From the NCBI GenBank assembly GCA_963834885.1, contig CAWIDF010000008.1:217371-281370 (forward strand): a DNA stretch of 64,000 nucleotides. The letters run 5' to 3'. Made by a program: the position numbers and the translations under genes. How positions within the stretch are numbered: the stretch's first letter is position 1; each line of letters opens with the position of its first letter. A model generated the notes under the pieces. It was not told the DNA's origin, searched no databases, and saw nothing but the letters and a program-made list of their open reading frames with translations. Shown here in pieces: positions 1 to 64,000 of the stretch. The stretch comes from an uncultured Solirubrobacterales bacterium. Its GTDB lineage: Bacteria; Actinomycetota; Thermoleophilia; Solirubrobacterales; Solirubrobacteraceae.

Positions 1-497
1 TCGCCGCGGCGTCGGGGCGGGCGATGCTGGCCTATTGGTCGGAGGAGGAGGTCGCGGCGCTGCACGAGGGCTGCGAGCTCGTGACCCCGACCGGGCGGCG
101 GCTCGAGGGGCTGGAGGAGCTGTTGGGCATTCTGCGCGAGGCGCGCCGGCGCGGTTACGCGGAGAACATCGACGAGACCTCGCTCGGGCTGCACTGCCTG
201 GCGGTGCCCGTCGGCCCGCCGGGGCGGGTGGTGGCGGCGATCACGCTGTGCGTTCCGTCGGGGCGGATGAGTGCCGCGCGCCGGCGCGAGATGCTCCCCG
301 ACCTGCTGCGCGCGGCGCGGGAGATCGTGCCCCATCCGGGGAGTGGGGGCGACGGCCACCGCCCGCTCGATGGCGATCCGGCCCCGGCAGACGATACTTC
401 ACCAAATCAATCAAGTAAGTTAGCAACTTTAGGTGCGTCGATCACGCGCAAACGCGGACGGCGCCGGCCCGATCCCAACAGAAAGGTGGCTCAATGA
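1..497 (+). CDS. IclR-family transcriptional regulator, C-terminal effector domain (5' truncated by window edge)
   Basis: Frame open from window start: ASGRAMLAY...REARRRGYAENIDETSLGLHCLAVPV...VVAAITL matches the IclR C-terminal pattern; about 55 aa low-complexity tail follows. Confidence 0.85.
   Translation, partial: AAASGRAMLAYWSEEEVAALHEGCELVTPTGRRLEGLEELLGILREARRRGYAENIDETSLGLHCLAVPVGPPGRVVAAITLCVPSGRMSAARRREMLPDLLRAAREIVPHPGSGGDGHRPLDGDPAPADDTSPNQSSKLATLGASITRKRGRRRPDPNRKVAQ
395..432 (+). promoter_or_regulatory. AT-rich putative promoter/operator of the ABC operon; inverted repeat AAGTT-AGC-AACTT (417-429)
   Basis: AT-rich patch in high-GC DNA about 60 nt upstream of the SBP start; TAAGTT (416-421) fits TANNNT. 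Confidence 0.4.
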
Positions 498-2191
498 GTC
501 GCAGCAACAGCGAGCTGGACCGGCTCCGCAGCGGGCGCACCGAGCTCGAGAACCACTACATCGACGAGCTGGTGTCGGGGAACCTGAGCCGGCGCGACTT
601 CTTGCGGCGCGGAAGCACGATCGGCATGTCGATTCCGCTCCTGGGCGCGATTCTGGCCGCGTGCGGTGGCGGCTCGTCGAGCTCGGCGTCGTCCTCGGGC
701 GGTGCGAGCACGGCCTCTGCTCCCCCGACCAAGGGCGGAACACTGCGCGTCGCGTCCGTCACCCCTGCCGCCGCGGTGAACCCGCTGACGATCGCCGACG
801 CCGGCGGCCTCACGATGATCAACCAGACCGGCGAGTTCCTGATCTTCGACTCGAACCTGAAGCTCGCGCTCCAGCCGATGCTCGCGTTGAGCTGGACGCC
901 GAACACGGACGGCAGCGTGTGGACGTTCAAGCTGCGCCAGGGGGTGACGTTCCACAACGGCGCGGCGATGACCGCCGACGACGTCGTCTGGACGTTCCAA
1001 CAACTCTCAGACCCAAAAAACGCCTCATCCGCGCTGTCGACATTCGCCGGGGTGCTCACGCCGGCGGGGGTCAAGAAGGTCGATGCGTCGACGGTCGAGT
1101 TCCACCTCGAGGCGCCGAACGCGAACTTCCCGTACTTCGTCTCCTCGGACAACTACGGCGCGATCATCGTTCCGAAGGGAACCGACTACGGCAAGTGGCA
1201 GACCACGTTCGTCGGAACTGGTGCGTTCAAGCTCGGGAGCTACACCCAGAACGTGGGTGCGACCTTCGTGCCCAATCCCAATTACTGGGGGACGAAACCG
1301 CTGCTCGCCTCGACCAGCTTCAAGTTCTACTCGAGCCAAGCGCCGATGTTTCTTGCGCTCCAGGGAAACGATGTCGACGTGATCGCGCAGTTCGCCCCGG
1401 CCGGGGCGGCTGCCATCCTCAACAACCCCACGTACAAGATCATCAAGCTGAAGTCGGCAAACCACCGCGAGCTGTCGATGCGCAACGATCAGGCTCCGTT
1501 CACGGACGCGCGCGTGCGCCAGGCGGTGGCGTACACGCTCGATCGCCCGGGGGCGGTGGCGGCGCTCCTCAGCGGCGACGGTTCGGTGGCAAACGACTAT
1601 CCGTTCGGCCCGCGGTACCCCTCGACCGATACGTCGGTTCCCCAGCGCACCCAGGACATCGCCAAGGCCAAGCAGCTCCTGGCCGCAGCCGGTCACCCGA
1701 ACGGCTTCAGCACCACGCTTCTCACCGAGCAGTATCAGGAGATTCCCGAGCTCGCACAGGTGATCGTGGCCGACGCCGCCAAAGCAGGCATCAAGATCAC
1801 CCCCAAGATCGAGAGCCAGTCCGTCTACTACGGAAAGTTCACGTTCGGCAACTCGGACTGGCTGGATGGCACGATGAGCCTGGTCGACTACGGCGACCGC
1901 GGCGCGCCGAACGTGTACCTGTCGTCGCCGCTGACCTCGAGTGGCGTGTGGAATGCGGCAAGGTTCAAGAACCCTCAGTACGACGGGCTCGTCAAGCAGT
2001 ACGTGGCTGCGCTTGACCTCGCGACCCAGAAGACAATCGCCGGGAAGATCGAGAACCTGCTCCTGGCGGAGACGCCGATTGTCTATCCCTACTGGATCGA
2101 CGGGCTGACCGCGTCGACACAGCAGGTGAACGGCCTCAACCCGACGTCGATCGCTCAGCTGTACCTGAACGCGGCGTACAAGTCTGCCTGA
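494..2191 (+). CDS. ABC transporter substrate-binding protein, family 5 (peptide/opine/nickel), Tat-exported lipoprotein
   Basis: SRRDFLRRG twin-arginine motif, LAAC lipobox, WTFKLRQGVTFHNG family 5 signature, GTGAFKL. Confidence 0.93.
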   Translation: MSRSNSELDRLRSGRTELENHYIDELVSGNLSRRDFLRRGSTIGMSIPLLGAILAACGGGSSSSASSSGGASTASAPPTKGGTLRVASVTPAAAVNPLTIADAGGLTMINQTGEFLIFDSNLKLALQPMLALSWTPNTDGSVWTFKLRQGVTFHNGAAMTADDVVWTFQQLSDPKNASSALSTFAGVLTPAGVKKVDASTVEFHLEAPNANFPYFVSSDNYGAIIVPKGTDYGKWQTTFVGTGAFKLGSYTQNVGATFVPNPNYWGTKPLLASTSFKFYSSQAPMFLALQGNDVDVIAQFAPAGAAAILNNPTYKIIKLKSANHRELSMRNDQAPFTDARVRQAVAYTLDRPGAVAALLSGDGSVANDYPFGPRYPSTDTSVPQRTQDIAKAKQLLAAAGHPNGFSTTLLTEQYQEIPELAQVIVADAAKAGIKITPKIESQSVYYGKFTFGNSDWLDGTMSLVDYGDRGAPNVYLSSPLTSSGVWNAARFKNPQYDGLVKQYVAALDLATQKTIAGKIENLLLAETPIVYPYWIDGLTASTQQVNGLNPTSIAQLYLNAAYKSA

Positions 2192-2210
2192 GCCCGGATT
2201 CCGCACGAGC

Positions 2211-3152
2211 ATGGCCAGGTTCATCCTCAAGCGACTCGGTCTCGCGCTGATCACGCTGTGGATCCTGAGCGTGATCGTGTTCGTGCTGGGTCAGGTACTA
2301 CCCAGCGATCCCGGAAGAGCGGTGCTTGGGCCGCTCGCGGATCCTCGCGCCGTGAAGGCCCTCGACCACCAACTGGGTGTCGACAAGCCATTGCTGACCC
2401 AATACTGGAACTGGATCACGAACTTCCCCGGAACCTCGACGCAGTACCAGGGGCCGATCGGGCCGATCCTTGGCCCCGCGCTCGGCCGCTCGATAAAGCT
2501 CGCGATCTTTGCGTTCATCATCGTCGTGCCACTCGGGATCTTCGGGGGGGTGGTGTCGGCCCTGAACTACGGAAAGCCGATCGATCGGACGATCAGCATC
2601 GTGGGGCAGTCGGTGTTGACCATCCCGGAGTTCGTATCGGGGATCATTCTCATCGTTGTATTTGCGGTCGAGCTGAAATGGTTACCCGTATCGGCCACGG
2701 CACCGCCGGGCTCCGGGTTCTTCACCCAGCTCAAATACCTGATCCTGCCCGTGATCCCCTTGGTGTTGGTCCTGTTCGGTTACATCGCGAGGATGGCCAG
2801 GGTGGGGACCGTGGAGGCACTCGAGTCCGACTATGCCCGCACCGCGATCCTCAAGGGCCTGCCGCGGGGCGTTGTGGTCCGGCGCCACATCCTGCGTAAC
2901 TCACTGCTGCCGACGATCACCGTGGTCGCGACTCAGACCGGTTACCTGATCGGCGGGCTGGTCGTGATCGAGACGCTGTTCCGCTACAACGGCATCGGCC
3001 TGCTCACGTACAACGCGGCCAACCAGCACGACATCCCGATGCTCGAGGCGTGCGTGCTGACGATCGGCGTCGTGTACATGGTGGTTACGCTGATTGCGGA
3101 CATTTCGTTCTCGCTGCTCAATCCCCGCATCCGGCTGAAGGCGGCCGAGTGA
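2211..3152 (+). CDS. ABC transporter permease (DppB/OppB-like)
   Basis: FILKRLGLALITL N-terminus; DYARTAILKGL...HILRNSL EAA loop. Confidence 0.93.
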   Translation: MARFILKRLGLALITLWILSVIVFVLGQVLPSDPGRAVLGPLADPRAVKALDHQLGVDKPLLTQYWNWITNFPGTSTQYQGPIGPILGPALGRSIKLAIFAFIIVVPLGIFGGVVSALNYGKPIDRTISIVGQSVLTIPEFVSGIILIVVFAVELKWLPVSATAPPGSGFFTQLKYLILPVIPLVLVLFGYIARMARVGTVEALESDYARTAILKGLPRGVVVRRHILRNSLLPTITVVATQTGYLIGGLVVIETLFRYNGIGLLTYNAANQHDIPMLEACVLTIGVVYMVVTLIADISFSLLNPRIRLKAAE

Positions 3153-4036
3153 GCATCGTCGACGTACCCGTCGAGTCAACCGGCGCGCTCCAGGCCGGTC
3201 GACGGGAGGTCCGCGCCGATCTGCTGCGCGAGCTGTTGCACTCGCCGATGTTCATGATCGGCGCGATCGTGCTGCTGTTCTGGATCGCGTGCGCGATCTT
3301 CGGGCCGACCATCGCGCCGCACGACCCGCTGGCGCAGAACCTCGAGGCGATCAACCGGTCGCCCTCCTCGTCTCACTGGTTCGGCACCGACCAGCTCGGC
3401 CGCGACGTGTTCTCGCGCGTGATCGTGGGTGTGAGGGACGTGATGATCATCGCGCCGCTCGCGACGCTGCTCGGAACGGTGCTGGGAACGATCCTCGGAA
3501 TGCTGATGGGCTATTACCGCGGCCTGGTTGACGACACACTCGGGCGGTTCGTCGAGGCGTTCCTCGCGTTGCCGCTGGTCGTGACGGGGTTGATCGCGCT
3601 GTCGACCCTGGGTCGCTCGAACCTGGTGCTGATCCTCGTGATCGGGGTTCTGTTCACGCCGCTGATCGCGCGCACGGTGCGCGCCGCGGTGCTCCTCGAA
3701 CGCGAGCTCGACTACGTGTCCGCGGCGCGCCTGCGCGGCGAGCGCGGCCCGTACATCATGTTCGTCGAGATCCTGCCCAACGTGTTCGCGCCGATCATGG
3801 TCGAGTTCACGGTGCGCCTGGCCTATGCCATCTTCGCCATCCTCACCCTGACATTCCTGGGGGTCGGCGTCCAGCCGCCGTCGGCCGACTGGGCGCTGGA
3901 CATCTCCGCTAACTTCGGTGTGGTGCCGGCGGGGTATTGGTGGGAGGTCACGTTCGACGCGATCGCGATCATCACGCTGATCGTTGCGGTGACGCTGATC
4001 TCCGACTCGATCCAGGCGACCCTGGAGGACCAGTGA
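3149..4036 (+). CDS. ABC transporter permease (DppC/OppC-like)
   Basis: HWFGTDQLGRDVFSR; DYVSAARLRGE...EILPN; GTG start overlaps upstream TGA. Confidence 0.93.
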   Translation: MSIVDVPVESTGALQAGRREVRADLLRELLHSPMFMIGAIVLLFWIACAIFGPTIAPHDPLAQNLEAINRSPSSSHWFGTDQLGRDVFSRVIVGVRDVMIIAPLATLLGTVLGTILGMLMGYYRGLVDDTLGRFVEAFLALPLVVTGLIALSTLGRSNLVLILVIGVLFTPLIARTVRAAVLLERELDYVSAARLRGERGPYIMFVEILPNVFAPIMVEFTVRLAYAIFAILTLTFLGVGVQPPSADWALDISANFGVVPAGYWWEVTFDAIAIITLIVAVTLISDSIQATLEDQ

Positions 4037-6117
4037 GTACCGCCGCGGACACACCGGCGCAAGGCGCGGTGGACACCCCGCCGCAGGACGCGCTGAGGCT
4101 CGAGGACGTTGACATCACCTATCGCGTGCGAGGACGCGATCTGGTCACGGTGCACGACGTCTCGTTCCGGGTCGGCCGGGGCGAGTCATACGGTCTGGTC
4201 GGGGAGTCGGGCTCGGGCAAGTCGACGATCGCGCTGGCCATCGTCCGCTATCTGGCGCGCAACGGCCGGGTCAGCCGGGGCGGGATCGCGATCGACGGCC
4301 GCGACGTGTTAGCGATGAACCAGGGCGAGCTGCGCCGGCTGCGTCAGAACACCGTCTCAATGGTCTACCAGGAGCCCGGGCGTGCGCTGAACCCGACGCT
4401 CCGCGTCGGGCTGCAGGTGGCCGAGGTGTTCGAGATCGCGGGCGAGGGCAAGGCGCAGGCGCTCGACCGCGCGGAGCAGATGCTGGAGAAGGTGCGTATC
4501 TCGGACCCGGCCGGCGTCATGAACCGTTACCCGCACCAGCTGTCGGGAGGCATGCTCCAGCGAGTCGTGATCGCGATGGCGCTGGCCTCCGACCCCACAC
4601 TGCTGATCCTCGACGAGGCGACGACGGCGCTCGACGCCACCGTCGAGGCCGAGGTGCTCGACCTGGTCACCGCGCTGCGCGCAGAGTTCCACACCTCGCT
4701 GTTGGTGATCAGCCACAACCTGGCCGTGATCTCCAAGATGTGCGACCGCGTCGGCGTGCTGTACGGCGGCGAATTGATGGAAGAGGGCCCGGCTCAGGAC
4801 CTCCTCCACGACCCGCGCAACCCGTACACGGTTGGCCTGCTGCGCTGCATTCCACGCCGGGACACGGTCAAGACGACTCACACGCTCGACACCATCCCGG
4901 GTTTCCCGCCGTCGCCGGGCGAGGTCGAGCACGGCTGCGTGTTTGCCGACCGGTGCGGCCTGGTCCAGCAGCGCTGCCGCGACGAAGACCCTCCCCTCTA
5001 TGACGCCGGGTCGGGCCGACAGTCCCGGTGTCACTTCTGGGAGATCGCGCAGACTCTCCCGCGCGTGGTCAGTCCGGTGCCCGAGCCCGCGGCGGTGCGT
5101 CCCGGCGAGGGCGAGATTCTGGTCAGTGCCGAGGACGTCTCGAAGACGTTCCACATGGAGGGCGAGACGATCCACGGCCTGGTCGACGTGAGTCTCGAGG
5201 TGCGGGCGGGCGAGACGCTCGGGCTGGTCGGCGAATCGGGGAGTGGCAAGACCACGCTGGCGCGCGTCCTGCTCGGACTGACCGAACCCGACAAGGGAGC
5301 GACCCTGGAGATCCAGGGCACACGGCTGCCGGAGCACGCGGGCCGGCGCACGCGCGATCAGCGGAAGTCGCTGCAGATCGTGTTCCAGAATCCGGACTCG
5401 GCCCTGAATCGCCGTCACTCCATCCGGCGACTGCTGTCGCGCTCGCTGTCCAAGCTGGGCGGCTACAGCGGCGATGCGCTGCTGAGCCGGCTGAAGGCGC
5501 TGCTGTCCGAGGTTCGGCTGGCCGATCGCTACCTGCCGATGCGGCCCGGGCAGCTGTCGGGCGGGCTCAAGCAGCGCGTCGCGATCGCCCGGGCGTTCGC
5601 CGGCGATCCCAAGATCGTGGTGTGCGACGAGCCGACCTCGGCGCTCGATGTGTCGGTCCAGGCGGCGATCCTGAACCTCCTGAACGACCTCCAACGCAGA
5701 GAGCAGGTGAGTTACCTGTTCATCAGCCACGACCTCGGCGTGGTGCGCTATCTCTCGGACCGGATCGCGGTTCTGTACCTCGGGCGGATCATGGAGCTCG
5801 GGTCCGCCGAGCAGGTGTTCAACGCGCCGCACCATCCGTACACCGAGGCGCTGCTGTCGGCCGTGCCCACGCTTGAGAACGGCGGCGCCAAGCGCGACCG
5901 GATCAAGCTCGAGGGTGAGATCCCGAGCGCGGCGAACCCGCCCACCGGGTGCGTGTTTCACACTCGCTGTCCGCGGTTCCTGGGCGACATCTGCGTGAAC
6001 ACGGAGCCGCCACTCGCGGAGGAAGAGCCCGGCCATTCCATCCGCTGTCACATCCCCCTCGAGGAGCTCCGGCGCCTCCAGGGCGAGGAGGTCTCGGTTG
6101 CCGGCGCCGGCGACTGA
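4033..6117 (+). CDS. ABC transporter ATP-binding protein, fused DppD/DppF (two NBDs)
   Basis: Two Walker A ([16 protein letters not shown]), signatures LSGGM/LSGGL, two HPY/NPY-Cys C-terminal domains; GTG start overlaps upstream stop. Confidence 0.95.
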
Positions 6118-7294
6118 CGTGGTCTCGGCCGCGCCGGGGACTGCGGCGACCCCGGCGGCGGCGATCGAGATGCGCGCCGCAGTCCTGCGCGAGCCCGGCC
6201 GGCCCGTGGCCGTGGAGACCGTGCTGCTGGCGCCGCCGCGCCGGGGCGAGGTGCTCGTGCGGGTGGTAGCCGCCGGGGTGTGCCACTCCGACGTGCGCCT
6301 GGCCGACGGCGCGCTCGGCGGCGGGCGCTGGCCGATGGTGCTCGGGCACGAGGGCGCCGGCGTGGTCGAAGCGGTCGGCGAGGACGTGATCGACCTCGTT
6401 CCGGGTGACCACGTCGCGTTCTGCTTCGTGCCCTCGTGCGGCGCCTGCGCCGCGTGCCGGTCCGGGCGCCCGACGCTGTGCGAAACGGCCGGTCGTCACG
6501 GCGTCGCCGGGATGCTGATGGACGGCACCTCGCGGCTGCGCACGCCGGACGGCGCGGTGCTCCAGCACGGCCTGATGGCGGCGTGCTTTGCCGAGCACGC
6601 GGTCGTTCCGCTGGCGGGGGCGGTGCGGTTGCCGGCGGAGATCCCGCTGTGGCAGGCCGCGCTGCTCGGCTGCGGGGTGGTGACCGGGATCGGGGCGGTC
6701 AACCTGGCGCAGCTCCGCGTGGGCGCGCACGTGTGCGTGATTGGGTGCGGCGGCGTCGGGCAGCAGGTGATCGCCGGCGCGCGGCTGGCCGGCGCGGGGA
6801 TGATCGTGGCCGTCGACGCCGACGAGACGAAGCTCGAGCTCGCGCGGCGGCGCGGCGCGACGCACGCGGTGCGCGCAGGCGCGGGCGCCCATGTCGTCGA
6901 GGAGGTACGTGCCATCTCTGGTGGCGGAGTCGAGCGCGCATTCGAGGTGGTCGGCGCCGCGACCACGATCCGCCAGGCCTGGGATGTGCTCCGCCCAGGC
7001 GGCACGGCGATCGTCGTCGGCCTGGCGCCGGCCGGGGTCGAGGTGTCGCTGCCCGCGATCGAGTTCCTGAGCGAGAAGACGATCACCGGCTGCTACTACG
7101 GCTCGGCCGACGTCCACGCCGCGCTCGGCCAGCTCGCCCAGCTCGTGGTCGACGGCCGGCTCTCGGTCGCCGATGTGGTCACGGACCTGATCGGGCTCGA
7201 TGACGTCGAGGAGGCGCTGGGCCGCCTGCGCCGCGGCGAGGGCGGGCGCTCGGTGATCGTGATCGACGAGGAGCTCGCCGGGGTGGCGCGGTGA
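6098..7294 (+). CDS. Zn-dependent alcohol dehydrogenase (MDR family, class III-like)
   Basis: GVCHSD, GHEGAG, structural Zn CGACAACRSGRPTLC, GCGGVG; TTG start with GAGGAGGT SD (alternative ATG 6170). Confidence 0.92.
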   Translation: MPAPATDVVSAAPGTAATPAAAIEMRAAVLREPGRPVAVETVLLAPPRRGEVLVRVVAAGVCHSDVRLADGALGGGRWPMVLGHEGAGVVEAVGEDVIDLVPGDHVAFCFVPSCGACAACRSGRPTLCETAGRHGVAGMLMDGTSRLRTPDGAVLQHGLMAACFAEHAVVPLAGAVRLPAEIPLWQAALLGCGVVTGIGAVNLAQLRVGAHVCVIGCGGVGQQVIAGARLAGAGMIVAVDADETKLELARRRGATHAVRAGAGAHVVEEVRAISGGGVERAFEVVGAATTIRQAWDVLRPGGTAIVVGLAPAGVEVSLPAIEFLSEKTITGCYYGSADVHAALGQLAQLVVDGRLSVADVVTDLIGLDDVEEALGRLRRGEGGRSVIVIDEELAGVAR

Positions 7295-7836
7295 ACTGGA
7301 ACGAGCAGTTGGCGCGCCGGCTCGACGGGCAGATCGGCGAGGGGTGGGGCGGGAAGCCGGGTCCCGATGGCTGCCACGTGAACGTGGTCCTGGGTGTCCG
7401 TGGGACGCCCACCGCCGCCTCGATCATCGGCACGTTCACCACGCCGTCCCCGGGCCACACGCCGATCCTCGTGGTCGTCGGCGAGAGCCAGGACAGCTAC
7501 GAGCCGGTATGGCCGCCGACGGTCATGATCAACAAGGCCACGGCGCTCGACGACCGCCATCAGACGATCACCTGGGGCGCGGGGCAGCTGGGGATCGCGC
7601 AGGGCGTGCTCGACGCGGTGGCGGACGGGCTGATTCCGCCGAGCGGCGACCTCGTCGTGCTCGTTTGCGTATGGATCGACCCCGGCGCGTCGGACGAGAC
7701 GGCCGTGCGGGCGGCCGCTCGGGTGGCCACGCGGAATGCGCTCGGCGTGGCGGTTCGCGGCCGGGAGCTCGGGGCTGCGAAGGCGCTGGTGGAACGGCGC
7801 GATTCCGTGACCAGCCCGTTCTACGAGGGGTCGTAA
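7291..7836 (+). CDS. fae: Formaldehyde-activating enzyme (Fae / H4MPT hydro-lyase) family protein
   Basis: By-eye colinear match to M. extorquens Fae: IGEG..CHVNVVLGVRGTP (VGEA..AHIDLIIGPRGSP), PPTVMINKAT (PNTLMFNKVT), GAGQLGIAQGVLDAVADGLIP ([21 protein letters not shown]), VLVCVWI (VLVGVFI), terminal SPF (HPF). Confidence 0.85.
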   Translation: MNWNEQLARRLDGQIGEGWGGKPGPDGCHVNVVLGVRGTPTAASIIGTFTTPSPGHTPILVVVGESQDSYEPVWPPTVMINKATALDDRHQTITWGAGQLGIAQGVLDAVADGLIPPSGDLVVLVCVWIDPGASDETAVRAAARVATRNALGVAVRGRELGAAKALVERRDSVTSPFYEGS

Positions 7837-7838
7837 GC

Positions 7839-8966
7839 TTGCGGATAACGGCGATCCGGCTCCAGCGGTTGACGCTGCCGCTGGACCCTCCGTTCTACGC
7901 CGCCTGGGACCCGGTGCCGCGGCGCACGTTCGACGCCACGATCGTGCGCGTGGAGACCGACGCCGGCCTGACCGGGATCGGCAGCGGGGACACCATGGCC
8001 GGCTTTGATGACTATTTTCGGTTGTTCGTGGGCCGGGACCCCCTCGCCGTTGCCCGGCACGCACGAACGCTGGAGACGGTCTCGTTTCACGGCGGGCGCT
8101 TCTGGCCGTTCGAGGCGGCCCTGTGGGACCTGCTCGGGCAGGCGTGCGGCGTGCCCGTGGCCACCCTGCTCGGGGGCTCCGCATCTGCGATACCGGCCTA
8201 CGCCTCGTGGGGCGAGTTGCGCGACCCCGGCCGGCGCGCCGAGGACGCGCACGCGCTGGTGGAGGAGGGCTTTCGCGCGGTCAAGGTAAGGATCGCGCGC
8301 GGGCGGCTCGACGAGGGAATCGCCGTCGTGGCGGCGATCCGGGCGGCGGTCGGCGACGCCCTCGAGATCATGGTCGACCTCAACCAGTGGTGGCGGATGG
8401 CGGGCGACATCGCGCCCCGGAACGGACCGGTCGACGCGCGGCGCGTGATCGAGCGCCTGCGTTCCCACGGCGTGGTGTGGATCGAGGAGCCACTGCCGGG
8501 CGAGGACCTGCGGGGCATGCGGACGCTGCGCGATCAGACCGGCGTAAGGGTCGGCGGCGGCGAGATGGCGCGTACGTTCGAGGAGCTGCGCCTCGCGCTC
8601 GAGGAGGATGCGCTCGACGTGTTCCAGCCCGACGTCGTGCTCGCCCTCGGGATCTCGGGCGCGCGCACGCTGGCCGAACTCGCGCTGCGGCGCAACCGGT
8701 GGTTCACGCCGCACACCTGGACGAACGGGATCGGGCTGCTGGCCAACCTGCACGTGTGTGCCGGCGTGGGCGGCGGGCCGTTCCTCGAGTTTCCCTACGA
8801 CCCGCCCGGATGGACGCCGGACCGGCGCGACTTCATGCTCGACACGCCGCTGGGGTTGTCGGGTGACGGGGTCGTCCGCGTGCCGGACGCCCCGGGGCTC
8901 GGCGTGGTCCTCGATGAGGAGGCGGTCGAGTTCTACGCCGAGGCGGAGCAGGCGGTGCGGGGCTGA
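7839..8966 (+). CDS. Enolase superfamily, mandelate racemase-subgroup enzyme (acid-sugar dehydratase/racemase-like)
   Basis: TTG start 2 nt after fae stop; EAALWDLLGQ, KVR, metal ligands VDLNQ / WIEEP / GGEM, QPD and PHTW (His-Asp dyad). Confidence 0.88.
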   Translation: MRITAIRLQRLTLPLDPPFYAAWDPVPRRTFDATIVRVETDAGLTGIGSGDTMAGFDDYFRLFVGRDPLAVARHARTLETVSFHGGRFWPFEAALWDLLGQACGVPVATLLGGSASAIPAYASWGELRDPGRRAEDAHALVEEGFRAVKVRIARGRLDEGIAVVAAIRAAVGDALEIMVDLNQWWRMAGDIAPRNGPVDARRVIERLRSHGVVWIEEPLPGEDLRGMRTLRDQTGVRVGGGEMARTFEELRLALEEDALDVFQPDVVLALGISGARTLAELALRRNRWFTPHTWTNGIGLLANLHVCAGVGGGPFLEFPYDPPGWTPDRRDFMLDTPLGLSGDGVVRVPDAPGLGVVLDEEAVEFYAEAEQAVRG

Positions 8967-10405
8967 GGACCGAGGCGTTCATCGACGGGCGGTTCGTCGC
9001 GGCCGCCGACGGGCGAACGTTCGAGGACGTGTCCCCGCGCGACGGAAGCGTCCTCGCCGCGGTGGCGCGTTGCTCGGGCGAGGACATTGACCGCGCGGTC
9101 CGCGCGGCGCGGCGATCGTTCGACGACGGCGGCTGGGCGCTGGCCGATCCCCGCGAGCGCAAGCGGGTGCTGCTGCGCCTGGCCGAGCTGATCGACGAGC
9201 ACGCTGAGGAGCTGGCGCAGCTGGAGTCCGCCGACGTCGGACACCCGATCAGCGACGCGCGTAATGTCGACGTCCCGGGCGCGCGCAATTGCTTCGCCTG
9301 GTACGCGGAGGCGATCGACAAGGTGTACGGAGAGATCGCCCCGACCGGCGCTGACGCGCTGGCGCTGATCGGGCGCGAGCCGCTCGGGGTGGTCGGCGCG
9401 GTGGTGCCGTGGAACTACCCGCTGATCATCACGGCCTGGAAGCTCGGGCCCGCGCTCGCCACCGGGAACTCGGTGGTGTTGAAACCGGCCGAGCAGTCTC
9501 CGCTGACCGCGCTCGCGCTGGCCGAGCTCGCGGCGGAGGCGGGGGTCCCGGACGGCGTGTTGAACGTGGTACCCGGGTACGGCGAGGAAGCGGGCGAGCC
9601 GCTCGGGCGCCACCCGCTGGTCGACAAGCTTGCGTTCACCGGGTCGGTGGAGATCGGGCGGCGGTTCCTCGTCTACGCCGGCGAGTCGAATGGCAAGGCG
9701 GTGTCGCTGGAGCTGGGCGGCAAGACCCCGCACGTCGTGCTGGCGGATGCCGGCGATCTGGACGCGGCCGTTCAGGCCATCGGCTGGGGGATCTTCTACA
9801 ACGCCGGTCAGACCTGTCACGCAGGATCCCGGGTGGTCGTGCAGCGCTCGCTGGTGGCGCCGGTGTCGGAGTTGCTGGTGGAGTTCGCAGGCGAGTTCAT
9901 CCCAGCCGACCCCGCCGACCCGGCCACAAAGCTGGGCGCGATGGTGAGCACTGAGCATCTCGCCGGCGTGCTCAGCCGGGTAGAGCGTGCCGTCGGGGAT
10001 GGAGCGCGACTGTTGGTCGGAGGGTCGCGGGTCGAGCCCGTCCAGGGTGGCGCGTACATGCAGCCCACGGTCATCGAGGCTCTCGATCCGGCCGATCCGA
10101 TCGTGCAGGAGGAGGTTTTCGGGCCGGTGGTGGCGATCCAGCCGGCCGACGACGTGGAGCACGCGGTCGCTCTCGCCAACGGCACCGGCTACGGGCTGGC
10201 GGCGGCGGTGTGGAGCTCGAACATCACGACCGCGCATCGGGTGGCGCGGCGGTTGCGGGCTGGGACGGTGTGGGTCAACACGTTCGACGTGTCCTCGCTG
10301 ACCACGCCGTTCGGCGGCGTCAAGGATTCGGGCCACGGGCGCGACCGGTCGCTCCACGCGCTCGACGGCTACACGCACCTCAAGACGACGTGGGTGGCGC
10401 TGTGA
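8963..10405 (+). CDS. NAD(P)-dependent aldehyde dehydrogenase (PuuC-like)
   Basis: VVPWNYP, FTGS, ELGGKTP, GQTC catalytic Cys, EEVFGPV; homology (FIDGRFV...TFEDVSP) extends upstream of ORF-track start to a CTG overlapping the previous TGA. Confidence 0.93.
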   Translation: MRTEAFIDGRFVAAADGRTFEDVSPRDGSVLAAVARCSGEDIDRAVRAARRSFDDGGWALADPRERKRVLLRLAELIDEHAEELAQLESADVGHPISDARNVDVPGARNCFAWYAEAIDKVYGEIAPTGADALALIGREPLGVVGAVVPWNYPLIITAWKLGPALATGNSVVLKPAEQSPLTALALAELAAEAGVPDGVLNVVPGYGEEAGEPLGRHPLVDKLAFTGSVEIGRRFLVYAGESNGKAVSLELGGKTPHVVLADAGDLDAAVQAIGWGIFYNAGQTCHAGSRVVVQRSLVAPVSELLVEFAGEFIPADPADPATKLGAMVSTEHLAGVLSRVERAVGDGARLLVGGSRVEPVQGGAYMQPTVIEALDPADPIVQEEVFGPVVAIQPADDVEHAVALANGTGYGLAAAVWSSNITTAHRVARRLRAGTVWVNTFDVSSLTTPFGGVKDSGHGRDRSLHALDGYTHLKTTWVAL

Positions 10406-11322
10406 CCGCGATCGAGCGGGTCGGGTTCATTGGCCTGGGCAACATGGGCGGGCCGATGTGCGGCCACCTAGCTCGGGCGGGGTTCTCCGTGACGGCGTTC
10501 GACTTGGATCCCGGTGCTTTGGAGCGGGCCGTCGATGCGGGTGCCCGCGCGGCCGGGAGTGCCGCGGAGTGCGCCCGGGACGCTCAGGTGCTGATCACGA
10601 TGCTGCCGGCGCCACCGCACGTCGAGTCGGTCTGGCTCGGCTCCGGAGACGGCGGCGCGATCGCCGCGCTCGAGCCGGGGGCCCTGGCGATCGACATGAG
10701 CACGAGCTCGACCGCGGTCGGGGCGCGCGTGGTCGACGCCGCGAGAGCGCGCGGGGTCGATGTGCTCGACGCTCCGGTCGCCGGGCAGTCGCTCGGCGCC
10801 CAGGCCGGGAGGCTCGCGATCTACGTGGGCGGTTCCGAGGAGGCGTTCGCCCGGGCGTTGCCGTTGTTCGAGGTGATGGGCGACCCGGCGCGGATCTTCC
10901 ATCTGGGCGGAAACGGCGCCGGGTACACGGTCAAGCTGCTCCTGAACCTGATGTGGTTCATCGAGTCGGTCGCGGTGGCCGAGGTGCTGACGGTTGGGGT
11001 GCGAGCAGGGGTGTCGCTGGATCGGTTGCATTCCGCCCTGGTCGGGTCGCCGGCCAACTCCGTGTTCCTCGAGCGGGACGTCCGAATGGTGCTCGACGAC
11101 GGTGACTACGACGAGGCGTTCCCGATGCGCCTGGTCACCAAGGACCTGGGCCTGGCCATCGACCTGGCCCGCGAGGTGGGCGTGCCGGTTGAGCTGAGCG
11201 CGCTCGTCGAGCAGATCCAGCGGCGCGCCCGCGCCGCGTACGGCGACGCCGCTGGGGAGATCAGCGCGGTCCGCCTGTATGAGGATGTGGCCGGCGTGTT
11301 ACTCCGGCTGCCCAAGACCTGA
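10402..11322 (+). CDS. Beta-hydroxyacid dehydrogenase (3-hydroxyisobutyrate/GarR family)
   Basis: GFIGLGNMG, DMST, DAPVAG, VKLLLN catalytic Lys, KDLGLA. Confidence 0.92.
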   Translation: MTAIERVGFIGLGNMGGPMCGHLARAGFSVTAFDLDPGALERAVDAGARAAGSAAECARDAQVLITMLPAPPHVESVWLGSGDGGAIAALEPGALAIDMSTSSTAVGARVVDAARARGVDVLDAPVAGQSLGAQAGRLAIYVGGSEEAFARALPLFEVMGDPARIFHLGGNGAGYTVKLLLNLMWFIESVAVAEVLTVGVRAGVSLDRLHSALVGSPANSVFLERDVRMVLDDGDYDEAFPMRLVTKDLGLAIDLAREVGVPVELSALVEQIQRRARAAYGDAAGEISAVRLYEDVAGVLLRLPKT

Positions 11323-11337
11323 GGCTGCCCTGAGGTC

Positions 11338-12318
11338 ATGGCGCGCGTAGCCCGGGCCGTCGCGGTTGATTTCGAGTGGGATGACGACTACGCGCTCGAG
11401 CGCGCCGCGCTCGCCCCGATCGGTGTCGAGCTGACGCCCGCGGGCGAACTGCGGGGGAGTGACGTCGCGGACGTGGTGGCGCTGCTCACGGCGGGTACCC
11501 GCGTGGACGGCGATGAGCTGGGGCGCTACCCGCGCCTGCGCGTGGTGTCCGAGTTCGGCACCGGCTATGACGGCATCGACGTCGATGCCGCCGCGCGGCT
11601 CGGGATCGCGGTGACCAACGTCGCCGGCTACTGCACCGAGGAGGTGGCCGATCACACACTGGCCCTCGCGCTCACGCTGGTGCGACGGATCGAGCCACTG
11701 TCCCGGCAGGCGCGCGCGGGGCGCTGGGCCACGGTCGACACGGGATCGATCGCTCGCAGCGCCGACTCGACGTGGGGGGTGGTCGGATTCGGGCGCATCG
11801 GCCGCGCGGTGGCGCGACGGGCGGTCGCGTTCGGATTCACCGTGTGCGCGTACGACGCTTACCTCGATCGCCGCGAGGTCTGCGATTACGGCGCCGAGCC
11901 GCTGGAGCTAGACGCTCTGCTCCGCCGGGCCGACGTGATCAGTGTCCACGCTGCACGCACCGGCCGCGACGATCGCATGCTCGACCGCCGGCGCATCTCG
12001 CTCCTGAAGCCCAGCGCGTATCTGGTCAACGTCGCGCGCGGGGCGTTCGCCGACGAGGACGCCCTGGCCGAGGCGCTCGACCAGGGTGCGCTGGCCGGGG
12101 CGGCGCTCGACGTCCTGGCCGACGAGCCGCCGGCGCCGGACAACCGGCTGCTCCATCACCCGCGGGTGCTGGTCACCCCGCACAGCGCGTGGTACTCGGA
12201 TCGGGCCGCGATCGAGCTTCGGACCCGGGGGGTCGGCGCCGTGGTCGACGTGCTGTCGGGACGCCGGCCGGCCGATCTGGTGCCCGAGCTCAGCGCTTGG
12301 GTGCCGGCGCGAAGCTGA
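11338..12318 (+). CDS. D-2-hydroxyacid dehydrogenase (CtBP/PGDH-like)
   Basis: GTGYDGID, EEVADHT, GFGRIG, NVARG, DVLADEP, PHSAWYS (R/E/H triad). Confidence 0.92.
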   Translation: MARVARAVAVDFEWDDDYALERAALAPIGVELTPAGELRGSDVADVVALLTAGTRVDGDELGRYPRLRVVSEFGTGYDGIDVDAAARLGIAVTNVAGYCTEEVADHTLALALTLVRRIEPLSRQARAGRWATVDTGSIARSADSTWGVVGFGRIGRAVARRAVAFGFTVCAYDAYLDRREVCDYGAEPLELDALLRRADVISVHAARTGRDDRMLDRRRISLLKPSAYLVNVARGAFADEDALAEALDQGALAGAALDVLADEPPAPDNRLLHHPRVLVTPHSAWYSDRAAIELRTRGVGAVVDVLSGRRPADLVPELSAWVPARS

Positions 12319-13891
12319 CCATCGCCGCGCTGGCGGCGGGCAGCTGAACCCTGTACTGCCCGTTGCTCGGCGGCACGCGGTCGGGCTGGAACGATCCGGT
12401 CAGGGTGCCGGTGGAGGTCTCGTCGCCGAAGCTCTGGCCGGCCAGCGTCACGCCATCCGTGGCGGCCGCGCTCGGCGCGGTGAGCGGCTCGACGATCGCG
12501 GTCTTGGTGGCGCCTCCCGGAGGTGCCAGATCCACGACCTTGTTGGCGCTCAGGCTGTCGTTGATCAGCACAACGTTGATCTGGCCGGTCGGCGTGAGCG
12601 TGGCGCGGACCCGGACGTCCGGATCGGCCGGGGAGTTCACGGCCAGCAGGCGTGAGCCGGGCGGGGCAGCCTCGGTGAACAGCAGGAGACCGTAGTACTC
12701 GGGCTTCACCTCGCCCAGCCAGTGGCCGCCCACCTGCTGGAAGGTGAACGGGTGGTAGTCGGCCTCCGGCAGCGTGTGGATGTTCACCCCGTCCACTCCG
12801 GACCGCGCCATCGCGAACAGCGTGTCGACCATCCACAGAGCCGAGGCGAAGGTGTCGCTGACGCCGGCCTGTCCCTTGCACGCCACCGAGTTCAGTTCGT
12901 CGACGCGGAACGTGGCGTGGTGCTGGTGCGCGAGGGCGATGTACTTGCCGGCGCCTTGCAACAGACCACGGGCGGAGGACGGGTCGAGCAGGTTCGGGAT
13001 GCTCGGGTAGTTCGGGTCCCCCGGCTGCGTGAAGCACTTGATCAGCGGATACCGGTGGTAGGTGACGATCTTGGTCTCCGGCTCGGCGACGAACAGCTTG
13101 TTGAGCCGAGTCAGCCACGCGTACGAGCCCGTGGCCGGCCCGGCGAACGGCGATCCGCTCAGGAGCTTGCTCAGCCTCGACATCTCGCTGGCGTAGGCCT
13201 TGAAGTGGTAGGCCCTCGGTCGCGGATACACCGCGGTGGTATTCGGGCTGAGGTAGTAGAACGGCGTGATCGGATAGAGCTCGGGCTCGTTGCCGATCTC
13301 GAACGCGTCGATCCGGCTGCGGCCGATGCCCGTCTGGAGCGCGCGCGCCTCGGTCGACACCTCGGCGGCGCTGTTCAGCTTGAGGTTCAGGTCGAGGATC
13401 ATGTGCGCGTCGGTGTCGACCGCCAGCGCACGCGTGGTGGCGAGCCAGCTGTGGTTGAGCGTGTACGTGATGCCCGGCGTGCACCTGATCGCCGGGGTCG
13501 GCCACCAGGTCTCATCGGCGCTGTTGCCGCCAATCCGCAGCACCGGAGACTGGTCGGGCGCCAAGTTGCGGATCAGCTGCACCAACACCGGATTGATCGC
13601 CCGCGGATTGGATCCGGTGTACTCCCGAACAGCCTGATACTCGAACGAGAACCCGACGAAGCCCGGGGCGATCGGACGGCCGACTGGGGTATGGCTGACG
13701 CGCACCGTCACCGGCGGGGAGGTCGTGGGGGGCGGAGTCGTCGGCGCGGGGGTCGGTGGCCCAGGGGCGGGCGGTGGGGGGGTCGTTGTCGAAGGGCAGC
13801 TCGGCGCCGCGCGAACCGAGCGCGCGGTGCCCGATAGGATCGTCGCGGCGGCAAGCGACGCCACGAGCAAGGCTGTCAACGTCCGGCGCAC
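12290..13891 (-). CDS. Secreted glycoside hydrolase family 79 (beta-glucuronidase/heparanase-like)
   Basis: Signal peptide, Pro/Thr linker, LRIGGNSAD, FEIGNEPE (acid/base), RVDELNS (nucleophile), VSDTFASALWMVD. Confidence 0.85.
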   Translation of the reverse strand: MRRTLTALLVASLAAATILSGTARSVRAAPSCPSTTTPPPPAPGPPTPAPTTPPPTTSPPVTVRVSHTPVGRPIAPGFVGFSFEYQAVREYTGSNPRAINPVLVQLIRNLAPDQSPVLRIGGNSADETWWPTPAIRCTPGITYTLNHSWLATTRALAVDTDAHMILDLNLKLNSAAEVSTEARALQTGIGRSRIDAFEIGNEPELYPITPFYYLSPNTTAVYPRPRAYHFKAYASEMSRLSKLLSGSPFAGPATGSYAWLTRLNKLFVAEPETKIVTYHRYPLIKCFTQPGDPNYPSIPNLLDPSSARGLLQGAGKYIALAHQHHATFRVDELNSVACKGQAGVSDTFASALWMVDTLFAMARSGVDGVNIHTLPEADYHPFTFQQVGGHWLGEVKPEYYGLLLFTEAAPPGSRLLAVNSPADPDVRVRATLTPTGQINVVLINDSLSANKVVDLAPPGGATKTAIVEPLTAPSAAATDGVTLAGQSFGDETSTGTLTGSFQPDRVPPSNGQYRVQLPAASAAMVSFAPAPKR

Positions 13892-13906
13892 CCAGGGCGG
13901 ACTATT

Positions 13907-15112
13907 TCAGAGAACGCCGACCCCGTGCGATGCGGCCTCGTCCCACACCGCGTGGAGGGTGGGGGGCTTGCGGAAGACGAGACCTTGGATCTTCGACGGA
14001 CGTTCCGGATCGAGTCTCAGGTTCGGCAGCCGGCGCAGCAGGGTCGCGAGCGCCGTGCGCGCCTCGAGCCGGGCGAGGTGGACGCCCACGCACACGTGCG
14101 GCCCCTGGGCGAAGGCGAGATGGCGGGGGCGGCGCGGCCGGTCCGGGTCGAACCGGTCAGGATCCGGGAAGATCGCGGGGTCGCGGTTGGCGGCGGTGAT
14201 CGAGACGCGAACGAGGTCGCCCTGGTCGATGTCGGCGCCGGCGATGTGCGCGTCGGCCGTGGCGTAGCGGTCGACGACCGCGGCGGCCGGCTCCAGCCGG
14301 AGCGACTCCTCGATCGCGGCGTCGAGCTGGGCCGGGTCGTGTTTGGCTCCGGCGAGGATTTGCGGGTGCTCGAGCAAGAGCAGGAGCGCGTTGGCGATCA
14401 TCCCCTCGGTCGTCTCGATGCCCCCGAACAGCAGCACGCCGGCGTTCGAGACGATCTGGTCGGCGCTGAGGTCCGCGTGCGCCGCGGCGGCGGCGAGCAG
14501 CGAGGCGTCGGGATCGGACTCGATGGCGGCGAGTAGGCGCTCGCGCAGGGAGGCGAAGGCGTCGCGGCCGCTCTGCGGCGTTTCGTGGCCGGCGGTGATC
14601 TCCGTCACCGCGGTCACGATCCCGTCGTACCAGGTCAGCATCGCGTCGACCTCGTTGTGGTCGATCCCGAGGGCTCGAGCCATGATGGCCGCGGCGAGCG
14701 GGCCGGCGAACGAGCGGCGCAGCTCGGCGGTGCCGGCGGGCGCGAAGGCGTCGATCAGGCGGTCGGCCTCGGTCGTTGCCGGCTGGGCGAAGCGTTCGCG
14801 GACCGCCGTCGGCCGGAACGGGCCGACGAACGGCGCGCGGTGGCGCGCGTGGGCGTCGCCGTCGAGGCTCAGCATGCTCGGGCCGACGATCTGGGCGGTG
14901 CTGAAACGCGGGTCGTCCACGGTGAAGGTTGTGGCGTCGCGCATCACGGCGAGCGCCAGATCGCGGCGGGTGACGAGCCACCCGTCCAACGCCGGCAGCC
15001 ACGAGACGGGCTCGCTCTCGCGCAGCCGGGCGTGGACCGGGTGAGGGTCCTGGTCGAGCTGCTCGAGGGTGACGCTCGCACCGAGCGGGAAGGCGTCGCT
15101 TGGGTGCGTCAC
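13907..15112 (-). CDS. Cytochrome P450
   Basis: GGIETT I-helix, EESLR, FAQGPHVCVG heme Cys; GTG start at 15112 overlaps hutI TGA. Confidence 0.93.
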   Translation of the reverse strand: MTHPSDAFPLGASVTLEQLDQDPHPVHARLRESEPVSWLPALDGWLVTRRDLALAVMRDATTFTVDDPRFSTAQIVGPSMLSLDGDAHARHRAPFVGPFRPTAVRERFAQPATTEADRLIDAFAPAGTAELRRSFAGPLAAAIMARALGIDHNEVDAMLTWYDGIVTAVTEITAGHETPQSGRDAFASLRERLLAAIESDPDASLLAAAAAHADLSADQIVSNAGVLLFGGIETTEGMIANALLLLLEHPQILAGAKHDPAQLDAAIEESLRLEPAAAVVDRYATADAHIAGADIDQGDLVRVSITAANRDPAIFPDPDRFDPDRPRRPRHLAFAQGPHVCVGVHLARLEARTALATLLRRLPNLRLDPERPSKIQGLVFRKPPTLHAVWDEAASHGVGVL

Positions 15113-16347
15113 CGACGTGTGATCCGCCACGCCGAGTCCGGGCGCACGTACACGGGATCGCCGGCGATGAACGTGGCGGCGACGGGGTTGTGGCCGAGGC
15201 GATAGGCGATGTGCTCGCTGGGCGAGTCGAGCAGCACGAGGTCGGCCCGCTTGCCCGGCTCGATCGAGCCCAGCTCGCTCGAGAGGTCGAGCACGTAGGC
15301 CGCGTTCAGCGTGACCGCGAGCAGCGCCTCGCGCGTGCTCAGCCCGTATCTGCGGACGGCCAGGCCGACGATCAGCGGCAGCGAGAAGATCGGCGAGGTG
15401 CCCGGGTTGGCGTCGGTGGCGAGCATGACGATCGCGCCGGCGTCGATCAGCGCGCGCGCCGGCGCGACCGCCTCGGCGCCCATGAACTCGGCCCCGGGGA
15501 GCAGCCCGGCGGCGGTGTCGGATGCGCCGAGGGGCGCGATGTCGTCGGGGTGGATGGCGCTCAGGTGGTCGAGCGAGCGGGCGTTGTGTTTGAGGGCGGT
15601 TGGGACCGAGCGCATGGTCGAGAACTGCTCGACGTGGGCGCGGAGGATCAGGTTGTTCGCCGTCGCCAGCTCGCCCATCCGGTCGAGCTGCTCGAGTCCG
15701 AACGCGATCGACTCGACGAAGATGTCGAGCGCGGTGGCGTACTCGGCGGCTTCCGGGATCATCGCCTCGACCTCGTCCATCCACGTGTCCGCGGTGTAGC
15801 CCGCCGGCACCACGTGGGCGAGGAGGGCCGTGCGGGTCGTGGTCTGCTCGACGGACCGGCTCAGCTCGGTGGCGAGCTTGAGCGACCGGAGCTCGCCGGT
15901 GCGCGAGAGGCCGTAGCCGGACTTGCACTCGAACGTGGTCGTGCCGTGCTCGAGCATCTCGCCGGCTAATTGGCGAGCCTGCTGGAGTATCGCGTCGTCG
16001 GGCGTGTCGCTCAGCGCGCGGGCCGAGGAGGCGATGCCCCCGCCGGCCTTGGCGATCTCCTCGTACGGCACGCCCGTGACCTTCATGTCGTACTCCTCGG
16101 CGCGCCAGCCGGCGAAGGGAAGGTGGGTGTGGCAGTCGACCAGGCCGGGGAGGAGCGCGCACCCGGTGGCGTCGATGTGGACGTCGGCGGTTCTCGAGGG
16201 CTCGAGGGCGGCGATCCGCCCGTCGTCGTCCACCGTGATCCCGCCAGGGTCGAGCCGTAGCTCGCCGGCGCGGTGGGTTCGCAGACACGGGAGGTTCGGC
16301 TCCGGTGGCGTGAGGACCTGGGCGGCGTTGTCGAAGGAGGTGGTCAC
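15109..16347 (-). CDS. hutI: Imidazolonepropionase
   Basis: PGLVDCHTH, GVPYEEIAKAGGGI, HGTTTFECKSGYGL, HVEQF, ATDANPGTSP. Confidence 0.93.
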   Translation of the reverse strand: MTTSFDNAAQVLTPPEPNLPCLRTHRAGELRLDPGGITVDDDGRIAALEPSRTADVHIDATGCALLPGLVDCHTHLPFAGWRAEEYDMKVTGVPYEEIAKAGGGIASSARALSDTPDDAILQQARQLAGEMLEHGTTTFECKSGYGLSRTGELRSLKLATELSRSVEQTTTRTALLAHVVPAGYTADTWMDEVEAMIPEAAEYATALDIFVESIAFGLEQLDRMGELATANNLILRAHVEQFSTMRSVPTALKHNARSLDHLSAIHPDDIAPLGASDTAAGLLPGAEFMGAEAVAPARALIDAGAIVMLATDANPGTSPIFSLPLIVGLAVRRYGLSTREALLAVTLNAAYVLDLSSELGSIEPGKRADLVLLDSPSEHIAYRLGHNPVAATFIAGDPVYVRPDSAWRITRR

Positions 16348-16393
16348 GCGCGGGCAGATGTGGGGGCCGCCGGCGCGCGTCCGGAGGGGATCG

Positions 16394-18031
16394 TCATTGG
16401 TCGCCCAGCATCGGGACGCGCAACCCGTGCTCGTGCGCCGCCGTCACCGCGGTGTCATAGCCGGCGTCCACGTGCCGCAGAACGCCGAGGCCCGGGTCGG
16501 CCTTCAACACCCGCTCGATCCGGCGGGCGGCCAGGTCCGTGCCGTCGGCGACGCACACCTGGCCGGCGTGGATCGACTTGCCCATGCCGACGCCGCCGCC
16601 GTGGTGGATCGAAACCCAGCTTGCCCCGCACGCGGTGTTGACCAAGGCGTTCAACAGCGGCCAATCGGCGATCGCGTCCGAGCCGTCGGCCATCGCTTCG
16701 GTCTCGCGCTGGGGGGAGGCGACCGAGCCGGCGTCGAGGTGGTCGCGTCCGATCACGATCGGGGCCTTGACCTCACCCGAGGCCACCATCTCGTTGAAGC
16801 GCAGCCCCGCCAAATGGCGCTCGCCGTAGCCGAGCCAGCAGATCCGCGCCGGCAGTCCCTGGAACTGGACGCGCTCGGCCGCGAGCTTGATCCAGCGCGC
16901 GATGTGCTCCTGGTCGCCGAACAGATCGAGGATCGCGCGGTCGGTGGCGTGGATGTCGGCCGGATCGCCCGACAGCGCCACCCAGCGGAACGGGCCCTTG
17001 CCCTCGCAGAACAGCGGCCGCACGTACGCCGGGACGAAGCCGGGATAGCTAAAAGCATCCTTGTCCCCATGCTCGTAGGCAAGGCCGCGCAGCGCGTTGC
17101 CGTAGTCGAACGCCTCGGCGCCGGCGGCGGCGAGCGAATGGATCGCCTCCACGTGCGTGACGGCGGATTCGCCGACGCGTCTGAGATATTCGTCAGCATT
17201 GGTCTGGCGCAGGGCGGCGGCTTGTTCGAGGGTCAGGCCGGCCGGGATGTAGCCGTTCAGCGGGTCGTGGGCCGAGGTCTGGTCGGTCACCACGTCGACT
17301 TCGACCCCGCGGCGCACGAGCTCGGGCAGGATCTCGGCCGCGTTGCCGGCGAGGCCGATTGACAGTGCCCGGCGCTCGCGGCGTGCGGCGTCGAGCCGCG
17401 CCAGCGCGTCGTCCAGATCCGCCGCGCGCTCGTCCAGGTACCGGCCGCGGATGCGACGCTCGATCCGCTGGAGGTCGACCTCGACGCACAGCGCGGTCCC
17501 GCCGTTCATGGTGATCGCGAGGGGCTGGGCGCCGCCCATCCCGCCCAGGCCGGCGGTCACCACGAGACGACTGGCCAAAGACCCGCCGAAGCGCTTACGC
17601 GCGATCGCCGCGAACGTCTCGTACGTCCCCTGCAGGATCCCCTGGCTCCCGATGTAGATCCAGGAGCCGGCGGTCATCTGGCCATACATGATCAGACCGG
17701 CGGCGTCGAGCTTGCGGAACTCGTCCCAGTTCGCCCAGTCGGGCACCAGGTTCGAGTTGGCCAGCAGTACCCGAGGCGCCTGCTCGAACGTCTGGAACAC
17801 CGCGACGGGCTTGCCGGACTGCACGAGCAGCGTCTCGTCGTCCTCGAGGCGCTGGAGCTCGCGGACGATCGCGTGATAGCTCGGCCAGTTGCGGGCCGCC
17901 TTGCCGATCCCGCCGTAGACGACGAGCTCGGAGGGGTTCTCAGCGACGTCGGGGTGCAGGTTGTTCTCGAGCATGCGCAGCGCCGCCTCCTGGTGCCAGC
18001 CCTTGCATCGCAGCCCGGAGACGCCGGTCAT
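16394..18031 (-). CDS. hutU: Urocanate hydratase
   Basis: [75 protein letters not shown]; ATG overlaps regulator stop. Confidence 0.97.
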
Positions 18032-18693
18032 GCCGCGGCCACTCCGACGTACCCGAGGTCGTGCGACAGCTCGCCGGCGTGGCGCGCCACCGCCCGCCCG
18101 CAGACCTCGACCTTTCGGGCCGTCGTGCGGTACACCGGGGCCAGCACGCTGAGCGCCGCTGCGATCTCGCCGACGGCGCCGTACACGGGGGCGGCGATCG
18201 AGATCACGTCGGGTTCGACCGCCCCGGCCCGGGCCGCGTAGCCGCCGGAACCGACCGCCCCGCGCAGCGCCCCGCCGAGTGCCGTCCCGCGCTGGGGGAT
18301 CGTCCGTCCCGCCCAGCCCACCGTCTGGACCAGCCCTGGGCCGGCGACCTGGCGGAGGTAAACGACCCGCCGGTCGTCCGCCGCCACCGCCAGATTGGCG
18401 GTCTCGCCGGTCTCGGCGGCCAGGGCGCTCAGGTGCCGGCCGGCCAGGTCGTACAGCGGATCCTGGCGCAGGGTCGCCGCGGCGAGCGCTCGGAGGCGGC
18501 CCCCGGCGTGGTAGTGCCCGTGCTCGTCGCGGCGCACGAGCTCCTGGGTGGCCAGCGTGGCCAGCAGCCGCGAGGCAGTGCTCGGCGAGAGATCCGCGGC
18601 GCGCGCCAACCGGCTGAGGTTGCCGCCCTCCTCGGCCACCGCGGTCAGCAGCCTCAGCGCTCGCTCCACGGTGCGGGTCCCGGCTTCCGCCAT
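18028..18693 (-). CDS. IclR-family regulator of the hut cluster (HutR-like)
   Basis: [12 protein letters not shown]-terminal HTH, TGETANL, IAAPV; leaderless-type TAGAGT 8 nt before ATG 18693. Confidence 0.88.
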
Positions 18694-18730
18694 CGGGTCG
18701 CACTCTACCGTAGAATGAAATGCCTTGTCA

Positions 18731-19624
18731 CTAGACGGCAATCGGTGCCTCCCGGCTGGTGCGGGCGGCCCCCACCGACGCGACCACGACCAGCCCCATG
18801 CCGAACAGCTCTCGTGGGGCCAGGCCCTGCCCGAGCACGATCAAGCCGGCCAACGCGGCCATCGCGGGCTCGATGCTCATCAACACCCCGAACACCGACG
18901 TCTTGATTCGCCTGAGCGCCTCGACCTCGAACGAGTACGGGATCGCCGACGACAGCATGCCCACGACACCACCGAGCAGCAGCGAGCGTGGCTCGAACAG
19001 ATGGGCCCCGCCCTGGGCGAGTCCGATCGGGGTCATGAGGACCACGGCCACGCACATCGCGAGCGCGAGGCCCGTGCCGCCTTCGAAGGCGCGGCCCACC
19101 CGCGCGTTGACCAGGATGTAGCAGCCCCACAAGCTGCCGGCGAGCAGCGCCAGCGCGACGCCGACCGGGTCGAGGTGGTGGACCCCGCCGCGCGTCAGGG
19201 CGAGGATGCCGGCCGCGGCCAGCGCCACCCAGACGAGGTCGCGCGGGCGCCGCGAGCCGGCCAGCGCCACCGCGAGCGGGCCGACGAACTCGAGCGTCAC
19301 GGCGATGCCCAGCGGGATCCGGTGCAGGGCCGAGTAGAAGCTGAAGTTCATGCTGGCCAGGATCAGCCCGAACAGGGCGGCGATCCCGAGCTGATAGCGC
19401 GTGTAGCCGGACATGCGCGGGCGCCAGAGCGCGAGCAGGATGATCGTCCCGAACATCAGGCGCAGCCACACCGCCCCGCCCGGCCCGATCTGGGCGAACA
19501 GCGTGGCGGCGACCGCCGAGCCGAATTGCACGGAGGCGATCGCGCTGACCACGAGCACGCCCGACGGCGTGCGCGCGAGCAGTCCCGGGCGGCGAGGGAT
19601 CGCCGCTGTGTCGCTGGTGGCCAC
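18731..19624 (-). CDS. EamA/DMT family transporter (RhtA threonine/homoserine exporter-like)
   Basis: SVQFGSAVA, RIPLGIAVTLEFVGPL, LSSAIPYSFEVEALRR, LMSIEPA. Confidence 0.9.
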   Translation of the reverse strand: MATSDTAAIPRRPGLLARTPSGVLVVSAIASVQFGSAVAATLFAQIGPGGAVWLRLMFGTIILLALWRPRMSGYTRYQLGIAALFGLILASMNFSFYSALHRIPLGIAVTLEFVGPLAVALAGSRRPRDLVWVALAAAGILALTRGGVHHLDPVGVALALLAGSLWGCYILVNARVGRAFEGGTGLALAMCVAVVLMTPIGLAQGGAHLFEPRSLLLGGVVGMLSSAIPYSFEVEALRRIKTSVFGVLMSIEPAMAALAGLIVLGQGLAPRELFGMGLVVVASVGAARTSREAPIAV

Positions 19625-19632
19625 CGGGTCCG

Positions 19633-21111
19633 ATGCTAACCGGGCCGGCGATCGTCCTGGACGGCGAGACGCTCACGCCGGCGAGCGTCGACGCGGCGGC
19701 GCGCCGGGGATCGCCGGTGGAGCTGGCGCCCGCGGCACGGGCGCGCAACGAAACGGCCCGGAAGACGATCGCTGCGCTGCTCGAGCGCGGGGAGGCCTTG
19801 TATGGCGCGACCACCGGCGTCGGCGCGCTGCGCGACCGGACGATCACCGACGAGGCCCGCGAGCGCTTCCAGTGGAACCTGCTGCGCAGCCACGCGGTCA
19901 GCGCCGGGCGCCCGCTCGCACCCGAGCTGGTCCGCGCCGGCATGGTCGTGCGCGCCAACCAGCTCGGGGCGGGCGGGGCGGGAGTGGCGGCCGGGCTGCT
20001 CGACGGACTGGTGGCCGCGCTCAACCACGGGGTCACACCGATCACGCGCGAGCTCGGCTCGCTCGGCACCGGCGATCTGCCCGCGCTGTCGGAGATCGCG
20101 TTGGCGCTGCTCGGCGAGGGCAAGGTGCTCCGGGGCGGCGAGCTCATCGACGCGCCGGCGCCGGCGCAACCGACGAGGCTCGGCCTGCGGGACGCGCTCG
20201 GGTTCATCAGCTCGAATGCGATGACCGCGGGGCACGCCGCGCTGCTCACGATCGATGCCCGGGCGCTCCACGACCGATGGCTCGCGGTCGCGGGCCTGTC
20301 GTTCGAGGCGCTCGACGCCGACCCGGTGGTCCTCGACGCGCGCGTCCAGGCCGGCCGCGGCGCGCGCGGCCAGGCGGTTGTGGCCGAGCGGATGCGCGAG
20401 CTGTTGGCCGGCGCCCCGTTCGACCCGCGTACGCCCGACCGCCTCGTCCAGGACCCGTACGCCTTCCGGGTGCTGCCGCAGGTCGACGGCGTCGCCAACG
20501 ACGCCCTGCGGGTGCTCGACGACGTCGTGACGCGCGAGCTGAACGCGCGCGCGGAGAACGCGCTGATCCATGACGGGAGGGCGTTCGCGACCGGCAACTT
20601 CCACGCCGCCGAGCTCGGCGCCGCCCTCGACGGACTGCGTGCGGCATTCGCGCATTCGGCGTCGCTGATCGCCGGCCGGGTGAGCGCGATCCTCGATCCG
20701 CGGATGAGCGGGCTGCCGCCGTTCCTGGCCGACGACCCCGGCCCGGACTCCGGCCACATGATGCTCGAGTACACCGCTCACGCCGCCGCCGCCGAGGCGC
20801 GCTCGGTCGCGGCGCCGATGGCGACTCAGAGCGTGTGGGCCTCGCTCGGGGTGGAGTCGCACGCGAGCCTGGCGGCGACGGCCGCTTCCCGGACGACGCA
20901 GCTCCTCGACGCGATGGGAGTGCTCGTCGCAACTGAGCTGGTCGTGTCCATGCGGGCGTTCCGGCTGCGCGGGCGAGGGCCGTCGGGGGCGGGCGTCCGG
21001 GCGCTGTTCGAGGCCGCCGCCCGGGTGCTGCCCGCGGACCCCGGGGACCGGGCCTTCGGCCAGGACGTCGAGGCCGCGCGCGAGCTGCTCGCCTCGCCAT
21101 CCGCGCGGTAG
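19633..21111 (+). CDS. Aromatic amino acid lyase family protein (HAL-like) lacking the Ala-Ser-Gly MIO triad
   Basis: YGATTGVG, LLRSHA, QDPYAFR, GNFHA present; MIO region reads GSLGTGDL instead of GS(V/I)GASGDL. Confidence 0.88.
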   Translation: MLTGPAIVLDGETLTPASVDAAARRGSPVELAPAARARNETARKTIAALLERGEALYGATTGVGALRDRTITDEARERFQWNLLRSHAVSAGRPLAPELVRAGMVVRANQLGAGGAGVAAGLLDGLVAALNHGVTPITRELGSLGTGDLPALSEIALALLGEGKVLRGGELIDAPAPAQPTRLGLRDALGFISSNAMTAGHAALLTIDARALHDRWLAVAGLSFEALDADPVVLDARVQAGRGARGQAVVAERMRELLAGAPFDPRTPDRLVQDPYAFRVLPQVDGVANDALRVLDDVVTRELNARAENALIHDGRAFATGNFHAAELGAALDGLRAAFAHSASLIAGRVSAILDPRMSGLPPFLADDPGPDSGHMMLEYTAHAAAAEARSVAAPMATQSVWASLGVESHASLAATAASRTTQLLDAMGVLVATELVVSMRAFRLRGRGPSGAGVRALFEAAARVLPADPGDRAFGQDVEAARELLASPSAR

Positions 21112-21148
21112 CCTGATCAGCACCAGAGCGACTTGGAAAGGACCCGAC

Positions 21149-22474
21149 ATGGGCGTGCAGGCAGAGGAGCAGCTGTGGGGCGGTGAGACCACCAAAGCGG
21201 TGGCCAACTTCCCGGTCTCGGGCGAACGAGTCCCGGTTCCCGTCGTCCGGTGGCTCGGGCGGATCAAGAGCGCGGCGGCGCACGTGAACGCCGAGCTCGG
21301 GCTGCTCGATCAGGACAAGGCGATGCGGATCGCGGCCGCCGGCGACCGGATCGCCGAGGGCGAGTTCGACGACCAGTTCCCGATCGACGTGTTCCAGACG
21401 GGCTCGGGGACCTCGTCGAACATGAACGCCAACGAGGTCATCGCGACGCTCGCGGGCGAGGACGTGCACCGCAACGATGACGTCAACATGGGCCAGTCCT
21501 CCAACGACGTGTTCCCGTCCGCGGTCCACCTCGCCGCGCTCGACACCGCCACCAACGAGCTGTTGCCGGCGCTCGAGCAGCTGGAGGCGTCCCTCCAGCG
21601 CAAGGCCGACGAGTTCACCGACATGGTCAAGTCCGGGCGCACGCACCTGATGGACGCGGTGCCGGTCACGCTTGGGCAGGAGTTCTCGGGCTACGCGGCT
21701 CAGGTCCGCCTCGGCGCGCGGCGAATCTCTAACGCGCTCCCGCAGGTGGCGCAGATCCCGCTCGGCGGCACCGCGACCGGGACCGGTCTCAACACCCACA
21801 AGGAGTTCGCGGAGCGCATCCGCGCGCGGCTCGTCGAGGTGAGCGGTCTGAAGATCCGCGCGCCCGAGGACCCGTTCGAGGCGCAGGGCAACCGGGACGC
21901 GCTGGTCGAGCTGTCGGGCGCGTTGAAGGTCCTCGCGGTCTCGTTGACCAAGATCGCCAACGACCTGGCCTGGATGGGGTCGGGTCCGCGGACGGCGATC
22001 GGCGAGATCCTGCTGCCCGAGCTCCAGAAGGGATCCTCGATCATGCCGGGCAAGGTCAACCCGGTGATCCCCGAGGTCGTGCTCCAGGTCGCCGCGCAGG
22101 TCATCGGCAACGACACCACGATCACGGTGGCGGGCTCGCAGGGCAACTTCGAGCTGAACGTCCGCGTCCCGGTGATCGCGCGCAACCTGCTCGACTCGAT
22201 CAAGTTGCTGGCGAACTCGTGCCGGATCTTCGCCGAGAAGTGCGTCGACGGCATCCAGGCCAACGAGGAGGGACTCCGCCGCTCGGCCGCGATGACGCTG
22301 TCGGCGGCCACGGCGCTGAACCCGCACATCGGGTACGACAAGGGCGCCGAGATCGTCAAGGTCGCCGCCGATTCCGGCCGTCCGCTGCGTGACGTGGCGC
22401 TCGAGCTGGGTGTCGACGAGGAGACCTACGACAAGGCGATGGACCTGCGCACGATGGCGCAGGGCAACCTGTAG
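21149..22474 (+). CDS. fumC: Class II fumarate hydratase
   Basis: FQTGSGTSSNMNANE, SSNDVFPS, KSGRTHLMDA, GSSIMPGKVNPV. Confidence 0.92.
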   Translation: MGVQAEEQLWGGETTKAVANFPVSGERVPVPVVRWLGRIKSAAAHVNAELGLLDQDKAMRIAAAGDRIAEGEFDDQFPIDVFQTGSGTSSNMNANEVIATLAGEDVHRNDDVNMGQSSNDVFPSAVHLAALDTATNELLPALEQLEASLQRKADEFTDMVKSGRTHLMDAVPVTLGQEFSGYAAQVRLGARRISNALPQVAQIPLGGTATGTGLNTHKEFAERIRARLVEVSGLKIRAPEDPFEAQGNRDALVELSGALKVLAVSLTKIANDLAWMGSGPRTAIGEILLPELQKGSSIMPGKVNPVIPEVVLQVAAQVIGNDTTITVAGSQGNFELNVRVPVIARNLLDSIKLLANSCRIFAEKCVDGIQANEEGLRRSAAMTLSAATALNPHIGYDKGAEIVKVAADSGRPLRDVALELGVDEETYDKAMDLRTMAQGNL

Positions 22475-22484
22475 CCGGCCGCCG

Positions 22485-23345
22485 TTACTCGCTGAGGAAC
22501 CGGTCGACGTCAGCGGCGAACTCGGCGGCGTGCTGAAACAGGAACCCATGCGCTGAGTCCGGGTAGATCTTCAGCTTCGATTGGGCGATCAGGCCGGCGA
22601 GCAGGTACGAGTAGCGCGGCAGGATCATCGGGTCGCTGTCGCCGTTCGCGATGAAGACCGGGCCCTCGATCGCCGTCACCCGCTGTAGGAGCGCGTGGTT
22701 GGGGATGCCCCAGGTGCAGACGGCGTCATATTGCGCCTGCCGGGTCTGCCAGGTCGTGTCCGCGTCCCGATCTGTGGTGCGGGCGCCGAAGATGCGCTGC
22801 GCGGATGCTTTCCCGGCCGCCTGGCTCGTCGCGGACGGCGCGTAGAAGACGGCGAGATAGCCCTCGGGCGAGCCCTGGCGCTGGCCGACGTGATCGATCA
22901 CGTCCTTCGCCCACCCGTGCATACCAGCAGCGCCCTGGGGCGCTGAGGACGCCAGCACGATGCGTCGCGGAAGGTCGGGCCGCGTGAGGGCGACCTCCTG
23001 CGCCACAAAACTCCCGATCGAGAAGCCGAGCAGGTCGACTTCGTCGAGTTCGAGGGCGTCGATGAACTCGATCGCGTCCTGTGCCATCTCGGCGATCGTG
23101 TGCGGCGTCCGGCCGGTCGTGCCGCCGACGCCGGTGTTGTCGAACGTGATCACCCGTCGTTTCTCGGCAAGCGCGTCGATCAGCGTCGGGTCCCAGTTCT
23201 CGAGGTTCCCGCGGAAGTGCTGGAAGAGGACGACGGGAACGTCGCTGCTACCGAGGTCGCGGTAGGCGTAACTGATCCCGTTGGCGGCATCGACCTGCAG
23301 GTTGTCGGCCACGAGATAGCCTCCGGCTGTCGCGCTCGTGCTCAT
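22485..23345 (-). CDS. Alpha/beta hydrolase
   Basis: QHFRG, FDNTGVG, GFSIG nucleophile elbow, NGDSD, SAHGF. Confidence 0.88.
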   Translation of the reverse strand: MSTSATAGGYLVADNLQVDAANGISYAYRDLGSSDVPVVLFQHFRGNLENWDPTLIDALAEKRRVITFDNTGVGGTTGRTPHTIAEMAQDAIEFIDALELDEVDLLGFSIGSFVAQEVALTRPDLPRRIVLASSAPQGAAGMHGWAKDVIDHVGQRQGSPEGYLAVFYAPSATSQAAGKASAQRIFGARTTDRDADTTWQTRQAQYDAVCTWGIPNHALLQRVTAIEGPVFIANGDSDPMILPRYSYLLAGLIAQSKLKIYPDSAHGFLFQHAAEFAADVDRFLSE

Positions 23346-23487
23346 GTGTTTCCTTTCGTGTTCGAGTTGCCGCGCGGTGTCGAGAGGAGTTTGACGCTCG
23401 CTGCGCGGTGCACGGCGAGAGATCTGGGCGGATCGTCCCGTGCCGCAGGGTCAGGCTGACCCGCGGCCGACGCGATTCCGCTCAAGT

Positions 23488-23509
23488 CGCGCAACCAGCC
23501 GGTTGCGCG
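23488..23509 (-). terminator. Hairpin downstream of ECF sigma gene
   Basis: CGCGCAACC-AGCC-GGTTGCGCG, 9-bp stem, no U tract. Confidence 0.4.
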
Positions 23510-23521
23510 CGCCGAGGCGAG

Positions 23522-24529
23522 CTATGCCGGCAGCACACGCGGCAGGCCGAAGCGCGCGAGCTGGCCGCTGCCCCCGAACCGGACGAGGTGCGAGATCCGG
23601 GGTCCTTCGAGCGTCAACACGATCACGCCGACCCCGCGGACGACCGGCGCGTGGACGTCGCCGATGTACTGCCCGAACGCCGGCTGGCCGTTGGCGCGCG
23701 TGGCCACGAGCCGGTCGCGCCGGTCGCCGCGCGCGGCGAACGCCTGGGTGAAGAACTCGGCGATCGGGGTGAGGCCCTGGTACTCGAACGGCTCGGGCGG
23801 CATCGTCACCCAGGCGTCGCGGGTCAGCAGCGCGACCAGCTGCTCGGTGCGGCCGTTCTCGAACGCGTCGGCGAACTGCCCGACCAGCTCGCGCTCGGCG
23901 GCCGAGCGCGGTAGCGGCGCGCGCTCGCGGCGCGGTGGCGCGGTCGCCTCGAGCGTGGCGCGGGCGCGTTGCAGGGCGCTGTTGACCGACACCTCGGTCG
24001 TGTCGAGCATGCCGGCGACTTCGGCCGCGCGGTAGCCGAGCACGTCGCGCAAGACGAGCACGGCGCGCTGGCGCGGCGGGAGACGCTGGAGCGCGGTGAC
24101 GAACGCGAGCGCGACCGTCTCGTGCGCCTCGTAGCGGGCCTCGGGGCCGGGCGCGGAATCGGGCACTCCCTCGATCAGCGCGTCCGGGTATGGCTCGAGC
24201 CAGGGGAGATCGCCGTGACGGGTGGGCGACGGTGGCTCAAACGACAGCGCTCGCACCTCCGGCGGGCGGCGGGCGCCGTCGCGCAGTGCGTTCAGGCACC
24301 GGTTGGTCGCGATCGTGTACAGCCACGCGCGCAGCGAGGAGCGCTCCTCGAAGCCGTCAAGCCCGCGCCAGGCCGACAACATCGTCTCCTGCAGTGCGTC
24401 CTCGGCGTCCTGCAGCGAACCGAGGATCCGGTAGCAGTGGAGCTGGAGCTCCCGCCGGTGGGAATCGGTCAGCGTGCGGAACGCGTGCTCGTCCCCAGCG
24501 CGGGCCCGGGCCAGCGTGGTCGTGGTCAT
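23522..24529 (-). CDS. ECF RNA polymerase sigma factor with C-terminal SnoaL-like extension (SigG-like)
   Basis: HCYRILGSLQDAEDALQET, WLYTIATNRCLN, LPPRQRAVLVLRDVLG, ANGQPAF C-terminal domain. Confidence 0.92.
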   Translation of the reverse strand: MTTTTLARARAGDEHAFRTLTDSHRRELQLHCYRILGSLQDAEDALQETMLSAWRGLDGFEERSSLRAWLYTIATNRCLNALRDGARRPPEVRALSFEPPSPTRHGDLPWLEPYPDALIEGVPDSAPGPEARYEAHETVALAFVTALQRLPPRQRAVLVLRDVLGYRAAEVAGMLDTTEVSVNSALQRARATLEATAPPRRERAPLPRSAAERELVGQFADAFENGRTEQLVALLTRDAWVTMPPEPFEYQGLTPIAEFFTQAFAARGDRRDRLVATRANGQPAFGQYIGDVHAPVVRGVGVIVLTLEGPRISHLVRFGGSGQLARFGLPRVLPA

Positions 24530-24650
24530 GGCCGGATCGTGTCATGGGTCATCACTCAAGAGGACACCGTCGCTCGGCGAAATTCATCGGTCAATTTGCG
24601 CGCACGGCCGGGTCCCAACTCGCGAGACAAACGACCGTGAGGAGGCAGGC

Positions 24651-26090
24651 ATGCGCAGAGGACCGACTTGGGTGCTGATCGTCGCGTCGATCGCGTCGCT
24701 GATGGTGGCGCTCGACGCGCTCGTGGTGACGACGGCGCTCCCGACGATCCGGGTGGATCTGGGCGCTTCGATCGAACAGCTCGAGTGGACCGTGAACGCC
24801 TACACGCTGAGCTTCGCGGTGCTGCTGATGACCGGGGCGGTGCTCGGGGACCGGTTCGGGCGCCGGAGGCTGTTCGTCGCCGGCCTCGCGATCTTCTCCG
24901 CCGCCTCGGCCGCGTGCGCGCTCGCGCCGAGCGTCGGCTGGCTGATCGCCGCCCGCGCGGTTCAGGGGTCCGGCGCGGCGCTGATCATGCCGCTGGGGAT
25001 GACCCTGCTGAGCGCGGCGTACCCGGCCGAGCGGCGCGCGGGGGCGCTCGGCATCTTCAGCGGGATCACCGGCCTGGCCGTGCTCGGCGGTCCGGTCATC
25101 GGAGGCGCAATCACGCAGGGAATCGCCTGGCAGTGGATCTTCTGGCTGAACGTCCCGATCGGTCTGCTGACCATTCCCGTCGCGCTGCGCCGAGTCGACG
25201 AGAGCTACGGGCCGCGCAGCGCGCCCGACGTTCCCGGCCTCGCGCTCATCACCGGCGCGGCGCTCGGGATCGTATGGGCGCTCGTGCGCGGCAACTCGGC
25301 CGGCTGGGGGAGCGTCGAGGTGATCGCGTCGCTGGCCGTGGGCGCGCTGCTCGCGCTCGGGTTCGTGCTGTGGGAGCGGCGCGCGACGGCGCCGATGCTG
25401 CCGCTGGCGCTGTTCGCGTCGCGCCCGTTCTCGTCGGGCAACGCGGCGATCTTCTTCCTGAGCACGGCTCTCTACGGCGCGGTGTTCTTCATGGCGCAGT
25501 TCCTCCAGACGGTTCAGCATCACGGCCCGCTCGACGCGGGTATCCGGTTGCTGCCGTGGACGGCGACGCTGTTCGTCGTCGCGCCGATCACGGGCGCGCG
25601 GATCTCCCGCGTCGGCGAGCGGCCGTTCGCGGTCGCCGGGCTGCTGCTCCAGGCCGCCGGGATGGGGTGGATCGCGCTGGTCGCCGGACCCGACGTCGCC
25701 TACTGGCGGCTCGTCGCGCCGCTCGCGATCGCCGGTTGCGGCGTCTCGATGGCGATGCCCGCGATCCAGAGTGCGGTCGTCGGCGCGGTGGCGCCGGCGA
25801 GCATCGGCAAGGCCTCGGGCACGTTCAACATGCTGCGCCAGCTCGGCGGGGTGTTCGGGATCGCGCTACTGGTGGCGGTGTTCACGGGCAGCGGCGGCTA
25901 CGGATCGCCGCAGCTGTTCAGCGACGGGTTCACGGCCGCGATCGGCGTCGCGGCGGGGCTGTCGGCGCTCGGCGCGCTGGCCGGCCTGGGTCTGCCGCAG
26001 CGTCGGCTGGCGACCGCACGGCCGGGCATGGATGCCCGGCCGCATGGTCCCAAGGACGCTGCCGCAGGCAGCCCCAGTTCAGCGGTTTAG
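24651..26090 (+). CDS. DHA2 (EmrB/QacA) MFS transporter
   Basis: GAGGAGG SD; LDALVVTTALP, WTVNAYTL, LGDRFGRRR, WQWIFWLNVPIG. Confidence 0.93.
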   Translation: MRRGPTWVLIVASIASLMVALDALVVTTALPTIRVDLGASIEQLEWTVNAYTLSFAVLLMTGAVLGDRFGRRRLFVAGLAIFSAASAACALAPSVGWLIAARAVQGSGAALIMPLGMTLLSAAYPAERRAGALGIFSGITGLAVLGGPVIGGAITQGIAWQWIFWLNVPIGLLTIPVALRRVDESYGPRSAPDVPGLALITGAALGIVWALVRGNSAGWGSVEVIASLAVGALLALGFVLWERRATAPMLPLALFASRPFSSGNAAIFFLSTALYGAVFFMAQFLQTVQHHGPLDAGIRLLPWTATLFVVAPITGARISRVGERPFAVAGLLLQAAGMGWIALVAGPDVAYWRLVAPLAIAGCGVSMAMPAIQSAVVGAVAPASIGKASGTFNMLRQLGGVFGIALLVAVFTGSGGYGSPQLFSDGFTAAIGVAAGLSALGALAGLGLPQRRLATARPGMDARPHGPKDAAAGSPSSAV

Positions 26091-26143
26091 CTCCCGGTCA
26101 CGTGGCTCCTCCGTGAGTTGTGGGAACTGCGCGGCGGCGGAAC

Positions 26144-27229
26144 CTATGTGAGGATCCTTAGACGCGCCACGACGGCGTCGGCAGGCCGGTCCGGGGCGCG
26201 CTGAGCGAACCGGGCGGGCTGCTGGCCCTGGCGCCGCGGGCGCCACACCCGGAGGTACTGCGCGAGCAGGTAGGAGCCGATGACGATCGCCAGCGCGAGG
26301 AACTGCGCGGCGAACGTCTCCCAGTTGTTGAACAGGCTGAACCACGTGCCCATCCAGCCGGGGATCGAGAGCCAGTGGATCTCCGTCGTGCCGATCCAGC
26401 CCGCGAGCTGCATCTCGTTGACCTCCTCGCCGACCTGCACGAGGAGCACGAACAGGAGCAGCACGCCGGTGATGATCAGCAGTCGCCGGTAGGGCAGGCG
26501 CTGGTGCAGCCCGAAGGTGAGGACGCCCACCGCGGCGGTGAACAGCAGCCCGATGACCACTCCCTCGAGCACGACGCCGGCGCCGTAGATCTCGCGCAGG
26601 CTCTGGAGGAAGATCACGATCTCGAACGCTTCGCGGTAGACGGAGGTGAAGCCGAGCAGCGCCAGCCCGAGCAGCATCCGTCGCTGGGTCGTCTCGGCGT
26701 CGCCGCCCAGCAGGCCGCGCCGGCGGCGATGGTGGTGCGCGATCCACCCGGTCCAGTAGACCTTGTGGAAGAACCAGTTCATCACGATTAGCAGCACGAT
26801 CAGGGCCGGGATGCCGGTGGCGGCCTGAATCGACAGCTCCGAGCCGTGGAAGCGCCCGATCAACCACACGACGCCGAACCAGGTGAGGACGCCGGCGCCC
26901 AAAGCCAGCGCGCTTCCGCCGACCACGGGACGGCGGTACACGCGATTGGCGCCGAGGAAGCTCGCGGTGATCGCCGCCAGCACCAAAATCGTCTCGAGGC
27001 CCTCGCGGAACACGAGGATCGCGCTGTCGATCACCACCGTGGTGCTCGCGAGGCGGTGTCCACCCTGCACGTCGGTCGGGTCGGGCGTGCCGCCCTTGGC
27101 GTGCCAGCCGAGCACCACCAGCACGACGGCCGCCGCGAGGACCACAGCGGTCCAGACGTAGAAGCTGGCTCGCTCCCCCGCGCGTCGCGGGCTCTTGGGG
27201 GCGGTTACGGTTGTCGGGTTGGCGCTCAT
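26144..27229 (-). CDS. FTR1-family iron permease (EfeU-like)
   Basis: Two RExxE motifs: FREGLET and YREAFEI; multiple TM segments. Confidence 0.88.
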   Translation of the reverse strand: MSANPTTVTAPKSPRRAGERASFYVWTAVVLAAAVVLVVLGWHAKGGTPDPTDVQGGHRLASTTVVIDSAILVFREGLETILVLAAITASFLGANRVYRRPVVGGSALALGAGVLTWFGVVWLIGRFHGSELSIQAATGIPALIVLLIVMNWFFHKVYWTGWIAHHHRRRRGLLGGDAETTQRRMLLGLALLGFTSVYREAFEIVIFLQSLREIYGAGVVLEGVVIGLLFTAAVGVLTFGLHQRLPYRRLLIITGVLLLFVLLVQVGEEVNEMQLAGWIGTTEIHWLSIPGWMGTWFSLFNNWETFAAQFLALAIVIGSYLLAQYLRVWRPRRQGQQPARFAQRAPDRPADAVVARLRILT

Positions 27230-27266
27230 CAGGTTAGGACAACCTTATTAGGCGACCCTAACACAG
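27229..27266. promoter_or_regulatory. Two tandem 19-bp IdeR/DtxR-like iron boxes overlapping the FTR1 start
   Basis: TCAGGTTAGGACAACCTTA (27229-27247, 16/19 to TWAGGTWAGSCTWACCTWA) abutting weaker TTAGGCGACCCTAACACAG (27248-27266). Confidence 0.75.
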
Positions 27267-27310
27267 ACTGGGCTGACGCGGCGCCACCCGCGTTGCAGCC
27301 GGGTCGCCAG

Positions 27311-28954
27311 TCAGGTGGCGACGGTCTCGGCGCCGAGCTGCTCGGAGATCGCCACGTCGATCGAGTAGTCGATCGGGACCACGATCAGCGTCGGCATGTC
27401 CTTGGCCAGGGCGTCGCCCAGGAGTCGGGGGAAGTCCTCCGCGCTCGAGCAGCGCCACGCGGGCAGCCCGAACGACTCGGCCAGCTTGACGAAGTCCGGG
27501 TTTCCGAAGTCGACCCCGAAGTGGCGCCCGAACCGCTTGTCCTGTTTCCACACGATCGAGCCGAACTGGCCGTTTTCCCAGATCACGTTCACCACCGGCG
27601 TGCGCAGGCGCACCGCGGTCTCGAGCTCCTGGGCGTTCATGAGGAAGCCCCCGTCGCCGCTCACCGCCACGACCTTGCGATCTGGGTGCACGAGCTTGGC
27701 GCCGATCGCGGTGGGCAGCGCGAAGCCCATCCCGGCCAGCCCGTTGGCGATCAGCACGGTGCCGGGCTCATGGGCGGGGAACATCCGCGCGATCCACAAC
27801 TTGTGCAGGCCGACGTCCGAGACGAGGATGTCGTGACGGCCGAGGGCCTCGCGGATGTCCCAGAGCACGCGCGGTGGGCGCAACGGGTAGTGGTCGTCGT
27901 CGCGGGCGTCGCTCAAGGCGCCGATCACGACCTCGTGCAGGCGGCTAGTCCCGACCGTGGTCTGGCTGCGGGTGCAGGCGGCGGCCAGGCGGGCCAGGAC
28001 GTGGGCGATGTCGCCGATCAGCTCGACGTCGGGAACGAAGTACTGGTCGATCTCGGCGGCGACGCTGTCGATCATCACGATCTGCTTGTCGCGGCGCGGG
28101 TTCCAGTTCTTGGGCGAGTGCTCGACGAGGTCGTACCCGACCGCGATCACCAGGTCGGCGTCGTCGAACCCGGCCAGCTCGTAGTCGCGGGCCTGGAGGC
28201 CGACCGTGCCGACCGCCTTCGGGTCCTCGTAGTCGACCAGCCCCTTGGCCATGAACGACTCCGCCACGGGGATGCCGGTGTTGTGGATGAACGCGCGCAG
28301 CGCACGCGAGGCGTGCCCCCGGACCGCGCCGTTGCCGGCCAGCACCATCGGGTTCTGGGCGCCGTCGATCAGGTCGGCGGCGCGCTGAAGCTCCTTGCTT
28401 CCGGGCTCGGGCTGAACGGGAGCGTGACGGGGCAGCGGCGAGGCGTCGAGCGGGCGGGCCATGACGTCCTCGGGCAGCTCGAGATGGGTGGCGCCCGGCT
28501 TCTCGGACTCCGCCACCGCGAACGCCTTGCGGACCACCTCGGGGACGATCTCGGGGCTCGAGACGCGAGCGTTCCACTTAACGATCGGGCGCATGATGCC
28601 GATGAGGTCGATGTACTGGTGGGATTCCTTGTGCATGCGCTCGATGTCGGACTGGCCCGTGAGGGCGACGAGGGGAGCGCGATCCAGGAAGGCGTCGGCC
28701 ACGGCAGTGACCAGGTTCGTCGCCCCTGGGCCGAGGGTCCCCAGGCAAACGCCGGCACGGCCGGTCAGCCGGCCGTACGCGTCGGCCATGTACCCCCCGC
28801 CCTGCTCGTGGCGGACCGGGACGAACTCAATCGAAGAATTGGACAGGGACTCGCTGAGATCCAGCGTTTCCTCGCCCGGGATCCCGAAGACGTACCGAAC
28901 CCCCTCCGCCTCCAGGCACTCGACGAAAACCTCTGAAGCCTTGCGTTCCGCCAT
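27311..28954 (-). CDS. Acetolactate synthase large subunit-like TPP enzyme (no small subunit adjacent)
   Basis: FGIPGEE, VRHEQGG, TLGPGATN, GDGGF...N TPP motif. Confidence 0.92.
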   Translation of the reverse strand: MAERKASEVFVECLEAEGVRYVFGIPGEETLDLSESLSNSSIEFVPVRHEQGGGYMADAYGRLTGRAGVCLGTLGPGATNLVTAVADAFLDRAPLVALTGQSDIERMHKESHQYIDLIGIMRPIVKWNARVSSPEIVPEVVRKAFAVAESEKPGATHLELPEDVMARPLDASPLPRHAPVQPEPGSKELQRAADLIDGAQNPMVLAGNGAVRGHASRALRAFIHNTGIPVAESFMAKGLVDYEDPKAVGTVGLQARDYELAGFDDADLVIAVGYDLVEHSPKNWNPRRDKQIVMIDSVAAEIDQYFVPDVELIGDIAHVLARLAAACTRSQTTVGTSRLHEVVIGALSDARDDDHYPLRPPRVLWDIREALGRHDILVSDVGLHKLWIARMFPAHEPGTVLIANGLAGMGFALPTAIGAKLVHPDRKVVAVSGDGGFLMNAQELETAVRLRTPVVNVIWENGQFGSIVWKQDKRFGRHFGVDFGNPDFVKLAESFGLPAWRCSSAEDFPRLLGDALAKDMPTLIVVPIDYSIDVAISEQLGAETVAT

Positions 28955-29024
28955 CTCGTCACCGTATCTAACCGAAACAACATGGACTCACGCCGCAACG
29001 CGCCGGCGTGTTATGTGTCTTGCC

Positions 29025-30464
29025 ATGTGGATGCGCGCGCTGGCGGTGGGCCTGTCGATGGCAGCGGCGCTGGTCCTGGCCGGGCCGGCGGCGGCCGCGA
29101 GCACCCTTTACATCAGCGGTGGCGGCGACGGCCATGGCGTCGGGATGAGCCAGTACGGCGCGTACGGGTATGCCCTGAACGGCTGGAACTACCAGCAGAT
29201 CCTCGCCCGCTACTACACCGGCACGGCGCTCGCCCAGACCAGCCCCAGCCAGACCGTGCGGGTGCTGCTGGGCAGTGGGTCGGCGGCGTTCGCCGGCGCA
29301 ACCCAGGCCGCCGGCAAGCAGCTGGACCCGAGCCTCACCTACGACGTCGTGCCTTTGAAGAGCGGTCAGCTCTCGCTGGTCAACCAGAGCACCCACAAGC
29401 TGCTCGGCAAGTTCAGCGCGCCGCTCACCGCCACCGCCCCCGGGCCCCTGAGCGTCGCGGGCCTCGGTGCGTACCGCGGCGCCCTCGAGTTTCGCCCCAA
29501 CGGCACGAAGGGCGTGTACACGGTCGACGTGGTCGGACTCGACGACTACGTCCGGGGCGTGATCTCGGCCGAGATGCCCTCGACCTGGTCGGCTGAGGCG
29601 CTGAAGGCGCAGGCCGTGGCCGCGCGCACGTACGCGATCACCACCGACGTGGCCGGCACCTTCTACAACCTGTATCCCGACACCCGCTCCCAGATGTACC
29701 GCGGCGTGTCGGCGGAGACGCCCGCCACCGACGCCGCGGTGGCCGCGACCTCCGGCCAGGTCGTCACCTACGACGGCGCGCCGGCCACCACCTACTTCTT
29801 CGCCAGCTCGGGCGGCCACACCGAGAACATCGAGGACGCCTGGCCCGGGGCGAGCGCCGCTCCGTGGCTGCGCGGCGTCGACGATCCGTACGACGGCGCC
29901 GGCGGTGACCCCTACCACCGCTGGACTCGCCGGCTCACGGTCACGGGCGCTGGCAAGCGGCTCGGGAAGCTGGTCAAGGGCAAGCTGGTCGGGATCCGGG
30001 TCACCCAGCGCGGCGTATCGCCGCGGATCGTGTCGGCGGTCGTGATCGGCAGCGCCGGCTCAACGACGGTCACCGGCGCGCAGCTTCAGGGCGCGTTCGG
30101 CCTGCTCAGCACCTGGGCGAACTTCACCACGATCTCGGCCGCGGCCGGCCACACGCCGCCGTCCGCCCTGCCGCCGGCGCCCTCCTCGGGCGGGGCGAAC
30201 GCCGCGAGCGATCTGGCCGTACTCTCGCAGCTCAAGCGCGCGTTCGCGCTCGCCGGCCAGACCGTCCCGGTGTTGCGGGGCAGTGTGGTCCCGGCGCGGA
30301 AGGGTGATTCGATCACGATCCAGGCCCGCGCCGGCAACGGCTGGCGGCCGATCAGCCGCGTCCGGCTGGGCCGGGGCGGCGCCTACTCGATTCAGGTTCC
30401 GCGCCCGGGTGTGTACCGGACGGTGTCCCGAGGGCTCGACGGGCCGTCGGTCGTCGTGCCGTAG
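29025..30464 (+). CDS. Secreted SpoIID/LytB-domain protein (peptidoglycan lytic transglycosylase family)
   Basis: Signal peptide; GHGVGMSQYGA, YVRGVISAEMP, KAQAVAARTY; start uncertain (29013/29025/29031). Confidence 0.88.
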   Translation: MWMRALAVGLSMAAALVLAGPAAAASTLYISGGGDGHGVGMSQYGAYGYALNGWNYQQILARYYTGTALAQTSPSQTVRVLLGSGSAAFAGATQAAGKQLDPSLTYDVVPLKSGQLSLVNQSTHKLLGKFSAPLTATAPGPLSVAGLGAYRGALEFRPNGTKGVYTVDVVGLDDYVRGVISAEMPSTWSAEALKAQAVAARTYAITTDVAGTFYNLYPDTRSQMYRGVSAETPATDAAVAATSGQVVTYDGAPATTYFFASSGGHTENIEDAWPGASAAPWLRGVDDPYDGAGGDPYHRWTRRLTVTGAGKRLGKLVKGKLVGIRVTQRGVSPRIVSAVVIGSAGSTTVTGAQLQGAFGLLSTWANFTTISAAAGHTPPSALPPAPSSGGANAASDLAVLSQLKRAFALAGQTVPVLRGSVVPARKGDSITIQARAGNGWRPISRVRLGRGGAYSIQVPRPGVYRTVSRGLDGPSVVVP

Positions 30465-30484
30465 CACTAGGCTCCGGGGCGACG

Positions 30485-31354
30485 ATGCCCGGCCCGCTGC
30501 TCGCCGTTGACGCGCCGTTCGTGCTGTACCGCTCGTTCTTCGCGCTGCCCGACTCGATCAAGGGCCCCGAGGGGCACGCGGTCAACGCGCTGCTCGGCGC
30601 CACCAACCTGCTGCTGCGGATCGCCGCGGATCGCGGTCCTCGGGCGATCGTGATGTGCTTCGGCGCGGAGGCGGCGCCGTACCGGGTCGAGCTGTTTCCG
30701 TCCTACCACGCCGACCGTCCGCCGGTCCCCGATGAGCTCGCGTGGCAGTTCGAGCGCGCGCCGGCGCTGTTCGCGGCCTTCGGCTGGCAGATCGAGTCGG
30801 CCGACGACGTCGAGGCGGACGATCTGCTCGGATCGCTCGCCCAGGTCGAGGCGAACGCGGGTGGCCGGGCGCTGGTCGTGACGGGCGACCGGGACATGTT
30901 CCAGTTGGTCGGCGACCGGGTGTCGGTCCTGCTCCTGAAGTCGGGGATCAGCGGGTTCGAGGAAATGGACGCCGACGCCGTGCGGCGTCGCTACGGCGTC
31001 GGTCCGGAGCTCGTGCCGGACTTCATCGCGCTGCGCGGCGACCCGTCGGACGGCCTGCCGGGCGCCCTCGGCATCGGCCCCAAGACCGCCGCAACGCTGC
31101 TCGAGAAGTACGGCTCGCTCGAGGGGGCGATCGCCGGCGCGGGCGGCGAGCGTCCCCGGGTGGCCGCGGCGCTGACCGAATCGGCCGACGAGCTGCGTGC
31201 GTACCGGGACATCGCCACGCTGCGCCCACCGTCGGTGGAGCGCCCGCCGGATCGGGCCACCGATCTGGCCGGCGGTGCCCGGGCGGCGCGCGAGCTTGGG
31301 CTCAACCGCCTGGCCGAGCGGCTCGAGAACGCGTCGGATGTGAGCGAGCTGTAG
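30485..31354 (+). CDS. Stand-alone 5'-3' exonuclease / flap endonuclease (Pol I N-terminal-like)
   Basis: VDAPFVLYRSFF, EADDLLGSL, TGDRDMFQL, LRGDPSDGLPG..GIGPKTA (H3TH). Confidence 0.92.
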   Translation: MPGPLLAVDAPFVLYRSFFALPDSIKGPEGHAVNALLGATNLLLRIAADRGPRAIVMCFGAEAAPYRVELFPSYHADRPPVPDELAWQFERAPALFAAFGWQIESADDVEADDLLGSLAQVEANAGGRALVVTGDRDMFQLVGDRVSVLLLKSGISGFEEMDADAVRRRYGVGPELVPDFIALRGDPSDGLPGALGIGPKTAATLLEKYGSLEGAIAGAGGERPRVAAALTESADELRAYRDIATLRPPSVERPPDRATDLAGGARAARELGLNRLAERLENASDVSEL

Positions 31355-31370
31355 ACGCTACGGTTCGCCC

Positions 31371-31826
31371 GTGGCCAGCGAGATCCGCGTCGAGGAAGCG
31401 ACCGAGATGTTCGACGGACTCGCGGCGGCGGTGGCGGGGCTGGTCGCGCAGCTCTCGCGGTCGGCGCGTGCGCCGTTGCCGGCCGAGGTCGAGGAGATCG
31501 TCCGCTCGCCGGCCTGTCACCTGCTGCTGGCGCGCGAGGCGGACGGCGGGATCATCGGGATGCTCACCCTGGTCGTGTTCCGCATCCCGACCGGCGTGCG
31601 CGCGTGGATCGAGGACGTGGTCGTCGACCAGGACGCACGTGGACGAGGGGTTGGCGCCGCCCTCAACCAGACCGCGATCGGACTGGCCGGCCAGCGCGGA
31701 GCGCGCACCGTCGACCTGACTTCGCGGCCCTCGCGGGAGGCGGCCAACCGGCTGTACCGCCGGCTCGGGTTCGTCGAGCGCGATTCGCACGTCTACCGAT
31801 TCGAAGGTCCGCCTCCCGCGGACTGA
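31371..31826 (+). CDS. GNAT acetyltransferase
   Basis: IEDVVVDQDARGRGVG, LTSRPSREAANRLYRRLGF. Confidence 0.9.
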   Translation: MASEIRVEEATEMFDGLAAAVAGLVAQLSRSARAPLPAEVEEIVRSPACHLLLAREADGGIIGMLTLVVFRIPTGVRAWIEDVVVDQDARGRGVGAALNQTAIGLAGQRGARTVDLTSRPSREAANRLYRRLGFVERDSHVYRFEGPPPAD

Positions 31827-31829
31827 GGC

Positions 31830-33326
31830 TCACCCGCTGAAGTGGATCCGGCCGTAGCCGATCCGCCCGCGCGTCATGGGCTGGGGCGGCAGCGCACCGG
31901 CGCCGCCGCCGCCCGGGAGCGACTCGGGGTCGGTCCCGACGCCGAGCAGGCTGCGCGTCAGCTGCTGACCGGCGTCGAGCAGGTCGTCGAGCGCGCGGGC
32001 GGCGTGCGCGGCGGTGACGAGCGGATCGGACGGGTTGTCCTGGAGCGCCTCGAGCATCGAGCGGCGGAGCAGCTCCTTTACGAACGAGGCGGTGACTCCG
32101 TCCGTGCGCTCGACGATCTCGCGCTTCTCGTCCTCCGAGAGCCGTAACGGGATCGACCGTCCGTACAGCGCGAGCAGCCGGCGTCGGCCCTCCTCGTCCG
32201 GCAGGTCGATCTCGATCGCGACGTCGACGCGGCCGGGGCGAGCCGCCAGCGCCGGCTCGAGCAGGTCAGCGCGGTTGGTGGTGAGCACGAACAGCAGGTC
32301 GGCGTCGGGGGCGGCGCCGTCCATGGCATCGAGCAGGTCGAACAGGACCGGGCTGGAACCCATCCCGGGCGGCCCGAAGCCGCGGTGCTCCGCCACGAGG
32401 TCGACGTCCTCGAGGACGATGACCGCGGGCTGGAGGTCCCGCGCGAGCTCGGCCACCGACCCGATCGCGTGTAGCGACCGTCCCGTGAGCACCAGCCGGG
32501 TGTACCCGCCCATCTGTCCGACCAGATAGCGCATCGTGTGGGTCTTGCCGGTCCCCGGCGGGCCGTACAGCAGCAGGCCCCGCTTCAGGTGCTGGCCGGC
32601 GCTGAGGAGCGCGTCCCGATGGGCGGCGATATCCAGCGCATGGCGCTCAACCCTGCCCAGGACCGCTTCCGGCAGCACCACCTCGTCGCGAGTGGTACGC
32701 GGGACCTCGCCGAAATCGAGCACGACGCCGCCCATGTTGTTGATGCTCACGTCGATCAGGTGCCCGCGGTACACGTTCAGGCGGTTGCGCAGCTCCCCGA
32801 GGCGGGCGTGCACGGCCTGCGCCGCGTCGACCGCGAGACCGGCGATCTCGACGTCGAGCGAAGGGGGACCATGTTCGGTGGCGGCGCTCACCTTGACGAC
32901 GTAGCGGCCGTCGGCGTCGTCGACGAGCAGCAGCGCGAGCTCCAGGCAAGCGAGCGTCGAGCCCGGTCCGTTCGGCAGATCAGCCAGCGCCGGTGCCGAC
33001 AGGCGCAGAGGCGGCAAGTGCTCGCCGGTCAGGAGTTGCTGCAGCGTCACCGGCGGGTGGTGGGGCGGGATCGAGAAGCCGTGCACCGCCACCTCTCGCC
33101 CGGGCTCGCGCGACCACGCGTTGAGTGCGGTCTGGAGATTCACGTGCTCGAACAGCGGCAGCGACCGTGTCACCACCGAGTGCTCGGCCGCCGCCTCGCC
33201 GAGGTGCTCGCTGACCAGCGCCACGACCTCGTTGCGCTCGTCCCGCCGCGTCGAGTACACCCAGTCGAGAAACGAGGTGAACGCCGCCGCGAACTCCCGT
33301 GCCTCCGAATCCGATGCGCCCGTCAT
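31830..33326 (-). CDS. Single-module AAA+ ATPase with uncharacterised N-terminal domain
   Basis: GPPGTGKT, VLEDVD, TTNRADLLEPALAARPGRVD. Confidence 0.88.
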   Translation of the reverse strand: MTGASDSEAREFAAAFTSFLDWVYSTRRDERNEVVALVSEHLGEAAAEHSVVTRSLPLFEHVNLQTALNAWSREPGREVAVHGFSIPPHHPPVTLQQLLTGEHLPPLRLSAPALADLPNGPGSTLACLELALLLVDDADGRYVVKVSAATEHGPPSLDVEIAGLAVDAAQAVHARLGELRNRLNVYRGHLIDVSINNMGGVVLDFGEVPRTTRDEVVLPEAVLGRVERHALDIAAHRDALLSAGQHLKRGLLLYGPPGTGKTHTMRYLVGQMGGYTRLVLTGRSLHAIGSVAELARDLQPAVIVLEDVDLVAEHRGFGPPGMGSSPVLFDLLDAMDGAAPDADLLFVLTTNRADLLEPALAARPGRVDVAIEIDLPDEEGRRRLLALYGRSIPLRLSEDEKREIVERTDGVTASFVKELLRRSMLEALQDNPSDPLVTAAHAARALDDLLDAGQQLTRSLLGVGTDPESLPGGGGAGALPPQPMTRGRIGYGRIHFSG

Positions 33327-33351
33327 GACACCGGCAACAATATCTGAGTAA

Positions 33352-34431
33352 TCAGGGCGTGAAGCGGACCGTGATCACGTCGCCGTCGGCGACGACATAG
33401 TCGCGTCCTTCCAGGCGCAGCGTGCCGCGGTCGCGGGCGCCGGCGTACCCGCCGGCGGCGACCAGCTGGTCCCAGCCGATCACCTCGGCGCGGACGAAGC
33501 CGCGCTGGATGTCCGAGTGGATCAGCCCCGCCGCGTGCCAGACCGACAACCCATCGCGCAGATGCCAGGACTGCGCCGGCTTGTCCTCCCCGGCGGTGAA
33601 GAAGGCGATCAGGTGAAGGAGCGAGAACGCGCCTCGGATGACCGCGTTCAGGCCGGACTCGCTCAGGCCCAGCTCCGAGCGCATCGCCGCCGCCTCCTCG
33701 GGCTCGAGCTCGGCCAGTTCGGCCGCCAACCGGGCCGAGACCGCGATCGCCTCGGCGCCCTGGGCGCGGGCGTACTCGAGGATCGCCGGCGGGACCTCGT
33801 CGCTTCCCTCGTCCACGTTGGCCACGAACAGCACCGGCTTGGCGGTGAGGGGCGCCAAGAGCTGGACCGCGTCGGGGGCGTCGGCGGGCGGCGGGACGGT
33901 TCGCGCGGGGCGGCCGGACTGGAGCGCCTCGATCAGCCGGCGCAGCCAGTCGGCCTCGGCGATCGCGTGGCGGTCGCCGCTCTTGGCCGTGCGCGACACC
34001 CGATCGAGCCGGCGCTCGGCCTGTTCGAGATCGGCGTAGATCAGCTCGGTCTCGATCGTCTCGATGTCGGCCAGGGGGTCGACCCGGCCCTCGGGGTGGA
34101 CCACGTTCGGGTCGGTGTGCACGCGGACCACGTGGACGATCGCGTCGGTCTCGCGGATGTTGGCCAGGAACTGGTTGCCGAGCCCCTCGCCTCGGTGCGC
34201 GCCGGCGACCAGGCCGGCGATGTCGTGGAACGCGATCGTGTCGGGTACGACCTTGGACGCCTTGACCGTGGCGGCCACGGCATCGAGCCGCTCGTCGGTC
34301 ACGGGGACCACGGCGACGTTGGGGTCGATCGTCGTGAACGGGTAGTTGGCCGCCTCCGCGGCCACCCCGGTCAGCGCGCTGAAGAGCGAGGACTTGCCCG
34401 CGTTCGGCATCCCGACGATCCCGACCTTCAC
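33352..34431 (-). CDS. ychF: Redox-regulated ATPase YchF (Obg family)
   Basis: GIVGMPNAGKSSLF, ANYPFTTIDPN, DIAGLVAGA, LGNQFLANIRE, YVVADGDVI. Confidence 0.97.
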   Translation of the reverse strand: MKVGIVGMPNAGKSSLFSALTGVAAEAANYPFTTIDPNVAVVPVTDERLDAVAATVKASKVVPDTIAFHDIAGLVAGAHRGEGLGNQFLANIRETDAIVHVVRVHTDPNVVHPEGRVDPLADIETIETELIYADLEQAERRLDRVSRTAKSGDRHAIAEADWLRRLIEALQSGRPARTVPPPADAPDAVQLLAPLTAKPVLFVANVDEGSDEVPPAILEYARAQGAEAIAVSARLAAELAELEPEEAAAMRSELGLSESGLNAVIRGAFSLLHLIAFFTAGEDKPAQSWHLRDGLSVWHAAGLIHSDIQRGFVRAEVIGWDQLVAAGGYAGARDRGTLRLEGRDYVVADGDVITVRFTP

Positions 34432-34922
34432 GGCACGAGCTCCGCGACGGCGGTGCCGAGGACCGCGCCGGCGATCACGTCGGACGGGTAGTGCACGCCC
34501 AGATACGGCCGGCTCGCGGCCATGGCTGCGGCCGACGCGTACAGCAGCCGGGCCGGGACGAGACCCGCGTAGGCCCGGGCGGCCGCGAACGACGTGGTGG
34601 CGTGGGCGCTCGGGAAGGACAGCTTGGTCACGGTCGGGGTCAGCGGGCGCAGTCCCGGCAGGTCAGGACGCCGCCGGCGCACGGCGAACTTGATGACCTG
34701 GTTGGCGGCGTAGGAGGCGGCGACGGTGCGCACGCCGCGCAGCCAGGCTCGGCGGCGGCCGGGCCGGCGATCCAGGGCGGCGCCGGCCAGACCGAGCGCG
34801 AGCCAGACGGCGGCGTGCTCGCCACTTCGCGAGTACGCCCCGATCGCGCGCTCCGCTGCGGGCTGGTGGCCGTGTGTGCGCGCGAAGACCAGGCCGGCTC
34901 TGTCCATGTCGATCAGCCTCAC
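34428..34922 (-). CDS. PAP2-family phosphatase
   Basis: KFAVRRRRP, SFPSAH, SRPYLGVHYPSD motifs; both ends overlap neighbours by 4 nt. Confidence 0.9.
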   Translation of the reverse strand: MRLIDMDRAGLVFARTHGHQPAAERAIGAYSRSGEHAAVWLALGLAGAALDRRPGRRRAWLRGVRTVAASYAANQVIKFAVRRRRPDLPGLRPLTPTVTKLSFPSAHATTSFAAARAYAGLVPARLLYASAAAMAASRPYLGVHYPSDVIAGAVLGTAVAELVP

Positions 34923-36037
34923 GCCGTGGGACTGTAGGCGGACGCCCAGCGGATCGGCAGCCCGTGGTCGCCGGCCACGGCAAGCACGGTCTCGGCGACG
35001 TGGGGGTGTTCGTGACGTTCGTGCAGCGCCAACCGCGGCCGGCCCATGTGCTCGGCCCGGGTTGGCTCCATGCTCAGGCGCACGACATCCGATTGTCCGT
35101 CGATCGCGCGTTCGATCGCCGCCCACTCCTCGGACTCGACGTACTGGCGCATGATCGAGTGCCACACCACGGTGAGCTCGCCGTCACGACGCGCGGCCAG
35201 GGCGTCGCGGAGCCATGTGGAGGCGCGCTGCCGGTCGATCGGGACCGGGTCGCGGGCGGCGACCGACAGTGCGGCGCGGAGCCGCTCGACGCGATCCAGC
35301 TCGTCGGGCCAGATGTAGGAGAGCAGCGTGAGCCGGTCGTCCTGGCGCGTCGGATCCAGCGGCGCCAGGTCGCAGCCCGCCCGCGCGACGATGTCCAGCC
35401 GCGCCGCCGCGGCGCCGAGGTCGAACGGCGGTGGCGAGGCCCAGGGCTCCTCGAACCGCAGCGCCGAGGCCGGATCGCCCAGCTCGCGGCCGCCGACCAC
35501 GTAGGCGTAGCGGTCGACCAGAAGGTTCAGGCCGGCGCTGGCCCCGATCTCGAGCAGGCGAATCGGGCGGCTGTGGCGGTTGGTCAGCCACAACAGTCCC
35601 GCGAACAGCACCGCGGAGCGCCCTGGCTCGTTGGTCTGCACGGTCCGGTGCACGCGAGCCCTGATCTGGTCGAAGTGGTCGCACATCGCGGCTCGCGCGG
35701 CCGGCCAGACCCCCTCGGGGGCGAGCTCCCCACCGGCGCTCGAGTAGAAGACGGCTAGCTCGGGCGCCTGGCCGGAGAGGACCAGGTAGTGAAGCGCCCC
35801 CATCAGCCGGAGCTGAGGCACCGAGCCGGGTGGCGTCGGGATGCCCGCGAACAGCCGCGCCACGGGCCCGCCGCGGTCGATGTCGTCGGCCGCCGCGCTC
35901 ATCAGCCCCACATAGAGCGGCGACCGGCCCGCCTGCACGAGCGAGTCGGCGTGGCGGCGGAACCGGTCCGCCAGGCTCCGACCGCCGGCCCAGGAGTCGC
36001 CGGCGCCACCGTAAGGAAGCTGCGCACGATCGGTCAC
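34919..36037 (-). CDS. DUF2332 family protein (SAM-methyltransferase-like fold suspected); start uncertain
   Basis: VQTNEPGRSA, LLEIGASAGLNL, GCDLAPLD, RLTLLSYIWPD. Confidence 0.8.
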   Translation of the reverse strand: MTDRAQLPYGGAGDSWAGGRSLADRFRRHADSLVQAGRSPLYVGLMSAAADDIDRGGPVARLFAGIPTPPGSVPQLRLMGALHYLVLSGQAPELAVFYSSAGGELAPEGVWPAARAAMCDHFDQIRARVHRTVQTNEPGRSAVLFAGLLWLTNRHSRPIRLLEIGASAGLNLLVDRYAYVVGGRELGDPASALRFEEPWASPPPFDLGAAAARLDIVARAGCDLAPLDPTRQDDRLTLLSYIWPDELDRVERLRAALSVAARDPVPIDRQRASTWLRDALAARRDGELTVVWHSIMRQYVESEEWAAIERAIDGQSDVVRLSMEPTRAEHMGRPRLALHERHEHPHVAETVLAVAGDHGLPIRWASAYSPTA

Positions 36038-36056
36038 CGTGGTTAGTGTCCCGGAC

Positions 36057-36878
36057 ATGCCCCCTCGCATCACCGTGGTCGGCTCAGCCAACATCGATCA
36101 CGTCGCCCGCTGCCCGCGCCTGCCCCGGCCCGGCGAGACGGTCACCGACGCCACGTTCGAGCGGCTGCCGGGAGGGAAGGGCGCCAACCAGGCCGTGGCC
36201 GCGGCGCGGATGGGGGCGCTGGTCAGGTTCGTGGGACGGATCGGGCGCGACGACCTCGTGCTGCGCTCAATCGAGGACGCGGGCATCGACGTCAGCGGCG
36301 TGGTGCGCGACGACGGCGAGACCGGTGTGGCGTTCGTGCTGGTCGAGGAGAGCGGCGAGAACATGATCGTGACCGCGCCGGGAGCCAACCGCCGTCTGAC
36401 GCCCGATGCGGTCGAGGTGGGCGAGGCCGACGCGGTGATGTGCCAGCTCGAGATCCCGCCCGAGGTGGTCGTGGCCGCGCGGGCCCAGGCGCGGTTTTTC
36501 TGCCTGAACGCGGCGCCGGCCCGCGGCATGCCCAAGTTCGAGCGCGAGCCGGACCTGATCGTCGCCAACCGATACGAGTACGAGCAGATCGAGCCCGGTC
36601 GCTCGCTCGTGGCGCTCACGCTCGGTGCGGAGGGCGCGGTGCTGCTCGAGCGCGGGCGCGAGATCGCGCGGGCCAGCCCGCCCGCGGTCACCGCGGTCGA
36701 CGGCACGGCGGCGGGCGACGCGTTCTGCGCGACGCTCGTGGTGTCGCTCCTCGAAGGCCGGGAGCGCGAGGCGGCGCTGGTGCGGGCGTGCGCGGCCGGC
36801 GCGCTCGCCGCCTCTCGGCCTGGTGCGCAGCCGTCACTGCCGACGGCGGACGAGGTCGACGCGCTGATGAATGAATAA
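36057..36878 (+). CDS. rbsK: Ribokinase (PfkB family)
   Basis: VVGSANID, PGGKGANQAVAAARMG, NAAPA, VDGTAAGDAF. Confidence 0.9.
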   Translation: MPPRITVVGSANIDHVARCPRLPRPGETVTDATFERLPGGKGANQAVAAARMGALVRFVGRIGRDDLVLRSIEDAGIDVSGVVRDDGETGVAFVLVEESGENMIVTAPGANRRLTPDAVEVGEADAVMCQLEIPPEVVVAARAQARFFCLNAAPARGMPKFEREPDLIVANRYEYEQIEPGRSLVALTLGAEGAVLLERGREIARASPPAVTAVDGTAAGDAFCATLVVSLLEGREREAALVRACAAGALAASRPGAQPSLPTADEVDALMNE

Positions 36879-36929
36879 GTAACTTCACATGTTCCCGCTG
36901 GCGCCCGCGGCGGCTTAGACTTGCCCGCG

Positions 36930-38402
36930 ATGGACCGGGAGTCAGCGTTGGGGGACGCGGCTGGGTCGTGGTTGGGCGCGTTCGATGACGAGGTGCGGAT
37001 GACGCGCCCGCGCCGGCGCGCGTTGGTCGCGATCGGCCTGGGGGAATTCGTCGATGCATATGACCTGATCGTGATCAGTGGGGCGTTCTTCGCGATTCAG
37101 TCACATTTTCGGCTGAGCAGCGGGGAGGTCGCCTGGTTGCAAGCAGCGGCGTTTTTCGGTTCGGCGGTGGGAGCGCTGTTTTTCGGCGATCTGGCGGACC
37201 GGATCGGTCGACGGCGCGTGTTCGTCTTGAACCTGGTCGCGTTCGTGGGCCTGGCGCTGGTGTCCGCGGTAGTCACCGAAGTGTGGATGTTGTTCTTGGT
37301 TCGGATCTTGATCGGGGTCGCGATCGGGGCGGATATCGCGGCCAGCATCTCGTTCTTGGCAGAGCTCTCGCCGAAGGGGTCTCGGGGCGGATGGACGGGG
37401 GCGATGCCCCAGATCACCTGGTCGTTGGGCGCGATTTGCGCGGTGTTGGTCGACGCCGGGCTGTACGCGTTGGTGGGGACGCAGTCGTGGCGGCTGGCGT
37501 TCGCAGCGGGTGCAATACCGGCGGTTGCGGTTCTGTGGTTGCGGCGGTCGTTGCCGGACTCGCCCCGATGGCTGTTGGCGCAGGGGCGAGTCGAGGAAGC
37601 CGTGGGAGCATTCGAGCAGTTCGGTGTCCGGGTGCTGGATCACTCGCGCTTGGCGACGATCCCCGCACGGCCGGTGGCGGTGGTCGGGATCCGGACGCGG
37701 GTTCAGCGTTGGCTCGATCCGTACGCGAGGTTGTTTGCCGGCGCGCGCCGCATGGCGGTGGTATTCGCGATCTTGATGATCGGTCTGATCCCGCTGAACG
37801 GGATCGGGCAGAGCGTGCTCACTCCGTATGTTCTGCACCAGTTTGGCGACCTGAGCAGGGTCGAGTCGATTCTGGCCGGGTCGGTGATCTGGATCGGCGC
37901 GCTGGCCGGGTCGTATCTGGCCTGGCAGACGATCGATCGGATCGGGCGGATCACCTCGATCGTGGCCGCGCTGATCGGGTTTGTCGTGGTCTACGTGTTG
38001 ATGGTCACAGTGGCGCTCGGGACCCCATGGCTGGTGCCGCTGTTCTGCCTGCTCGGCGTGGTCACGTGGTGGGGCGCGTCGGCGTGCTGGCCGCTGCCGT
38101 CGGAGCTGGCGCCGACCGAGGTCCGCGGGCGCGCGCAGGGGCTCGGGAGCGGGCTGCAACGGCTCAGCATCGGAGTGAACGTGCTGCTCGTGTCCCACAT
38201 GCTGGCGTGGGTCGGGTTCCGCGCTACGGTGCTCGCGGCCGCCGGGATCTCGGTGGCGTTGATCCCGCTCGCGCTGTGGGGCCGGCGGTTCGAGCCCGCG
38301 AGAAAATCGCTCGAAGTCGCCAGCGGCGATCAGCTTCTCGCCGTCCCGATGGCCGGGCCTGCCGCTGCCGGTGTGCCGCCCGGGGTGGTCCTCAGCCCTT
38401 AG
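36930..38402 (+). CDS. MFS transporter, sugar-porter/metabolite:H+ symporter-like
   Basis: DAYDL, LADRIGRRR, AELSPKGSRG, DSPRWL, PSELAPTEVRGRA; TAGACT 8 nt before ATG 36930. Confidence 0.9.
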   Translation: MDRESALGDAAGSWLGAFDDEVRMTRPRRRALVAIGLGEFVDAYDLIVISGAFFAIQSHFRLSSGEVAWLQAAAFFGSAVGALFFGDLADRIGRRRVFVLNLVAFVGLALVSAVVTEVWMLFLVRILIGVAIGADIAASISFLAELSPKGSRGGWTGAMPQITWSLGAICAVLVDAGLYALVGTQSWRLAFAAGAIPAVAVLWLRRSLPDSPRWLLAQGRVEEAVGAFEQFGVRVLDHSRLATIPARPVAVVGIRTRVQRWLDPYARLFAGARRMAVVFAILMIGLIPLNGIGQSVLTPYVLHQFGDLSRVESILAGSVIWIGALAGSYLAWQTIDRIGRITSIVAALIGFVVVYVLMVTVALGTPWLVPLFCLLGVVTWWGASACWPLPSELAPTEVRGRAQGLGSGLQRLSIGVNVLLVSHMLAWVGFRATVLAAAGISVALIPLALWGRRFEPARKSLEVASGDQLLAVPMAGPAAAGVPPGVVLSP

Positions 38403-39681
38403 AACGGCGCGAGCTTGGGCGAGATCGCCCGCGCCCAGCGCCCTGCCCGTCTTGCCCCGCGCCCGGACGGGCGTCCGGGCTCTTGCCTGCCGGGGCGAGA
38501 GTTTCATCGGCGACGTGGCTCATGGCCAGCGCGATCGCGCCGAGAACCTCGGCCGTGCCGCCGAGCTCGCCGAGCACCACCGGATAGTGCCCCGACGCCG
38601 GCGAGATCCACCGTTCGAGCGAAGCGCTGATGCTTTCCAGCAGGGGCTGCCCGGTCGGCGCGAGCTCTCCTCCGATGATCACGAGCTCCGGATCGAGCAG
38701 GCTGCACACGCCGGCCAGGACGCGCCCGACGGCCTCGCCGGCGTCGGCGATCAGCCTCGCGACGCCGGGGTCTCCCTCTCGAGAAAGGTCGATCAGCTCG
38801 TCGACCGTCATGTGCGGCCCGTACATCTGGCGCAGCGCGGCAGTCAGCGCGGCCCCGCCCGCGACCGTAGCCAGGCAGCCCCGGTTGCCGCAGCGGCACA
38901 CCTGCCCGTCCGGGTTGACGACGATGTGTCCTAGCTCGCCGGCCGCGCCACTCTGTCCGCTGAATATCCGCCCGTCGATGATCACCCCGCCGCCGATCCC
39001 CTCCGACAGGCCCACGTAGAACAGGTTCCGCGTGCCGCGCCCGGCTCCGAAGGTCGCCTCGGCCAAAGCTCCGAGGTTGGCGTCGTTGCCGACGTGGATC
39101 GGCACGCCCAGGCGCTCTCCGAAGAACTCGGCCACGTTGACCTCGGCCCAGCTCGGAAAGATGACGCCGGAGGCGAATCCTGGCGAGTCCGAGCGAACCG
39201 GTGCTGACACCGCGACCCCTGCGCTGATCAACTGGTCCGGCTGGAGCTCGGCGTGGCCGATCGCTCTCAAGACCATCGCCTCGGCCACCGCCAGCGCTTC
39301 CTGGGCCTGATGCGCGATCTCGAGGCGGTCGCTGCGGGCGTCCACCAACACCTCGCCGGCGCGATTAGCGACCGCGACGCGGACGATCTCACGCCCGAAG
39401 TCGACCCCGACGAACCCGCCGGACGACGGCTCCAGACTCAGCAACGTGGCCGGACGCCCCCCCGCGGGCGAGGGAGCCTGTCGCGCAGACTCCGCCCGCT
39501 CGACCACGGTCCCCTCATCGAGCAAGTCCGCCACGATGCTGGACACAGTCGTCCGAGACAGTCCCGTCTCCCGCACGATGTCCGCCTGGCTCGCCGCTCC
39601 GCGTCGCTGCAGCACGGACAGCGCCCGCGCGCGATTCCGCGCCCGGAGCGATTCCAGAGAACCAGGTGCCTCCCGAGCCAT
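38392..39681 (-). CDS. ROK-family transcriptional regulator
   Basis: N-terminal HTH (TGLSRTTVSSIV), GGRP, NDANLGALAE, AGELGHI, CRCGNRGCL. Confidence 0.93.
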   Translation of the reverse strand: MAREAPGSLESLRARNRARALSVLQRRGAASQADIVRETGLSRTTVSSIVADLLDEGTVVERAESARQAPSPAGGRPATLLSLEPSSGGFVGVDFGREIVRVAVANRAGEVLVDARSDRLEIAHQAQEALAVAEAMVLRAIGHAELQPDQLISAGVAVSAPVRSDSPGFASGVIFPSWAEVNVAEFFGERLGVPIHVGNDANLGALAEATFGAGRGTRNLFYVGLSEGIGGGVIIDGRIFSGQSGAAGELGHIVVNPDGQVCRCGNRGCLATVAGGAALTAALRQMYGPHMTVDELIDLSREGDPGVARLIADAGEAVGRVLAGVCSLLDPELVIIGGELAPTGQPLLESISASLERWISPASGHYPVVLGELGGTAEVLGAIALAMSHVADETLAPAGKSPDARPGAGQDGQGAGRGRSRPSSRRSKG

Positions 39682-39689
39682 CGTCGGGA

Positions 39690-39698
39690 ACTATATCA
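39690..39698 (-). promoter_or_regulatory. Extended -10 (TGA-TATAGT) of leaderless ROK gene
   Basis: TG-n-TATAGT 8 nt upstream of ATG; no SD. Confidence 0.65.
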
Positions 39699-39740
39699 AG
39701 ACTCCGGATCTACCGGATTCAAAGAATAACGAGTTTGTCC

Positions 39741-39769
39741 TTGACACGGAAGAATGAGCGCCGTAGGCT
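39741..39769 (+). promoter_or_regulatory. Housekeeping-sigma promoter TTGACA-N17-TAGGCT for the propeller/AT3/SGNH operon
   Basis: TTGACA 39741-39746, TAGGCT 39764-39769. Confidence 0.75.
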
Positions 39770-39876
39770 TTGTCCCGAGTGAGGATAAACCTGGGTGTAA
39801 AGCAGGACGCTTTACCACTCCTTCTGGAGAAACATCCGGGCCACTGCAACCATCGCAGTCGGGGAGGTGGATCCCT

Positions 39877-41037
39877 GTGTACAGCCGGGACACCACGCGC
39901 GCATCTCGGGTCGTCCGTCAACTGATGCTTCTGGTCGGGGCTGGGGTGGTGGCGGCGGCGGTCGCTGAGTCCGCCGCCGCCGCCGGCTGGTCGATCCAGC
40001 CGGCCCCGCGGCCCCCGCACTCGAGCGAAACCGACCTATTCGGTGTGTCGTGCACGTCGACGCGCGACTGCGTCGCCGTCGGTCAGTCAGTCGTCGCGTC
40101 GACCGACGATCCTGTCCCGTTGGTCGAGCACTGGAACGGCTCGACGTGGTCGATCGTGCGGACGACGATCCCGACCGCCTATGGCTGGTCGGGGGCGCTC
40201 TTGGCAGTGTCATGCAGTTCGGATATCGCGTGCACAGCGGTCGGCTCGTCCTACAGCAGTGCTTCAGGGACGGTTCCGCTCGCCGAGCGCTGGAACGGCT
40301 CGTCCTGGTCGATCCAGCGGACTCCCCACCCATTCGGCATCGACGACTTCAACGACGTGTCGTGCGCGTCGAGCACAGCCTGCATCGCTGTCGGCAGCGG
40401 CCAAGAGTCGTTCGCGCAACGGTGGGACGGCACGCGCTGGTCGGTTGAGAAGATCAATTTCGGCGATCCGCAAGGACGGGCAAACGCGCTAACCGGTGTG
40501 TCCTGCCCATCCCAGGGCATCTGCGCGGCGGTCGGTTGGGACGACATCGGCCTGTGCGCCGACGAATACGAGAGCGACTACGACGTCGCGGTCCTTGGAT
40601 TGTGGAAATCCGCGCGCTGGTCGCTCGGGCGCCATCCGAATCTAGGGTGCTCCTCCGGCCAGGACAACGGCGCCGGCAACTGGCTGAACGCGGTCTCGTG
40701 CACGTCGCCGACGGCGTGCACCGCGGTCGGCTCCGAGGTCGACCGCTGGGATGGCCGCCGCTGGTCCGTCCAATCGGCACCAATCGGCATCGACGCTCTG
40801 TCGGCAGTGTCGTGTCCGTCGACGAACGCGTGCACGGCAGTCGGCTCCCGGAGCTACACGTGGAACGGTCAGCAATGGTCGAGCCTGGCGATCCCCCGGC
40901 CGGCGCACGTCAAAGCCGCCGCGCTGGGCAGCGTGTCCTGCACGTCGCGGGAGTCCTGCGTCGCTGTGGGGAGCTACGAAGACCGCCAAGGCGAGGAGCA
41001 CTTACTGGTCGAGTCAATCGGGGGCGAGGAGCGATGA
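39877..41037 (+). CDS. Secreted protein with seven VSCxSxxxCxAVG repeats (predicted disulfide-linked beta-propeller)
   Basis: GGAGGT SD 8 nt before GTG; signal peptide; repeats VSCTSTRDCVAVG, VSCSSDIACTAVG, VSCASSTACIAVG, VSCPSQGICAAVG, VSCTSPTACTAVG, VSCPSTNACTAVG, VSCTSRESCVAVG. Confidence 0.82.
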   Translation: MYSRDTTRASRVVRQLMLLVGAGVVAAAVAESAAAAGWSIQPAPRPPHSSETDLFGVSCTSTRDCVAVGQSVVASTDDPVPLVEHWNGSTWSIVRTTIPTAYGWSGALLAVSCSSDIACTAVGSSYSSASGTVPLAERWNGSSWSIQRTPHPFGIDDFNDVSCASSTACIAVGSGQESFAQRWDGTRWSVEKINFGDPQGRANALTGVSCPSQGICAAVGWDDIGLCADEYESDYDVAVLGLWKSARWSLGRHPNLGCSSGQDNGAGNWLNAVSCTSPTACTAVGSEVDRWDGRRWSVQSAPIGIDALSAVSCPSTNACTAVGSRSYTWNGQQWSSLAIPRPAHVKAAALGSVSCTSRESCVAVGSYEDRQGEEHLLVESIGGEER

Positions 41038-43193
41038 ACATGGCGAGATCAGCCAACACCAACACAGACGCCCGCTCCGGGATCGGCTACTCCGCCGGGC
41101 TCGACGGCATCCGGGCCCTCGCGATCGTCGCGGTCCTCCTGTACCACGGTGGCGTGGTCTGGGCGGCCGGCGGCTTCCTCGGGGTCGAGGCTTTCTTCGT
41201 GCTGTCGGGATTCCTGATCACCTCGCTGCTCATCGCCGAGTGGCGCCGCTCCGGAACGGTCGCGCTCCGTGCCTTCTGGGCGAGGCGCGCGCGACGACTC
41301 CTCCCCGCCTTGTTCTGCCTCGTCGGGGTCGTGGGCCTGTACGAGGCGCTCGCGTCGACCGACAGCTTGGTCCCCGGCCTCAAGGGCGACGGAATCGCGA
41401 CCCTGTTCTACTACGGCAACTGGCACGAGATCGCCACCGGTTCCAACTACTTCGCGGCGACCGGTCCGCCGTCGCCGCTCCAACACACCTGGTCACTGGC
41501 GATCGAGGAGCAGTTCTACATCCTGTGGCCCGTCTCGCTGCTGGCCGCGACCTGGCTCACACGTCGCGTTCTGCGCCGGCGCAGACCGACCGACCGGCGC
41601 GTGATGGGGATGTTGCTGGCGATGAGCGTGACCCTCGCGCTCGCGTCGGCGGTCGAGGCGATGATCCTGTTCCACGGCGGCGCCGGCGCGAACCGCGTGT
41701 ACTACGGAACCGACACGAGAGCCGTCGGCCTGCTCACGGGCGCGTCGCTCGCGTTCGCGCTCGCGCTCCTGCGTAGTCCCGCCCCGGGCGCGCGAACCAC
41801 GTCCCCGGCACGCGGCTCGGGCGCGCTCGGCTGGAGCGCCCTCCTCGCGCTCTCCGCGGTGCTCGTGATGATGCACTACGGCGACGGCACATCGCCATGG
41901 CTCTACCCGTTCGGGATGCTCGCCCTCGACCTCGCGGTCGCGGTCATCATCGCCGCGGTGGTGCTCCGTCCCGGCTCTGTCGCCGGCCGGATCTTCTCGG
42001 TCGCGCCGGCGCGCCGGCTGGGACAGATCTCCTACGGTGTGTACCTCTGGCACTTCCCGCTGTTCCTGTGGCTCACCGCCGCATCGACGGGCGTGGCCGG
42101 CGCTCGGTTGCTGGGCCTGCGGCTGTCGGTCACGCTGCTCGTGAGCATCGTCTCGTTCGTGCTCATCGAGCAGCCGGTGCGCCGCCGCAAGCTGCCGAAC
42201 TGGCTCGTCGTGGGCCTGGCGCCGGCCACCCTCGGAGCCGCGTGCGTCGCGTTGTTCGCCGGGGCGGCGGTAGCGGCGCCGCCACTCGCGACGGCGCCCC
42301 TGCCGAAGCCGCCCGCGCGTGTGGAGGGGACGCAGGTGTGCCGCGTCGCGCTCACGGACACCAAGCAGTACGGGCTATCACCGCTGTCGCCCGACGTCGC
42401 GGCGGTGCAGCAGCCGCAATGGCTGGCCGCCCACGAGCTGAGCTGGAGCTCCCACAGCCGGGTGACGTTCCACACGTGTCCGCCGAAGAAGGTGTTGCTG
42501 ATCGGCGACTCGCTCGCGTTCTCGCTCGGGCTCGGTCAGATGATCGAGGAGCACAACTACGGCGTCGAACTGGCGAACGCCGCGATTCTCGGTTGCGCGT
42601 TCCACCCCGGAGGCGAGCTCAACATCTCTGGGACGTGGGAGTCGCTCCCGGCAGGATGTCCCGGGGCGCTCGGCCAGTGGCGGCGCGACGAGCTTGCGTT
42701 CAAACCGCAGGCGGTGATCGTCGAGCTCGGGTACCGGGACGAGTTCGACTGGCGCGTGCACGGCAAGGTCGTGCAGCTTGGCCAACCCGCATTCGACGCC
42801 GCCGTCGAGGCCCAGATCCAACGCTACATACAGGTACTGGGCGGCGGCCACACGCCGATCCTGTTCCTGTCGGTCCCGTTCGCAGATCCCCGTCCTCAGC
42901 CCGACGGATCACCCTCCCCGGCCGCGTCCCCGGCACGGCACGCGCTGATCAACTCGCTGCTGCGCTCGGCCGCCGCGACCGATCCGGCGGGCGTGCAGGT
43001 GTTGAACATCGACGACGTGGTCTCCCCCGGGCACAAGTACGAGCGGGAAGTGAACGGCAAGCTCTGCCGGTTCGACGGCATCCACTTCGCGATCTACTGC
43101 AGTGAGCTGGTGGCGCCCGACGTACTGAGCGCCGCCCGCGGGCTGATCGTGCGGCCTGCCGCGCCAGCCGTGCCGACCGCCCTGATCCCATGA
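41034..43193 (+). CDS. Acyltransferase family 3 fused to SGNH domain (OafA/OatA/YrhL-like O-acyltransferase)
   Basis: GLDGIRALA, GFLGVEAFFVLSGFLIT, FWARRARRLLP, HTWSLAIEEQFY; SGNH IGDSLA and DGIH. Confidence 0.92.
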   Translation: MNMARSANTNTDARSGIGYSAGLDGIRALAIVAVLLYHGGVVWAAGGFLGVEAFFVLSGFLITSLLIAEWRRSGTVALRAFWARRARRLLPALFCLVGVVGLYEALASTDSLVPGLKGDGIATLFYYGNWHEIATGSNYFAATGPPSPLQHTWSLAIEEQFYILWPVSLLAATWLTRRVLRRRRPTDRRVMGMLLAMSVTLALASAVEAMILFHGGAGANRVYYGTDTRAVGLLTGASLAFALALLRSPAPGARTTSPARGSGALGWSALLALSAVLVMMHYGDGTSPWLYPFGMLALDLAVAVIIAAVVLRPGSVAGRIFSVAPARRLGQISYGVYLWHFPLFLWLTAASTGVAGARLLGLRLSVTLLVSIVSFVLIEQPVRRRKLPNWLVVGLAPATLGAACVALFAGAAVAAPPLATAPLPKPPARVEGTQVCRVALTDTKQYGLSPLSPDVAAVQQPQWLAAHELSWSSHSRVTFHTCPPKKVLLIGDSLAFSLGLGQMIEEHNYGVELANAAILGCAFHPGGELNISGTWESLPAGCPGALGQWRRDELAFKPQAVIVELGYRDEFDWRVHGKVVQLGQPAFDAAVEAQIQRYIQVLGGGHTPILFLSVPFADPRPQPDGSPSPAASPARHALINSLLRSAAATDPAGVQVLNIDDVVSPGHKYEREVNGKLCRFDGIHFAIYCSELVAPDVLSAARGLIVRPAAPAVPTALIP

Positions 43194-44143
43194 TCACGCG
43201 CGTGGGTGTCATCGTAGGGGCCACCGTCTTGATGACGGTGGCCCTCACCGGGTCTGCCTACGCGCGGCTGACCACGACCCAGCTCGCGACGGACCTCGCC
43301 GCCTCGGCCAGCCTCAGGCACGCCCCCGCGGACCTCGAACCGCCGCTCGACGTGGCCGCGGGCGCGGCGCCGCTGATCGTCAGGAACGGGTGTCATCTGT
43401 CGCGGACCGGCCTGCGCAGCAAGCCGTGCGTCTACGGGGACACGACGTCGAACACGACCGTGGTCCTGTTCGGCGATTCCCACGCCGCCTACTGGTTCCC
43501 GGCCCTGGATCAGATCAGCCGGGAACAGCACTGGCGGCTGGTGGATCTGACCAAGGACGGGTGTCCATCCGCCGAGGTGAACATCGCGGCCTGGTTCCGG
43601 CACGGGGGCCCTTACCCCGAGTGCACGGACTGGCGTAGCAGCGCGATGACGCAGATCCTCGCGCTGCACCCCGCCCTCGTGATCGCGTCGGAGGCGAGGT
43701 ATCTCGAAGAGCCCGAGGCGCGGCCGCTGGCGGGGGTGCCCACCGGCCAAGGCACCACATGGTTGAACGGCTTGGCCGCGACCTTCCGCTTTCTGAATCG
43801 CGCGGCCGCCCATGTTGCGTTCATCTCGGATGTGCCGACTCCCACCCGATCCGCTCCGACCTGCGTCTCACTGCACCGGTCGAACGTGCAGCCGTGCGAC
43901 ACGAGCCTCAGTGCGGCGATCCGGCTGCCGGGGGTAAAGGACGACGAGCGCGTGCTCGCGCAGCGCGAGCACGTGGCCTGGGTCGACCCGACGCCGTGGT
44001 TCTGCGCCTCGACGACGTGTCCGGCGATCGTTGCCAACCTGCTCGTCTTCCGGAACATCGCGCACATGGAGCCGGTGTGGTCGCGCTTCATCGCTCCCGT
44101 TCTCGCCGACGCGCTGGTCCCGGTCATGCAGGGCGCGGGCTGA
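43190..44143 (+). CDS. Secreted stand-alone SGNH-domain protein (YrhL C-terminal type)
   Basis: Signal/anchor; PCVYGD, LFGDSHA, LTKDGCP, block V reads FRNIAH. Confidence 0.85.
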   Translation: MITRVGVIVGATVLMTVALTGSAYARLTTTQLATDLAASASLRHAPADLEPPLDVAAGAAPLIVRNGCHLSRTGLRSKPCVYGDTTSNTTVVLFGDSHAAYWFPALDQISREQHWRLVDLTKDGCPSAEVNIAAWFRHGGPYPECTDWRSSAMTQILALHPALVIASEARYLEEPEARPLAGVPTGQGTTWLNGLAATFRFLNRAAAHVAFISDVPTPTRSAPTCVSLHRSNVQPCDTSLSAAIRLPGVKDDERVLAQREHVAWVDPTPWFCASTTCPAIVANLLVFRNIAHMEPVWSRFIAPVLADALVPVMQGAG

Positions 44144-45017
44144 TCACATGCGCCGGGTCGGGCCGGCCTTCCGGCCCGGCCGCACTGTAGTCGCCGAACG
44201 GGGCGTCGCGCTGCTGCGTGGCCGCGCGTACGCCGTCGGCGGCCGAGCGCTCGACGAAGGCCTGGCCCTCCGGCGTGTTGCGCATCAGGCCGTCCAGGAT
44301 CGGGCCGAGCGTCTGGGTGGCGCGCAGTCCCATGTTCTCGTAGGCCTGGTTGACGATCAGCTTCATCGCGGCCAGCTGGGAGGATGGGATCGCCGCGAGT
44401 TGCCGCGCCTGCTCGGCGACGGCGCTCTCCAGCTGGTCGAATGGGACCGCCGCGTTGACCAGCTCGATCTCGGCCGCCTCGCGGCCCGACAGCGGCTTGC
44501 CGGTCAGCGCGTGCTCCTTGGCCTTGGTCAGGCCGAGGCGGTACAGCCACATGCCGGACAGGTAGCACCCCCACACCCGCGAGTAGGGAGTCCCGATCTG
44601 GGCGTCCTCGGCGGCGATGATCAGATCGGCGCACAGGGCCATGTCCGAGCCGCCGCCGACGCACCAGCCGTGGACCTGGGCGATGACCGGCTTGGGGGTG
44701 CGCCACATGCTCATGAACTTCTGCGTCGGGCCGTACGGGGAGGCGGCCAGGGCGAAGTCCTTGCCCGGATCCCAGCGCCCGTCGGTGGTAAGGGCCTCAT
44801 CCCAATGGTGAAAGCCGCCGGCGAAGTCGTAGCCGGCGCAGAACGCGCGGCCGGCGCCGCGCAGCACGATCACCTTCACGCCCGGGTCGAGCGTCGCCCG
44901 CTCGATCGCGGCCTCGAACTCGTCGGGCATCGGGGGCACGATCGTATTGAGCCGGTCGGGGCGGTTGAGCGTGATCGTCGCGACGGGTCCGGCGACGTCG
45001 TAGAGCAAGGTGTCCAA
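44124..45017 (-). CDS. Crotonase/enoyl-CoA hydratase family protein
   Basis: ITLNRPDRLN, RAFCAGYD, IAQVHGWCVGGG; TTG start 8 nt after AGGAG. Confidence 0.9.
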   Translation of the reverse strand: MDTLLYDVAGPVATITLNRPDRLNTIVPPMPDEFEAAIERATLDPGVKVIVLRGAGRAFCAGYDFAGGFHHWDEALTTDGRWDPGKDFALAASPYGPTQKFMSMWRTPKPVIAQVHGWCVGGGSDMALCADLIIAAEDAQIGTPYSRVWGCYLSGMWLYRLGLTKAKEHALTGKPLSGREAAEIELVNAAVPFDQLESAVAEQARQLAAIPSSQLAAMKLIVNQAYENMGLRATQTLGPILDGLMRNTPEGQAFVERSAADGVRAATQQRDAPFGDYSAAGPEGRPDPAHVISPRPA

Positions 45018-45034
45018 GGTTCATACTCCTGGGG

Positions 45035-46027
45035 TTGGTTAGGCGGCTGCTGGCAATCCTGGTGGCGGGCATTGTGGCCGTGGGATGCGGCGGGGCGTCC
45101 GCGCGGACGCCCCCGGTGGCGCCGGCCCACTGGACGGCGCTGGTCCACGTGGACCGGCCGCTCGACCTCGCCGGCCCTCGCCGGGACGGTTCGTTCGTGC
45201 TCGCCGCAGCCGGGAAGCTGTGGCTGCTCACGCCCGGGTCGGGTCGCGCGACGCGGTTCGCGCCCGGATATCAGAGCCCCGGGGGCGAGGAGCCGTACGT
45301 CGCGCTGCCGGCGGTGAGTCACCGCGGCTGCAGCTTCGGCTCGGACACCGTGTACGCGCTGCGGCTGGCAGCCGGCCGCGGGGTCGTCGGGATCACGCAG
45401 AACCGGCCGCCCCGGATGTTCGCGACCCTGGCGGCGCGTGGGTTGATCGACGGGATCGCGTTCGACGAGACCGGTCGCTTCGGCTACCGGCTGCTCGTGA
45501 CGGTCGAGCACGGCGCGACGACCACGGTGGTGGCGATCGACTGCCGCGGCCGGGTGGACACGATCACCGGCCATGCGCCCAAGGTCGAGGGCGGGATCGC
45601 GGTGGCGCCGGCGACGTTCGGGCGCTTCGCCGGCGACCTGATCGCCTCCGACGAGAACACCGGGCGGATCTACGCGATCTCACCCACCGGGGCGAACGCG
45701 CTCGTGGCGCAGTCGGGGCTGCCCCACGGCGGCGACACCGGCGTCGAGAGCGAGGCCTTCCTGCCGGCGCGCGGCCGGTTCGAGGCGCTGCTGGCCGATC
45801 GGCTCACGCCCGGAAACCGGCATCCGGGGGACAACGCGGTGCTACGCATCGGCTCCGACGCGCTGTTCGCGGCCGGCGCGCATCCGGGTGATCTCCTGGA
45901 CGCCACCGAGGGCGGGGCGAAGACGGTGGCGGTCCACTGTGGCGCGAGCGCGTGCACGGTTCGTCACGTCGCGGACGGGCCGGCTATCGCCCATCCGGAG
46001 GGTCACATCGCGATCGCGCCGCGGTGA
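45035..46027 (+). CDS. Hypothetical lipoprotein, possible beta-propeller
   Basis: Lipobox VAVGC; repeated DGIAFD / GGIAVAP strands; GC3-biased codons. Confidence 0.6.
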   Translation: MVRRLLAILVAGIVAVGCGGASARTPPVAPAHWTALVHVDRPLDLAGPRRDGSFVLAAAGKLWLLTPGSGRATRFAPGYQSPGGEEPYVALPAVSHRGCSFGSDTVYALRLAAGRGVVGITQNRPPRMFATLAARGLIDGIAFDETGRFGYRLLVTVEHGATTTVVAIDCRGRVDTITGHAPKVEGGIAVAPATFGRFAGDLIASDENTGRIYAISPTGANALVAQSGLPHGGDTGVESEAFLPARGRFEALLADRLTPGNRHPGDNAVLRIGSDALFAAGAHPGDLLDATEGGAKTVAVHCGASACTVRHVADGPAIAHPEGHIAIAPR

Positions 46028-46124
46028 CCGCATCCGGCTCCGGGCCGCGCGCGCTCCGCTTCTAGGAGTCCGGTGAGACCGCTCCGCGCGCTCGGCTGCT
46101 TCCACAGCCCGGTATCCGGCCGGG

Positions 46125-46349
46125 CTACCTTGTCCCGAAGCCCACGCGGTGGTCCTCGTGGTCGACGAGGACGTACACAACGCGCTTGAGGTCGAGCGCG
46201 ACGGTGCCGTCTTCGGCGGGGAGGTCCCACCACGTGTCGGACCCGAGCGCCTGCCGAAGCTCGGTCAGATCGGTCGGGTTCACGCGAGCGCTGAGGACCT
46301 GGCCGCCTTCGAAGCCGATCGAGATCTTCTGTGGCTTTTCGTCTGGCAT
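46125..46349 (-). CDS. Small protein, DUF3107-like
   Basis: KISIGF...VVYV...HRVGFG resembles actinobacterial DUF3107; 1 nt after mce stop. Confidence 0.65.
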   Translation of the reverse strand: MPDEKPQKISIGFEGGQVLSARVNPTDLTELRQALGSDTWWDLPAEDGTVALDLKRVVYVLVDHEDHRVGFGTR

Positions 46350-46350
46350 A

Positions 46351-46749
46351 TCAGTGTTGGACGATTTCGGTGAGGACTCCGCCGGTGGAGCTCGGGTGCA
46401 CGAAGGCTACCTGGGTGCCGCGGATACCGGTGCGCGGCCGCTCGTCGATCAGCCGGACGCCGGCGGCGCTGAGCGCGCTCAGAGTGTCCTGTACAGAGGC
46501 GACGCGGTAGGCGACGTGGTGCAGCCCGGGCCCCTTGCGGGCCAGGAACTTGCCCACCGTGGTATCGGGCCCGAGCGGCTGAAGCAGCTCGATATGCGAG
46601 TCGCCGACGTCGAGCAGCGCCGCGTCGACCCCCTGCTCGTGGACTGTCTCTCGGTGCACGAGCGGCATCCCGAGGGTGTCGCGGTACACCGCAAGCGCGG
46701 CGTCGATCGACTCGACGGCCACGCCGACGTGATCGATCGCCGTCAGCAT
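46351..46749 (-). CDS. mce: Methylmalonyl-CoA epimerase (VOC family)
   Basis: IDHVGVAV, IELLQPL, GPGLHHVAYRV, FVHPSSTGGVLTEIVQ. Confidence 0.92.
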   Translation of the reverse strand: MLTAIDHVGVAVESIDAALAVYRDTLGMPLVHRETVHEQGVDAALLDVGDSHIELLQPLGPDTTVGKFLARKGPGLHHVAYRVASVQDTLSALSAAGVRLIDERPRTGIRGTQVAFVHPSSTGGVLTEIVQH

Positions 46750-46762
46750 TCGCCGCCGGAGA

Positions 46763-48385
46763 CTACCGGCGGCCGGGTTCGGGCGGCGCGGCCGGGTTGA
46801 CCGCGGTGGCGGCGGCGACCGACAGCTGGCCGATGCGCGCCGGCGCCGCGCGAGGGACGTTGCCCATGATCCGGTCGATGTCGGCGCGCTCGAGCACCTC
46901 GTTGGTCAGCAGAGTGGCGGCGAGCTCGTCGAGCTGGACGCGGTGCGCGTCGACGATGTGCTGGGCGGCGCGATAGGCCTCGTCGGCCAGCTCGCGGACC
47001 TCGGCGTCGCGGACGCGGCGCGTCGCCTCGGCCGCGCCGTCGTCGATCGCGCGCAGCGAGCCCGAGCCGGTGCCCATCGCGTACTCGTGGACCATCGAGT
47101 GCGCGATCTCCGCGACGCGCCTGAGGTCATCCGACGCCCCGGTGGTGATCGAGCCGAACACCAGTTGCTCTGCGGCGCGTCCGCCCAGCAGCATGGTCAT
47201 GAAGTCGATCAGCTCCTCGCGCGTCTTCAGATACCGGTCCTCCTCGGGGAGGTTCAGCGTGTAGCCGAGGGCACGGCCGCGCGGGACGATCGAGATCCGG
47301 TGCACGCGGTCGACGCTCGGAAGCAGCTCTCCGCACAGAGCGTGTCCGGCCTCGTGATAGGCGACGACGCGCTTCTCGTGGTCGGTCATCGTCTTGCGCG
47401 ACTGGACGCCGGCCACCACGCGCTCCAGGGCAGAGTCGAAGTCGCGCATGTGCAGACGGTCGACGCCGCGCCGGGCGGCAAAGATCGCGGCCTCGTTGCA
47501 GATGTTCGCGAGGTCGGCCCCGGTCAGCCCCGAGGTCTGGCGAGCCAGCAGCCCCAGGTTGACGTCGTCGGCCAGCGGCTTGTTGCGCGAGTGGACGTGG
47601 AAGATCCGCTCGCGCCCGGTCACGTCGGGGGGTGAGACGAAGATCTGGCGGTCGAACCGGCCGGGGCGCAGGAGCGCCGGGTCGAGCTTCTCGAGCAGGT
47701 TCGACGCGGCGATCACCACCACGTCCTTGCGCGCGGTGAAGCCGTCCATCTCGACGAGGAGCTGGTTCAGCGTCTGGTCGCGCTCGCCGGAGACGTCGAA
47801 CCCGCGGTGCCCGCCGACGGCGTCGAGCTCGTCGATGAACACGATGGCCGGCGCCTGTTTGCGGGCGGCTTTGAACAAGTGGCGGATGCGGGCGGCGCCG
47901 ACGCCGACGAACATCTCGACGAACGCCGCCGCGGACTGGGAGAAGAAGGTGGCCCCGGACTCGTGGGCCACGGCCTTGGCCAGGAGCGTCTTGCCCGTGC
48001 CGGGCGGCCCGTGGAGGAGGATGCCCTTCGGCACCTTGGCGCCGAGCTCGCGGAAGCGCTGCGGATCCTTGAGGTAGTCGACCACCTCGCGCAGCTCCTC
48101 CTTGGCCTCGTCGGAGCCGGCGATCTCGGCCCAGCCGATGCTCGGAGCCGCGTCCGGCTTGATCTTGGCGGGCCGGGTGCGCGGCATGAACCGCATCAGC
48201 GCGAATACGCCGATGACCAGCGCGCCCATGAACACGATCGGCAGCCACGCCTGAAGGAACGAGGTCACGTCGGGATAGCCCATGAACGTGCTCGGGGCGT
48301 GGAAGATGGGGAGGAGGAGGTGGTGAGTGGGATGGGCCCCCGTGGTCGCCCCGCCTCCTCCGATGAAGGTTGCCGCCTGGATCAT
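46763..48385 (-). CDS. ftsH: FtsH-like AAA+ Zn metalloprotease with short single-TM N-terminus
   Basis: GPPGTGKT, VFIDELD, DPALLRPGRFDR, HEAGH, TGASDDL. Confidence 0.9.
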   Translation of the reverse strand: MIQAATFIGGGGATTGAHPTHHLLLPIFHAPSTFMGYPDVTSFLQAWLPIVFMGALVIGVFALMRFMPRTRPAKIKPDAAPSIGWAEIAGSDEAKEELREVVDYLKDPQRFRELGAKVPKGILLHGPPGTGKTLLAKAVAHESGATFFSQSAAAFVEMFVGVGAARIRHLFKAARKQAPAIVFIDELDAVGGHRGFDVSGERDQTLNQLLVEMDGFTARKDVVVIAASNLLEKLDPALLRPGRFDRQIFVSPPDVTGRERIFHVHSRNKPLADDVNLGLLARQTSGLTGADLANICNEAAIFAARRGVDRLHMRDFDSALERVVAGVQSRKTMTDHEKRVVAYHEAGHALCGELLPSVDRVHRISIVPRGRALGYTLNLPEEDRYLKTREELIDFMTMLLGGRAAEQLVFGSITTGASDDLRRVAEIAHSMVHEYAMGTGSGSLRAIDDGAAEATRRVRDAEVRELADEAYRAAQHIVDAHRVQLDELAATLLTNEVLERADIDRIMGNVPRAAPARIGQLSVAAATAVNPAAPPEPGRR

Positions 48386-48418
48386 GAGGCTCTTCCGCTC
48401 ATCGGCACGCCCGCGGAG

Positions 48419-49513
48419 TTACTCAACCCTCTCGAGCCGCGGGTTCGGCGAATAGCGGCGCCCGACCTTCGCCTGGGGACGCCCGTCGACCAGCACGACG
48501 TCGGCGGTGAAGTCGTTGTCGCCGCGGATCAGCGATGAGCCGACCCCGTAGGCGTCCACCGGGATGCCCTTGGACTCGAACTCCTGGATCCGCTCCACGG
48601 TGAACCCGCCGCTGGCCACGATCCGAACGTCGGGATAGCCCGCCTCGTCGAGCGCGCCGCGGACCTTCTCGACCAGGCGCGGGTTGACGCCGGTGGGCTT
48701 GAACCCGCCCATCTCGGTCCACAGCGAATGGTCGACGAGGTCCTCGCTGGTGTCCAGGCGCAGGCCCCAAAGCTTCGGCCCCAGGGCCTCGGCCACCTCC
48801 AGCGCAGTCCTGACCGAGTCGTTCTCGAAGTCGGCCAGCACGGTGATGTTCATCTCGCCGTGGTAGCGGTCGGCGAACACCCTGGCCGCTCTGACCGTGT
48901 CCCCGCCGTAGGCGGCGATCAGCGCGTGCGGGACCGTACCGATGCCACGTCCGCCCCACCACGAGGCCTGGGCGTCGGTCGACACGCCGATCGCGCCGGC
49001 CACGTGCGCGCTCCAGCCGTCGCCGGTCTGCACGAGCCAGTGGTCGTGCCGCGCCGGGAAGAAGAAGATCTGCTTGCCCCGGGCGGCGTGGACCACCTGC
49101 AGGACGTTGCGCATGATCAGCGACCGGCGGGCCAGGGTGCCGAGATACACGGTCTCGAGGTGCGCGAACAGGCTGTAGTCGCCCTCGATCGTCATCACCG
49201 TCTCGTGCGGGGCGATCTGGTCGCCTTCGCGCAGGGCTTGCACCTCGAGGTCGTTCCAGCCCGAGACCCACGTGCCATCCTCCCCTTCGCGGCCCGAGCA
49301 CAGCTTGAGGACCGCGATCGCCTCGTCGATTCCGCCGAGCACCGAGTCCCGCTTCTGGAACACCTGCATCGTGACGTGCGGGCGGTGGTCCTCCGCCTCG
49401 AGCAGCTGCTTGGTGTAGACGAAGTACGCGTCGGAGTAGTAGCCCCGCCGGATGCGGTCGACGGGCAGGCGGAAGATCGCGGGATCGAGCCGCGCCTGGG
49501 TCTGCGTCGCCAT
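48419..49513 (-). CDS. pncB: Nicotinate phosphoribosyltransferase (QPRTase/NAPRTase family)
   Basis: GYYSDAYF, FFPARHDH, GTVPHALI, LADFEND, LRLDTS, IVASGGF. Confidence 0.82.
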   Translation of the reverse strand: MATQTQARLDPAIFRLPVDRIRRGYYSDAYFVYTKQLLEAEDHRPHVTMQVFQKRDSVLGGIDEAIAVLKLCSGREGEDGTWVSGWNDLEVQALREGDQIAPHETVMTIEGDYSLFAHLETVYLGTLARRSLIMRNVLQVVHAARGKQIFFFPARHDHWLVQTGDGWSAHVAGAIGVSTDAQASWWGGRGIGTVPHALIAAYGGDTVRAARVFADRYHGEMNITVLADFENDSVRTALEVAEALGPKLWGLRLDTSEDLVDHSLWTEMGGFKPTGVNPRLVEKVRGALDEAGYPDVRIVASGGFTVERIQEFESKGIPVDAYGVGSSLIRGDNDFTADVVLVDGRPQAKVGRRYSPNPRLERVE

Positions 49514-49588
49514 GCGGGAAGTCTATGCGGGCCACGGCGCGGGGCGGCGGGGTGGCATCCGCGCCCGGCCGCGTAGCATCACCGGACC

Positions 49589-50380
49589 GTGGCGGCCCGA
49601 GACGACGACCTGGCACTCGCCCTCGAGCTCGCCGAGGTGGCCGACTCGATCACGCGGGAGCGCTTCCAGGCCGCCGACCTGGTGGTCGAGACCAAGCCCG
49701 ACCTCACCCCGGTCACCGAGGCGGACACCGCCGTCGAGCGGACGCTGCGCGAGCGCCTGGCCGAGGCCCGTCCCGGCGACGCGATTGTGGGCGAGGAATA
49801 CGGCTCGTCCGACACCCCCGACAACGGGCGGCGGTGGATCGTCGATCCGATCGACGGGACCAAGAACTACGTTCGCGGGATCCCCGTGTGGGCGACGCTG
49901 CTGGCGCTTCAGGAGGGCGACGAGATGACGGTCGGCGTGGTGTCCGCGCCGGCGCTGGGGCGCCGCTGGTGGGCGGCCAGGGGTGCCGGCGCGTTCATGA
50001 GCGACGGTCTGTCGCTCGGGCCGCGCCGGCTGCGGGTCTCGGCGGTGCGCGTCCTCGAGGACGCGCAACTGTGCGTCTCGGGCCTCGACGGCTGGGACGC
50101 GGCCGGCGGGACCGACCGGCTGCTGGCGCTGGCCCGCAGCTGCTGGCGCACGCGCGGGTTCGGCGACTTCTGGATCTACATGCTGGTGGCCGAAGGCGTA
50201 GCCGAGATCGGCTGCGAGGCGGCGGTGTCGCTGTGGGATCTCGCCGCGCCGCAGGTGATCGTGGAAGAGGCGGGGGGAACGTTCACCGACCTCGGCGGGG
50301 CGCGGACGGCCGACGGCGGCGACGCGCTCGCGACCAACGGGTTGCTGCACGAGCAGGCGCTCGCGCTCGTACGCCGCTGA
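49589..50380 (+). CDS. hisN: Histidinol-phosphatase (IMPase family)
   Basis: KPDLTPVTEAD, WIVDPIDGTKNYVRGIPVWATL, RTRGFGDFW, LWDLAA. Confidence 0.88.
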   Translation: MAARDDDLALALELAEVADSITRERFQAADLVVETKPDLTPVTEADTAVERTLRERLAEARPGDAIVGEEYGSSDTPDNGRRWIVDPIDGTKNYVRGIPVWATLLALQEGDEMTVGVVSAPALGRRWWAARGAGAFMSDGLSLGPRRLRVSAVRVLEDAQLCVSGLDGWDAAGGTDRLLALARSCWRTRGFGDFWIYMLVAEGVAEIGCEAAVSLWDLAAPQVIVEEAGGTFTDLGGARTADGGDALATNGLLHEQALALVRR

Positions 50381-50395
50381 GGTCCCCGGACGGGC

Positions 50396-51106
50396 TCAGA
50401 CCGGGAACGTCCGCGCCAGGAAATCCTTCGTGATCTCCCAGGCGCGCGCGGCCGGCTCGGGTTGGTGGAACATCGGCGCGTCGTGGTTGTCGAAGGCGTG
50501 ACCGGCGTCCTCCTGGACGTGGCACTCCATCCCGGGCCGGGAGGCGGCGAACGCGCACACCTGGTCGACCTGCTCGCGCGCGATGTACTGGTCCTGCCCA
50601 CCGAAGTGGAACAGCACCGGGCATGAGATCCGCTCGCCGTCGGCGAGCGCGCCCGCGATCCCGGAGCCGTAGTAGCAGACCGCCACGTCGGGATCGTCCT
50701 GGACCGCGACCTGGAAGGCCAGTGTCCCGCCGAGGCAGAAGCCGAGCACGCCGGCCCTCGCGCCAGTGACCTCGGGCAGCGCCCGCAACGTGGTCAGCGC
50801 GTCGATCGAGTCGCGTACGGCTAGACCGAAATCGAGCTTCTGCACGGTCTCGAACGCGCGGCCCATACCGGCCTCGTCGTGGTCGAGCACGATGCCGCGC
50901 TCGATCCGCCAGTACAGATCGGGGGCGAGCGCGACGTATCCGAGGCGAGCCAGCCGATCGGCCGACTCCTTGATGTACGAGCCGACGCCGAAGATCTCCT
51001 GGAGCACGACAATCCCGGGGCCCGAGCCCGACTCGGGCAGCGCGACGTGGGCGTCCATCGTGCCGTCGCCGGTGGTTATCGGGTCGACGCGGACCGTGCT
51101 CGCCAC
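50396..51106 (-). CDS. Dienelactone hydrolase family protein
   Basis: QEIFGV, LAPDLY, GFCLGG, YYG, AGHAF. Confidence 0.92.
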   Translation of the reverse strand: MASTVRVDPITTGDGTMDAHVALPESGSGPGIVVLQEIFGVGSYIKESADRLARLGYVALAPDLYWRIERGIVLDHDEAGMGRAFETVQKLDFGLAVRDSIDALTTLRALPEVTGARAGVLGFCLGGTLAFQVAVQDDPDVAVCYYGSGIAGALADGERISCPVLFHFGGQDQYIAREQVDQVCAFAASRPGMECHVQEDAGHAFDNHDAPMFHQPEPAARAWEITKDFLARTFPV

Positions 51107-51117
51107 GGCGGGGAAGC

Positions 51118-51579
51118 CTAACCGCTGACGCGGGAGGCCGGCGTCGGGTCGGCGCCGGCGACCGTGAGTTCCATCCGGTAGTGCGGCCCGATATCCGGCG
51201 GCTCGAACTCATCCGAGGCGGTGACGAAGCCCGCGCGCTGATACAGCTTGAGCGCCCGCGTGCGGGCGTTGCACCACACGCGGGTCGCGCCCTGATCGAT
51301 CGCGTGCTCGACGAGGGCGTGCAGGATCGCGCTGCCGGCGCCCCGGCCCCGCGCGTCCGGACGCGTGGCCATCCCGCGCACGCGCCAGTCGCCGGGCTCG
51401 CCGTCCGGGCCCACCAGCCCGACCGCGACCAGGTCGCCATCGGCGAAGGCGCCGAACGCCACCGCGCCGGCGGGCTCGTGTGTGGCCAGCTCCTCGACCT
51501 CCATGTACGGACGGAGCACGTCCCGGCGCAGGACACGGGTCTCCTCGAGCGAAACCGGACGTAACGACAACTGAGCCAT
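51118..51579 (-). CDS. GNAT acetyltransferase
   Basis: RVRGMATRPDARGRGAG, WCNART, YQRAGF. Confidence 0.9.
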   Translation of the reverse strand: MAQLSLRPVSLEETRVLRRDVLRPYMEVEELATHEPAGAVAFGAFADGDLVAVGLVGPDGEPGDWRVRGMATRPDARGRGAGSAILHALVEHAIDQGATRVWCNARTRALKLYQRAGFVTASDEFEPPDIGPHYRMELTVAGADPTPASRVSG

Positions 51580-51655
51580 CAGGCACAGCGTAGAGACCGG
51601 GCTCGGAGGCGCCCGGCGATCCCGGGCGGGTACCTTGACAAGGGGAGAGTCAGAT

Positions 51656-52825
51656 ATGGGCGGCGAAATTCACCCGACGAGGGATCGCGACGAGCCGGCG
51701 ACCGCCGAGCCGTCGCCGGATGAGCTCGACACCACGCCCGACGAACAGGACACGGACGACGGACCTACCATCACCGCGACGGGCCCGGTCTCCCGCCGCA
51801 ATGTCGTGTTCGCGATCCTGTTCTTCGCGGCGGCGCTGGCCGGTCTGTACTTCCTGATCCCGAAGGTCACCGGCCTGAACCAGACGTGGGGCCAGATCAG
51901 CCGGGGCAACCCGCTGTGGCTCGCGCTCGCGGCCGGGCTCGAGTTCCTATCGGTGGCGAGCTACGCGGTCCTGTTCCGGACCGTGTTCGCCCGGGACACG
52001 CCGCGGATCGGGTGGCGCGCCAGCGTCGAGATCCCGCTCGCCGGCATCGCCGCGATCCGGCTGCTCGCCGCCGCGGGCGCCGGCGGCGTCGCGGTCACGG
52101 TGTGGGCGCTGCGCCGCGCCGGCATGTCCGCGAAGGTGATCGCCTGCCGGATGGCGGCCAACTACGCGATCCAGTACTCGATCTACCTCGCCGCGATGGT
52201 CGTGGCCGGACTTGGGCTGTGGACCGGCGTGCTCGCGGGTCAGGGGCCGACCGCCCTGACCCTCATCCCGGCCATTCTGAGTGCCGCGGCGCTGGCGTTG
52301 GGGGCGGCGATGGGGCTCGTGCCGCGGGACTTCGAGCGGCGCCTGGATCACCTCTCGCGGCGCTCCGGCCGGATCGGCCGCCTGGCGACCAGGTTCGCGA
52401 CGCTGCCCGCCACGCTCGGATCGGGTGTGCGCACCGCGCTCGACCTGATCCGGCAACGGCACTGGGGGCTGCTCGGCGCGGTCGGCTACTGGGCCTTCGA
52501 CATCGCGACGCTCGGCGCGTCGTTCCGCGCCTTCGGGACCGTGGTGCCCGTGGCCGTGCTCGTGATGGGGTACTTCCTCGGGACGCTCGGCAGCCTGCTG
52601 CCGCTCCCCGGCGGGATCGGCGGGGTCGAGGGCGGGATGATCGGAGCGTTCGCGGCGTTCGGGCTTCCGGCGGGGCGGGCCGTGATCGCGGTGCTCGCGT
52701 ACCGGGCGATCTCGTTCTGGCTGCCCACGCTGCCTGGAATCGGCGGCTACGTCACGCTCCGCTCGACGGTCCGCGGGTGGCGTCTGGCCGACGACGAGCA
52801 GGGCGAAGCGCCCAGAGAGGGCTGA
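51656..52825 (+). CDS. Lysylphosphatidylglycerol-synthase TM / flippase-like membrane protein (UPF0104)
   Basis: Multi-TM; LPLPGGIGGVEGGM, LAYRAISFWLP. Confidence 0.85.
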   Translation: MGGEIHPTRDRDEPATAEPSPDELDTTPDEQDTDDGPTITATGPVSRRNVVFAILFFAAALAGLYFLIPKVTGLNQTWGQISRGNPLWLALAAGLEFLSVASYAVLFRTVFARDTPRIGWRASVEIPLAGIAAIRLLAAAGAGGVAVTVWALRRAGMSAKVIACRMAANYAIQYSIYLAAMVVAGLGLWTGVLAGQGPTALTLIPAILSAAALALGAAMGLVPRDFERRLDHLSRRSGRIGRLATRFATLPATLGSGVRTALDLIRQRHWGLLGAVGYWAFDIATLGASFRAFGTVVPVAVLVMGYFLGTLGSLLPLPGGIGGVEGGMIGAFAAFGLPAGRAVIAVLAYRAISFWLPTLPGIGGYVTLRSTVRGWRLADDEQGEAPREG

Positions 52826-52831
52826 CCGGGA

Positions 52832-54469
52832 TTGTCCTCGAGCCGGGACGAACCAGGCGCAGCGACGCGCGTGGGGCTGGCGATCGACCGGGCGACCCGG
52901 TGGATCGGCCGGCTGCTGCGCGGCGAGGTCGTGAAACGCGTCGGCGGTCCGGCCCGGGCCAGGGTGATCGTGATCTTCGGCGCGGTGCTGGCGCTCAACG
53001 GCGCCGACACCGCGACGGTCGGCGCCGTGGCGCCGCAACTCGAGAGCGCCCTGCACATCGGCAACGCCAAGATCGGGCTGCTCGCCGCGGTGTCGCTGCT
53101 CGTCGGCGCCGTGTTCACGATCCCGGTTGGGTACCTGGTCGACCGGTTCAAGCGCATCCCGATGCTGTCGGCGAGCATCCTGCTGTGGAGCGTGGCGTCG
53201 CTGTTGAGCGCATTTGCCGGCAGCTACGGCACGCTTCTGCTGACGCGGCTGCTGCTCGGCGCGGTGGCCGCCACGGCCGGCCCGGCGATCGCCTCGCTGA
53301 CCGGCGACTACTTCCCGGCCCGCGAGCGCGGGCAGATCTATGCCTACATCCTCGGCGGGGAGATCGCGGGCACCGCCGTCGGCTTCATCATCTCGAGCAG
53401 CGTGGCCAGCCTGATCGACTGGCGGGCGGCGTTCGTGTTGCTGGCCATCCCCGGCTTCTTCCTCGCCCGCGAGCTGTACCGGACGGTGCCGGAGCCGCTG
53501 CGCGGCGGCCAGAGCCGGCTCGAGCCGGGGGTGGTGGATCTCCACGAGGCCGCGGCGCAGGCGGCCTCCAACCAGGAGTGGGAGTGGGAGCAATCGGGCG
53601 GCGGGGCTGCGCACGACGACGATCTCGCGCACCAGGCGGCCGAGAAGCGCGGGATCAAGCCGGATCCGGACCTGGTGCTGACCGAGGACCCGCGCGAGAT
53701 GCCACTGGCGCGCGCGGTCAGGTACATCCTCTCGATCCCGACCAACGTGCACCTGATCATCAGCTCGTCGCTCGGCTACTTCTACTTCTCCGGCCTCTCG
53801 ACCTTCGCGCTGCTGTTCGTCAAGGGCCACTACCACGTCAACCAGGCCACCGCCGAGGTGGTGCTGGCCGCGCTGGTCGGCGGCGCGATGATCGGCACGC
53901 TGCTGAGCGGCAAGATCACCGACACGATGGTGCGGAGGGGGTTCGTCGAGGCGCGCGTGTGGGTGCCGGCGCTCTGCTATATCGGCGCGGCGGCGTTGCT
54001 CATCCCGGGCCTGTTGGGCAAGCACCTGACGCCCGCGCTGTGGTTCGACGTGGCCGGCGCGTCGCTGATCTCGGCCGCGAATCCACCCCTCGACGCGGCG
54101 CGGCTCGACATCATGCCGGCCGGTCTGTGGGGCCGGGCCGAGAGCGTCCGGACGTTTCTGCGCTCGCTCGCCCAGGCCCTTGCCCCGCTCGTGTTCGGGG
54201 GGCTGTCTCAGCTGATCGCGGGAATCGTGCCGGCGCAGGCGCCGATCGGCACGCACACCGGCGGCGTCTCACCGAGCGAGGCCCGGGGGCTCGAGATCAG
54301 CTTCCTGATCCTGCTCTCGACGCTGTTCGCGGCGGGCGTGTTCCTGGCCCGGGCGCGCTTCACCTATGCGCAGGACGTCGCCACGGCCGGCGCCTCGCAG
54401 CAGGCGGTGGCGCGCAACCAGGCGCGCCGGCGCCCGCTACCCGCCGAGTCCGCCGAAGATCGCGAATGA
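52832..54469 (+). CDS. MFS transporter with long acidic central loop
   Basis: LVDRFKR, LTGDYFPARERG, DIMPAGLWGRAES; 6 nt after flippase-like gene. Confidence 0.85.
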   Translation: MSSSRDEPGAATRVGLAIDRATRWIGRLLRGEVVKRVGGPARARVIVIFGAVLALNGADTATVGAVAPQLESALHIGNAKIGLLAAVSLLVGAVFTIPVGYLVDRFKRIPMLSASILLWSVASLLSAFAGSYGTLLLTRLLLGAVAATAGPAIASLTGDYFPARERGQIYAYILGGEIAGTAVGFIISSSVASLIDWRAAFVLLAIPGFFLARELYRTVPEPLRGGQSRLEPGVVDLHEAAAQAASNQEWEWEQSGGGAAHDDDLAHQAAEKRGIKPDPDLVLTEDPREMPLARAVRYILSIPTNVHLIISSSLGYFYFSGLSTFALLFVKGHYHVNQATAEVVLAALVGGAMIGTLLSGKITDTMVRRGFVEARVWVPALCYIGAAALLIPGLLGKHLTPALWFDVAGASLISAANPPLDAARLDIMPAGLWGRAESVRTFLRSLAQALAPLVFGGLSQLIAGIVPAQAPIGTHTGGVSPSEARGLEISFLILLSTLFAAGVFLARARFTYAQDVATAGASQQAVARNQARRRPLPAESAEDRE

Positions 54470-55087
54470 GCCGCGTCCGGGATCGTCGTCCCAGGCGGCC
54501 CGCTGGCTCACCTCGGCGGTGACCGTCGCGCCCGGCGGGGCCTCGGCCCGCAGACGATCGGCCAGTGCGTTGGCGGCGTCCTCGTCGGTGGCCCCGACCA
54601 GCAGGTACTTCCATTTGCGGGCCACGGGCAGGCCCTCCCCGCGCAGCCGGTCGGCCAGCTTGACGGTTTCGCGGTGTGAGGAGCAGTGGACCTTGACCTC
54701 GTACTCGGCGTACCCGCGCTCGGTCGTCTCCTCGCGCTCGCGCGCGATCAGCACCGCGTGCTCTGCCGCGCGCTCGGCGTCTGACTGGGGCAGCGGCTTG
54801 TCGGGGTCCTCCCACTCCTCCGCGGTGGGATGCCAGCGCTTGAGCTCGAACTCGGCCTTCCAGCCGTGCTGGGCCGCGATCGCGCGGATGGCCTCGGCGG
54901 CCCGGTCGGCCTGCTCGCGCTCGCCGGCGTAGACGAGCACGTCGGGGCCGTCGCCGGAGACGATCAGACGGTCGCCGTACGCGCTCTTAAAGTCCTGGCT
55001 CAGCTCTTCGGCCTCGAGCCGCTCGGTCAGCGCCTTTGCCGCGCCCTCGTCGACGAGTTCAACCCTTAGTCGCCAATCGTCACTCAT
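54437..55087 (-). CDS. Hypothetical protein with apparent internal duplication, ending FAIFGGLGG
   Basis: Typical GC3 bias; TAACCT 9 nt upstream of ATG. Confidence 0.7.
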   Translation of the reverse strand: MSDDWRLRVELVDEGAAKALTERLEAEELSQDFKSAYGDRLIVSGDGPDVLVYAGEREQADRAAEAIRAIAAQHGWKAEFELKRWHPTAEEWEDPDKPLPQSDAERAAEHAVLIAREREETTERGYAEYEVKVHCSSHRETVKLADRLRGEGLPVARKWKYLLVGATDEDAANALADRLRAEAPPGATVTAEVSQRAAWDDDPGRGSFAIFGGLGG

Positions 55088-55158
55088 TGGGGCAGGAGGT
55101 TATTACGTTGCGGCAGCCGGGTGAAACCACGACTCCGATGGGGTATACGGGGGTGATC

Positions 55159-55341
55159 ATGAACCCGTTCTCAAATGACGTGAGCCTCGCGGTCGAGGCC
55201 TACGCCGCCTACCTGAACGCCCCGCGCGGGTTCCTCTCCAGCGACGAGCAGGCGCTGTTCGACGAGGACCTGGCCCGGGCGCGTGCCGCGATGGAGCGCG
55301 CCTGGCTCGAGGCGACGCCCGTCCAGGGCGACTCGCGCTAG
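55159..55341 (+). CDS. Small (60 aa) acidic helical hypothetical protein
   Basis: GC3-biased codons, fills gap between divergent gene and rarA; alternative ATG 55138. Confidence 0.5.
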   Translation: MNPFSNDVSLAVEAYAAYLNAPRGFLSSDEQALFDEDLARARAAMERAWLEATPVQGDSR

Positions 55342-55393
55342 GCCAAACGGCCTGCCCAGCCGGGCACTCGCCCCCGCGTCGCATACTTGTGAC

Positions 55394-56698
55394 ATGGATC
55401 GCTTGTTCGGCGAGGATGAGGCGCCGGCCGCCAGCCGGTCGGCGACCCTGCCCGGCGCGCCGCTCGCGACGCGGCTGCGCCCGCGCGCGCTCGAGGAGTT
55501 CGTCGGCCAGGATCGGTTGCTGGCGCCCGGGTCGGCTCTGAGACGCACGATCGAGGAGGGGCATCCCCACTCGATGATCCTCCACGGCCCGCCGGGGAGC
55601 GGCAAGACCACGCTGGCGCGCCTGATCGCCGAGGCCTCGGGCGCCGCGTTCGAGGAGGAGAGCGCGGTGCAGGCCGGCCGGGCCGAGGTCCGCGGGGTGA
55701 TCGAGCGAGCCCGCCAGCGGCTGTCGACCGGGGGCCGGCGCACGATCTTCTTTCTGGACGAGATCCACCGCTTCAACAAGGCGCAGCAGGACGCGCTGCT
55801 GCCGGCCGTGGAGGAGGGGCTCCTGACCCTGATCGGCGCGACGACCGAGAACCCGTACTTCGAGGTCAACTCGGCGCTGCTCTCGCGGGCTCGGGTGTAC
55901 GAGCTCGAGCCGCTGACCGCACCGCAGATCCGGGTGCTGCTCGATCGAGCGCTCGAGCGGGGGGAGTGCGGCCCCGCGGCGCCGGTCGACTCGGCTGCGC
56001 TCGATTTCCTTGCCGCGCGGTCCGGCGGCGACGCCCGCACGGCCCTGAACGCGTTGGAGCTGGCGTGCTCCAACGCCGGTCCGGACGGCGCCGTGGGGCT
56101 GGAACAGGCCGAGGACGCGCTGCAGCGACGCGCGCTGCTCTACGACCGGCAGGCCGACCGCCACTACGACACGATCTCGGCCTGGATCAAGGCGACGCGC
56201 GGCTCCGACCCCGACGCGTCGCTGTACTACCTCGCGGTCATGCTCGAGGGCGGCGAGGACCCGCGGTTCATCGTGCGCCGGATGGTCGTGCTCGCCTCGG
56301 AGGACATCGGCAACGCCGATCCGCAGGCGCTCGTGGTGGCGACCGCGGCGGCCCAGGCGGTCGAGCACGTCGGCATGCCCGAGTGCCAGTTCGCGCTTGC
56401 CCAGGCCGCGATCTATCTGTCGCTGGCGCCCAAGTCGGACGCGGCCAAGCGGGCGCTCGGCGCCTCGCGGGGGTTCATCCGCGAGCACGGCGCGCAGCCG
56501 CCGCCGCCCTACCTGCGCTCCTCGACGCGGAGCGGCGGCGATTACGACTACCCCCACGCGCGTCCGGGGCACGTCTCGCCGCAGGAGCTGATGCCGGACA
56601 TCGTGATCGGAGAGCGCTTCTACGAGCCCGACGACGCCGAGGCCGCGCTGCGTGAGCGTCTGGAGGAGATCCGGCGGGCGCGTGGCCGGTCCGGATAA
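55394..56698 (+). CDS. rarA: Replication-associated recombination protein A (MgsA)
   Basis: PLATRLRP, GPPGSGKTT, DEIHRFNKAQQD, ATTENP, SEDIGNADP. Confidence 0.95.
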   Translation: MDRLFGEDEAPAASRSATLPGAPLATRLRPRALEEFVGQDRLLAPGSALRRTIEEGHPHSMILHGPPGSGKTTLARLIAEASGAAFEEESAVQAGRAEVRGVIERARQRLSTGGRRTIFFLDEIHRFNKAQQDALLPAVEEGLLTLIGATTENPYFEVNSALLSRARVYELEPLTAPQIRVLLDRALERGECGPAAPVDSAALDFLAARSGGDARTALNALELACSNAGPDGAVGLEQAEDALQRRALLYDRQADRHYDTISAWIKATRGSDPDASLYYLAVMLEGGEDPRFIVRRMVVLASEDIGNADPQALVVATAAAQAVEHVGMPECQFALAQAAIYLSLAPKSDAAKRALGASRGFIREHGAQPPPPYLRSSTRSGGDYDYPHARPGHVSPQELMPDIVIGERFYEPDDAEAALRERLEEIRRARGRSG

Positions 56699-56708
56699 CC
56701 TGCCTCGG

Positions 56709-58301
56709 ATGCAAGCCACCATCGCCACCGCCCAGCTCGAATCCTTCAATCCCGCCACCGGAGAGTCGATCGGCTCTGTCCCGGTGACCGCGCCCGAAGA
56801 CGTACAGGGGGTCGTCGACGCCGTCGCGGCGGTCCAGCCGTCATGGGCGGCGCTGTCTCTGCGGCAGCGCGGCGAGTACCTGCAGCGCGCCGCCCAGGTG
56901 ATCCTCGACGAATGCGACGAGATTCGCGATCTGATCGTGCGCGAGCAGGGCAAGCCGCGCAACGAGGCGTTCTCGATGGAGCTCCTGCCCACGATCGACG
57001 CGCTGCGGTGGATCGCGCGCGCCGGGGCCGAGATCCTCGCGGAGGAGAAGGTCCCGATGCCCCAGGTGTTCCTGAAGACCAAGCGCTCGGCGTTCGTGTA
57101 CGAGCCACTTGGCGTGATCGGGGTCATCTCGCCGTGGAACTACCCCTGGAGCATTCCGCTCGGGGAGGTCGCGCTCGCGCTGATGGCCGGCAACGGCGTG
57201 GTGTTGAAGCCCGCGTCGCTGACCCCGCTGATCGGCGAGCGGATCGCTGACGTGTTCTCGCGCGCCGGCGTCCCGGAGGGGCTCATCCGGGTGCTGCACG
57301 GCCCGGGCACCGGCGCGGCGCTCGCCGAGTCGAGCGTGGCCAAGGTGTTCTTCACCGGCTCGGTCGAGACCGGGCGTTCGGTCGCCGAGGCGTGCGCGCG
57401 GCGCCTGAAGGGCTCGGTGCTCGAGCTCGGCGGCAAGGACCCGATGATCGTGCTCGCCGACGCCCACCTGGAGCACGCCATCGCCGGCGCCGTGTGGGGC
57501 AGCTTCGCCAACGCGGGGCAGACGTGCTCGGGGATCGAGCGGATCTACGTCGAGCGGGGTGTCTCGGAGCGGTTCATCGCCGGCGTGGTGGCGGGCGCCC
57601 AACGGTTGCGCGTGGGCGACCCGACGAGCTGGGACACGGAGATCGGGCCGATGGTCTCGGGCGAGCAGATGGAGATCGTGCGCGGGTTGGTCGACGACGC
57701 GGTGGCGGCCGGGGCCGTCCTGCACTGCGGCGGCCCGGTCGACGCGCCCGCGGGTCTCGACGGCGCGTTCTACGCCCCGGCGGTGCTGACCGGCGTCACG
57801 CGCGAGATGCGGATCATGCGCGAGGAGATCTTCGGTCCCGCGGTCCCGATCGTCGTCGTCGACTCCGCGGAGGAGGCGGTGGCGCTGGCCAACGACTCGG
57901 ACTTCGGCCTGGGCGCCTCGGTGTGGACCTCGGACCGCGCGCGTGGCGAGCGGATCGCCGGCGAGTTGCAGTCGGGCATGGTGTGGATCAACGACCACAT
58001 GTTCAGCCACGGGGCCTGCCAGTGCGCCTGGGGCGGGGTCAAGGACTCCGGCCTGGGTCGCACCCACTCGAAGTTCGGGCTGTACGAGTGCGTGAACGTG
58101 AAGCTGCGCACGTGGGAGGGCTCGGCCGTGCGCGACCCGTGGTGGCACCCGTACGACGAGACGCTGGGCGAGGCGTTCCGCGCCACCGCGAAGCTGCTGT
58201 ACGGGCGCGCGTCCGACCGGGCCGCCGCGCTGCGTGACGGCGCGGTACCGCTGACGCGGCTGGGGTCGCGGCTGGCGCGTGACGCGGTCAAGCGTGGATG
58301 A
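56709..58301 (+). CDS. Aldehyde dehydrogenase with C-terminal extension
   Basis: ISPWNYP, FTGS, ELGGKDP, GQTC, EEIFGP; TAACCT 7 nt before ATG. Confidence 0.93.
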   Translation: MQATIATAQLESFNPATGESIGSVPVTAPEDVQGVVDAVAAVQPSWAALSLRQRGEYLQRAAQVILDECDEIRDLIVREQGKPRNEAFSMELLPTIDALRWIARAGAEILAEEKVPMPQVFLKTKRSAFVYEPLGVIGVISPWNYPWSIPLGEVALALMAGNGVVLKPASLTPLIGERIADVFSRAGVPEGLIRVLHGPGTGAALAESSVAKVFFTGSVETGRSVAEACARRLKGSVLELGGKDPMIVLADAHLEHAIAGAVWGSFANAGQTCSGIERIYVERGVSERFIAGVVAGAQRLRVGDPTSWDTEIGPMVSGEQMEIVRGLVDDAVAAGAVLHCGGPVDAPAGLDGAFYAPAVLTGVTREMRIMREEIFGPAVPIVVVDSAEEAVALANDSDFGLGASVWTSDRARGERIAGELQSGMVWINDHMFSHGACQCAWGGVKDSGLGRTHSKFGLYECVNVKLRTWEGSAVRDPWWHPYDETLGEAFRATAKLLYGRASDRAAALRDGAVPLTRLGSRLARDAVKRG

Positions 58302-58339
58302 CGCGCCAACGCCCACGGACGCGCGTGGGTGTGGCGCGT
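58301..58339 (+). terminator. GC-rich hairpin after ALDH
   Basis: ACGCGCCAACGCCCACG...CGTGGGTGTGGCGCGT, about 16-bp stem with one bulge and one G-T pair. Confidence 0.6.
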
Positions 58340-58374
58340 GATCCACACTGATCGACGCGGGTACTCTCTTAGAC

Positions 58375-59112
58375 ATGCCCGCCCAGGCTTACGCCGGCAA
58401 GGAATGCGTCTGCCAGCTCCGCAGGGGGATCTGCGATCAGTCCTGCGTGCAGGGGATGCTCGAGACGCCGTTCTACATCGCGTGCCTGCGCCTGACCGGC
58501 CGGCGGTGCGTGGTCGTGGGCGGCGGCGAGGTCGGGCTGGAGAAGGTCGAGGGGCTGCTGGCGTGCGACGCCGACGTGATGCTGGTGTCGCCCGAGGCTC
58601 ATCCGGAGCTGGTCCAGCTCGCGCTCGAGGGTTCGATCCGGTGGGAGCGCCGCGAGTACGCCGGCGCCGCGGACCTCGACGGGGCGTTGATCGCGATCGC
58701 CGCCACCGACGACACCGATCTGAACATCCGCGTGTTCGAGGACGCCGAGGCGCGGGCGATGCTGGTCAACGTGGTCGACGTGCCGCCGCTGTGCAACTTC
58801 ATCCTGCCGGCGATCGTGCGGACCGGACCGCTCGCGGTGGCGATCTCGACCGCCGGCGCCTCGCCGGCGCTGGCCAAGCGGATGAAGCGCGAGATCGCCG
58901 AGCTGTTCGGCGAGCCGTACGCTGTGCTCGCGGTGCTACTGAACGAGGCCCGGGGGTGGGCGAAGGCCACGCTCCCGACCTACCAGGACCGCAAGGAGTT
59001 CTTCGAGGGGATCGTCAACGGCGAGCCCGATCCGGTCGAGCTGCTGCGCGCGGGCGACATCGACGCGGTCCGCGACCTGATCGCGGACGCGCAGCGCGCC
59101 GTCGCGGTGTGA
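58375..59112 (+). CDS. Precorrin-2 dehydrogenase / sirohydrochlorin ferrochelatase (SirC/Met8/CysG-N-like) with Cys-rich N-terminal extension
   Basis: [44 protein letters not shown]; core begins at ATG 58456. Confidence 0.9.
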
Positions 59113-59606
59113 GCTCCGAGCTCACGCACCTGGATTCATCTGGCCGCGCCCGCATGGTCGACGTGGGCGAGAAGCCCGCGACCGAGCGGCGCGCGGTGGC
59201 GCAGGCTGTCGTGCGGGTTTCACCCGAGACCGCTGGGCGGGTTCAGGCCGGCGATGCGCCCAAGGGCGACGTGCTCGGGGTGGCGCGGATCGCGGGGATC
59301 CAGGCGGCGAAGCGCACCGCGGAGCTGATCCCGCTGTGCCACCCGCTCGCGCTGACCTTCATCGGGGTGGAGGGCTCGATCGAGGTTTCGGACGGCCGGA
59401 TCGTCCTGACTGCGGAGGCGCGGACGACGGGGCCGACCGGCGTCGAGATGGAGGCGATGACCGCGGCCAGCGTCGCGGCGCTCACGGTCTACGACATGGT
59501 CAAGGGGATCGAGCGGGGCGCCGAGATCGCCGAGGTCGTGCTGCTCGAGAAGTCGGGCGGCCGCTCGGGGCTGTGGCGCAGGGGTCCCGCCGAGAATCGG
59601 CCTTAG
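59109..59606 (+). CDS. moaC: Cyclic pyranopterin monophosphate synthase
   Basis: [53 protein letters not shown]. Confidence 0.96.
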
Positions 59607-59613
59607 GAGCGGG

Positions 59614-59658
59614 GCCTGGTCGAGAAACGCAAGCCCACGTTGCGTTTCTCGACCAGGC
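59614..59658. terminator. Perfect 19-bp inverted repeat between convergent genes (bidirectional terminator or REP-like)
   Basis: GCCTGGTCGAGAAACGCAA-gcccacg-TTGCGTTTCTCGACCAGGC. Confidence 0.7.
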
Positions 59659-59668
59659 TGCCGTGGGT

Positions 59669-60526
59669 CTAGTAACGAAGCGCTTCGGACAGCGCGTCGA
59701 GGGCGCCGCCCTCCGCGGCCATGTCCGCGTGAAAGGGCGGGGAGATCGAGGTCAGGCCGCCGTCGACGACGAGCGTCGTGCCGGTCACGTACTCCGCGCC
59801 CGGTGAGAGCAGGAACAGCACGCACTCGGCGACCTCGGCCGCCGTGCCCATCCGCTTCTTGGGGATCTTCGGCAGCACAGTGTCGAGCGAGGGGACGCGC
59901 CCGGTGGCGTAGAAGTAGCTCGAGGAGTCGGTCTCGATGATGCCGCCGTTGACCGCGTTGACGTTGACGCCGCGCGGCGCCAGCTCGACCGCCATGTAGC
60001 GCGCCCACGTCTCGATCGCCGCCTTGGCCGAGCCGAGGTTGGCGTAGGTGGGGAACGAGCGGATGCTGCCGTAGCTCGACAACACGACGACCCGGCCGCC
60101 CTCGCGAGGCATCAACCGGACCGCGCGCTGCGTCCCGACCACGAACGCGCGCACGTTCAGGTTGAAGGTGCGCTCGAGGTGGTGGGGCTTCAGGTCCATA
60201 AAGTGGTGGAAGTTGCTCGCGGAGGCGTTGGAGACGAAGAAGTCGAGGCGGCCGAAGTGCTCCTGCACCTGGTCGAACATCGCCTCGATGTCGTCGAGGT
60301 TCTCGAGGTCGGCTCGAATCGCCAACCCGGAGCTGCCCAGGCGCTCGGCCTCGGTCACGACCTCGCGTGCCAGTTCCTCGTTCTGCTTGTAGTTGACGAC
60401 CGGGATCGCGCCGCGCGCGGCCAGCCGCAGCGCCAGCTCCTTCCCGATCCCGCGGGAGGCGCCGGTGATCAGCGCGACCTTGCCTTCGAATCCGCGGCGG
60501 GGGTCAGGTAGGAGGGGGTCGCTCAT
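59669..60526 (-). CDS. chcA: 1-cyclohexenylcarbonyl-CoA reductase (ChcA)-like SDR enoyl reductase
   Basis: TGASRGIG, VVNYK.N, FVSNA, LSSYGSIRSFPTYANLGSAK (Y-x6-K), RYMAVELAP, NAVNGG, ISPPF: closely colinear with S. collinus ChcA as remembered. Confidence 0.8.
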   Translation of the reverse strand: MSDPLLPDPRRGFEGKVALITGASRGIGKELALRLAARGAIPVVNYKQNEELAREVVTEAERLGSSGLAIRADLENLDDIEAMFDQVQEHFGRLDFFVSNASASNFHHFMDLKPHHLERTFNLNVRAFVVGTQRAVRLMPREGGRVVVLSSYGSIRSFPTYANLGSAKAAIETWARYMAVELAPRGVNVNAVNGGIIETDSSSYFYATGRVPSLDTVLPKIPKKRMGTAAEVAECVLFLLSPGAEYVTGTTLVVDGGLTSISPPFHADMAAEGGALDALSEALRY

Positions 60527-61647
60527 CGCTTCAACAAATCCCGGGCGATCGTGGTCTTCTGGATCTCGGCGGTGCCTTCCTCGAACCGCTGGGCGCGCGC
60601 ATCACGGTACACGCGCTCGATCGGGCTCGTCGACCAGTACCCGAGTCCGCCGTGGACCTGCAGGGCGCCGTCGGTCACCCGCTGGAGCATTTCGCTCGCG
60701 AACAGCTTCGCCATGGCGGCCTCCATCGGGGCGCGCCCCGTCTCCTCCCACGTCGACGCGGCGTGCCTGACCAGGCGCCGGGCGGCCTCCAAATCCGTAG
60801 CCATCTCGGCCAGCTTGAACGCGATCGCCTGGCGCTCGGCGATCTTCTTGCCAAACGTCTCACGCTCCTGGGCGTAGACGAGGGCCAGGTCGAGCGCGCG
60901 CTGCGCGAGGCCGACGCACGTCGTGGCCAGCGAGATCCGGCTCGGACCCAGGAACCCGCTGAGGGCGATGTCCACGCCTTGGCCCTCCTCGCCGAACCGG
61001 TCGGCGACCGGCACCGGCGCGCGGTCGAACACGATGTGGCCGTGGTCGGTGCCGCGCACGCCCATCGTCTCGGCCATCTCTCGGTTGTCGATGCCCTCGC
61101 CGTGGGACGGGACCATCAGCGCCACCGTCCCGTCCGTGCCGCGGGTGCCCTCGACCCGAGCGAAGGTCATCAGGTAGTCGGCGATCGTGCCGAACGTGAT
61201 CAGGTGCTTCTCGCCGCTCAGGTAGTACGTGTCTCCCTCCCGGACGACGCTGCAGCGGATGTCCGCGCCGCTGCCGGCCCCAGGTTCGGTCAGCGTGAAC
61301 GCGACCTTGATCTCGCCGGCCACCGCGGGCTTGATGAACCGCTCGCGCTGGTCGTCGTTGGCGTGCGAGTCCATCGGGCGCCAGATGCCGTTGGCGACGT
61401 GGACGATCATCCGCAGCGACGCGTGCGACATCGAGAACAGCTCGAGCAGCTCGAGGTAGCTCGTGAACGGGATGCCGGCGCCGCCGTACTCCACGGGCGC
61501 CGCCAGCCGCAGGTATCCGCGGTCGCGCAGCTCATCCCACAGCGACAGCGGGACCTTGTGCTCGCGCTCGATCAGCTCGGCCCATCGCTCGCCCTCGTTC
61601 TCGACGTAGGTGCGGACCTCGCCGTGCAAGGTGGTGGTGGCGGTCAT
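60523..61647 (-). CDS. Acyl-CoA dehydrogenase (AnsL/PlmL-like position)
   Basis: FTLTEPGAGS, GEKHLIT, RETFGKKI, QVHGGLGY, YRDARAQRFEEGTAEIQ. Confidence 0.93.
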   Translation of the reverse strand: MTATTTLHGEVRTYVENEGERWAELIEREHKVPLSLWDELRDRGYLRLAAPVEYGGAGIPFTSYLELLELFSMSHASLRMIVHVANGIWRPMDSHANDDQRERFIKPAVAGEIKVAFTLTEPGAGSGADIRCSVVREGDTYYLSGEKHLITFGTIADYLMTFARVEGTRGTDGTVALMVPSHGEGIDNREMAETMGVRGTDHGHIVFDRAPVPVADRFGEEGQGVDIALSGFLGPSRISLATTCVGLAQRALDLALVYAQERETFGKKIAERQAIAFKLAEMATDLEAARRLVRHAASTWEETGRAPMEAAMAKLFASEMLQRVTDGALQVHGGLGYWSTSPIERVYRDARAQRFEEGTAEIQKTTIARDLLKR

Positions 61648-63158
61648 GCGGTCACGAAATCGCGGGCTTGCTCGCGCAGGACGAACTTCTGGATCTTGCC
61701 CGACGGCGTCCGGGGGAGCGTGTCGACCAGCTCCAGACGCTCGGGCCAGTACGTCTTGGCGACGCGGTGTGAGTCTAGGTACTCGAGCATCGTGTCGAAC
61801 TCCAGGTCCCCGACCACGAACGCGCAGGCCCGCTCGCCCAGCCGGTCGTCTGGCATGGCCACGATCGCCACATCACGCACGGCCGGGTGGGCGTGCAGCA
61901 GCTGCTCGATCTCGGCCACCGGCACCTTCTCGCCGCCGCGGTTGATCACGTCCTTGACGCGACCCGTGATCCGGACGTAGCCGCGAGCGTCGATCCGAGC
62001 CAGGTCGCCGGTCCGGTACCAGCCGTCGTCGGTGACGGCCTCGGCGGTCAGATCGGGGCGATTCAGATAGCCCTCGAACAGACAGTCGGTGTGGACCTCG
62101 AAGTTGCCCTCCTCGCCGGTGGCGAGCGCGACACCGGAATCGTCGACGACGCGCAATTGCACCCCGGCGAGAGCCCGGCCGTCGCTTCCCCAGGCGAGCT
62201 CGGGCGGGTCGCCGGGCGCGAACGCGCAGCCCAGGCAGCTCTCGGTCGTGCCCCACGCGCCGCCGACCTCGGCGTCGAGGACCTCGCGCGAGTGGCGGGC
62301 CAGTTCGCGCGGGATGGCGGCGCCGGTAGCGACGAACGTTCGCAAACGCGACGGCTGCTCGCCCGTCTCGGAGGCCACCCGGGTGAGGTCGGCCAGGAAC
62401 GGCGTGGCCGCCTGGACGAACGTGACGCCGAAGCGCTGCATGGCCTGCAACCCGGTCGAGGCGTCCCAGACCTCCTGGAGAACCAGCGTCACGCCCAGCC
62501 GGATCGCCACCCACATTCCGTACAGGAAGCCGGTCTGGTGGGCGAGCGGCGAGGGCACGTAGACCACGTCGCCGGCGCCCAGTCCGAAGTGCTCGATGTG
62601 GTGATCGGCGGCGCGGGTGAGCACGTCGTAGCGGTGGAGCGCTCCCTTGGGCTCACCGGAAGTCCCTGACGTGAACAGCAGCTGGGCAAGCCGATGCGGA
62701 TCACCCGCCGACGAGGGCCTCGGCGAGCCGGCGGAAACCAGGCACTCGTACTCGTCGGGCAACACGACGAGGTGCTCGACGGACGGAAGGCCGGCCGCCA
62801 TCTGCGCGTAGTCGCGGCCGCGGAAAGTGTCCGGGACGAACAGGACGCGGGCGCGGCTCGAGCCGAGCATGAACGACAGCTCGCGCTCGCGGAAGATCGG
62901 CATCAATGGCTCGCACACCGCGCCGGCGCGCAGCACGCCAAGTGCGATCGTCACGAACTCCAGGCGATTGGGGAGCTGGAACGCCACGGGCTCACCCGGG
63001 AGCACGCCGAGCCGCCCCAACGCTGCCGCGACCCCGTCGGCGTCGTTCTTCAAAGCAGCCCAGGTCAGCTCGCGCACCGATCCGTCGGCGCTGATCTCGA
63101 CGACGGCTCGCTCGCCCGGCCGCTCGCGGGCGTGTCGGTCCAGATCGCCGAGGATCAT
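61644..63158 (-). CDS. AMP-dependent CoA ligase, cyclohexanecarboxylate-CoA ligase (AliA/AnsK)-like
   Basis: PLMPIFRERELSFML, FTSGTSGEPKG, WGTTE, YRTGD, GRVKDVINRGGEK, PSGKIQK; ATG overlaps upstream TGA. Confidence 0.9.
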   Translation of the reverse strand: MILGDLDRHARERPGERAVVEISADGSVRELTWAALKNDADGVAAALGRLGVLPGEPVAFQLPNRLEFVTIALGVLRAGAVCEPLMPIFRERELSFMLGSSRARVLFVPDTFRGRDYAQMAAGLPSVEHLVVLPDEYECLVSAGSPRPSSAGDPHRLAQLLFTSGTSGEPKGALHRYDVLTRAADHHIEHFGLGAGDVVYVPSPLAHQTGFLYGMWVAIRLGVTLVLQEVWDASTGLQAMQRFGVTFVQAATPFLADLTRVASETGEQPSRLRTFVATGAAIPRELARHSREVLDAEVGGAWGTTESCLGCAFAPGDPPELAWGSDGRALAGVQLRVVDDSGVALATGEEGNFEVHTDCLFEGYLNRPDLTAEAVTDDGWYRTGDLARIDARGYVRITGRVKDVINRGGEKVPVAEIEQLLHAHPAVRDVAIVAMPDDRLGERACAFVVGDLEFDTMLEYLDSHRVAKTYWPERLELVDTLPRTPSGKIQKFVLREQARDFVTA

Positions 63159-64000
63159 ATGGCCGGCACCGTGCCGGACACCGCCGCCGGCACGCCGAGG
63201 GCGTTCATGTGGTCGAGGAACTCGGGATAGGAGATCCGGTACGCGTGCGGGTAGGACAGCTCGGTCACGCCGGACGCGATCGACCCCGCCACGGTCAGCG
63301 CCATCAGCACCCGGTGGTCGTTGAACGAGGACAGGTTGGCCCCGCGCAGCCGCGGCACGCCCTCGAAGGTCATGTCGTTGCCGTCGAACTCGATCCTCGC
63401 GCCCATCTTGCGCAGCTGGAGCATCGACGCTACTCGGTCGGACTCCTTGAGCCGGACGTGGGCGACGTGGCCGAGCGCGCTGCGCCCGCGGGCGCGGGCG
63501 GCCAGCACGGACAGGATCGGGACCATGTCGGGGATGTCGCGGCAATCGAGCGGGCCGCCCTCCGGCGGGGTGCCGTCGTGGTCCATCGAGATCGAGTGCT
63601 CGTCCTCGGCGATCCGGAACGGGACGCCCGCGGCCATCAGGTTCTCGAGCACGGCCGCCTCGGGGTGCCCGGCGATCGTGGTCGGGCTGCGGAAGGTGAC
63701 CTTGGACGGGTGCAGCGTGCACGCGGCCAGCCCGAACATGGCCGAGCCCAGGTCGGCCGGAAGCGTGACGTTGCCGGCGTGGGGTCGCTGGTCCGGCTCG
63801 ATGTAGAACTCGCGCCAGTCCTCGCGCGCTGAGACCTCGAGGCCGAACTGACGCATCATGTCGATCGTGAGCTCGAGGTAGGGGCGCTCGTTGAGCTCGC
63901 CGCGCACCTCGACCACGGTCGGCTCGCTCGCGTACGGCGCCAGCATGAGCAGGCCGGAGATCCACTGGGAGAGCGTGCCGTCGATCCGGATCCGCCCGCC
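63155..64000 (-). CDS. EPSP-synthase (AroA)-fold protein, AnsJ-like; 5' truncated by window edge
   Basis: IPDMVP, RLKESDR, NDHR, SYPEF; open frame to 64000 reading IDGTLSQWISGLLM...GELNERPY. Confidence 0.85.
   Translation of the reverse strand, partial: GGRIRIDGTLSQWISGLLMLAPYASEPTVVEVRGELNERPYLELTIDMMRQFGLEVSAREDWREFYIEPDQRPHAGNVTLPADLGSAMFGLAACTLHPSKVTFRSPTTIAGHPEAAVLENLMAAGVPFRIAEDEHSISMDHDGTPPEGGPLDCRDIPDMVPILSVLAARARGRSALGHVAHVRLKESDRVASMLQLRKMGARIEFDGNDMTFEGVPRLRGANLSSFNDHRVLMALTVAGSIASGVTELSYPHAYRISYPEFLDHMNALGVPAAVSGTVPAI

Follow-up and report, generated by a model that had tools for sequence, protein, structure and literature searches.

A diverged formaldehyde-activating enzyme homologue in a conserved catabolic operon of Solirubrobacterales and its possible role outside the methanopterin pathway

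A homologue of the formaldehyde-activating enzyme (Fae) is encoded among transporter and dehydrogenase genes in a stretch of 64,000 nucleotides (the window) from an uncultured Solirubrobacterales bacterium, a soil actinobacterium. The question is which reaction this Fae-like protein (FaeL) would carry out in such surroundings and which compound the neighboring genes would serve. The tentative answer, held with a probability of roughly 0.45, is an IclR-controlled, conserved operon for the breakdown of an imported amide- or peptide-like compound, in which FaeL would act as an H4MPT-independent aldehyde-adduct enzyme. If this is true, aldehyde handling in one branch of the Fae family does not depend on methanopterin.

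Organization of the operon

Profile searches and open reading frame calls gave ten co-oriented, closely spaced genes downstream of a regulator gene:

1–497, + strand: IclR-family regulator, 3' part (IclR_C, 61 bits)
494–2191, + strand: family-5 (peptide/opine/nickel type) solute-binding lipoprotein (SBP), SBP_bac_5 (PF00496, 273 bits; Tat-like signal, lipobox)
2211–3152, + strand: ABC permease, OppB/DppB type (BPD_transp_1 and BPD_transp_1_N)
3149–4036, + strand: ABC permease, OppC/DppC type (OppC_N and BPD_transp_1; GTG start, 4-nt overlap)
4033–6117, + strand: fused double ABC ATPase, OppD-OppF type (two ABC_tran, two oligo_HPY)
6098 (TTG) or 6170 (ATG)–7294, + strand: Zn-dependent medium-chain alcohol dehydrogenase, Zn-ADH (ADH_N and ADH_zinc_N)
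7291–7836, + strand: FaeL, diverged member of the Fae family (PF08714, 95 bits)
7839–8966, + strand: enolase-superfamily enzyme, mandelate racemase/acid-sugar-dehydratase-like (MR_MLE_C, 178 bits)
9029–10405, + strand: aldehyde dehydrogenase (ALDH), PuuC/betaine-aldehyde-dehydrogenase-like (Aldedh, 523 bits); optional member
10402–11322, + strand: beta-hydroxyacid dehydrogenase, HIBADH/tartronate-semialdehyde-reductase-like (NAD_binding_2 and NAD_binding_11)
11338–12318, + strand: D-2-hydroxyacid dehydrogenase (2-Hacid_dh_C, 185 bits); co-oriented, not conserved with the operon

Start/stop overlaps of 4 nt join IclR to SBP, permease to permease, permease to ATPase, and Zn-ADH to FaeL. The ALDH and HIBADH-like genes overlap too, and the widest intergenic gap is 62 nt. 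The sequence-only reading of this DNA had placed the operon start at 417, which lies within the IclR gene; the first operon gene is that of the SBP, with its start at 494. With a start 456 nt ahead of the window, the complete IclR gene encodes 317 amino acids and runs to 497, where it overlaps the beginning of the SBP gene. HTH_IclR and IclR_C were seen together in the full-length gene of a relative at 97.5% identity (L104), and in about 40 related loci an IclR match precedes the operon. Downstream, a convergent gene codes for a GH79-like secreted protein.

Conservation of the locus

The ABC importer, Zn-ADH, FaeL, enolase-family enzyme, and HIBADH-like enzyme form a core conserved in 71 Solirubrobacterales-type genomes, in agreement with the earlier description of an import-plus-catabolism operon without an assigned pathway. 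In the 71 related loci, the Fae-like gene is accompanied by genes for ADH (60 of 70), the enolase-family enzyme (65 of 70), the HIBADH-like enzyme (61 of 66), the ABC ATPase (57 of 66), and ALDH (24 of 68). Therefore, the arrangement is not a product of chance, and the linkage of Fae to ADH and enolase that had been put forward for checking is present in other genomes. The ten-gene outline stands with respect to the common orientation and close packing of all ten genes, but not with respect to membership: ALDH is optional, and none of the 71 loci has an adjacent orthologue of the D-2-hydroxyacid dehydrogenase.

FaeL is the most constant member of the operon. In minimal loci at the syntenic site, the HIBADH-like gene is its sole partner, and a 100% complete genome (G002) carries the FaeL-HIBADH pair only. 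These minimal loci adjoin betaine-type ABC permeases and BHMT-like methyltransferases. In another, distant lineage, a HIBADH orthologue (56% identity) lies beside FaeL (49% identity), and other families of the phylum show the arrangement ADH'-FaeL-enolase-ADH. In cultured Domibacillus (Bacillota), a BCCT transporter, a TIGR03989-like Zn-ADH, and an SSADH are encoded divergently from FaeL-IclR. Sister Fae-like clades adjoin genes for ALDH and GabT-like proteins, for GS-like and GcvT-like proteins, or for HalD-like oxygenases. The genes that recur beside FaeL encode NAD(P)-dependent dehydrogenases of alcohols and aldehydes, that is, aldehyde-making or aldehyde-using enzymes.

Importer and amidohydrolase

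The SBP missed the cut-off of every NCBIfam equivalog, and the PDB entries closest to it comprise unassigned SBPs together with HbpA, AgaA, and DppA. The ABC cassette has a G+C content unlike that of the catabolic genes and diverges faster, and in some genomes a LysR gene and a membrane-protein gene lie between the cassette and the catabolic genes. Because of these three features, the transporter and the enzymes may differ in substrate. A Xaa-Pro-dipeptidase-like amidohydrolase, encoded upstream of IclR and divergently from it, is kept in at least 25 loci and is probably part of the same system. Its retention in this position points to a peptide-like substrate.

Dehydrogenases and enolase-family enzyme

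The closest group to Zn-ADH is the NDMA-dependent/class III group, although it is an equivalog of none (TIGR03989, 280 bits; cut-off 440). Among the families that match it best are the S-(hydroxymethyl)glutathione and S-(hydroxymethyl)mycothiol dehydrogenases, with all scores far under the cut-offs. It retains the Zn ligands but not the residues with which human ADH5 contacts glutathione (Asp55, Glu57, and Arg114). The top NCBIfam matches of the enolase-family enzyme are galactonate and talarate/galactarate dehydratases, again far under the cut-offs, and its closest PDB entries (3SJN, 5OLC, and 4GGB) share about 30% identity. ALDH scores 536 against the PuuC cut-off of 850 and 450 against the BADH cut-off of 669, and it additionally matches alpha-ketoglutarate-semialdehyde dehydrogenases. 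The HIBADH-like enzyme, whose closest relative type is tartronate-semialdehyde reductase, retains the catalytic Lys motif GNGAGYTVKLLLNL and has DAPVAGQ in place of DAPVSGG. As a set, the enolase, ALDH, HIBADH, and 2-hydroxyacid dehydrogenase genes are also compatible with an ordinary acid-sugar pathway.

The Fae-like protein

The closest characterized protein is Fae of Methylorubrum extorquens AM1 (EC 4.2.1.147; 1Y5Y/1Y60; PF08714; TIGR03126). FaeL aligns with 1Y5Y over its full length at 32% identity (E 4e-18), is of similar size (181 against 170 amino acids), and shares the catalytic His, the NK motif, and the G.AQ motif. The Fae fold is retained in the predicted structure (AF2 model, pLDDT 91), which reaches a TM score of 0.79–0.87 to 1Y60/1Y5Y. 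In contrast to M. extorquens Fae, FaeL has HxN instead of HxD in the AHID motif region, where His is kept and Asp is replaced by Asn. FaeL carries other residues at the canonical FGPAQ, VFIHWEA, and NYEA blocks, and the subclade to which the FaeL of the window belongs has a 4-residue insertion. FaeL also differs in scoring under the Fae equivalog cut-off (TIGR03126, 77.6 against 118), in being unlinked to mch, mtd, and fhc genes, and in its place inside a dehydrogenase-rich catabolic operon. In the sequence tree, the FaeL clade, which extends to Domibacillus, is separate from canonical Fae with a support of 100/100. The divergence of this homologue, as first read from the window, was thus confirmed. 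Among 19 FaeL sequences with identity down to 40%, 35 columns are invariant, which argues for a catalytic protein. FaeL belongs to a separate branch of the Fae family and is probably not a methanopterin-dependent formaldehyde-activating enzyme.

Relationship to the H4MPT pathway

The sequence-only reading had seen no methanopterin pathway. This holds for the 64-kb window, which has no H4MPT genes, but not for the genome, where a search elsewhere found a complete H4MPT-linked C1 island on contig C3. The island comprises canonical fae (228 bits), mch (400 bits), fhcD, fhcA, and an mtdB-like gene, and, on the cofactor side, beta-RFAP-synthase-like, pterin-binding DHPS-like, ATP-grasp, and CitG-like genes. 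The only mch and Mpt_N matches of the genome are on contig C3, not on C8. The presence of H4MPT-pathway enzymes in the window's own genome counts against an H4MPT-independent reading here.

The inference of H4MPT independence survives despite this island because the operon occurs in genomes without mch, fhcD, and canonical fae. mch is present in 31 and absent in 19 of 50 operon-carrying genomes, and its co-occurrence with the operon tracks phylogeny, being present in close relatives and absent in more distant ones. FTR (fhcD) was found in none of 26 FaeL-type genomes, each of which has a single Fae-family match, of the FaeL type, and no canonical fae. The comparison genomes are mostly MAGs and some absences may be gaps, but the joint lack of the three markers in these 26 genomes, several with Mb-size contigs, counts against assembly gaps. 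A 95% complete genome (G134) carries the whole operon, including ALDH, without any of the three, and same-operon FaeL orthologues at 65–77% identity are found in genomes of this kind. Gene content thus indicates that the FaeL branch is independent of H4MPT genes, and the earlier idea of a repurposed Fae fold is supported on comparative grounds. As a substrate of FaeL, the C1 (formaldehyde or hydroxymethyl) unit that had been suggested is no more likely than a pathway-specific aldehyde.

Proposed pathway and alternative explanations

In the proposed pathway, the Dpp/Opp-type ABC system would import the compound, and the divergently encoded amidohydrolase would probably cleave it. Zn-ADH and the HIBADH-like enzyme, both NAD(P)-dependent, would oxidize a hydroxyl to an aldehyde, which ALDH, where encoded, would convert to an acid. 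The enolase-family enzyme would perform alpha-proton chemistry (dehydration, elimination, or epimerization) on the resulting carboxylate. FaeL would most likely catalyze a Fae-type step, in which a nitrogen nucleophile adds reversibly to an aldehyde and water is lost (carbinolamine/iminium chemistry). Its putative substrate is the aldehyde from the neighboring dehydrogenase or else formaldehyde, which would then be joined to an acceptor other than methanopterin. We infer the order of steps, the aldehyde as the FaeL substrate, and the nature of the imported compound.

FaeL could instead use tetrahydrofolate or another non-methanopterin pterin and pass formaldehyde, for example from N-/O-methyl or hydroxymethyl groups, to the folate C1 pool. 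The retained fold and catalytic His, the presence of the clade without H4MPT genes, the permeases and methyltransferases beside minimal loci, and the GcvT-like and GS-like genes beside a sister clade are consistent with this, and a folate-linked role has been proposed for Fae homologues (PMC11748545). Such a role is unlikely here, as the operon has no demethylase, oxidase, or aldolase to release formaldehyde, and folD, purU, and gcvT are all absent from the window-type locus and from the window's open reading frames, as judged by N-terminal sequences. In addition, formaldehyde and H4F already condense fast without an enzyme. It is distinctly improbable that FaeL is a true H4MPT-dependent paralogue trapping operon-released formaldehyde for the C3 island. 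Although that island is complete, Mch occurs in most of the operon-carrying genomes, and the catalytic His is kept, the Mch pattern tracks phylogeny, and same-operon orthologues occur in genomes that lack the pathway's markers. FaeL also falls under the equivalog cut-off with its canonical blocks substituted, and its clade reaches Bacillota, in which, to our knowledge, no H4MPT pathway is known.

An ordinary acid-sugar or aldarate-type pathway, with an enolase-family dehydratase, a semialdehyde dehydrogenase, a tartronate-semialdehyde reductase, and a hydroxyacid dehydrogenase, would leave FaeL as an accessory or non-catalytic passenger. It draws on the closest matches of the enolase (which include lactone cycloisomerases) and the HIBADH-like enzyme, on the alpha-ketoglutarate-semialdehyde dehydrogenase match of ALDH, and on the GH79-like protein. 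It is rather unlikely, given that an aldolase, a KdgD-type dehydratase, and a kinase are all absent, that the importer is of the peptide/opine type with a dipeptidase-like divergent partner, and that FaeL, with its invariant columns, persists with HIBADH alone. Very improbable is a thiol-dependent formaldehyde detoxification pair, in which FaeL would be a Gfa analogue and the class-III-like Zn-ADH would oxidize the S-hydroxymethyl adduct. The hydroxymethyl-thiol dehydrogenase matches and the 4-nt ADH/FaeL overlap fit this pairing; the scores far under cut-off, the lost glutathione contacts, and the minimal loci with FaeL but without this ADH speak against it, as does the absence of MshC from the genome (best match 272 against a cut-off of 485).

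Comparison with other known systems

Fae2/Fae3 and Fae groups 2–4 are, like FaeL, non-canonical PF08714 members, and they have no assigned function; their loss by mutation causes no defect in C1 growth, and a fae deletion is not rescued by Fae3 (PMC5023235, PMC11748545). They come from proteobacterial methylotrophs with H4MPT and lack informative operon context, whereas the FaeL clade has a fixed catabolic operon and occurs in non-methylotroph genomes. Gfa with class III ADH resembles FaeL with Zn-ADH in that an adduct-forming enzyme is encoded beside a medium-chain Zn-ADH, but the folds of Gfa and FaeL are unrelated, the window ADH is without the glutathione contacts, and the genome is without the mycothiol ligase. 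The Puu pathway, the GbsAB conversion of choline to betaine, and the GabT/GabD GABA shunt share with the operon a transporter, an ADH, and a PuuC/BADH/SSADH-type ALDH. Unlike the window operon, these pathways have no Fae-family or enolase-superfamily enzyme, and the window ADH and ALDH reach no equivalog cut-off. In several lineages, Fae-like genes have peptidase C26/GATase, GS-like, and GabT-like genes in their vicinity.

Organization of the operon and its importer

The sequence-only reading described a Fae-centred operon of ten genes with a repurposed Fae fold and no methanopterin pathway. All the genes it listed were found in the window, every one of them on the forward strand:

494-2191 (+), family-5 solute-binding lipoprotein
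2211-3152 (+), permease 1
3149-4036 (+), permease 2
4033-6117 (+), fused OppD/OppF-type ATPase
6098 or 6170 to 7294 (+), zinc-dependent alcohol dehydrogenase (Zn-ADH)
7291-7836 (+), PF08714 (Fae) protein, FaeL
7839-8966 (+), enolase-superfamily protein
9029-10405 (+), aldehyde dehydrogenase (ALDH)
10402-11322 (+), HIBADH-like dehydrogenase
11338-12318 (+), D-2-hydroxyacid dehydrogenase

Five junctions have a 4-nt overlap of start and stop codons, and the widest gap is 62 nt. The IclR gene enters the window from upstream and runs to 497, past the start of the solute-binding protein gene. The window has a G+C content of about 70%, and a promoter and terminator scan of it was uninformative in DNA of this composition. 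The importer is of the Opp/Dpp type (PepT), as determined by the family-5 solute-binding protein, two BPD_transp_1 permeases, and ATPases with an oligo_HPY C-terminal region. No importer component reached a substrate-specific equivalog cut-off.

FaeL forms a separate clade of the Fae family

FaeL is homologous to Fae, with 95 bits on PF08714 (cut-off 27) and a full-length alignment with Fae of M. extorquens (E 4e-18). Against the Fae equivalog TIGR03126 it scored 77.6 bits, which is below the cut-off of 118.05. A Foldseek search with the AF2 model of FaeL (pLDDT 91) returned only 1Y60/1Y5Y from the PDB (E 1e-14 to 7e-17, TM 0.76-0.87), and the matches that followed had E > 0.03. Among the 37 family members placed in a tree, the 16-row FaeL clade stood apart from all others with 100/100 support, and canonical Fae was placed on a long branch. 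These results establish the Fae fold of FaeL and its membership of a distinct clade.

His22 in the A-H-I-D motif of canonical Fae has been proposed as catalytic. FaeL has CHVN at this motif; the His is kept, and every non-canonical clade has Asn in place of the Asp. The positions that are invariant throughout the family include a GE pair, this His, NK, and G.AQ. The blocks found only in canonical Fae, HxD, FGPAQ, VFIHWEA, and NYEA, give way to HxN, TWGAAQ, and VW(V/I)(D/N)PxA in FaeL. Across 19 FaeL sequences with identity down to 40%, 35 columns are invariant, indicating that FaeL is under strong constraint.

FaeL and the H4MPT pathway

No methanopterin genes occur within the window, which is part of contig C8, and this agrees with the sequence-only reading. 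Its premise that the H4MPT (tetrahydromethanopterin) pathway is missing had to be abandoned at the level of the genome, in which contig C3 carries a complete, classical H4MPT-linked C1 island of a Solirubrobacterales-type genome. The island lies at C3:674634-691500 (loci L004, L005, L078, and L079) and contains the following genes:

canonical fae, 228 bits on PF08714 (FaeL of the window, 95)
mch, 400 bits
fhcD, with FTR and FTR_C domains
fhcA-like amidohydrolase gene
ATP-grasp_3, CitG-like, hydantoinase_A-like, and His_biosynth-like genes
DUF6513/pterin-binding gene
Mpt_N (MtdB-type) gene
beta-RFAP-synthase-like gene, 107.7 against a cut-off of 113.5, just under it
SDR gene

Mch was searched for in 50 of the genomes that carry the locus, each searched whole, and was present in 31 and absent in 19. 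Its distribution follows phylogeny, as it is present in close relatives of the window and absent in more distant carriers. A search for fhcD and for every Fae-family gene then covered the 19 Mch-negative genomes, G002 and G134 (two genomes of the same genus), and five genomes from other families of the phylum. FTR and canonical Fae were found in none of these 26 genomes, and each of the 26 had exactly one Fae-family match, always of the FaeL type. Assembly gaps are unlikely as a general explanation, because several of the negative genomes have contigs of 1.9-2.2 Mb. G134 (95% complete) has the complete operon including ALDH, with 64-80% protein identity, and G002 (100% complete) has FaeL and HIBADH only.

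The occurrence of the FaeL operon in genomes without Mch, FTR, or canonical Fae and the phylogenetic pattern of Mch show that the H4MPT island and the FaeL operon are independent accessories. FaeL lacks the H4MPT linkage that defines canonical Fae. The proposal of a repurposed Fae fold therefore survives the discovery of the island, since FaeL occurs apart from the pathway (19/50 genomes without Mch and 0/26 with FTR).

Fae serves as the marker by which methylotrophy and methanopterin-linked formaldehyde oxidation are recognized in genomes and metagenomes. The FaeL clade is numerous, with 3002 matches at E <= 0.001 in the protein collections searched, and its members are annotated in the source records as 'formaldehyde-activating enzyme' or 'tetrahydromethanopterin hydro-lyase'. 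These annotations are misleading because the clade occurs in genomes without the methanopterin pathway.

Conservation of the operon and related gene contexts

A conservation scan of species-representative genomes yielded 71 loci. The core order that is kept is ABC importer, ADH, FaeL, enolase, (ALDH), and HIBADH. Among the related loci, the partners of FaeL were ADH (60/70), enolase (65/70), HIBADH (61/66), ATPase (57/66), and ALDH (24/68). Solirubrobacterales have three locus architectures at the same chromosomal place. The first is that of the window; in the second, genes for a LysR regulator and a membrane protein separate the importer from ADH-FaeL-enolase-HIBADH; and the third, a minimal type, has FaeL and HIBADH alone. 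The neighbours of some minimal loci are OpuB-type betaine permeases, a BHMT-like methyltransferase (PF02574), and a class-I GATase/peptidase C26.

Other families of the phylum have ABC followed by ADH', FaeL, enolase, and ADH. In another lineage, a 49%-identical FaeL precedes a HIBADH that is orthologous to that of the window (56% identity) and has the same unusual DAPVAG motif. A distant FaeL-enolase pair shares its operon with a downstream aromatic-amino-acid-lyase gene and faces a family-5 ABC importer. The FaeL clade extends to the cultured Bacillota Domibacillus mangrovi and D. aminovorans, in which FaeL-IclR faces a BCCT transporter, a TIGR03989-like Zn-ADH (the type of the window), and a succinate-semialdehyde dehydrogenase whose score of 676 bits exceeds its cut-off. 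The FaeL orthologue of D. aminovorans is WP_063964334.1.

Members of sister Fae-like clades are found with a symporter, ALDH, and a GabT-like aminotransferase; with GS-like, ALDH, and GcvT-like genes; or directly after HalD-like Fe/2OG oxygenases. In one case, the sister-clade gene is followed by an enolase and an ALDH (64% and 62% identical to those of the window), and then by an Fe-ADH. What these contexts share is an enzyme producing or consuming an aldehyde, and the surroundings are often amine-related.

At L097:9626-10956 and L100:9680-11093, the Fae-like gene, which is of another clade, directly follows and overlaps a gene for a HalD-like (BesD-type Fe/2OG) oxygenase. One of these pairs is preceded by a 2-oxoacid dehydrogenase E1/E2 set; the other has ALDH, GS-like, and GcvT-like genes as neighbours. 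In another soil MAG, EgtB-like (DinB_2 + FGE-sulfatase) and MetE-like (Meth_synt_2) genes are located beside a FaeL-enolase-lyase operon (L113:12475-14819), which hints at chemistry of the histidine-betaine or ergothioneine type.

Partner enzymes

The Zn-ADH keeps both zinc sites. It scored 265 against a cut-off of 544 for TIGR02818 and 250 against 513 for TIGR03451, and the positions of Asp55, Glu57, and Arg114 of human ADH5, which contact glutathione, are replaced. MshC was not found in the genome. The replaced contact residues and the lack of MshC make a thiol-adduct pathway unlikely, and a mycothiol- or glutathione-linked reading was rejected on these grounds.

The HIBADH-like enzyme has NAD_binding_2 and NAD_binding_11 domains and the catalytic Lys in GxGxxxKxxxN. 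Its substrate motif is DAPVAGQ in place of DAPVSGG, and its scores are under the cut-offs for both TSR (209 against 341) and HIBADH (197 against 292). Imine-reductase identity was ruled out by the retained catalytic Lys of the beta-hydroxyacid dehydrogenases.

MR_MLE domains were found in the enolase-family protein at 178 and 26 bits. Alignment by eye with 3SJN gave candidate metal ligands (D in MVDLN, E in WIEEP, and E in GGGEM) and a candidate dyad (D in QPD and H in TPHTW), with KxK changed to KxR. Its identity to acid-sugar dehydratases and lactone cycloisomerases is about 30%, which is too low for a transfer of function from them.

Two further genes lie just upstream of the window:

C8:213988-216818 (L077:8989-11819), divergent from IclR, amidohydrolase and 536-aa HAL-like lyase

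The nearest relatives of the amidohydrolase are the Xaa-Pro dipeptidases of its superfamily (245 bits against a cut-off of 500), and it is kept at 74-88% identity in at least 25 loci of the window type. Together with the Dpp-type importer, this divergent gene suggests that the substrate of the operon is amide- or peptide-linked.

Proposed role of FaeL

The gene content of the operon and its conservation are established, and a route can be proposed around them. A compound would be imported and its amide bond cleaved, after which ADH, the HIBADH-like enzyme, or both may oxidize a hydroxyl to an aldehyde. FaeL would then catalyze a Fae-type addition or elimination that involves a nitrogen nucleophile and either that aldehyde or formaldehyde. 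Where present, ALDH would convert the aldehyde to an acid, and the enolase-family enzyme may perform alpha-proton chemistry.

The strongest of the rival explanations is that FaeL is a folate-dependent formaldehyde-activating enzyme. A more far-reaching reading is that the 'HxN' FaeL clade has a new Fae-fold activity, that of a cofactor-independent (or folate-using) carbinolamine/imine hydro-lyase partnering NAD(P) alcohol and aldehyde dehydrogenases; this reading is tentative, with a probability of 0.3. Such a hydro-lyase might interconvert an amino-aldehyde with a cyclic imine or aminal, or it might split a carbinolamine and free the aldehyde for oxidation.

If the hydro-lyase reading is true, the operon and the simpler BCCT-ADH-SSADH-FaeL cluster of Domibacillus represent an undescribed route for the breakdown of amino-alcohols or onium compounds in abundant soil Actinomycetota, and 'fae' matches in soil metagenomes would not indicate methylotrophy. 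Aldehyde-amine chemistry without methanopterin would be a new reaction type for a fold known from a single enzyme.

The function of the non-canonical Fae groups has been open since their description (PMC11748545). For one of these groups a fixed partner set is now described and carriers are in culture (Domibacillus aminovorans / D. mangrovi), which makes the question directly testable. A literature search returned no paper describing the operon and none on Fae together with the enolase superfamily. The groups themselves were already known; what this analysis contributed is the whole-genome co-occurrence test, the minimal module of FaeL and HIBADH, the amidohydrolase as a partner, and the cluster in Domibacillus.

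Flanking genes and sequence variation

Downstream of the operon, positions 12290-21111 of the window contain genes for a secreted GH79-C-domain protein, a P450, HutI (above its cut-off), urocanase, and a HAL-like protein. The GH79-C-domain gene is convergent and remains syntenic even in minimal loci. In many genomes, genes for histidine utilization lie on either side of the operon, and they are syntenic in many loci. The upstream 536-aa HAL-like lyase is only 30% identical to the product of the second HAL-like gene (window 19633-21111), and about half of the related loci carry its gene, between the amidohydrolase and IclR. Because this upstream gene is optional, no link between the operon and histidine utilization is claimed.

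The ABC-importer cassette (window 494-6100) has a G+C content of 63-69%, compared with 72-76% in the catabolic genes (6100-12300). Relative to L104, the 97.5%-identical related locus, differences are about five times denser in the cassette than in the catabolic genes. The lower G+C and the denser differences suggest recombination or separate histories of the two modules.

A 764-aa 'ALDH-HIBADH fusion' called in L104 was rejected as an artefact of one extra C at L104:12840 (window 10130), which is probably a homopolymer error of long-read assembly. ALDH in the window has a normal C-terminus, and ALDH and HIBADH are two normal genes there. In one relative (G007/G234), mch is divided between two adjacent reading frames at contig C4:421331-422264 (residues 1-113 and 113-311), which is a frameshift or sequencing error.

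What the first reader, a model, noticed from the sequence alone, without database searches (positions are those of the whole stretch)
7291..7836. Divergent Fae-family protein retaining the catalytic His
Seen: alignment by eye to M. extorquens Fae runs the full length; the His of AHID is kept (CHVN) and NK is kept, but several pocket positions differ (ITWG for QMFG, VWID for VFIH) and there is a 6-aa insert (SQDSYE). Inference: same chemistry (carbonyl activation) but a different acceptor such as tetrahydrofolate, a thiol or a substrate amine, or the reverse reaction (formaldehyde release).
Basis: partly seen in the sequence, partly recalled or inferred. Interest (0 to 1): 0.75.

Follow-up and report, generated by a model that had tools for sequence, protein, structure and literature searches.

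The report
Divergent Fae paralog in catabolic operon
This gene encodes a real but strongly diverged relative of the methylotrophs' formaldehyde-activating enzyme; it sits in a conserved nutrient-breakdown operon and occurs in many bacteria that lack the enzyme's usual methanopterin cofactor, so it probably handles an aldehyde with a different partner. This branch of the family has been noted before, but nobody has worked out what it does.

Summary
ORF 7291-7836 (+) is a 181-aa Fae-family protein: Pfam Fae scores 95 bits, and the AlphaFold model (pLDDT 95) matches only Fae 1Y60/1Y5Y (TM 0.8-0.9). It keeps His22 and Gln88 of M. extorquens Fae. It fails the canonical-Fae equivalog model (77.6 vs 118 bits) and carries clade-wide replacements (D24N, F84W, F119W, H121D, W122P).

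It is a paralog. The same Solirubrobacterales genome has a canonical Fae inside a full H4MPT/methanofuran cluster on another contig.

The paralog ("FaeL") is translationally coupled in a conserved operon: Opp-type ABC importer, Zn-ADH, FaeL, MR-type enolase, (ALDH), beta-hydroxyacid dehydrogenase. 65 of 71 related loci keep FaeL next to the enolase.

About half of 82 FaeL-bearing genomes lack Mch. This includes every high-quality genome outside the order and two Domibacillus isolates, so H4MPT cannot be the general partner.

Its neighbours everywhere are aldehyde-making or aldehyde-using dehydrogenases. Importers and enzymes of betaine- or amine-type compounds recur in several lineages.

Best reading (about 0.4): an accessory, H4MPT-independent lyase acting on an aldehyde of the pathway. 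Main rival (about 0.3): a formaldehyde trap using tetrahydrofolate. The substrate is unknown. The literature lists Fae-like groups of unknown function, so this is a variant of a known kind.

The parts
494..2191 (+). Family-5 (Opp/Dpp/opine/nickel-type) solute-binding protein of the operon's ABC importer
   Evidence: Pfam SBP_bac_5, 273 bits. Best PDB relatives are peptide- and opine-binding proteins (8UPI, 5U4O, AgaA, DppA), so the ligand is not resolved. The gene is syntenic in most of the 71 related loci.
2211..4036 (+). Two ABC permease genes (2211-3152 and about 3050-4036; the exact start of the second is not fixed)
   Evidence: Pfam BPD_transp_1, with BPD_transp_1_N on the first and OppC_N on the second.
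3937..6117 (+). Fused double ATPase (DppD/DppF-like) of the importer; the start codon is uncertain
   Evidence: Two ABC_tran and two oligo_HPY stretches.
6098..7294 (+). Zn-dependent alcohol dehydrogenase, class-III-like but not an orthologue of GSH- or mycothiol-dependent formaldehyde dehydrogenase. The likely start is near 6170. Its stop overlaps the FaeL start.
   Evidence: ADH_N and ADH_zinc_N. NCBIfam TIGR03989, TIGR02818 and TIGR03451 all score about half their cut-offs. In the alignment to ADH5, the positions I recall as glutathione-contact residues (Asp55, Glu57, Arg114; recalled, not looked up) read Leu, Gly, Gly. Present directly upstream of FaeL in 63 of 71 loci.
7291..7836 (+). FaeL: the divergent Fae-family protein (the finding)
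7839..8966 (+). Enolase-superfamily enzyme of the mandelate-racemase subgroup. TTG start 2 nt after the FaeL stop. Probable dehydratase or beta-eliminating lyase.
   Evidence: MR_MLE_C 178 bits plus MR_MLE_N. D/E/E metal ligands and a QPD...PH His-Asp dyad are present; KxK is replaced by K-V-R (alignment). Best PDB hits are 3SJN, 5OLC and 4GGB. Adjacent to FaeL in 65 of 71 loci and in other actinobacterial lineages.
8963..10405 (+). Aldehyde dehydrogenase of the aminoaldehyde/betaine-aldehyde type, a variable member of the operon. The first canonical start is at 9029; a possible CTG start at 8963 overlaps the enolase stop.
   Evidence: Aldedh 523 bits. PuuC, BADH and ABALDH models score below their cut-offs. 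Present in 24 of 71 loci. The conserved AFIDG motif lies upstream of 9029.
10402..11322 (+). Beta-hydroxyacid (HIBADH-family) dehydrogenase or semialdehyde reductase. Its GTG start overlaps the ALDH stop.
   Evidence: NAD_binding_2 and NAD_binding_11. Tartronate-semialdehyde reductase and HIBADH models score below their cut-offs. Present in 65 of 71 loci, and in three of them it is the only operon partner left beside FaeL; L045 and L105 read LysR-FaeL-HIBADH. Start codon read.
11338..12318 (+). D-2-hydroxyacid dehydrogenase, a rare accessory last gene of the operon
   Evidence: 2-Hacid_dh_C and 2-Hacid_dh. Found in only 3 of the 71 related loci, about 4.5 kb further downstream than in the window.

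Best explanation
FaeL is a catalytically competent paralog of formaldehyde-activating enzyme that does not depend on H4MPT. It works as an accessory lyase inside a catabolic operon for an imported nitrogen-containing compound (choline-, betaine- or opine-like).

Proposed mechanism (inferred):
- The conserved His29 (His22 of Fae) acts as general acid. FaeL speeds up an addition or elimination at the carbonyl carbon of an aldehyde that the neighbouring NAD(P)-dependent dehydrogenases (Zn-ADH, HIBADH, ALDH) make or consume.
- Candidate steps are forming or breaking a carbinolamine or hemiaminal, a hemithioacetal, or a gem-diol.
- Such steps also occur spontaneously, as does the reaction of canonical Fae. 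This would explain why the gene is dispensable in some otherwise identical modules.

Shown: family membership, fold, retained His and Gln, a distinct clade, conserved operon linkage, and occurrence in genomes without H4MPT genes.

Inferred: that it is an enzyme at all, that its substrate is the pathway's aldehyde, and the identity of the nucleophile.
For: Family and fold:
- Fae family by HMM and by fold.
- His29, Gln99, Lys82, Thr77, Pro75, Gly55 and Gly96 are invariant across both non-canonical groups and a canonical Fae.
- The window's clade (group A) has 100/100 support and is separate from canonical Fae.

Independence from H4MPT:
- Mch is absent from 19 of 52 and 21 of 30 FaeL-bearing genomes. 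These include G002, G134, G466, G491, G369, G374, G618, G417, G325, G550 and two Domibacillus isolates.
- G002 and G134 also lack a canonical Fae.

Linkage to the aldehyde enzymes:
- The ADH stop overlaps the FaeL start (GTGA), and the enolase starts 2 nt after the FaeL stop.
- Among 71 loci, Zn-ADH is upstream in 63, the enolase is adjacent in 65 and HIBADH follows in 65.
- Families f9 and f16: ABC-ADH'-FaeL-enolase-ADH.
- G374: FaeL-enolase-ALDH-FeADH.
- G618: arginase family-SSF-FaeL-ALDH-class-III aminotransferase.
- Domibacillus: BCCT-ZnADH-ALDH divergent from FaeL-IclR.
- G002 and L045: LysR-FaeL-HIBADH.

Accessory nature:
- Seven family f21 genomes carry the enolase-ALDH-FeADH module, but only one has FaeL.
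Against: - No biochemical data exist for any member of this branch.
- The conserved surface is large. It includes Gln99, the residue that re-orients on pterin binding in Fae, and a conserved C-terminal arm (RRDS.TSPFY.G). This would fit a bulky cofactor better than a small aldehyde alone.
- FaeL also occurs as a lone gene between a betaine ABC importer and hut genes, with no dehydrogenase adjacent (L028, L054).
- In 38 of the 71 loci that keep the full Zn-ADH-FaeL-enolase-HIBADH core, no ALDH is found, and the order of reactions cannot be reconstructed.
- This genome does contain H4MPT genes.
Confidence: 0.4

Rival explanations
1. FaeL is a formaldehyde trap with a different carrier. It still condenses formaldehyde, but onto tetrahydrofolate (or another universal carrier) rather than H4MPT. 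It would serve the breakdown of methylated amines and betaines, whose N-methyl groups are released as formaldehyde.
For: - His22 and Gln88 equivalents are invariant, and a large conserved surface plus a conserved C-terminal arm suggest a pterin-sized ligand.
- Links to methylated-amine metabolism recur:
  - OpuA-type betaine importer and BHMT-like methyltransferase next to FaeL (L028, L054, L045, L022).
  - BCCT transporter in Domibacillus.
  - The partner enolase-ALDH-ADH module lies beside OpuA, a DMG-oxidase-like gene and a BHMT-like gene in family f21.
  - A P450-hutI-hutU cluster with a HAL-like lyase lies downstream in at least 43 of 71 loci.
  - A group-B FaeL overlaps an Fe/2OG oxygenase gene (L101).
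- The literature proposes an H4F-linked role for Fae-like proteins (PMC11748545).
- Folate is universal, which fits the spread across Actinomycetota and Bacillaceae.
Against: - The core operon contains no oxidative demethylase or other evident formaldehyde source.
- FaeL is translationally coupled to the ADH and the enolase, not to a demethylase.
- DMG and sarcosine oxidases carry their own folate domains.
- The G618 context (arginase family, aminotransferase, ALDH) has no obvious methyl groups.
- I found no folate enzyme directly adjacent to FaeL.
Confidence: 0.3
2. FaeL is a Gfa-like partner of the neighbouring Zn-ADH. It forms a hemithioacetal between an aldehyde (formaldehyde or the pathway aldehyde) and a low-molecular-weight thiol. 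The class-III-like Zn-ADH then oxidises the adduct to a thioester, replacing an ALDH.
For: - Stop/start overlap with a class-III-like Zn-ADH.
- Many operons lack an ALDH but have one or two Zn-ADHs.
- Family f21 modules that have ALDH and FeADH mostly lack FaeL.
- The Paracoccus gfa-flhA system is a precedent (from my own knowledge).
Against: - At the positions I recall as glutathione contacts in ADH5 (recalled, not looked up), the Zn-ADH has different residues, and it fails the mycothiol- and GSH-FDH models.
- The operon contains no thioesterase.
- The carriers (Actinomycetota, Bacillaceae) use different thiols, which fits poorly with a conserved binding surface (39% identity and shared motifs).
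- Domibacillus has an ALDH beside its ADH and still keeps FaeL.
Confidence: 0.1
3. FaeL is a second, operon-dedicated H4MPT-dependent Fae isozyme, at least in this organism. It would feed formaldehyde from this pathway into the H4MPT oxidation route encoded on contig C3.
For: - The genome has a canonical Fae, Mch, FhcD, FhcA and cofactor-biosynthesis-type genes.
- 42 of 82 FaeL genomes have Mch, far more than the order-wide frequency of Fae-family genes (15 of 201 genomes).
- The catalytic His and Gln are kept.
Against: - Orthologous operons occur in complete genomes without Mch or a canonical Fae.
- FaeL scores below the canonical equivalog cut-off.
- Only 32 of 66 canonical-invariant positions are kept, and Asp24, Phe84, Phe119, His121 and Trp122 are all replaced.
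- It is only 29% identical to the cell's own Fae.
- A Fae3-type homologue did not complement M. extorquens delta-fae (PMC11748545).
Confidence: 0.08
4. FaeL is non-catalytic. It would be an aldehyde- or ligand-binding sensor or regulator, or a scaffold, as has been suggested for Fae2 and Fae3.
For: - The literature suggests sensing or regulatory roles for Fae-like groups 2-4, and fae2/fae3 mutants show no phenotype (PMC11748545, PMC5023235).
- FaeL often lies near IclR or LysR regulator genes.
Against: - The catalytic His and the surrounding motifs are invariant.
- It has no DNA-binding or signalling domain.
- It sits inside an enzyme operon with translational coupling.
Confidence: 0.07

Closest known systems
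Formaldehyde-activating enzyme Fae of Methylorubrum (Methylobacterium) extorquens AM1 (PDB 1Y5Y/1Y60; PF08714; TIGR03126; EC 4.2.1.147)
   Same: - Same fold: TM 0.8-0.9, the only real PDB hit.
- Same length class.
- About 32% identity over the full length.
- His22 (acid catalyst) and Gln88 equivalents are conserved, as are Thr66, Asn70-Lys71 and Gly85.
   Different: - Below the canonical equivalog cut-off (77.6 vs 118 bits).
- Replacements: D24N, L13W, K63W, Q79H, F84W, P86A, F119W, H121D, W122P, Y135R.
- A 4-residue insertion.
- Encoded in a catabolic operon rather than a C1 gene island.
- Orthologues occur in genomes without an H4MPT pathway.
Fae-like proteins of unknown function (Fae2, Fae3, Fae1-2; 'groups 2-4' of PMC11748545; PMC5023235)
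   Same: - Non-canonical Fae homologues. The published tree includes sequences from actinomycetes and firmicutes, but the text I read does not say which group they fall in.
- Function unknown.
- Not interchangeable with Fae (Fae3 did not complement delta-fae).
- An H4F-linked or sensing role has been suggested.
   Different: - I could not map the window's clade (my 'group A') onto the published group numbers.
- The published cases are from methylotrophs.
- I found no paper describing the ADH-FaeL-enolase-HIBADH operon or its linkage to betaine and amine genes.
Gfa, glutathione-dependent formaldehyde-activating enzyme of Paracoccus denitrificans (functional analogue; from my own knowledge)
   Same: - An accessory enzyme that accelerates a spontaneous aldehyde-nucleophile addition.
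- Encoded next to a class-III Zn-ADH that oxidises the adduct.
   Different: - Unrelated fold (a zinc protein).
- The thiol acceptor is known for Gfa and unknown here.
- This operon has no S-formyl-thiol hydrolase.
Archaeal Fae and Fae-Hps fusion (NF009833)
   Same: Fae-family domain, matched at 45.5 bits.
   Different: - No Hps domain here.
- The archaeal enzymes use H4MPT and group with the canonical type (PMC11748545).

Membership tests
Fae family (Pfam PF08714) | HMM score above the gathering cut-off (27 bits) over the full domain | tested here: met
   95 bits, E 6e-27, profile positions 9-158 of 159.
Fae family (Pfam PF08714) | Fae fold (alpha/beta, related to ribosomal protein S5 domain 2) | tested here: met
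   AF2 pLDDT 95.2. Foldseek finds 1Y60/1Y5Y at TM 0.78-0.90, E 4e-18. The next hits are EF-G domain IV, GyrB and ribosomal protein S9 at E above 0.008.
Fae family (Pfam PF08714) | Homopentamer with the active site between subunits | not testable with these tools
Canonical H4MPT-dependent Fae (TIGR03126 equivalog, EC 4.2.1.147) | Score at or above the curated equivalog cut-off (118 bits) | tested here: not met
   77.6 bits. The genome's other Fae scores 228 bits on the Pfam model.
Canonical H4MPT-dependent Fae (TIGR03126 equivalog, EC 4.2.1.147) | Acid-catalyst His22 and pterin-responsive Gln88 (named in the abstract of Acharya et al. 2005, recalled from memory) | tested here: met
   His29 and Gln99 align to them and are invariant in all 34 sequences.
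Canonical H4MPT-dependent Fae (TIGR03126 equivalog, EC 4.2.1.147) | Other residues invariant in canonical Fae (AHIDL, xFGPAQ, VFIHW and others) | tested here: not met
   32 of 66 canonical-invariant columns are kept. D24N, F84W, P86A, F119W, H121D and W122P are clade-wide replacements. The canonical set was only 4 sequences.
Canonical H4MPT-dependent Fae (TIGR03126 equivalog, EC 4.2.1.147) | Co-occurrence with the H4MPT pathway (Mch and others) and location in a C1 gene island | tested here: not met
   40 of 82 FaeL genomes lack Mch, including eleven genomes rated 95-100% complete (one, G508, with 9% contamination) and two isolates. FaeL lies in a catabolic operon on C8, while the C1 island is on C3.
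Canonical H4MPT-dependent Fae (TIGR03126 equivalog, EC 4.2.1.147) | Catalyses formaldehyde + H4MPT to methylene-H4MPT | not testable with these tools
   Needs an enzyme assay or complementation of M. extorquens delta-fae.
Non-canonical Fae-like branch (function unknown; groups 2-4 of PMC11748545) | Phylogenetic separation from bacterial and archaeal canonical Fae | tested here: met
   Group A, which holds the window protein, is a 100/100 clade. Canonical Fae is a 100/100 clade on the other side of the tree, together with group B.
Non-canonical Fae-like branch (function unknown; groups 2-4 of PMC11748545) | Assignment to a specific published group (Fae2, Fae3 or Fae1-2) | not tested

The most novel reading that the evidence does not exclude
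The Asn31/Trp95/Trp128 branch of the Fae family, to which this gene belongs, would be a second functional type of the enzyme. It would be either (a) the long-sought enzyme that couples formaldehyde to tetrahydrofolate, or (b) a cofactor-independent carbinolamine/onium C-N lyase. Together with an MR-type enolase acting as a beta-amine- or beta-onium-eliminating lyase and with NAD-dependent dehydrogenases, it would define an undescribed catabolic route for choline-, homocholine- or opine-like nitrogen compounds in soil Actinomycetota and some Bacillaceae.
Probability: 0.3. Interest if true: 0.8.

Novelty: new variant of a known kind. Interest (0 to 1): 0.55.

Why it matters
- **Marker genes.** 'fae' is used as a marker of methylotrophy and H4MPT-linked C1 metabolism in genomes and soil metagenomes. 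This clade is annotated 'formaldehyde-activating enzyme' or '5,6,7,8-tetrahydromethanopterin hydro-lyase' throughout the databases, yet it occurs in bacteria without the cofactor. Such calls are probably wrong for it.
- **An old open question.** The function of Fae-like paralogs (Fae2, Fae3) has been unresolved for about two decades. The conserved operon partners found here, and a cultured carrier (Domibacillus aminovorans/mangrovi), make that question directly testable.
- **Pay-off if either main reading holds.** If the acceptor is tetrahydrofolate, this would fill a gap in C1 biochemistry. If FaeL acts on the pathway's own aldehyde, it would reveal a new reaction type for the fold and a new catabolic pathway that is abundant in soil Thermoleophilia.

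Tried and rejected
1. **H4MPT contact residues.** The JBC paper (Acharya 2005) is not held, and searches for His22 and Gln88 found nothing. No model or PDB coordinates were accessible. The 'pocket' claim therefore rests only on sequence.
2. **Distant relatives by alignment.** An alignment-based locus search failed for lack of a conserved stretch. I used single-protein and whole-genome searches instead.
3. **Fusions as a clue to function.** Long 'Fae + MR_MLE' and 'ADH + Fae' proteins in the representative library look like merged neighbouring ORFs from error-prone assemblies, with partial domains. They support adjacency only. P0139 is a spurious repeat-protein hit.
4. **GSH- or mycothiol-dependent formaldehyde dehydrogenase for the Zn-ADH.** Rejected as orthology. 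All models score at about half their cut-offs, and the positions I recall as GSH contacts in ADH5 differ.
5. **Ligand of the binding protein.** PDB neighbours are a mix of peptide, opine and nickel binders, so this was not decisive.
6. **HpbD-type betaine epimerase for the enolase.** Not among the top 60 PDB hits. The enzyme has the His-Asp dyad of the MR subgroup and lacks the second Lys, so a dehydratase or lyase is more likely than a racemase.
7. **Short metagenomic contigs of distant homologues** gave no context.
8. **Literature on homocholine and beta-alanine betaine.** The search gave nothing usable, so that idea rests on memory only.
Full report
**1. Observation**

The window has about 70-74% G+C. 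ORF 7291-7836 (+) encodes 181 aa. Its GTG start overlaps the TGA of the upstream Zn-ADH (GTGA). The next gene, an enolase-superfamily enzyme, starts 2 nt after its stop.

- Pfam Fae (PF08714) matches at 95 bits, E 6e-27, over profile positions 9-158 of 159.
- The canonical equivalog model TIGR03126 gives only 77.6 bits against a cut-off of 118.
- The only solved relatives by sequence are M. extorquens Fae (1Y5Y/1Y60; E 4e-18; residues 14-178 against 7-166) and an engineered Avd-Fae fusion.
The insertion is 4 residues, not 6.
- An AlphaFold2 model built on 34 sequences has pLDDT 95.2 and pTM 0.90. Foldseek returns 1Y60/1Y5Y (TM 0.78-0.90, 32% identity) and nothing else of significance.
- 71 intact orthologues exist in species-representative genomes, all Solirubrobacterales, Gaiellaceae or unclassified Actinomycetota. 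dN/dS against the window copy is 0.17-0.56.

**2. It is a paralog; a canonical Fae and the H4MPT pathway sit elsewhere in the same genome**

The window is contig C8 of a 6.25-Mb, 95%-complete genome. A Pfam-Fae search of the whole genome finds a second gene on C3 scoring 228 bits. That gene carries the canonical motifs AHIDLL, QLFGPAQ and VFIHW, and is 29% identical to FaeL.

It lies in a typical bacterial H4MPT/methanofuran island. The island holds Mch (400 bits), FhcD (FTR and FTR_C), an FhcA-like amidohydrolase, and ATP-grasp, CitG-like, His_biosynth-like, amino-acid-kinase-like and hydantoinase-like genes.

So 'no methanopterin in view' is true of the window but not of the organism.

**3. 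FaeL does not track H4MPT**

- I searched the genomes behind the FaeL loci for Mch. 33 of 52 have it and 19 do not. In a second set, 9 of 30 have it and 21 do not.
- The Mch-less genomes include G002 (100% complete) and G134 (95%) of the window's own genus. Both also lack a canonical Fae.
- They also include every FaeL-type carrier sampled outside the order (G466, G491, G508, G369, G374, G618, G417, G325, G550; 95-100% complete) and two cultured Domibacillus isolates.
- Across the order, any Fae-family gene is rare: 15 of 201 genomes.

The enrichment of Mch among FaeL carriers is therefore probably phylogenetic. It could also reflect the origin of the paralog. H4MPT cannot be the general co-substrate.

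**4. Where it sits in the family**

The 50%-identity representative library holds only 418 Fae-superfamily clusters at E of 1e-3 or better, and 21 at E of 1e-30 or better against FaeL. Alignments show two non-canonical types:
- Group A: LDGRIGEGW... H.N.V... TWGA.QLGI.QGVLDAV... W.DP.A.DETAVR... SPFY.G. The window protein belongs here.
- Group B: IGE.FVG..AAH.N.VLG... LFVNKA... TWGAAQAGVA... AAVWVNP... NPFF.

In a maximum-likelihood tree, group A is a 100/100 clade. It contains the window protein, Gaiellaceae, two further actinobacterial families (f9, f16), Domibacillus and metagenomic sequences. Canonical Fae forms a long-branched 100/100 clade on the other side of the tree, with group B.

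- Invariant in all three types: His29, Gly55, Pro75, Thr77, Lys82, Gly96, Gln99.
- Of 66 columns invariant in four canonical Fae, 32 are kept in the window protein.
- Diagnostic replacements are L13W, D24N, K63W, Q79H, F84W, P86A, A94G, F119W, H121D, W122P and Y135R.
- His22 (acid catalyst) and Gln88 (side chain flips on pterin binding) are the two residues named in the abstract of the Fae structure paper. I cite that from memory, because the paper is not held. Both are retained.

**5. Genomic context**

The window operon is, in order:

| Gene | Coordinates |
|---|---|
| Family-5 binding protein | 494-2191 |
| Two permeases | 2211-4036 |
| Fused ATPase | to 6117 |
| Zn-ADH | to 7294 |
| FaeL | 7291-7836 |
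| MR-subgroup enolase | 7839-8966 |
| ALDH | to 10405 |
| HIBADH-type dehydrogenase | 10402-11322 |
| D-2-hydroxyacid dehydrogenase | 11338-12318 |

Architectures among the 71 related loci:

| Architecture | Loci |
|---|---|
| ZnADH-FaeL-Enolase-HIBADH | 38 |
| The same plus ALDH | 22 |
| Truncated variants that keep FaeL-Enolase | 5 |
| FaeL-HIBADH | 3 |
| FaeL alone | 3 |

Other lineages and variants:
- Families f9 and f16: importer-ADH'-FaeL-Enolase-ADH, with no HIBADH or ALDH found in the fetched flanks.
- Genome G374 (group B): FaeL-Enolase-ALDH-Fe-ADH. Its enolase is 64% identical to the window's.
- G618 (group B): amino-acid permease, arginase-family enzyme, SSF transporter, FaeL, ALDH, class-III aminotransferase.
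- Domibacillus (group A, 39% identity): BCCT transporter-ZnADH-ALDH, divergent from FaeL-IclR-ABM.
- G002 and L045: LysR-FaeL-HIBADH, with an ABM-domain gene after HIBADH in L045.
- L028 and L054: FaeL stands between an OpuA-type betaine importer (plus a BHMT-like methyltransferase in L054) and hut/HAL-like genes.
- L101: FaeL overlaps a HalD/BesD-like Fe/2OG oxygenase gene by 16 nt.

The enolase gave a further comparison. Enolase orthologues (56-64% identity) occur in seven family f21 genomes as Enolase-ALDH-FeADH.
- This module lies beside an OpuA importer (L118), or between a DMG-oxidase-like gene plus IclR and a BHMT-like gene plus MFS (L121).
- Only one of the seven has FaeL.

Three generalisations follow:
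- (a) In the operon forms, FaeL's neighbours include enzymes that make or consume aldehydes (Zn-ADH, Fe-ADH, ALDH, HIBADH-type semialdehyde reductases). The exceptions are the stand-alone copies (L028, L054) and L101.
- (b) The transporters and flanking genes repeatedly point to nitrogen compounds: betaines, choline-like alcohols, opines, peptides and amines.
- (c) FaeL is dispensable within an otherwise conserved module. This is what one expects of an enzyme that only accelerates a spontaneous step, as canonical Fae does.

**6. The partners**

- **Zn-ADH.** It is class-III-like (36-40% identity to ADH5-type enzymes). All specific NCBIfam models score about half their cut-offs. At the positions I recall as glutathione-contact residues of ADH5 (Asp55, Glu57, Arg114; recalled, not looked up), it reads Leu, Gly, Gly in the alignment.
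- **Enolase.** It has the D/E/E metal ligands and the QPD...PH His-Asp dyad of the mandelate-racemase subgroup, but K-V-R in place of KxK. That favours a one-base dehydratase or beta-elimination enzyme. Its nearest structures are uncharacterised EFI targets and 5OLC, whose deposited name is 'galactonate dehydratase' and which I recall as an anhydro-galactonate cycloisomerase.
- **ALDH.** It resembles the aminoaldehyde and betaine-aldehyde dehydrogenases (PuuC, BADH, ABALDH models, all below cut-off).
- **Binding protein.** It resembles peptide and opine binders.

None of this fixes the substrate.

**7. Mechanism and odds**

*Best explanation (about 0.4).* FaeL is an H4MPT-independent lyase. 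It uses the conserved His as general acid to speed an addition or elimination at the carbonyl of an aldehyde handled by the adjacent dehydrogenases. The step could involve a carbinolamine or hemiaminal, a hemithioacetal or a gem-diol.

*Main rival (about 0.3).* FaeL still traps formaldehyde, but on tetrahydrofolate, in the service of methylated-amine breakdown.
- This fits the invariant Gln, the large conserved surface and C-terminal arm, the betaine, BHMT, DMG-oxidase, P450 and Fe/2OG-oxygenase neighbours, and a published suggestion (PMC11748545).
- It does not explain the tight coupling to the ADH and enolase in operons with no demethylase.

*Lesser rivals.* A Gfa-like thiol-adduct role with the Zn-ADH (about 0.1), a second H4MPT-dependent isozyme in this organism (about 0.08), and a non-catalytic sensor (about 0.07).

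**8. Comparison with what is known, and novelty**

The literature recognises five Fae groups. Only bacterial and archaeal canonical Fae have a defined function. Groups 2-4 are of unknown function, and the published tree includes sequences from firmicutes and actinomycetes. Fae3 does not complement delta-fae, and fae2/fae3 mutants have no phenotype (PMC11748545, PMC5023235).

FaeL is thus a member of a known but unexplained branch. I found no published description of three things:
- the conserved ADH-FaeL-enolase-HIBADH operon;
- its spread over H4MPT-less Actinomycetota and Bacillaceae;
- the link of the partner module to betaine and choline genes.

I rate it a new variant of a known kind, with moderate interest. 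It is not a surprise that such paralogs exist. The context does make an old open question testable, and it shows that 'fae' annotations in soil metagenomes over-call H4MPT-linked methylotrophy (one search shows the clade uniformly annotated as Fae or H4MPT hydro-lyase).

Earlier notes of this scan on look-alike operons in other genomes reach similar readings. I treated them as leads only. My conclusions rest on the calls cited above.

Noticed in passing
own genome contig C3:671000-690600 (locus L075), outside the window: This Solirubrobacterales genome carries a complete bacterial-type H4MPT/methanofuran C1 island. It holds Mch, FhcD, an FhcA-like gene, ATP-grasp, CitG-like, His_biosynth-like and amino-acid-kinase-like genes, and a canonical Fae (228 bits). 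In the order-wide sample, only 15 of 201 genomes have any Fae-family gene.
   Followed up: partly
window 13907-21111 (minus and plus strands): A P450-hutI-hutU-IclR cluster and a HAL-like lyase (19633-21111) lie just downstream of the FaeL operon. The P450 is found downstream of FaeL in at least 43 of 71 related loci and hutU in 34, down to 58-65% P450 identity. The two clusters may therefore belong to one betaine/histidine-betaine catabolic island.
   Followed up: partly
loci L118-L122 (genomes G360, G290, G333, G608, G500): Orthologues of the window's enolase (56-64% identity) form an Enolase-ALDH-Fe-ADH module. It lies beside an OpuA-type betaine ABC importer, or between a DMG-oxidase-like gene (DAO + GCV_T) plus IclR and a BHMT-like methyltransferase plus MFS. 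This hints that the MR-type enolase acts on a betaine-type acid, for example beta-elimination of trimethylamine in a homocholine/beta-alanine-betaine-like route (an idea from memory, untested).
   Followed up: partly
locus L101:9126-10456 (genome G417): A group-B Fae-like gene overlaps a HalD/BesD-family Fe/2OG oxygenase gene by 16 nt (Pfam PF23169, 42.5 bits). This is a different, tightly coupled partnership for the same protein family.
   Followed up: no
window 8963-9029: The ALDH's conserved N-terminal motif (T-E-A-F-I-D-G...) is encoded upstream of the first canonical start codon (GTG 9029). The only in-frame candidate start is a CTG at 8963, which overlaps the enolase stop (CTGA). Either a non-canonical start is used, or the N-terminus is about 40 residues shorter than in orthologues.
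   Followed up: partly
window 12290-13891 (-): This gene encodes a 533-aa protein with what looks by eye like a signal peptide, a Pro/Thr-rich linker and a weak GH79 C-terminal beta-domain match. It is convergent with the operon and syntenic in many related loci.
   Followed up: no
proteins P0150, P0204, P0230, P0268, P0260 (representative library): Several metagenomic 'proteins' of 480-930 aa combine partial Fae with partial MR_MLE or Zn-ADH domains. They look like neighbouring ORFs merged by frameshifts in long-read assemblies, not true fusions.
   Followed up: partly
loci L080/L081 (Domibacillus mangrovi SAOS 44, D. aminovorans DSM 1314): Cultured Bacillaceae carry a group-A FaeL (39% identity) next to BCCT-ZnADH-ALDH and IclR-ABM genes. 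They are the most accessible organisms for a genetic test.
   Followed up: partly

Follow-up and report, generated by a model that had tools for sequence, protein, structure and literature searches.

The window, the whole stretch of DNA analysed here, covers 64,000 nucleotides of contig CAWIDF010000008.1 from an uncultured Solirubrobacterales bacterium. A gene at positions 19633-21111 encodes a protein related to histidine ammonia-lyase (HAL), called here the lyase, and is transcribed divergently from an EamA-IclR-hutU-hutI operon. The genes of the locus, and the motifs of the lyase that matter most for its interpretation, are the following:

13907..15100 (start codon approximate), minus strand: cytochrome P450 (PF00067), downstream of hutI
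15109..16347, minus strand: hutI, imidazolonepropionase (TIGR01224, 322 bits against an NCBIfam equivalog cut-off of 298)
16394..18031, minus strand: hutU, canonical urocanate hydratase (TIGR01228, 922 bits against a cut-off of 375)
18028..18741, minus strand: IclR-family regulator, its ends overlapping EamA and hutU
18731..19624, minus strand: EamA/DMT-family transporter of 297 residues, RhtA-like (220 bits), first gene of the operon and candidate substrate importer
19633..21111, plus strand: MIO-less PF00221 lyase of 492 residues, proposed hercynine (histidine betaine) trimethylammonia-lyase of the G-T-[GA]-D / SSN / AEN / LEY clade
19801..19818, plus strand: YGATTG of the lyase, residues 57-62, in which Tyr57 corresponds to the HAL catalytic base Tyr53 and is invariant in the clade
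20056..20079, plus strand: shortened cofactor loop GSLG-TGDL of the lyase, residues 142-149, where HAL has GSVG-ASG-DL
20206..20220, plus strand: ISSNA of the lyase, residues 192-196, replacing LINGT/LLNGT of HAL (Asn195 becomes Ser193, Gly196 becomes Ser194)
20749..20772, plus strand: SGHMMLEY of the lyase, residues 373-380 (Met376 equals HAL Met382; Glu379 against HAL Gln385; Tyr380 against ergothionase Lys384)
21149..22474, plus strand: aspartase / class II fumarase-like gene, 38 bp downstream of the lyase

The preliminary description of this DNA had placed canonical hutU and hutI next to the lyase, and both genes score above the cut-offs of their families. The hutU product stays below the cut-offs of the models for thiourocanate hydratase (680 bits, cut-off 930) and S-methyl-thiourocanate hydratase (714 bits, cut-off 880); a search of a limited collection found no literature on S-methyl thiourocanate or thiourocanate hydratase. 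The overlap of the IclR gene with both EamA and hutU makes it probably the local hut regulator, and IclR genes also occur in the Actinomadura-type and L045 clusters. The EamA gene adjoins the lyase in 11 of 16 close orthologous loci. The window itself contains no betaine-type transporter. How much can be concluded from the adjacency of hutU and hutI? Less than it appears, because the genome has no further copy of either gene, so that both are needed for the canonical HutH as well. That canonical hutH, which the preliminary description had suggested looking for, is present in the genome away from the lyase locus. A hutF-like gene also lies elsewhere in the genome, an egtB-egtD pair is present, and the organism probably makes ergothioneine. 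A search for trimethylamine-handling genes returned one MttB-family gene and one FMO-like gene elsewhere in the genome, neither linked to the lyase locus, and no weight is placed on them.

Two further neighbours need comment. The P450 is a recurring neighbour of the lyase: its orthologues (61-73% identity) follow hutI in loci L012-L017 and lie beside the lyase in L025 and L045, which have no hutU there. The aspartase/fumarase-like gene was considered as a functional partner and rejected. It persists in 14 of the 16 close loci but is missing from every one of the 64 that are more distant, inserted genes separate it from the lyase in L011, and it is the sole homologue of its kind in the genome; it is probably a syntenic, housekeeping neighbour outside the system.

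What kind of protein is the lyase? It matches PF00221 over its full length (390.5 bits, profile positions 1-464 of 466) and remains under the cut-offs of more specific models, with 342.4 bits for the HutH model TIGR01225 (equivalog cut-off 539.15) and 355.4 bits for NF006871 (cut-off 524). No NCBIfam model claims either the lyase or its ergothionase-like paralogue, all matches being to HutH, PAL and aminomutase models below their cut-offs. The AF2 model (pLDDT 92.7) has the HAL/PAL fold and superposes on HAL and ergothionase structures with TM scores of 0.92-0.93, the best Foldseek match being ergothionase 6s7j (TM 0.93, rmsd 2.0 Å). With the lyase as query, tblastn against a plasmid collection recovered canonical hutH genes only, at 30-39% identity.

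The cofactor loop sets the protein apart from HAL. As first described, positions 20056-20079 encode a loop one residue shorter than that of HAL and lacking the Ser that forms MIO; the translation is exact, and HMMER alignments to Pseudomonas putida HAL (1gkm) place a one-residue gap there. The described replacement of LINGT by ISSNA was likewise found, as were the motifs said to persist (YGATTG, SH, QDPY..R, GNFH and SGHMM), the further ones lying at residues 85-89 (RSHAV), 273-279 (QDPYAFR), 321-324 (GNFH) and 406-412 (GVESHAS). The carboxylate ligands Gln273, Arg279 and Asn309 correspond to HAL Gln277, Arg283 and Asn313, and the imidazole ligands His87 and Glu408 to HAL His83 and Glu414; together with Tyr57, all are invariant or nearly so across the clade. 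HAL Asn195 is absent, with Ser193 in its column, and so is the thiolate-binding Lys of ergothionases, with Tyr380 at the Lys384 column. In the HMMER alignment, residue 7 of the lyase meets residue 3 of cytoplasmic HALs, so the lyase has no leader peptide.

Could this be a catalytically dead paralogue, for instance a binding or regulatory protein? The loss of the cofactor that defines the canonical enzymes would fit such a role. Against it, the catalytic Tyr, Arg, Gln, Asn, His and Glu are (nearly) invariant down to 38% identity, the reading frame is open and intact with a GC3 of 0.94 and a codon bias typical of a real high-GC gene, and relatives with an equal loss of cofactor are proven enzymes, making a non-enzymatic protein extremely improbable. 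Judged by its conservation, the cofactor-less loop is neither a chance nor a degenerate feature; over 100 homologues at 74-92% identity share the loop and the motifs, and so do 55 cluster representatives at 38-67% identity.

These representatives form the mostly actinobacterial G-T-[GA]-D clade (FastTree support 1.0), in which the lyase falls and whose genes occur in Solirubrobacterales, Actinomadura, Lentzea, Saccharothrix and Streptomyces. Its sister, with moderate support (FastTree 0.874), is a 17-tip clade holding the ergothionase of Treponema denticola (Td) and Swoo_3913 of Shewanella woodyi; in this tree the Td sequence was reconstructed from HMMER output with 7 unknown residues, and that of Swoo_3913 was read by OCR from the supplement. 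An IQ-TREE run on a reduced set of 51 sequences, with SH-aLRT support, recovered the whole short-loop (MIO-less) clade as monophyletic and apart from the MIO-bearing HALs (SH-aLRT 100). The phylogeny with HALs and ergothionases that had been proposed at the outset thus places the lyase inside a monophyletic MIO-less clade, in the company of characterised trimethylammonia-lyases. Swoo_3913 is a histidine betaine trimethylammonia-lyase, described in 2025, which converts hercynine to urocanate and trimethylamine (bioRxiv 10.1101/2025.08.13.670108), and the published MIO-less members of the family are trimethylammonia-lyases (Shewanella preprints).

The G-T-[GA]-D clade has a signature of its own, made of Thr146, Ser193-Ser194, Glu308 and Glu379-Tyr380. 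Thr146 is near-invariant (53 of 55 representatives), Ser occupies the HAL Asn195 column in 52 of the 55, and the Glu-Tyr pair is found in 51, with Tyr near-invariant at the Lys384 column. Thr146, Glu308, Glu379 and Tyr380 are present in neither Swoo_3913 nor ergothionase, and the two conserved glutamates are extra in comparison with the proven MIO-less enzymes. The residue after Thr146 is Ala in 11 representatives and Ser in one.

This last count bears on a true ammonia-lyase, acting on histidine or another amino acid with a Thr-derived ethylidene-imidazolone built from Gly145-Thr146-Gly147, or by a cofactor-free mechanism. Every histidine-binding residue is kept, and Thr146, as conserved as it is and flanked by Gly in the query, could on paper let Gly-Thr-Gly cyclise like Ala-Ser-Gly. 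But MIO and GFP-type cyclisations need Gly at the position after the cyclising residue, and with this Gly missing from 12 of the 55 representatives a Thr-derived cofactor is unlikely. The S143T mutant of HAL is reportedly inactive. In length the loop equals that of ergothionase, which is MIO-free in the crystal; HAL Asn195 is lost; and a second histidase would be redundant, since the genome has a canonical hutH and, in Actinomadura-type loci, one shares the cluster with the clade member. The Thr-derived cofactor, which the preliminary description had kept as an alternative, is therefore disfavoured by the Thr-Ala-Asp and Thr-Ser-Asp variants, the loss of Asn195 and the ergothionase-like loop length, and an ammonia-lyase of either kind is most unlikely.

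Is the lyase then an ergothionase, releasing thiourocanate and trimethylamine from ergothioneine? The best structural match is indeed ergothionase 6s7j, the shortened loop and a Ser-x-Asn-Ala motif are held in common, and this organism probably makes ergothioneine. The active site argues otherwise. According to the two Shewanella preprints, Lys384 (Td numbering) binds the substrate thiolate and is essential for ergothionase activity; specificity for ergothioneine depends on it, and specificity for histidine betaine goes along with its replacement. Here this residue is replaced by Tyr380, as it is in the representatives with the Glu-Tyr pair (51/55). The ergothionase-like paralogues that do carry the Lys fall in a clade apart and occur alongside the lyase type in the same clusters, and by score the neighbouring hutU encodes no thiourocanate hydratase. 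On the replaced Lys384 and the hutU scores an ergothionase identity is disfavoured, and it is rated very improbable.

The related loci offer another kind of evidence. Overall, hutU lies within 10 kb of the lyase in 26 of 80 loci. Among the 42 distant loci (41-46% identity), 12 have an OpuA-type betaine ABC transporter head-to-head with the lyase (in Actinomadura, Saccharothrix, Streptomyces and Streptosporangiaceae), and five of these 12 also have IclR, canonical hutH and hutU; about 30 of the 42, Lentzea included, lack hut and betaine-transporter genes alike within 10 kb. In a group at 53-63% identity the lyase occurs together with a second MIO-less paralogue that bears the Lys, and in L045 it forms an operon with a PF02574 (betaine-homocysteine-type) methyltransferase.

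How many methyl groups would the substrate carry? The preliminary description proposed N-alpha-methylated histidines in general. Of these the trimethylated form is favoured; mono- and dimethyl-histidine are less likely, because the MIO-less lyases described in the literature need all three methyl groups on the ammonium. A lyase for N-alpha-methyl- or N-alpha,N-alpha-dimethyl-histidine would have to keep the leaving amine protonated, a task for which Glu379 and Glu308, conserved extra acidic residues near active-site motifs, could be suited, and the PF02574 methyltransferase of the L045 operon could demethylate a betaine. Yet the Shewanella authors report that the characterised MIO-deficient lyases all strictly need the trimethylammonium group, and the recurrent partners in related loci are OpuA transporters of the betaine type, so that partially methylated substrates appear quite improbable.

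The reading favoured here is that the lyase is a cytoplasmic hercynine trimethylammonia-lyase with urocanate and trimethylamine as products. Its probability is put at roughly 0.6. It is suggested by the place of the lyase in a MIO-less clade with trimethylammonia-lyases, the absence of the ergothionase Lys, the adjacent canonical hutU and the betaine transporters of the relatives. The preference of the preliminary description for hercynine over histidine or ergothioneine appears to hold, given the phylogeny, Tyr380, the hutU scores, the betaine-transporter context and the separate hutH.

In this proposal the permanently charged trimethylammonium group would depart without covalent activation by MIO, while Tyr57 would take the beta-proton. 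The short G-T-G-D loop together with Ser193 and Ser194 would leave space for the three methyl groups, with Glu308 and Glu379, both specific to the clade, as possible stabilisers of the cationic group. Urocanate would then pass to the products of the EamA-IclR-hutU-hutI operon and on to that of the hutF-like gene elsewhere in the genome. EamA would be the likely importer, with OpuA-type ABC or MFS transporters in its place in other lineages. Where would hercynine come from? The source may be environmental or endogenous; the latter is possible because the genome carries the egtB-egtD pair. Hercynine is the precursor of ergothioneine and also a product of ergothioneine oxidation.

The lyase may instead act on another histidine-derived betaine, such as N-pi- or N-tau-methyl-hercynine, S-methyl-ergothioneine or an oxidised ergothioneine derivative, and hercynine would then be no more than a minor substrate. 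The MIO-less lyase SO_3299, whose activity is proven, accepts N-pi-methyl histidine betaine but neither hercynine nor ergothioneine, which shows that small changes in the active site retune specificity. The clade has invariant residues of its own, Thr146, Glu308, Glu379 and Tyr380; with Tyr at the Lys384 position, where Swoo_3913 has Asn, and two extra glutamates, the preferred substrate could be a related betaine. The pairing with a Lys-bearing paralogue in the 53-63% group also suggests that related substrates are divided between the two. On the other side, the hutU linked to the lyase scores as a canonical urocanase and does not reach the cut-offs of the thio- and S-methyl-thiourocanate hydratase models, His87 and Glu408 both persist as HAL-like imidazole ligands, and of the natural candidates hercynine is the most abundant. 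Another betaine as the main substrate is judged unlikely. A bolder version, in which Thr146, Glu308 and Glu379 may mark a mechanistically distinct MIO-free lyase, for an incompletely methylated substrate such as dimethyl-histidine with a Glu-held proton or for an unrecognised actinobacterial histidine betaine, is considered improbable.

What would a hercynine lyase in this organism mean? Trimethylammonia-lyase activity on hercynine is not new, having been described in 2025 for Swoo_3913. Because of this, and because similar paralogues are common, the advance would be incremental. If the favoured reading is true, soil Actinomycetota would possess a cytoplasmic, assimilatory route by which hercynine enters histidine utilisation with release of trimethylamine, and this would add a soil source of trimethylamine as well as a sink for betaines of the ergothioneine family. 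The label "histidine ammonia-lyase", a widespread misannotation, would be corrected, and the lyase would represent a second, independently diverged active-site solution for a MIO-less HAL fold, with Thr, Glu, Glu and Tyr against Leu or Glu, Asp, Gln, and Asn or Lys. A mechanistically distinct lyase, were that the true case, would extend cofactor-free C-N elimination beyond quaternary ammonium or reveal a new pool of natural products in soil.

Among the known systems, P. putida HAL (1B8F/1GKM) is 32% identical to the lyase and has the same fold; both carry the catalytic Tyr, the imidazole-binding His and Glu, the Gln, Tyr and Arg of QDPYxxR, GNFH and Met382. The lyase lacks the MIO triad and Asn195 of canonical HutH, and a true hutH coexists with it in the same genome. 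Pseudomonas fluorescens SBW25 also carries a second hutH homologue, hutH1, in its hut locus next to the hutXWV ABC transporter, and this gene is reported to be dispensable for growth on histidine; its genetic logic resembles that of the lyase locus and of the Actinomadura-type clusters, a likeness of gene layout. The Td ergothionase (6S7J/6S7Q) has the same loop length (SIG-EGDI), the same replacement of Asn195 by Ser (VSCNA), the Tyr base and the carboxylate ligands. It differs in having Lys384 in place of Tyr380 and Glu in place of Thr in the loop, is 27% identical and belongs to a different clade. Closest in proposed function is Swoo_3913, a PF00221 protein without Ala-Ser-Gly, whose loop is also one residue shorter (SVG-LSDI), which has LSNNA (Ser-Asn-Asn-Ala) for Asn-Gly-Thr and no Lys at the Lys384 position. 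By its OCR-read sequence it belongs with the ergothionases in the sister clade, whereas the lyase belongs to the G-T-[GA]-D clade, and it carries Leu, Asp, a Gln-type residue and Asn where the lyase has Thr146, Glu308, Glu379 and Tyr380. Swoo_3913 works in the periplasm, depends on Mg2+ and is coupled, in anaerobic respiration, to a flavocytochrome urocanate reductase. The lyase, in contrast, has no leader and is linked to assimilatory hutU and hutI, with EamA and IclR as its other neighbours. The reaction of Swoo_3913 is the one proposed for the lyase.

The lyase gene is an intact reading frame with a GC3 of 0.94 and the codon-position GC pattern of a real gene in a 70% GC genome. On the opposite strand it is flanked by a tight four-gene operon.

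The lyase locus (window positions)
15109-16347, minus: hutI, followed by a cytochrome P450 gene
16394-18031, minus: hutU, 46-nt gap to hutI
18028-18741, minus: IclR regulator, overlapping hutU by 4 nt
18731-19624, minus: EamA-family transporter, overlapping the IclR gene by 11 nt
19633-21111, plus: MIO-less lyase, 492 codons
20056-20079, plus: cofactor loop GSLGTGDL, from translation

The product matches PF00221 (aromatic amino acid lyase) over its full length with 390 bits, but falls far below the cut-offs of the histidine ammonia-lyase (HAL) models TIGR01225 (342 versus 539 bits) and NF006871 (355 versus 524). The preliminary description read the loop as GSLGTGDL and this translation is exact; in the HMMER alignment GSLG-TGDL stands against GSVGASGDL of P. 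putida HAL, one residue fewer and with the MIO serine gone. The alignment also bears out the reported replacement of the LINGT motif: the LLNGT site of HAL is ISSNA here, with Ser193 in place of Asn195. All the HAL motifs described as retained are seen, namely the catalytic base Tyr53 (Tyr57 here), the SH motif with His83 (His87), QDPYxxR (Gln273, Tyr276 and Arg279), GNFH and Met382 (Met376), and so are Asn309 and Glu414 (Glu408).

How could such a protein work without MIO? Two preprints from Bertsova and colleagues present MIO-less PF00221 proteins as trimethylammonia-lyases, in which trimethylamine is a good enough leaving group for MIO not to be needed. Lys384 of ergothionase, the ligand of the thiolate, is indispensable for activity, and proteins with a neutral residue at this position use sulphur-free betaines: Swoo_3913 of Shewanella woodyi has Asn and acts on hercynine (histidine betaine), and SO_3299 has Gln and acts on N-pi-methyl-hercynine. 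The window protein has Tyr380 there, which makes ergothioneine an unlikely substrate. Its AlphaFold model (pLDDT 92.7) has ergothionase as best PDB match (TM 0.93, rmsd 2.0 Å, 27% identity), with HAL marginally behind (TM 0.92, 32% identity). An ergothionase function is nevertheless disfavoured, both by Tyr380 and by the neighbouring hutU, a canonical urocanase (922 bits, cut-off 375) that stays under the NCBIfam cut-offs for thiourocanate hydratase (680 versus 930) and S-methyl-thiourocanate hydratase (714 versus 880).

The short loop, ISSNA and the retained HAL residues all persist in more than 100 homologues with 74-92% identity, whose source names are Solirubrobacterales or Solirubrobacteraceae. 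From 1.8 billion cluster representatives, searched exhaustively with HMMER, the best 150 matches were taken, and 137 of them (430-720 aa) were aligned with the protein and references. Of these, 55 have a coherent signature in common: the loop shortened by one residue to G-T-[G/A]-D (Thr in 53), Ser-Ser replacing Asn195-Gly196 of HAL, Glu for Asp312 (55/55), and Glu for Gln385 (54/55) followed by Tyr (51/55). In a FastTree phylogeny of 141 sequences, HAL and ergothionases among them as the preliminary description had suggested, this G-T-[GA]-D clade is monophyletic (support 1.0) and sister (0.874) to a 17-tip clade holding Treponema denticola ergothionase (reconstructed from HMMER output, seven of its residues being unknown), Swoo_3913 (taken from an OCR-read PDF of a preprint supplement) and Lys-bearing ergothionase-like proteins. 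In a reduced IQ-TREE analysis the short-loop proteins together form a clade with an SH-aLRT of 100, and the ergothionase/Swoo clade reaches 99.1.

Could the loop threonine form an unusual cofactor, the alternative raised in the preliminary description? Gly is the residue that would have to attack in the cyclisation, and a Thr-derived cofactor is disfavoured because 12 of the 55 representatives carry Ala or Ser there; moreover, Asn195 is lost and the loop equals that of the MIO-free ergothionase. A second alignment covered 32 clade members with 36-66% identity to the window protein. Tyr57, Thr146, Asp148, Ser194, Arg279, Glu308, Asn309, Glu379, Tyr380 and Glu408 are invariant, as is Gly147 in this set, from which members with Ala or Ser at that position had been left out. 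Such conservation speaks for an active enzyme kept by selection and contradicts the idea of a dead paralogue.

The source genome (6.2 Mb, 17 contigs) has the canonical hutH that the preliminary description proposed to look for, on contig C16, with GSLGASGDL and LINGT, so the organism's histidase is another gene than the MIO-less lyase. The lyase is the one that sits beside the urocanate-consuming genes. hutU and hutI are single copy genome-wide, both beside the lyase, and a hutF-like gene is present elsewhere. Since hutU and hutI must serve HutH too, adjacency by itself is moderate evidence only. The EamA and lyase genes are divergent, their predicted start codons only a few bases apart. A gene search located further genes, none linked to the lyase locus.

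Genes elsewhere in the source genome
C3:488879-491204, plus: egtB-like and egtD-like pair
C3:556147-557580, plus: MttB-family methyltransferase, 621 bits
C16:213549-214808, minus: FMO-like gene, 293 bits

The egtB-egtD pair suggests ergothioneine and hercynine biosynthesis, so hercynine may be endogenous as well as coming from soil. Either the MttB-family or the FMO-like protein could handle trimethylamine.

A scan of one genome per species gave 80 lyase loci, all in Actinomycetota.

Lyase loci by identity to the window protein
At least 64%, 16 loci: hutU within 10 kb in 10, EamA in 11, aspartase-like gene in 14
53-63%, 22 loci: hutU within 10 kb in 10, MFS transporter in 18, second MIO-less paralogue in 12, OpuA-type ABC in 2
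At most 46%, 42 loci: hutU within 10 kb in 6, OpuA-type betaine ABC transporter in 12, canonical hutH in 5

In the 41-46% group (Actinomadura, Streptosporangiaceae, Saccharothrix, Streptomyces, Lentzea and others), 12 loci place the lyase head-to-head with OpuA-type ABC transporter genes for an ATPase, a permease and a PF04069 OpuAC protein. Among solved structures, the nearest relatives of this OpuAC protein bind quaternary ammonium compounds: ProX, choline/betaine binders and the ergothioneine-binding EgtUC. Five of these clusters also include IclR, canonical hutH (in one, GSLGCSGDL, PF00221 624 bits) and hutU. A cluster that combines a betaine importer, a MIO-less lyase, a true histidase and urocanase is expected if histidine and its betaine enter one pathway side by side. 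A caution is that informative neighbours are missing from about 30 of the 42 distant loci, among them every Lentzea locus. The second MIO-less paralogue of the 53-63% group has GSVG-ASDL and, at the ergothionase Lys384 position, a Lys (LSKT), and is thus ergothionase-like; an OCD/mu-crystallin gene, hutI and hutF occur in many of these loci. In Solirubrobacteraceae loci L028-L044 of this group the two lyases are divergent, with OCD/mu-crystallin, MFS transporter, hutU, hutI and hutF genes nearby, a possible joint cluster for ergothioneine and hercynine catabolism. Within the order the gene is patchy: a match at E ≤1e-100 occurs in only 3 of the 121 genomes sampled, as fits an accessory catabolic trait.

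Taken by residues, phylogeny, and hut and betaine-transporter context, hercynine lyase, as first proposed, is the best explanation, with a probability of roughly 60%. Beyond the residues and relationships themselves, we infer the mechanism by homology with ergothionase and Swoo_3913. The hercynine carboxylate would be held by Arg279, Gln273 and Asn309, and the imidazole would sit between His87 and Glu408. Tyr57, on a mobile loop, would take the beta-proton, and trimethylamine would depart without covalent activation. The short G-T-G-D loop and Ser193/Ser194 may fill the space of MIO and Asn195 while giving the methyl groups room, and the cationic group may be stabilised by Glu308 and Glu379, which only this clade has. 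Urocanate would then pass to HutU and HutI; local regulation would probably fall to the IclR protein and, in this lineage, import to EamA. The most serious rival is a related betaine (an N-methyl-imidazole hercynine, S-methyl-ergothioneine or oxidised ergothioneine) as true substrate, because SO_3299 shows how easily specificity shifts and the clade has residues of its own. Partially methylated histidine is a possible substrate too, contrary to the published specificity data: Bertsova and colleagues state that all characterised MIO-deficient lyases need a complete trimethylammonium group.

Six PF00221 members in a 6.2-Mb genome is unusual.

Other PF00221 paralogues
C8:215208-216818, minus: about 550 bp upstream of window position 1; loop GVSGAAGEI, LINGA
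C11:195798-197918, minus: N-terminal signal or TM segment, loop GSPGEGDL, long insertions
C11:161259-163097, plus, and C12:19084-20577, plus: told apart by loop motifs

The C8 paralogue lacks the MIO-forming Ser, its loop being Ala-Ala-Gly, and has no His at the His83 position; it adjoins peptide-type ABC transporter genes (window 494-6117) and its place in the tree is with the C12 paralogue, close to the MIO-less clade. The C11 protein with long insertions has an ergothionase-like loop, ergothionase 6s7j as best PDB match and a place in the ergothionase/Swoo_3913 clade, and is probably an exported trimethylammonia-lyase. Of the last pair, one keeps the Ala-Ser-Gly triad and shows PAL/TAL/aminomutase-like motifs (GSCGASGDL, FYGGH), and the other reads QSNGGSGEI in the loop and has LINGS.

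Further neighbours in the window
3937-12318, plus: gene run starting with a fused peptide-type ABC ATPase and a class III/NDMA-type alcohol dehydrogenase-like protein
7291-7836, plus: formaldehyde-activating enzyme Fae, within the run
7839-8966, plus: enolase-superfamily MR_MLE protein, within the run
13907-15100, minus: cytochrome P450 after hutI, likewise in loci L012-L017

The run also encodes an aldehyde dehydrogenase, a 3-hydroxyisobutyrate-dehydrogenase-like protein and a D-2-hydroxyacid dehydrogenase; in loci L022 and L026 the same block leads straight into the lyase gene, the hut segment being absent. It may be meaningful, or mere synteny, that formaldehyde-handling genes lie close to an enzyme that would release trimethylamine. 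The P450 is a recurrent lyase neighbour: orthologues with 61-63% identity lie directly beside the lyase at L025:11470-12621 and L045:8827-9981, both loci without hutU, and the L045 operon runs APC permease, aldehyde dehydrogenase, P450, lyase, IclR, PF02574 (betaine-homocysteine-type) methyltransferase.

The hercynine-lyase reaction itself was described for Swoo_3913 in 2025 (bioRxiv 10.1101/2025.08.13.670108). No description of the G-T-[GA]-D clade was found in the literature searched, and what appears new is an actinobacterial, cytoplasmic clade with a Thr/Glu/Glu/Tyr signature. The crystallised T. denticola ergothionase (6s7j) has the same loop shortening, SIG-EGDI, and VSCNA where the window protein has ISSNA; Swoo_3913 combines SVG-LSDI with LSNNA. 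The genomic ties of the G-T-[GA]-D clade are to hut genes and betaine importers, and not to respiratory flavocytochromes.
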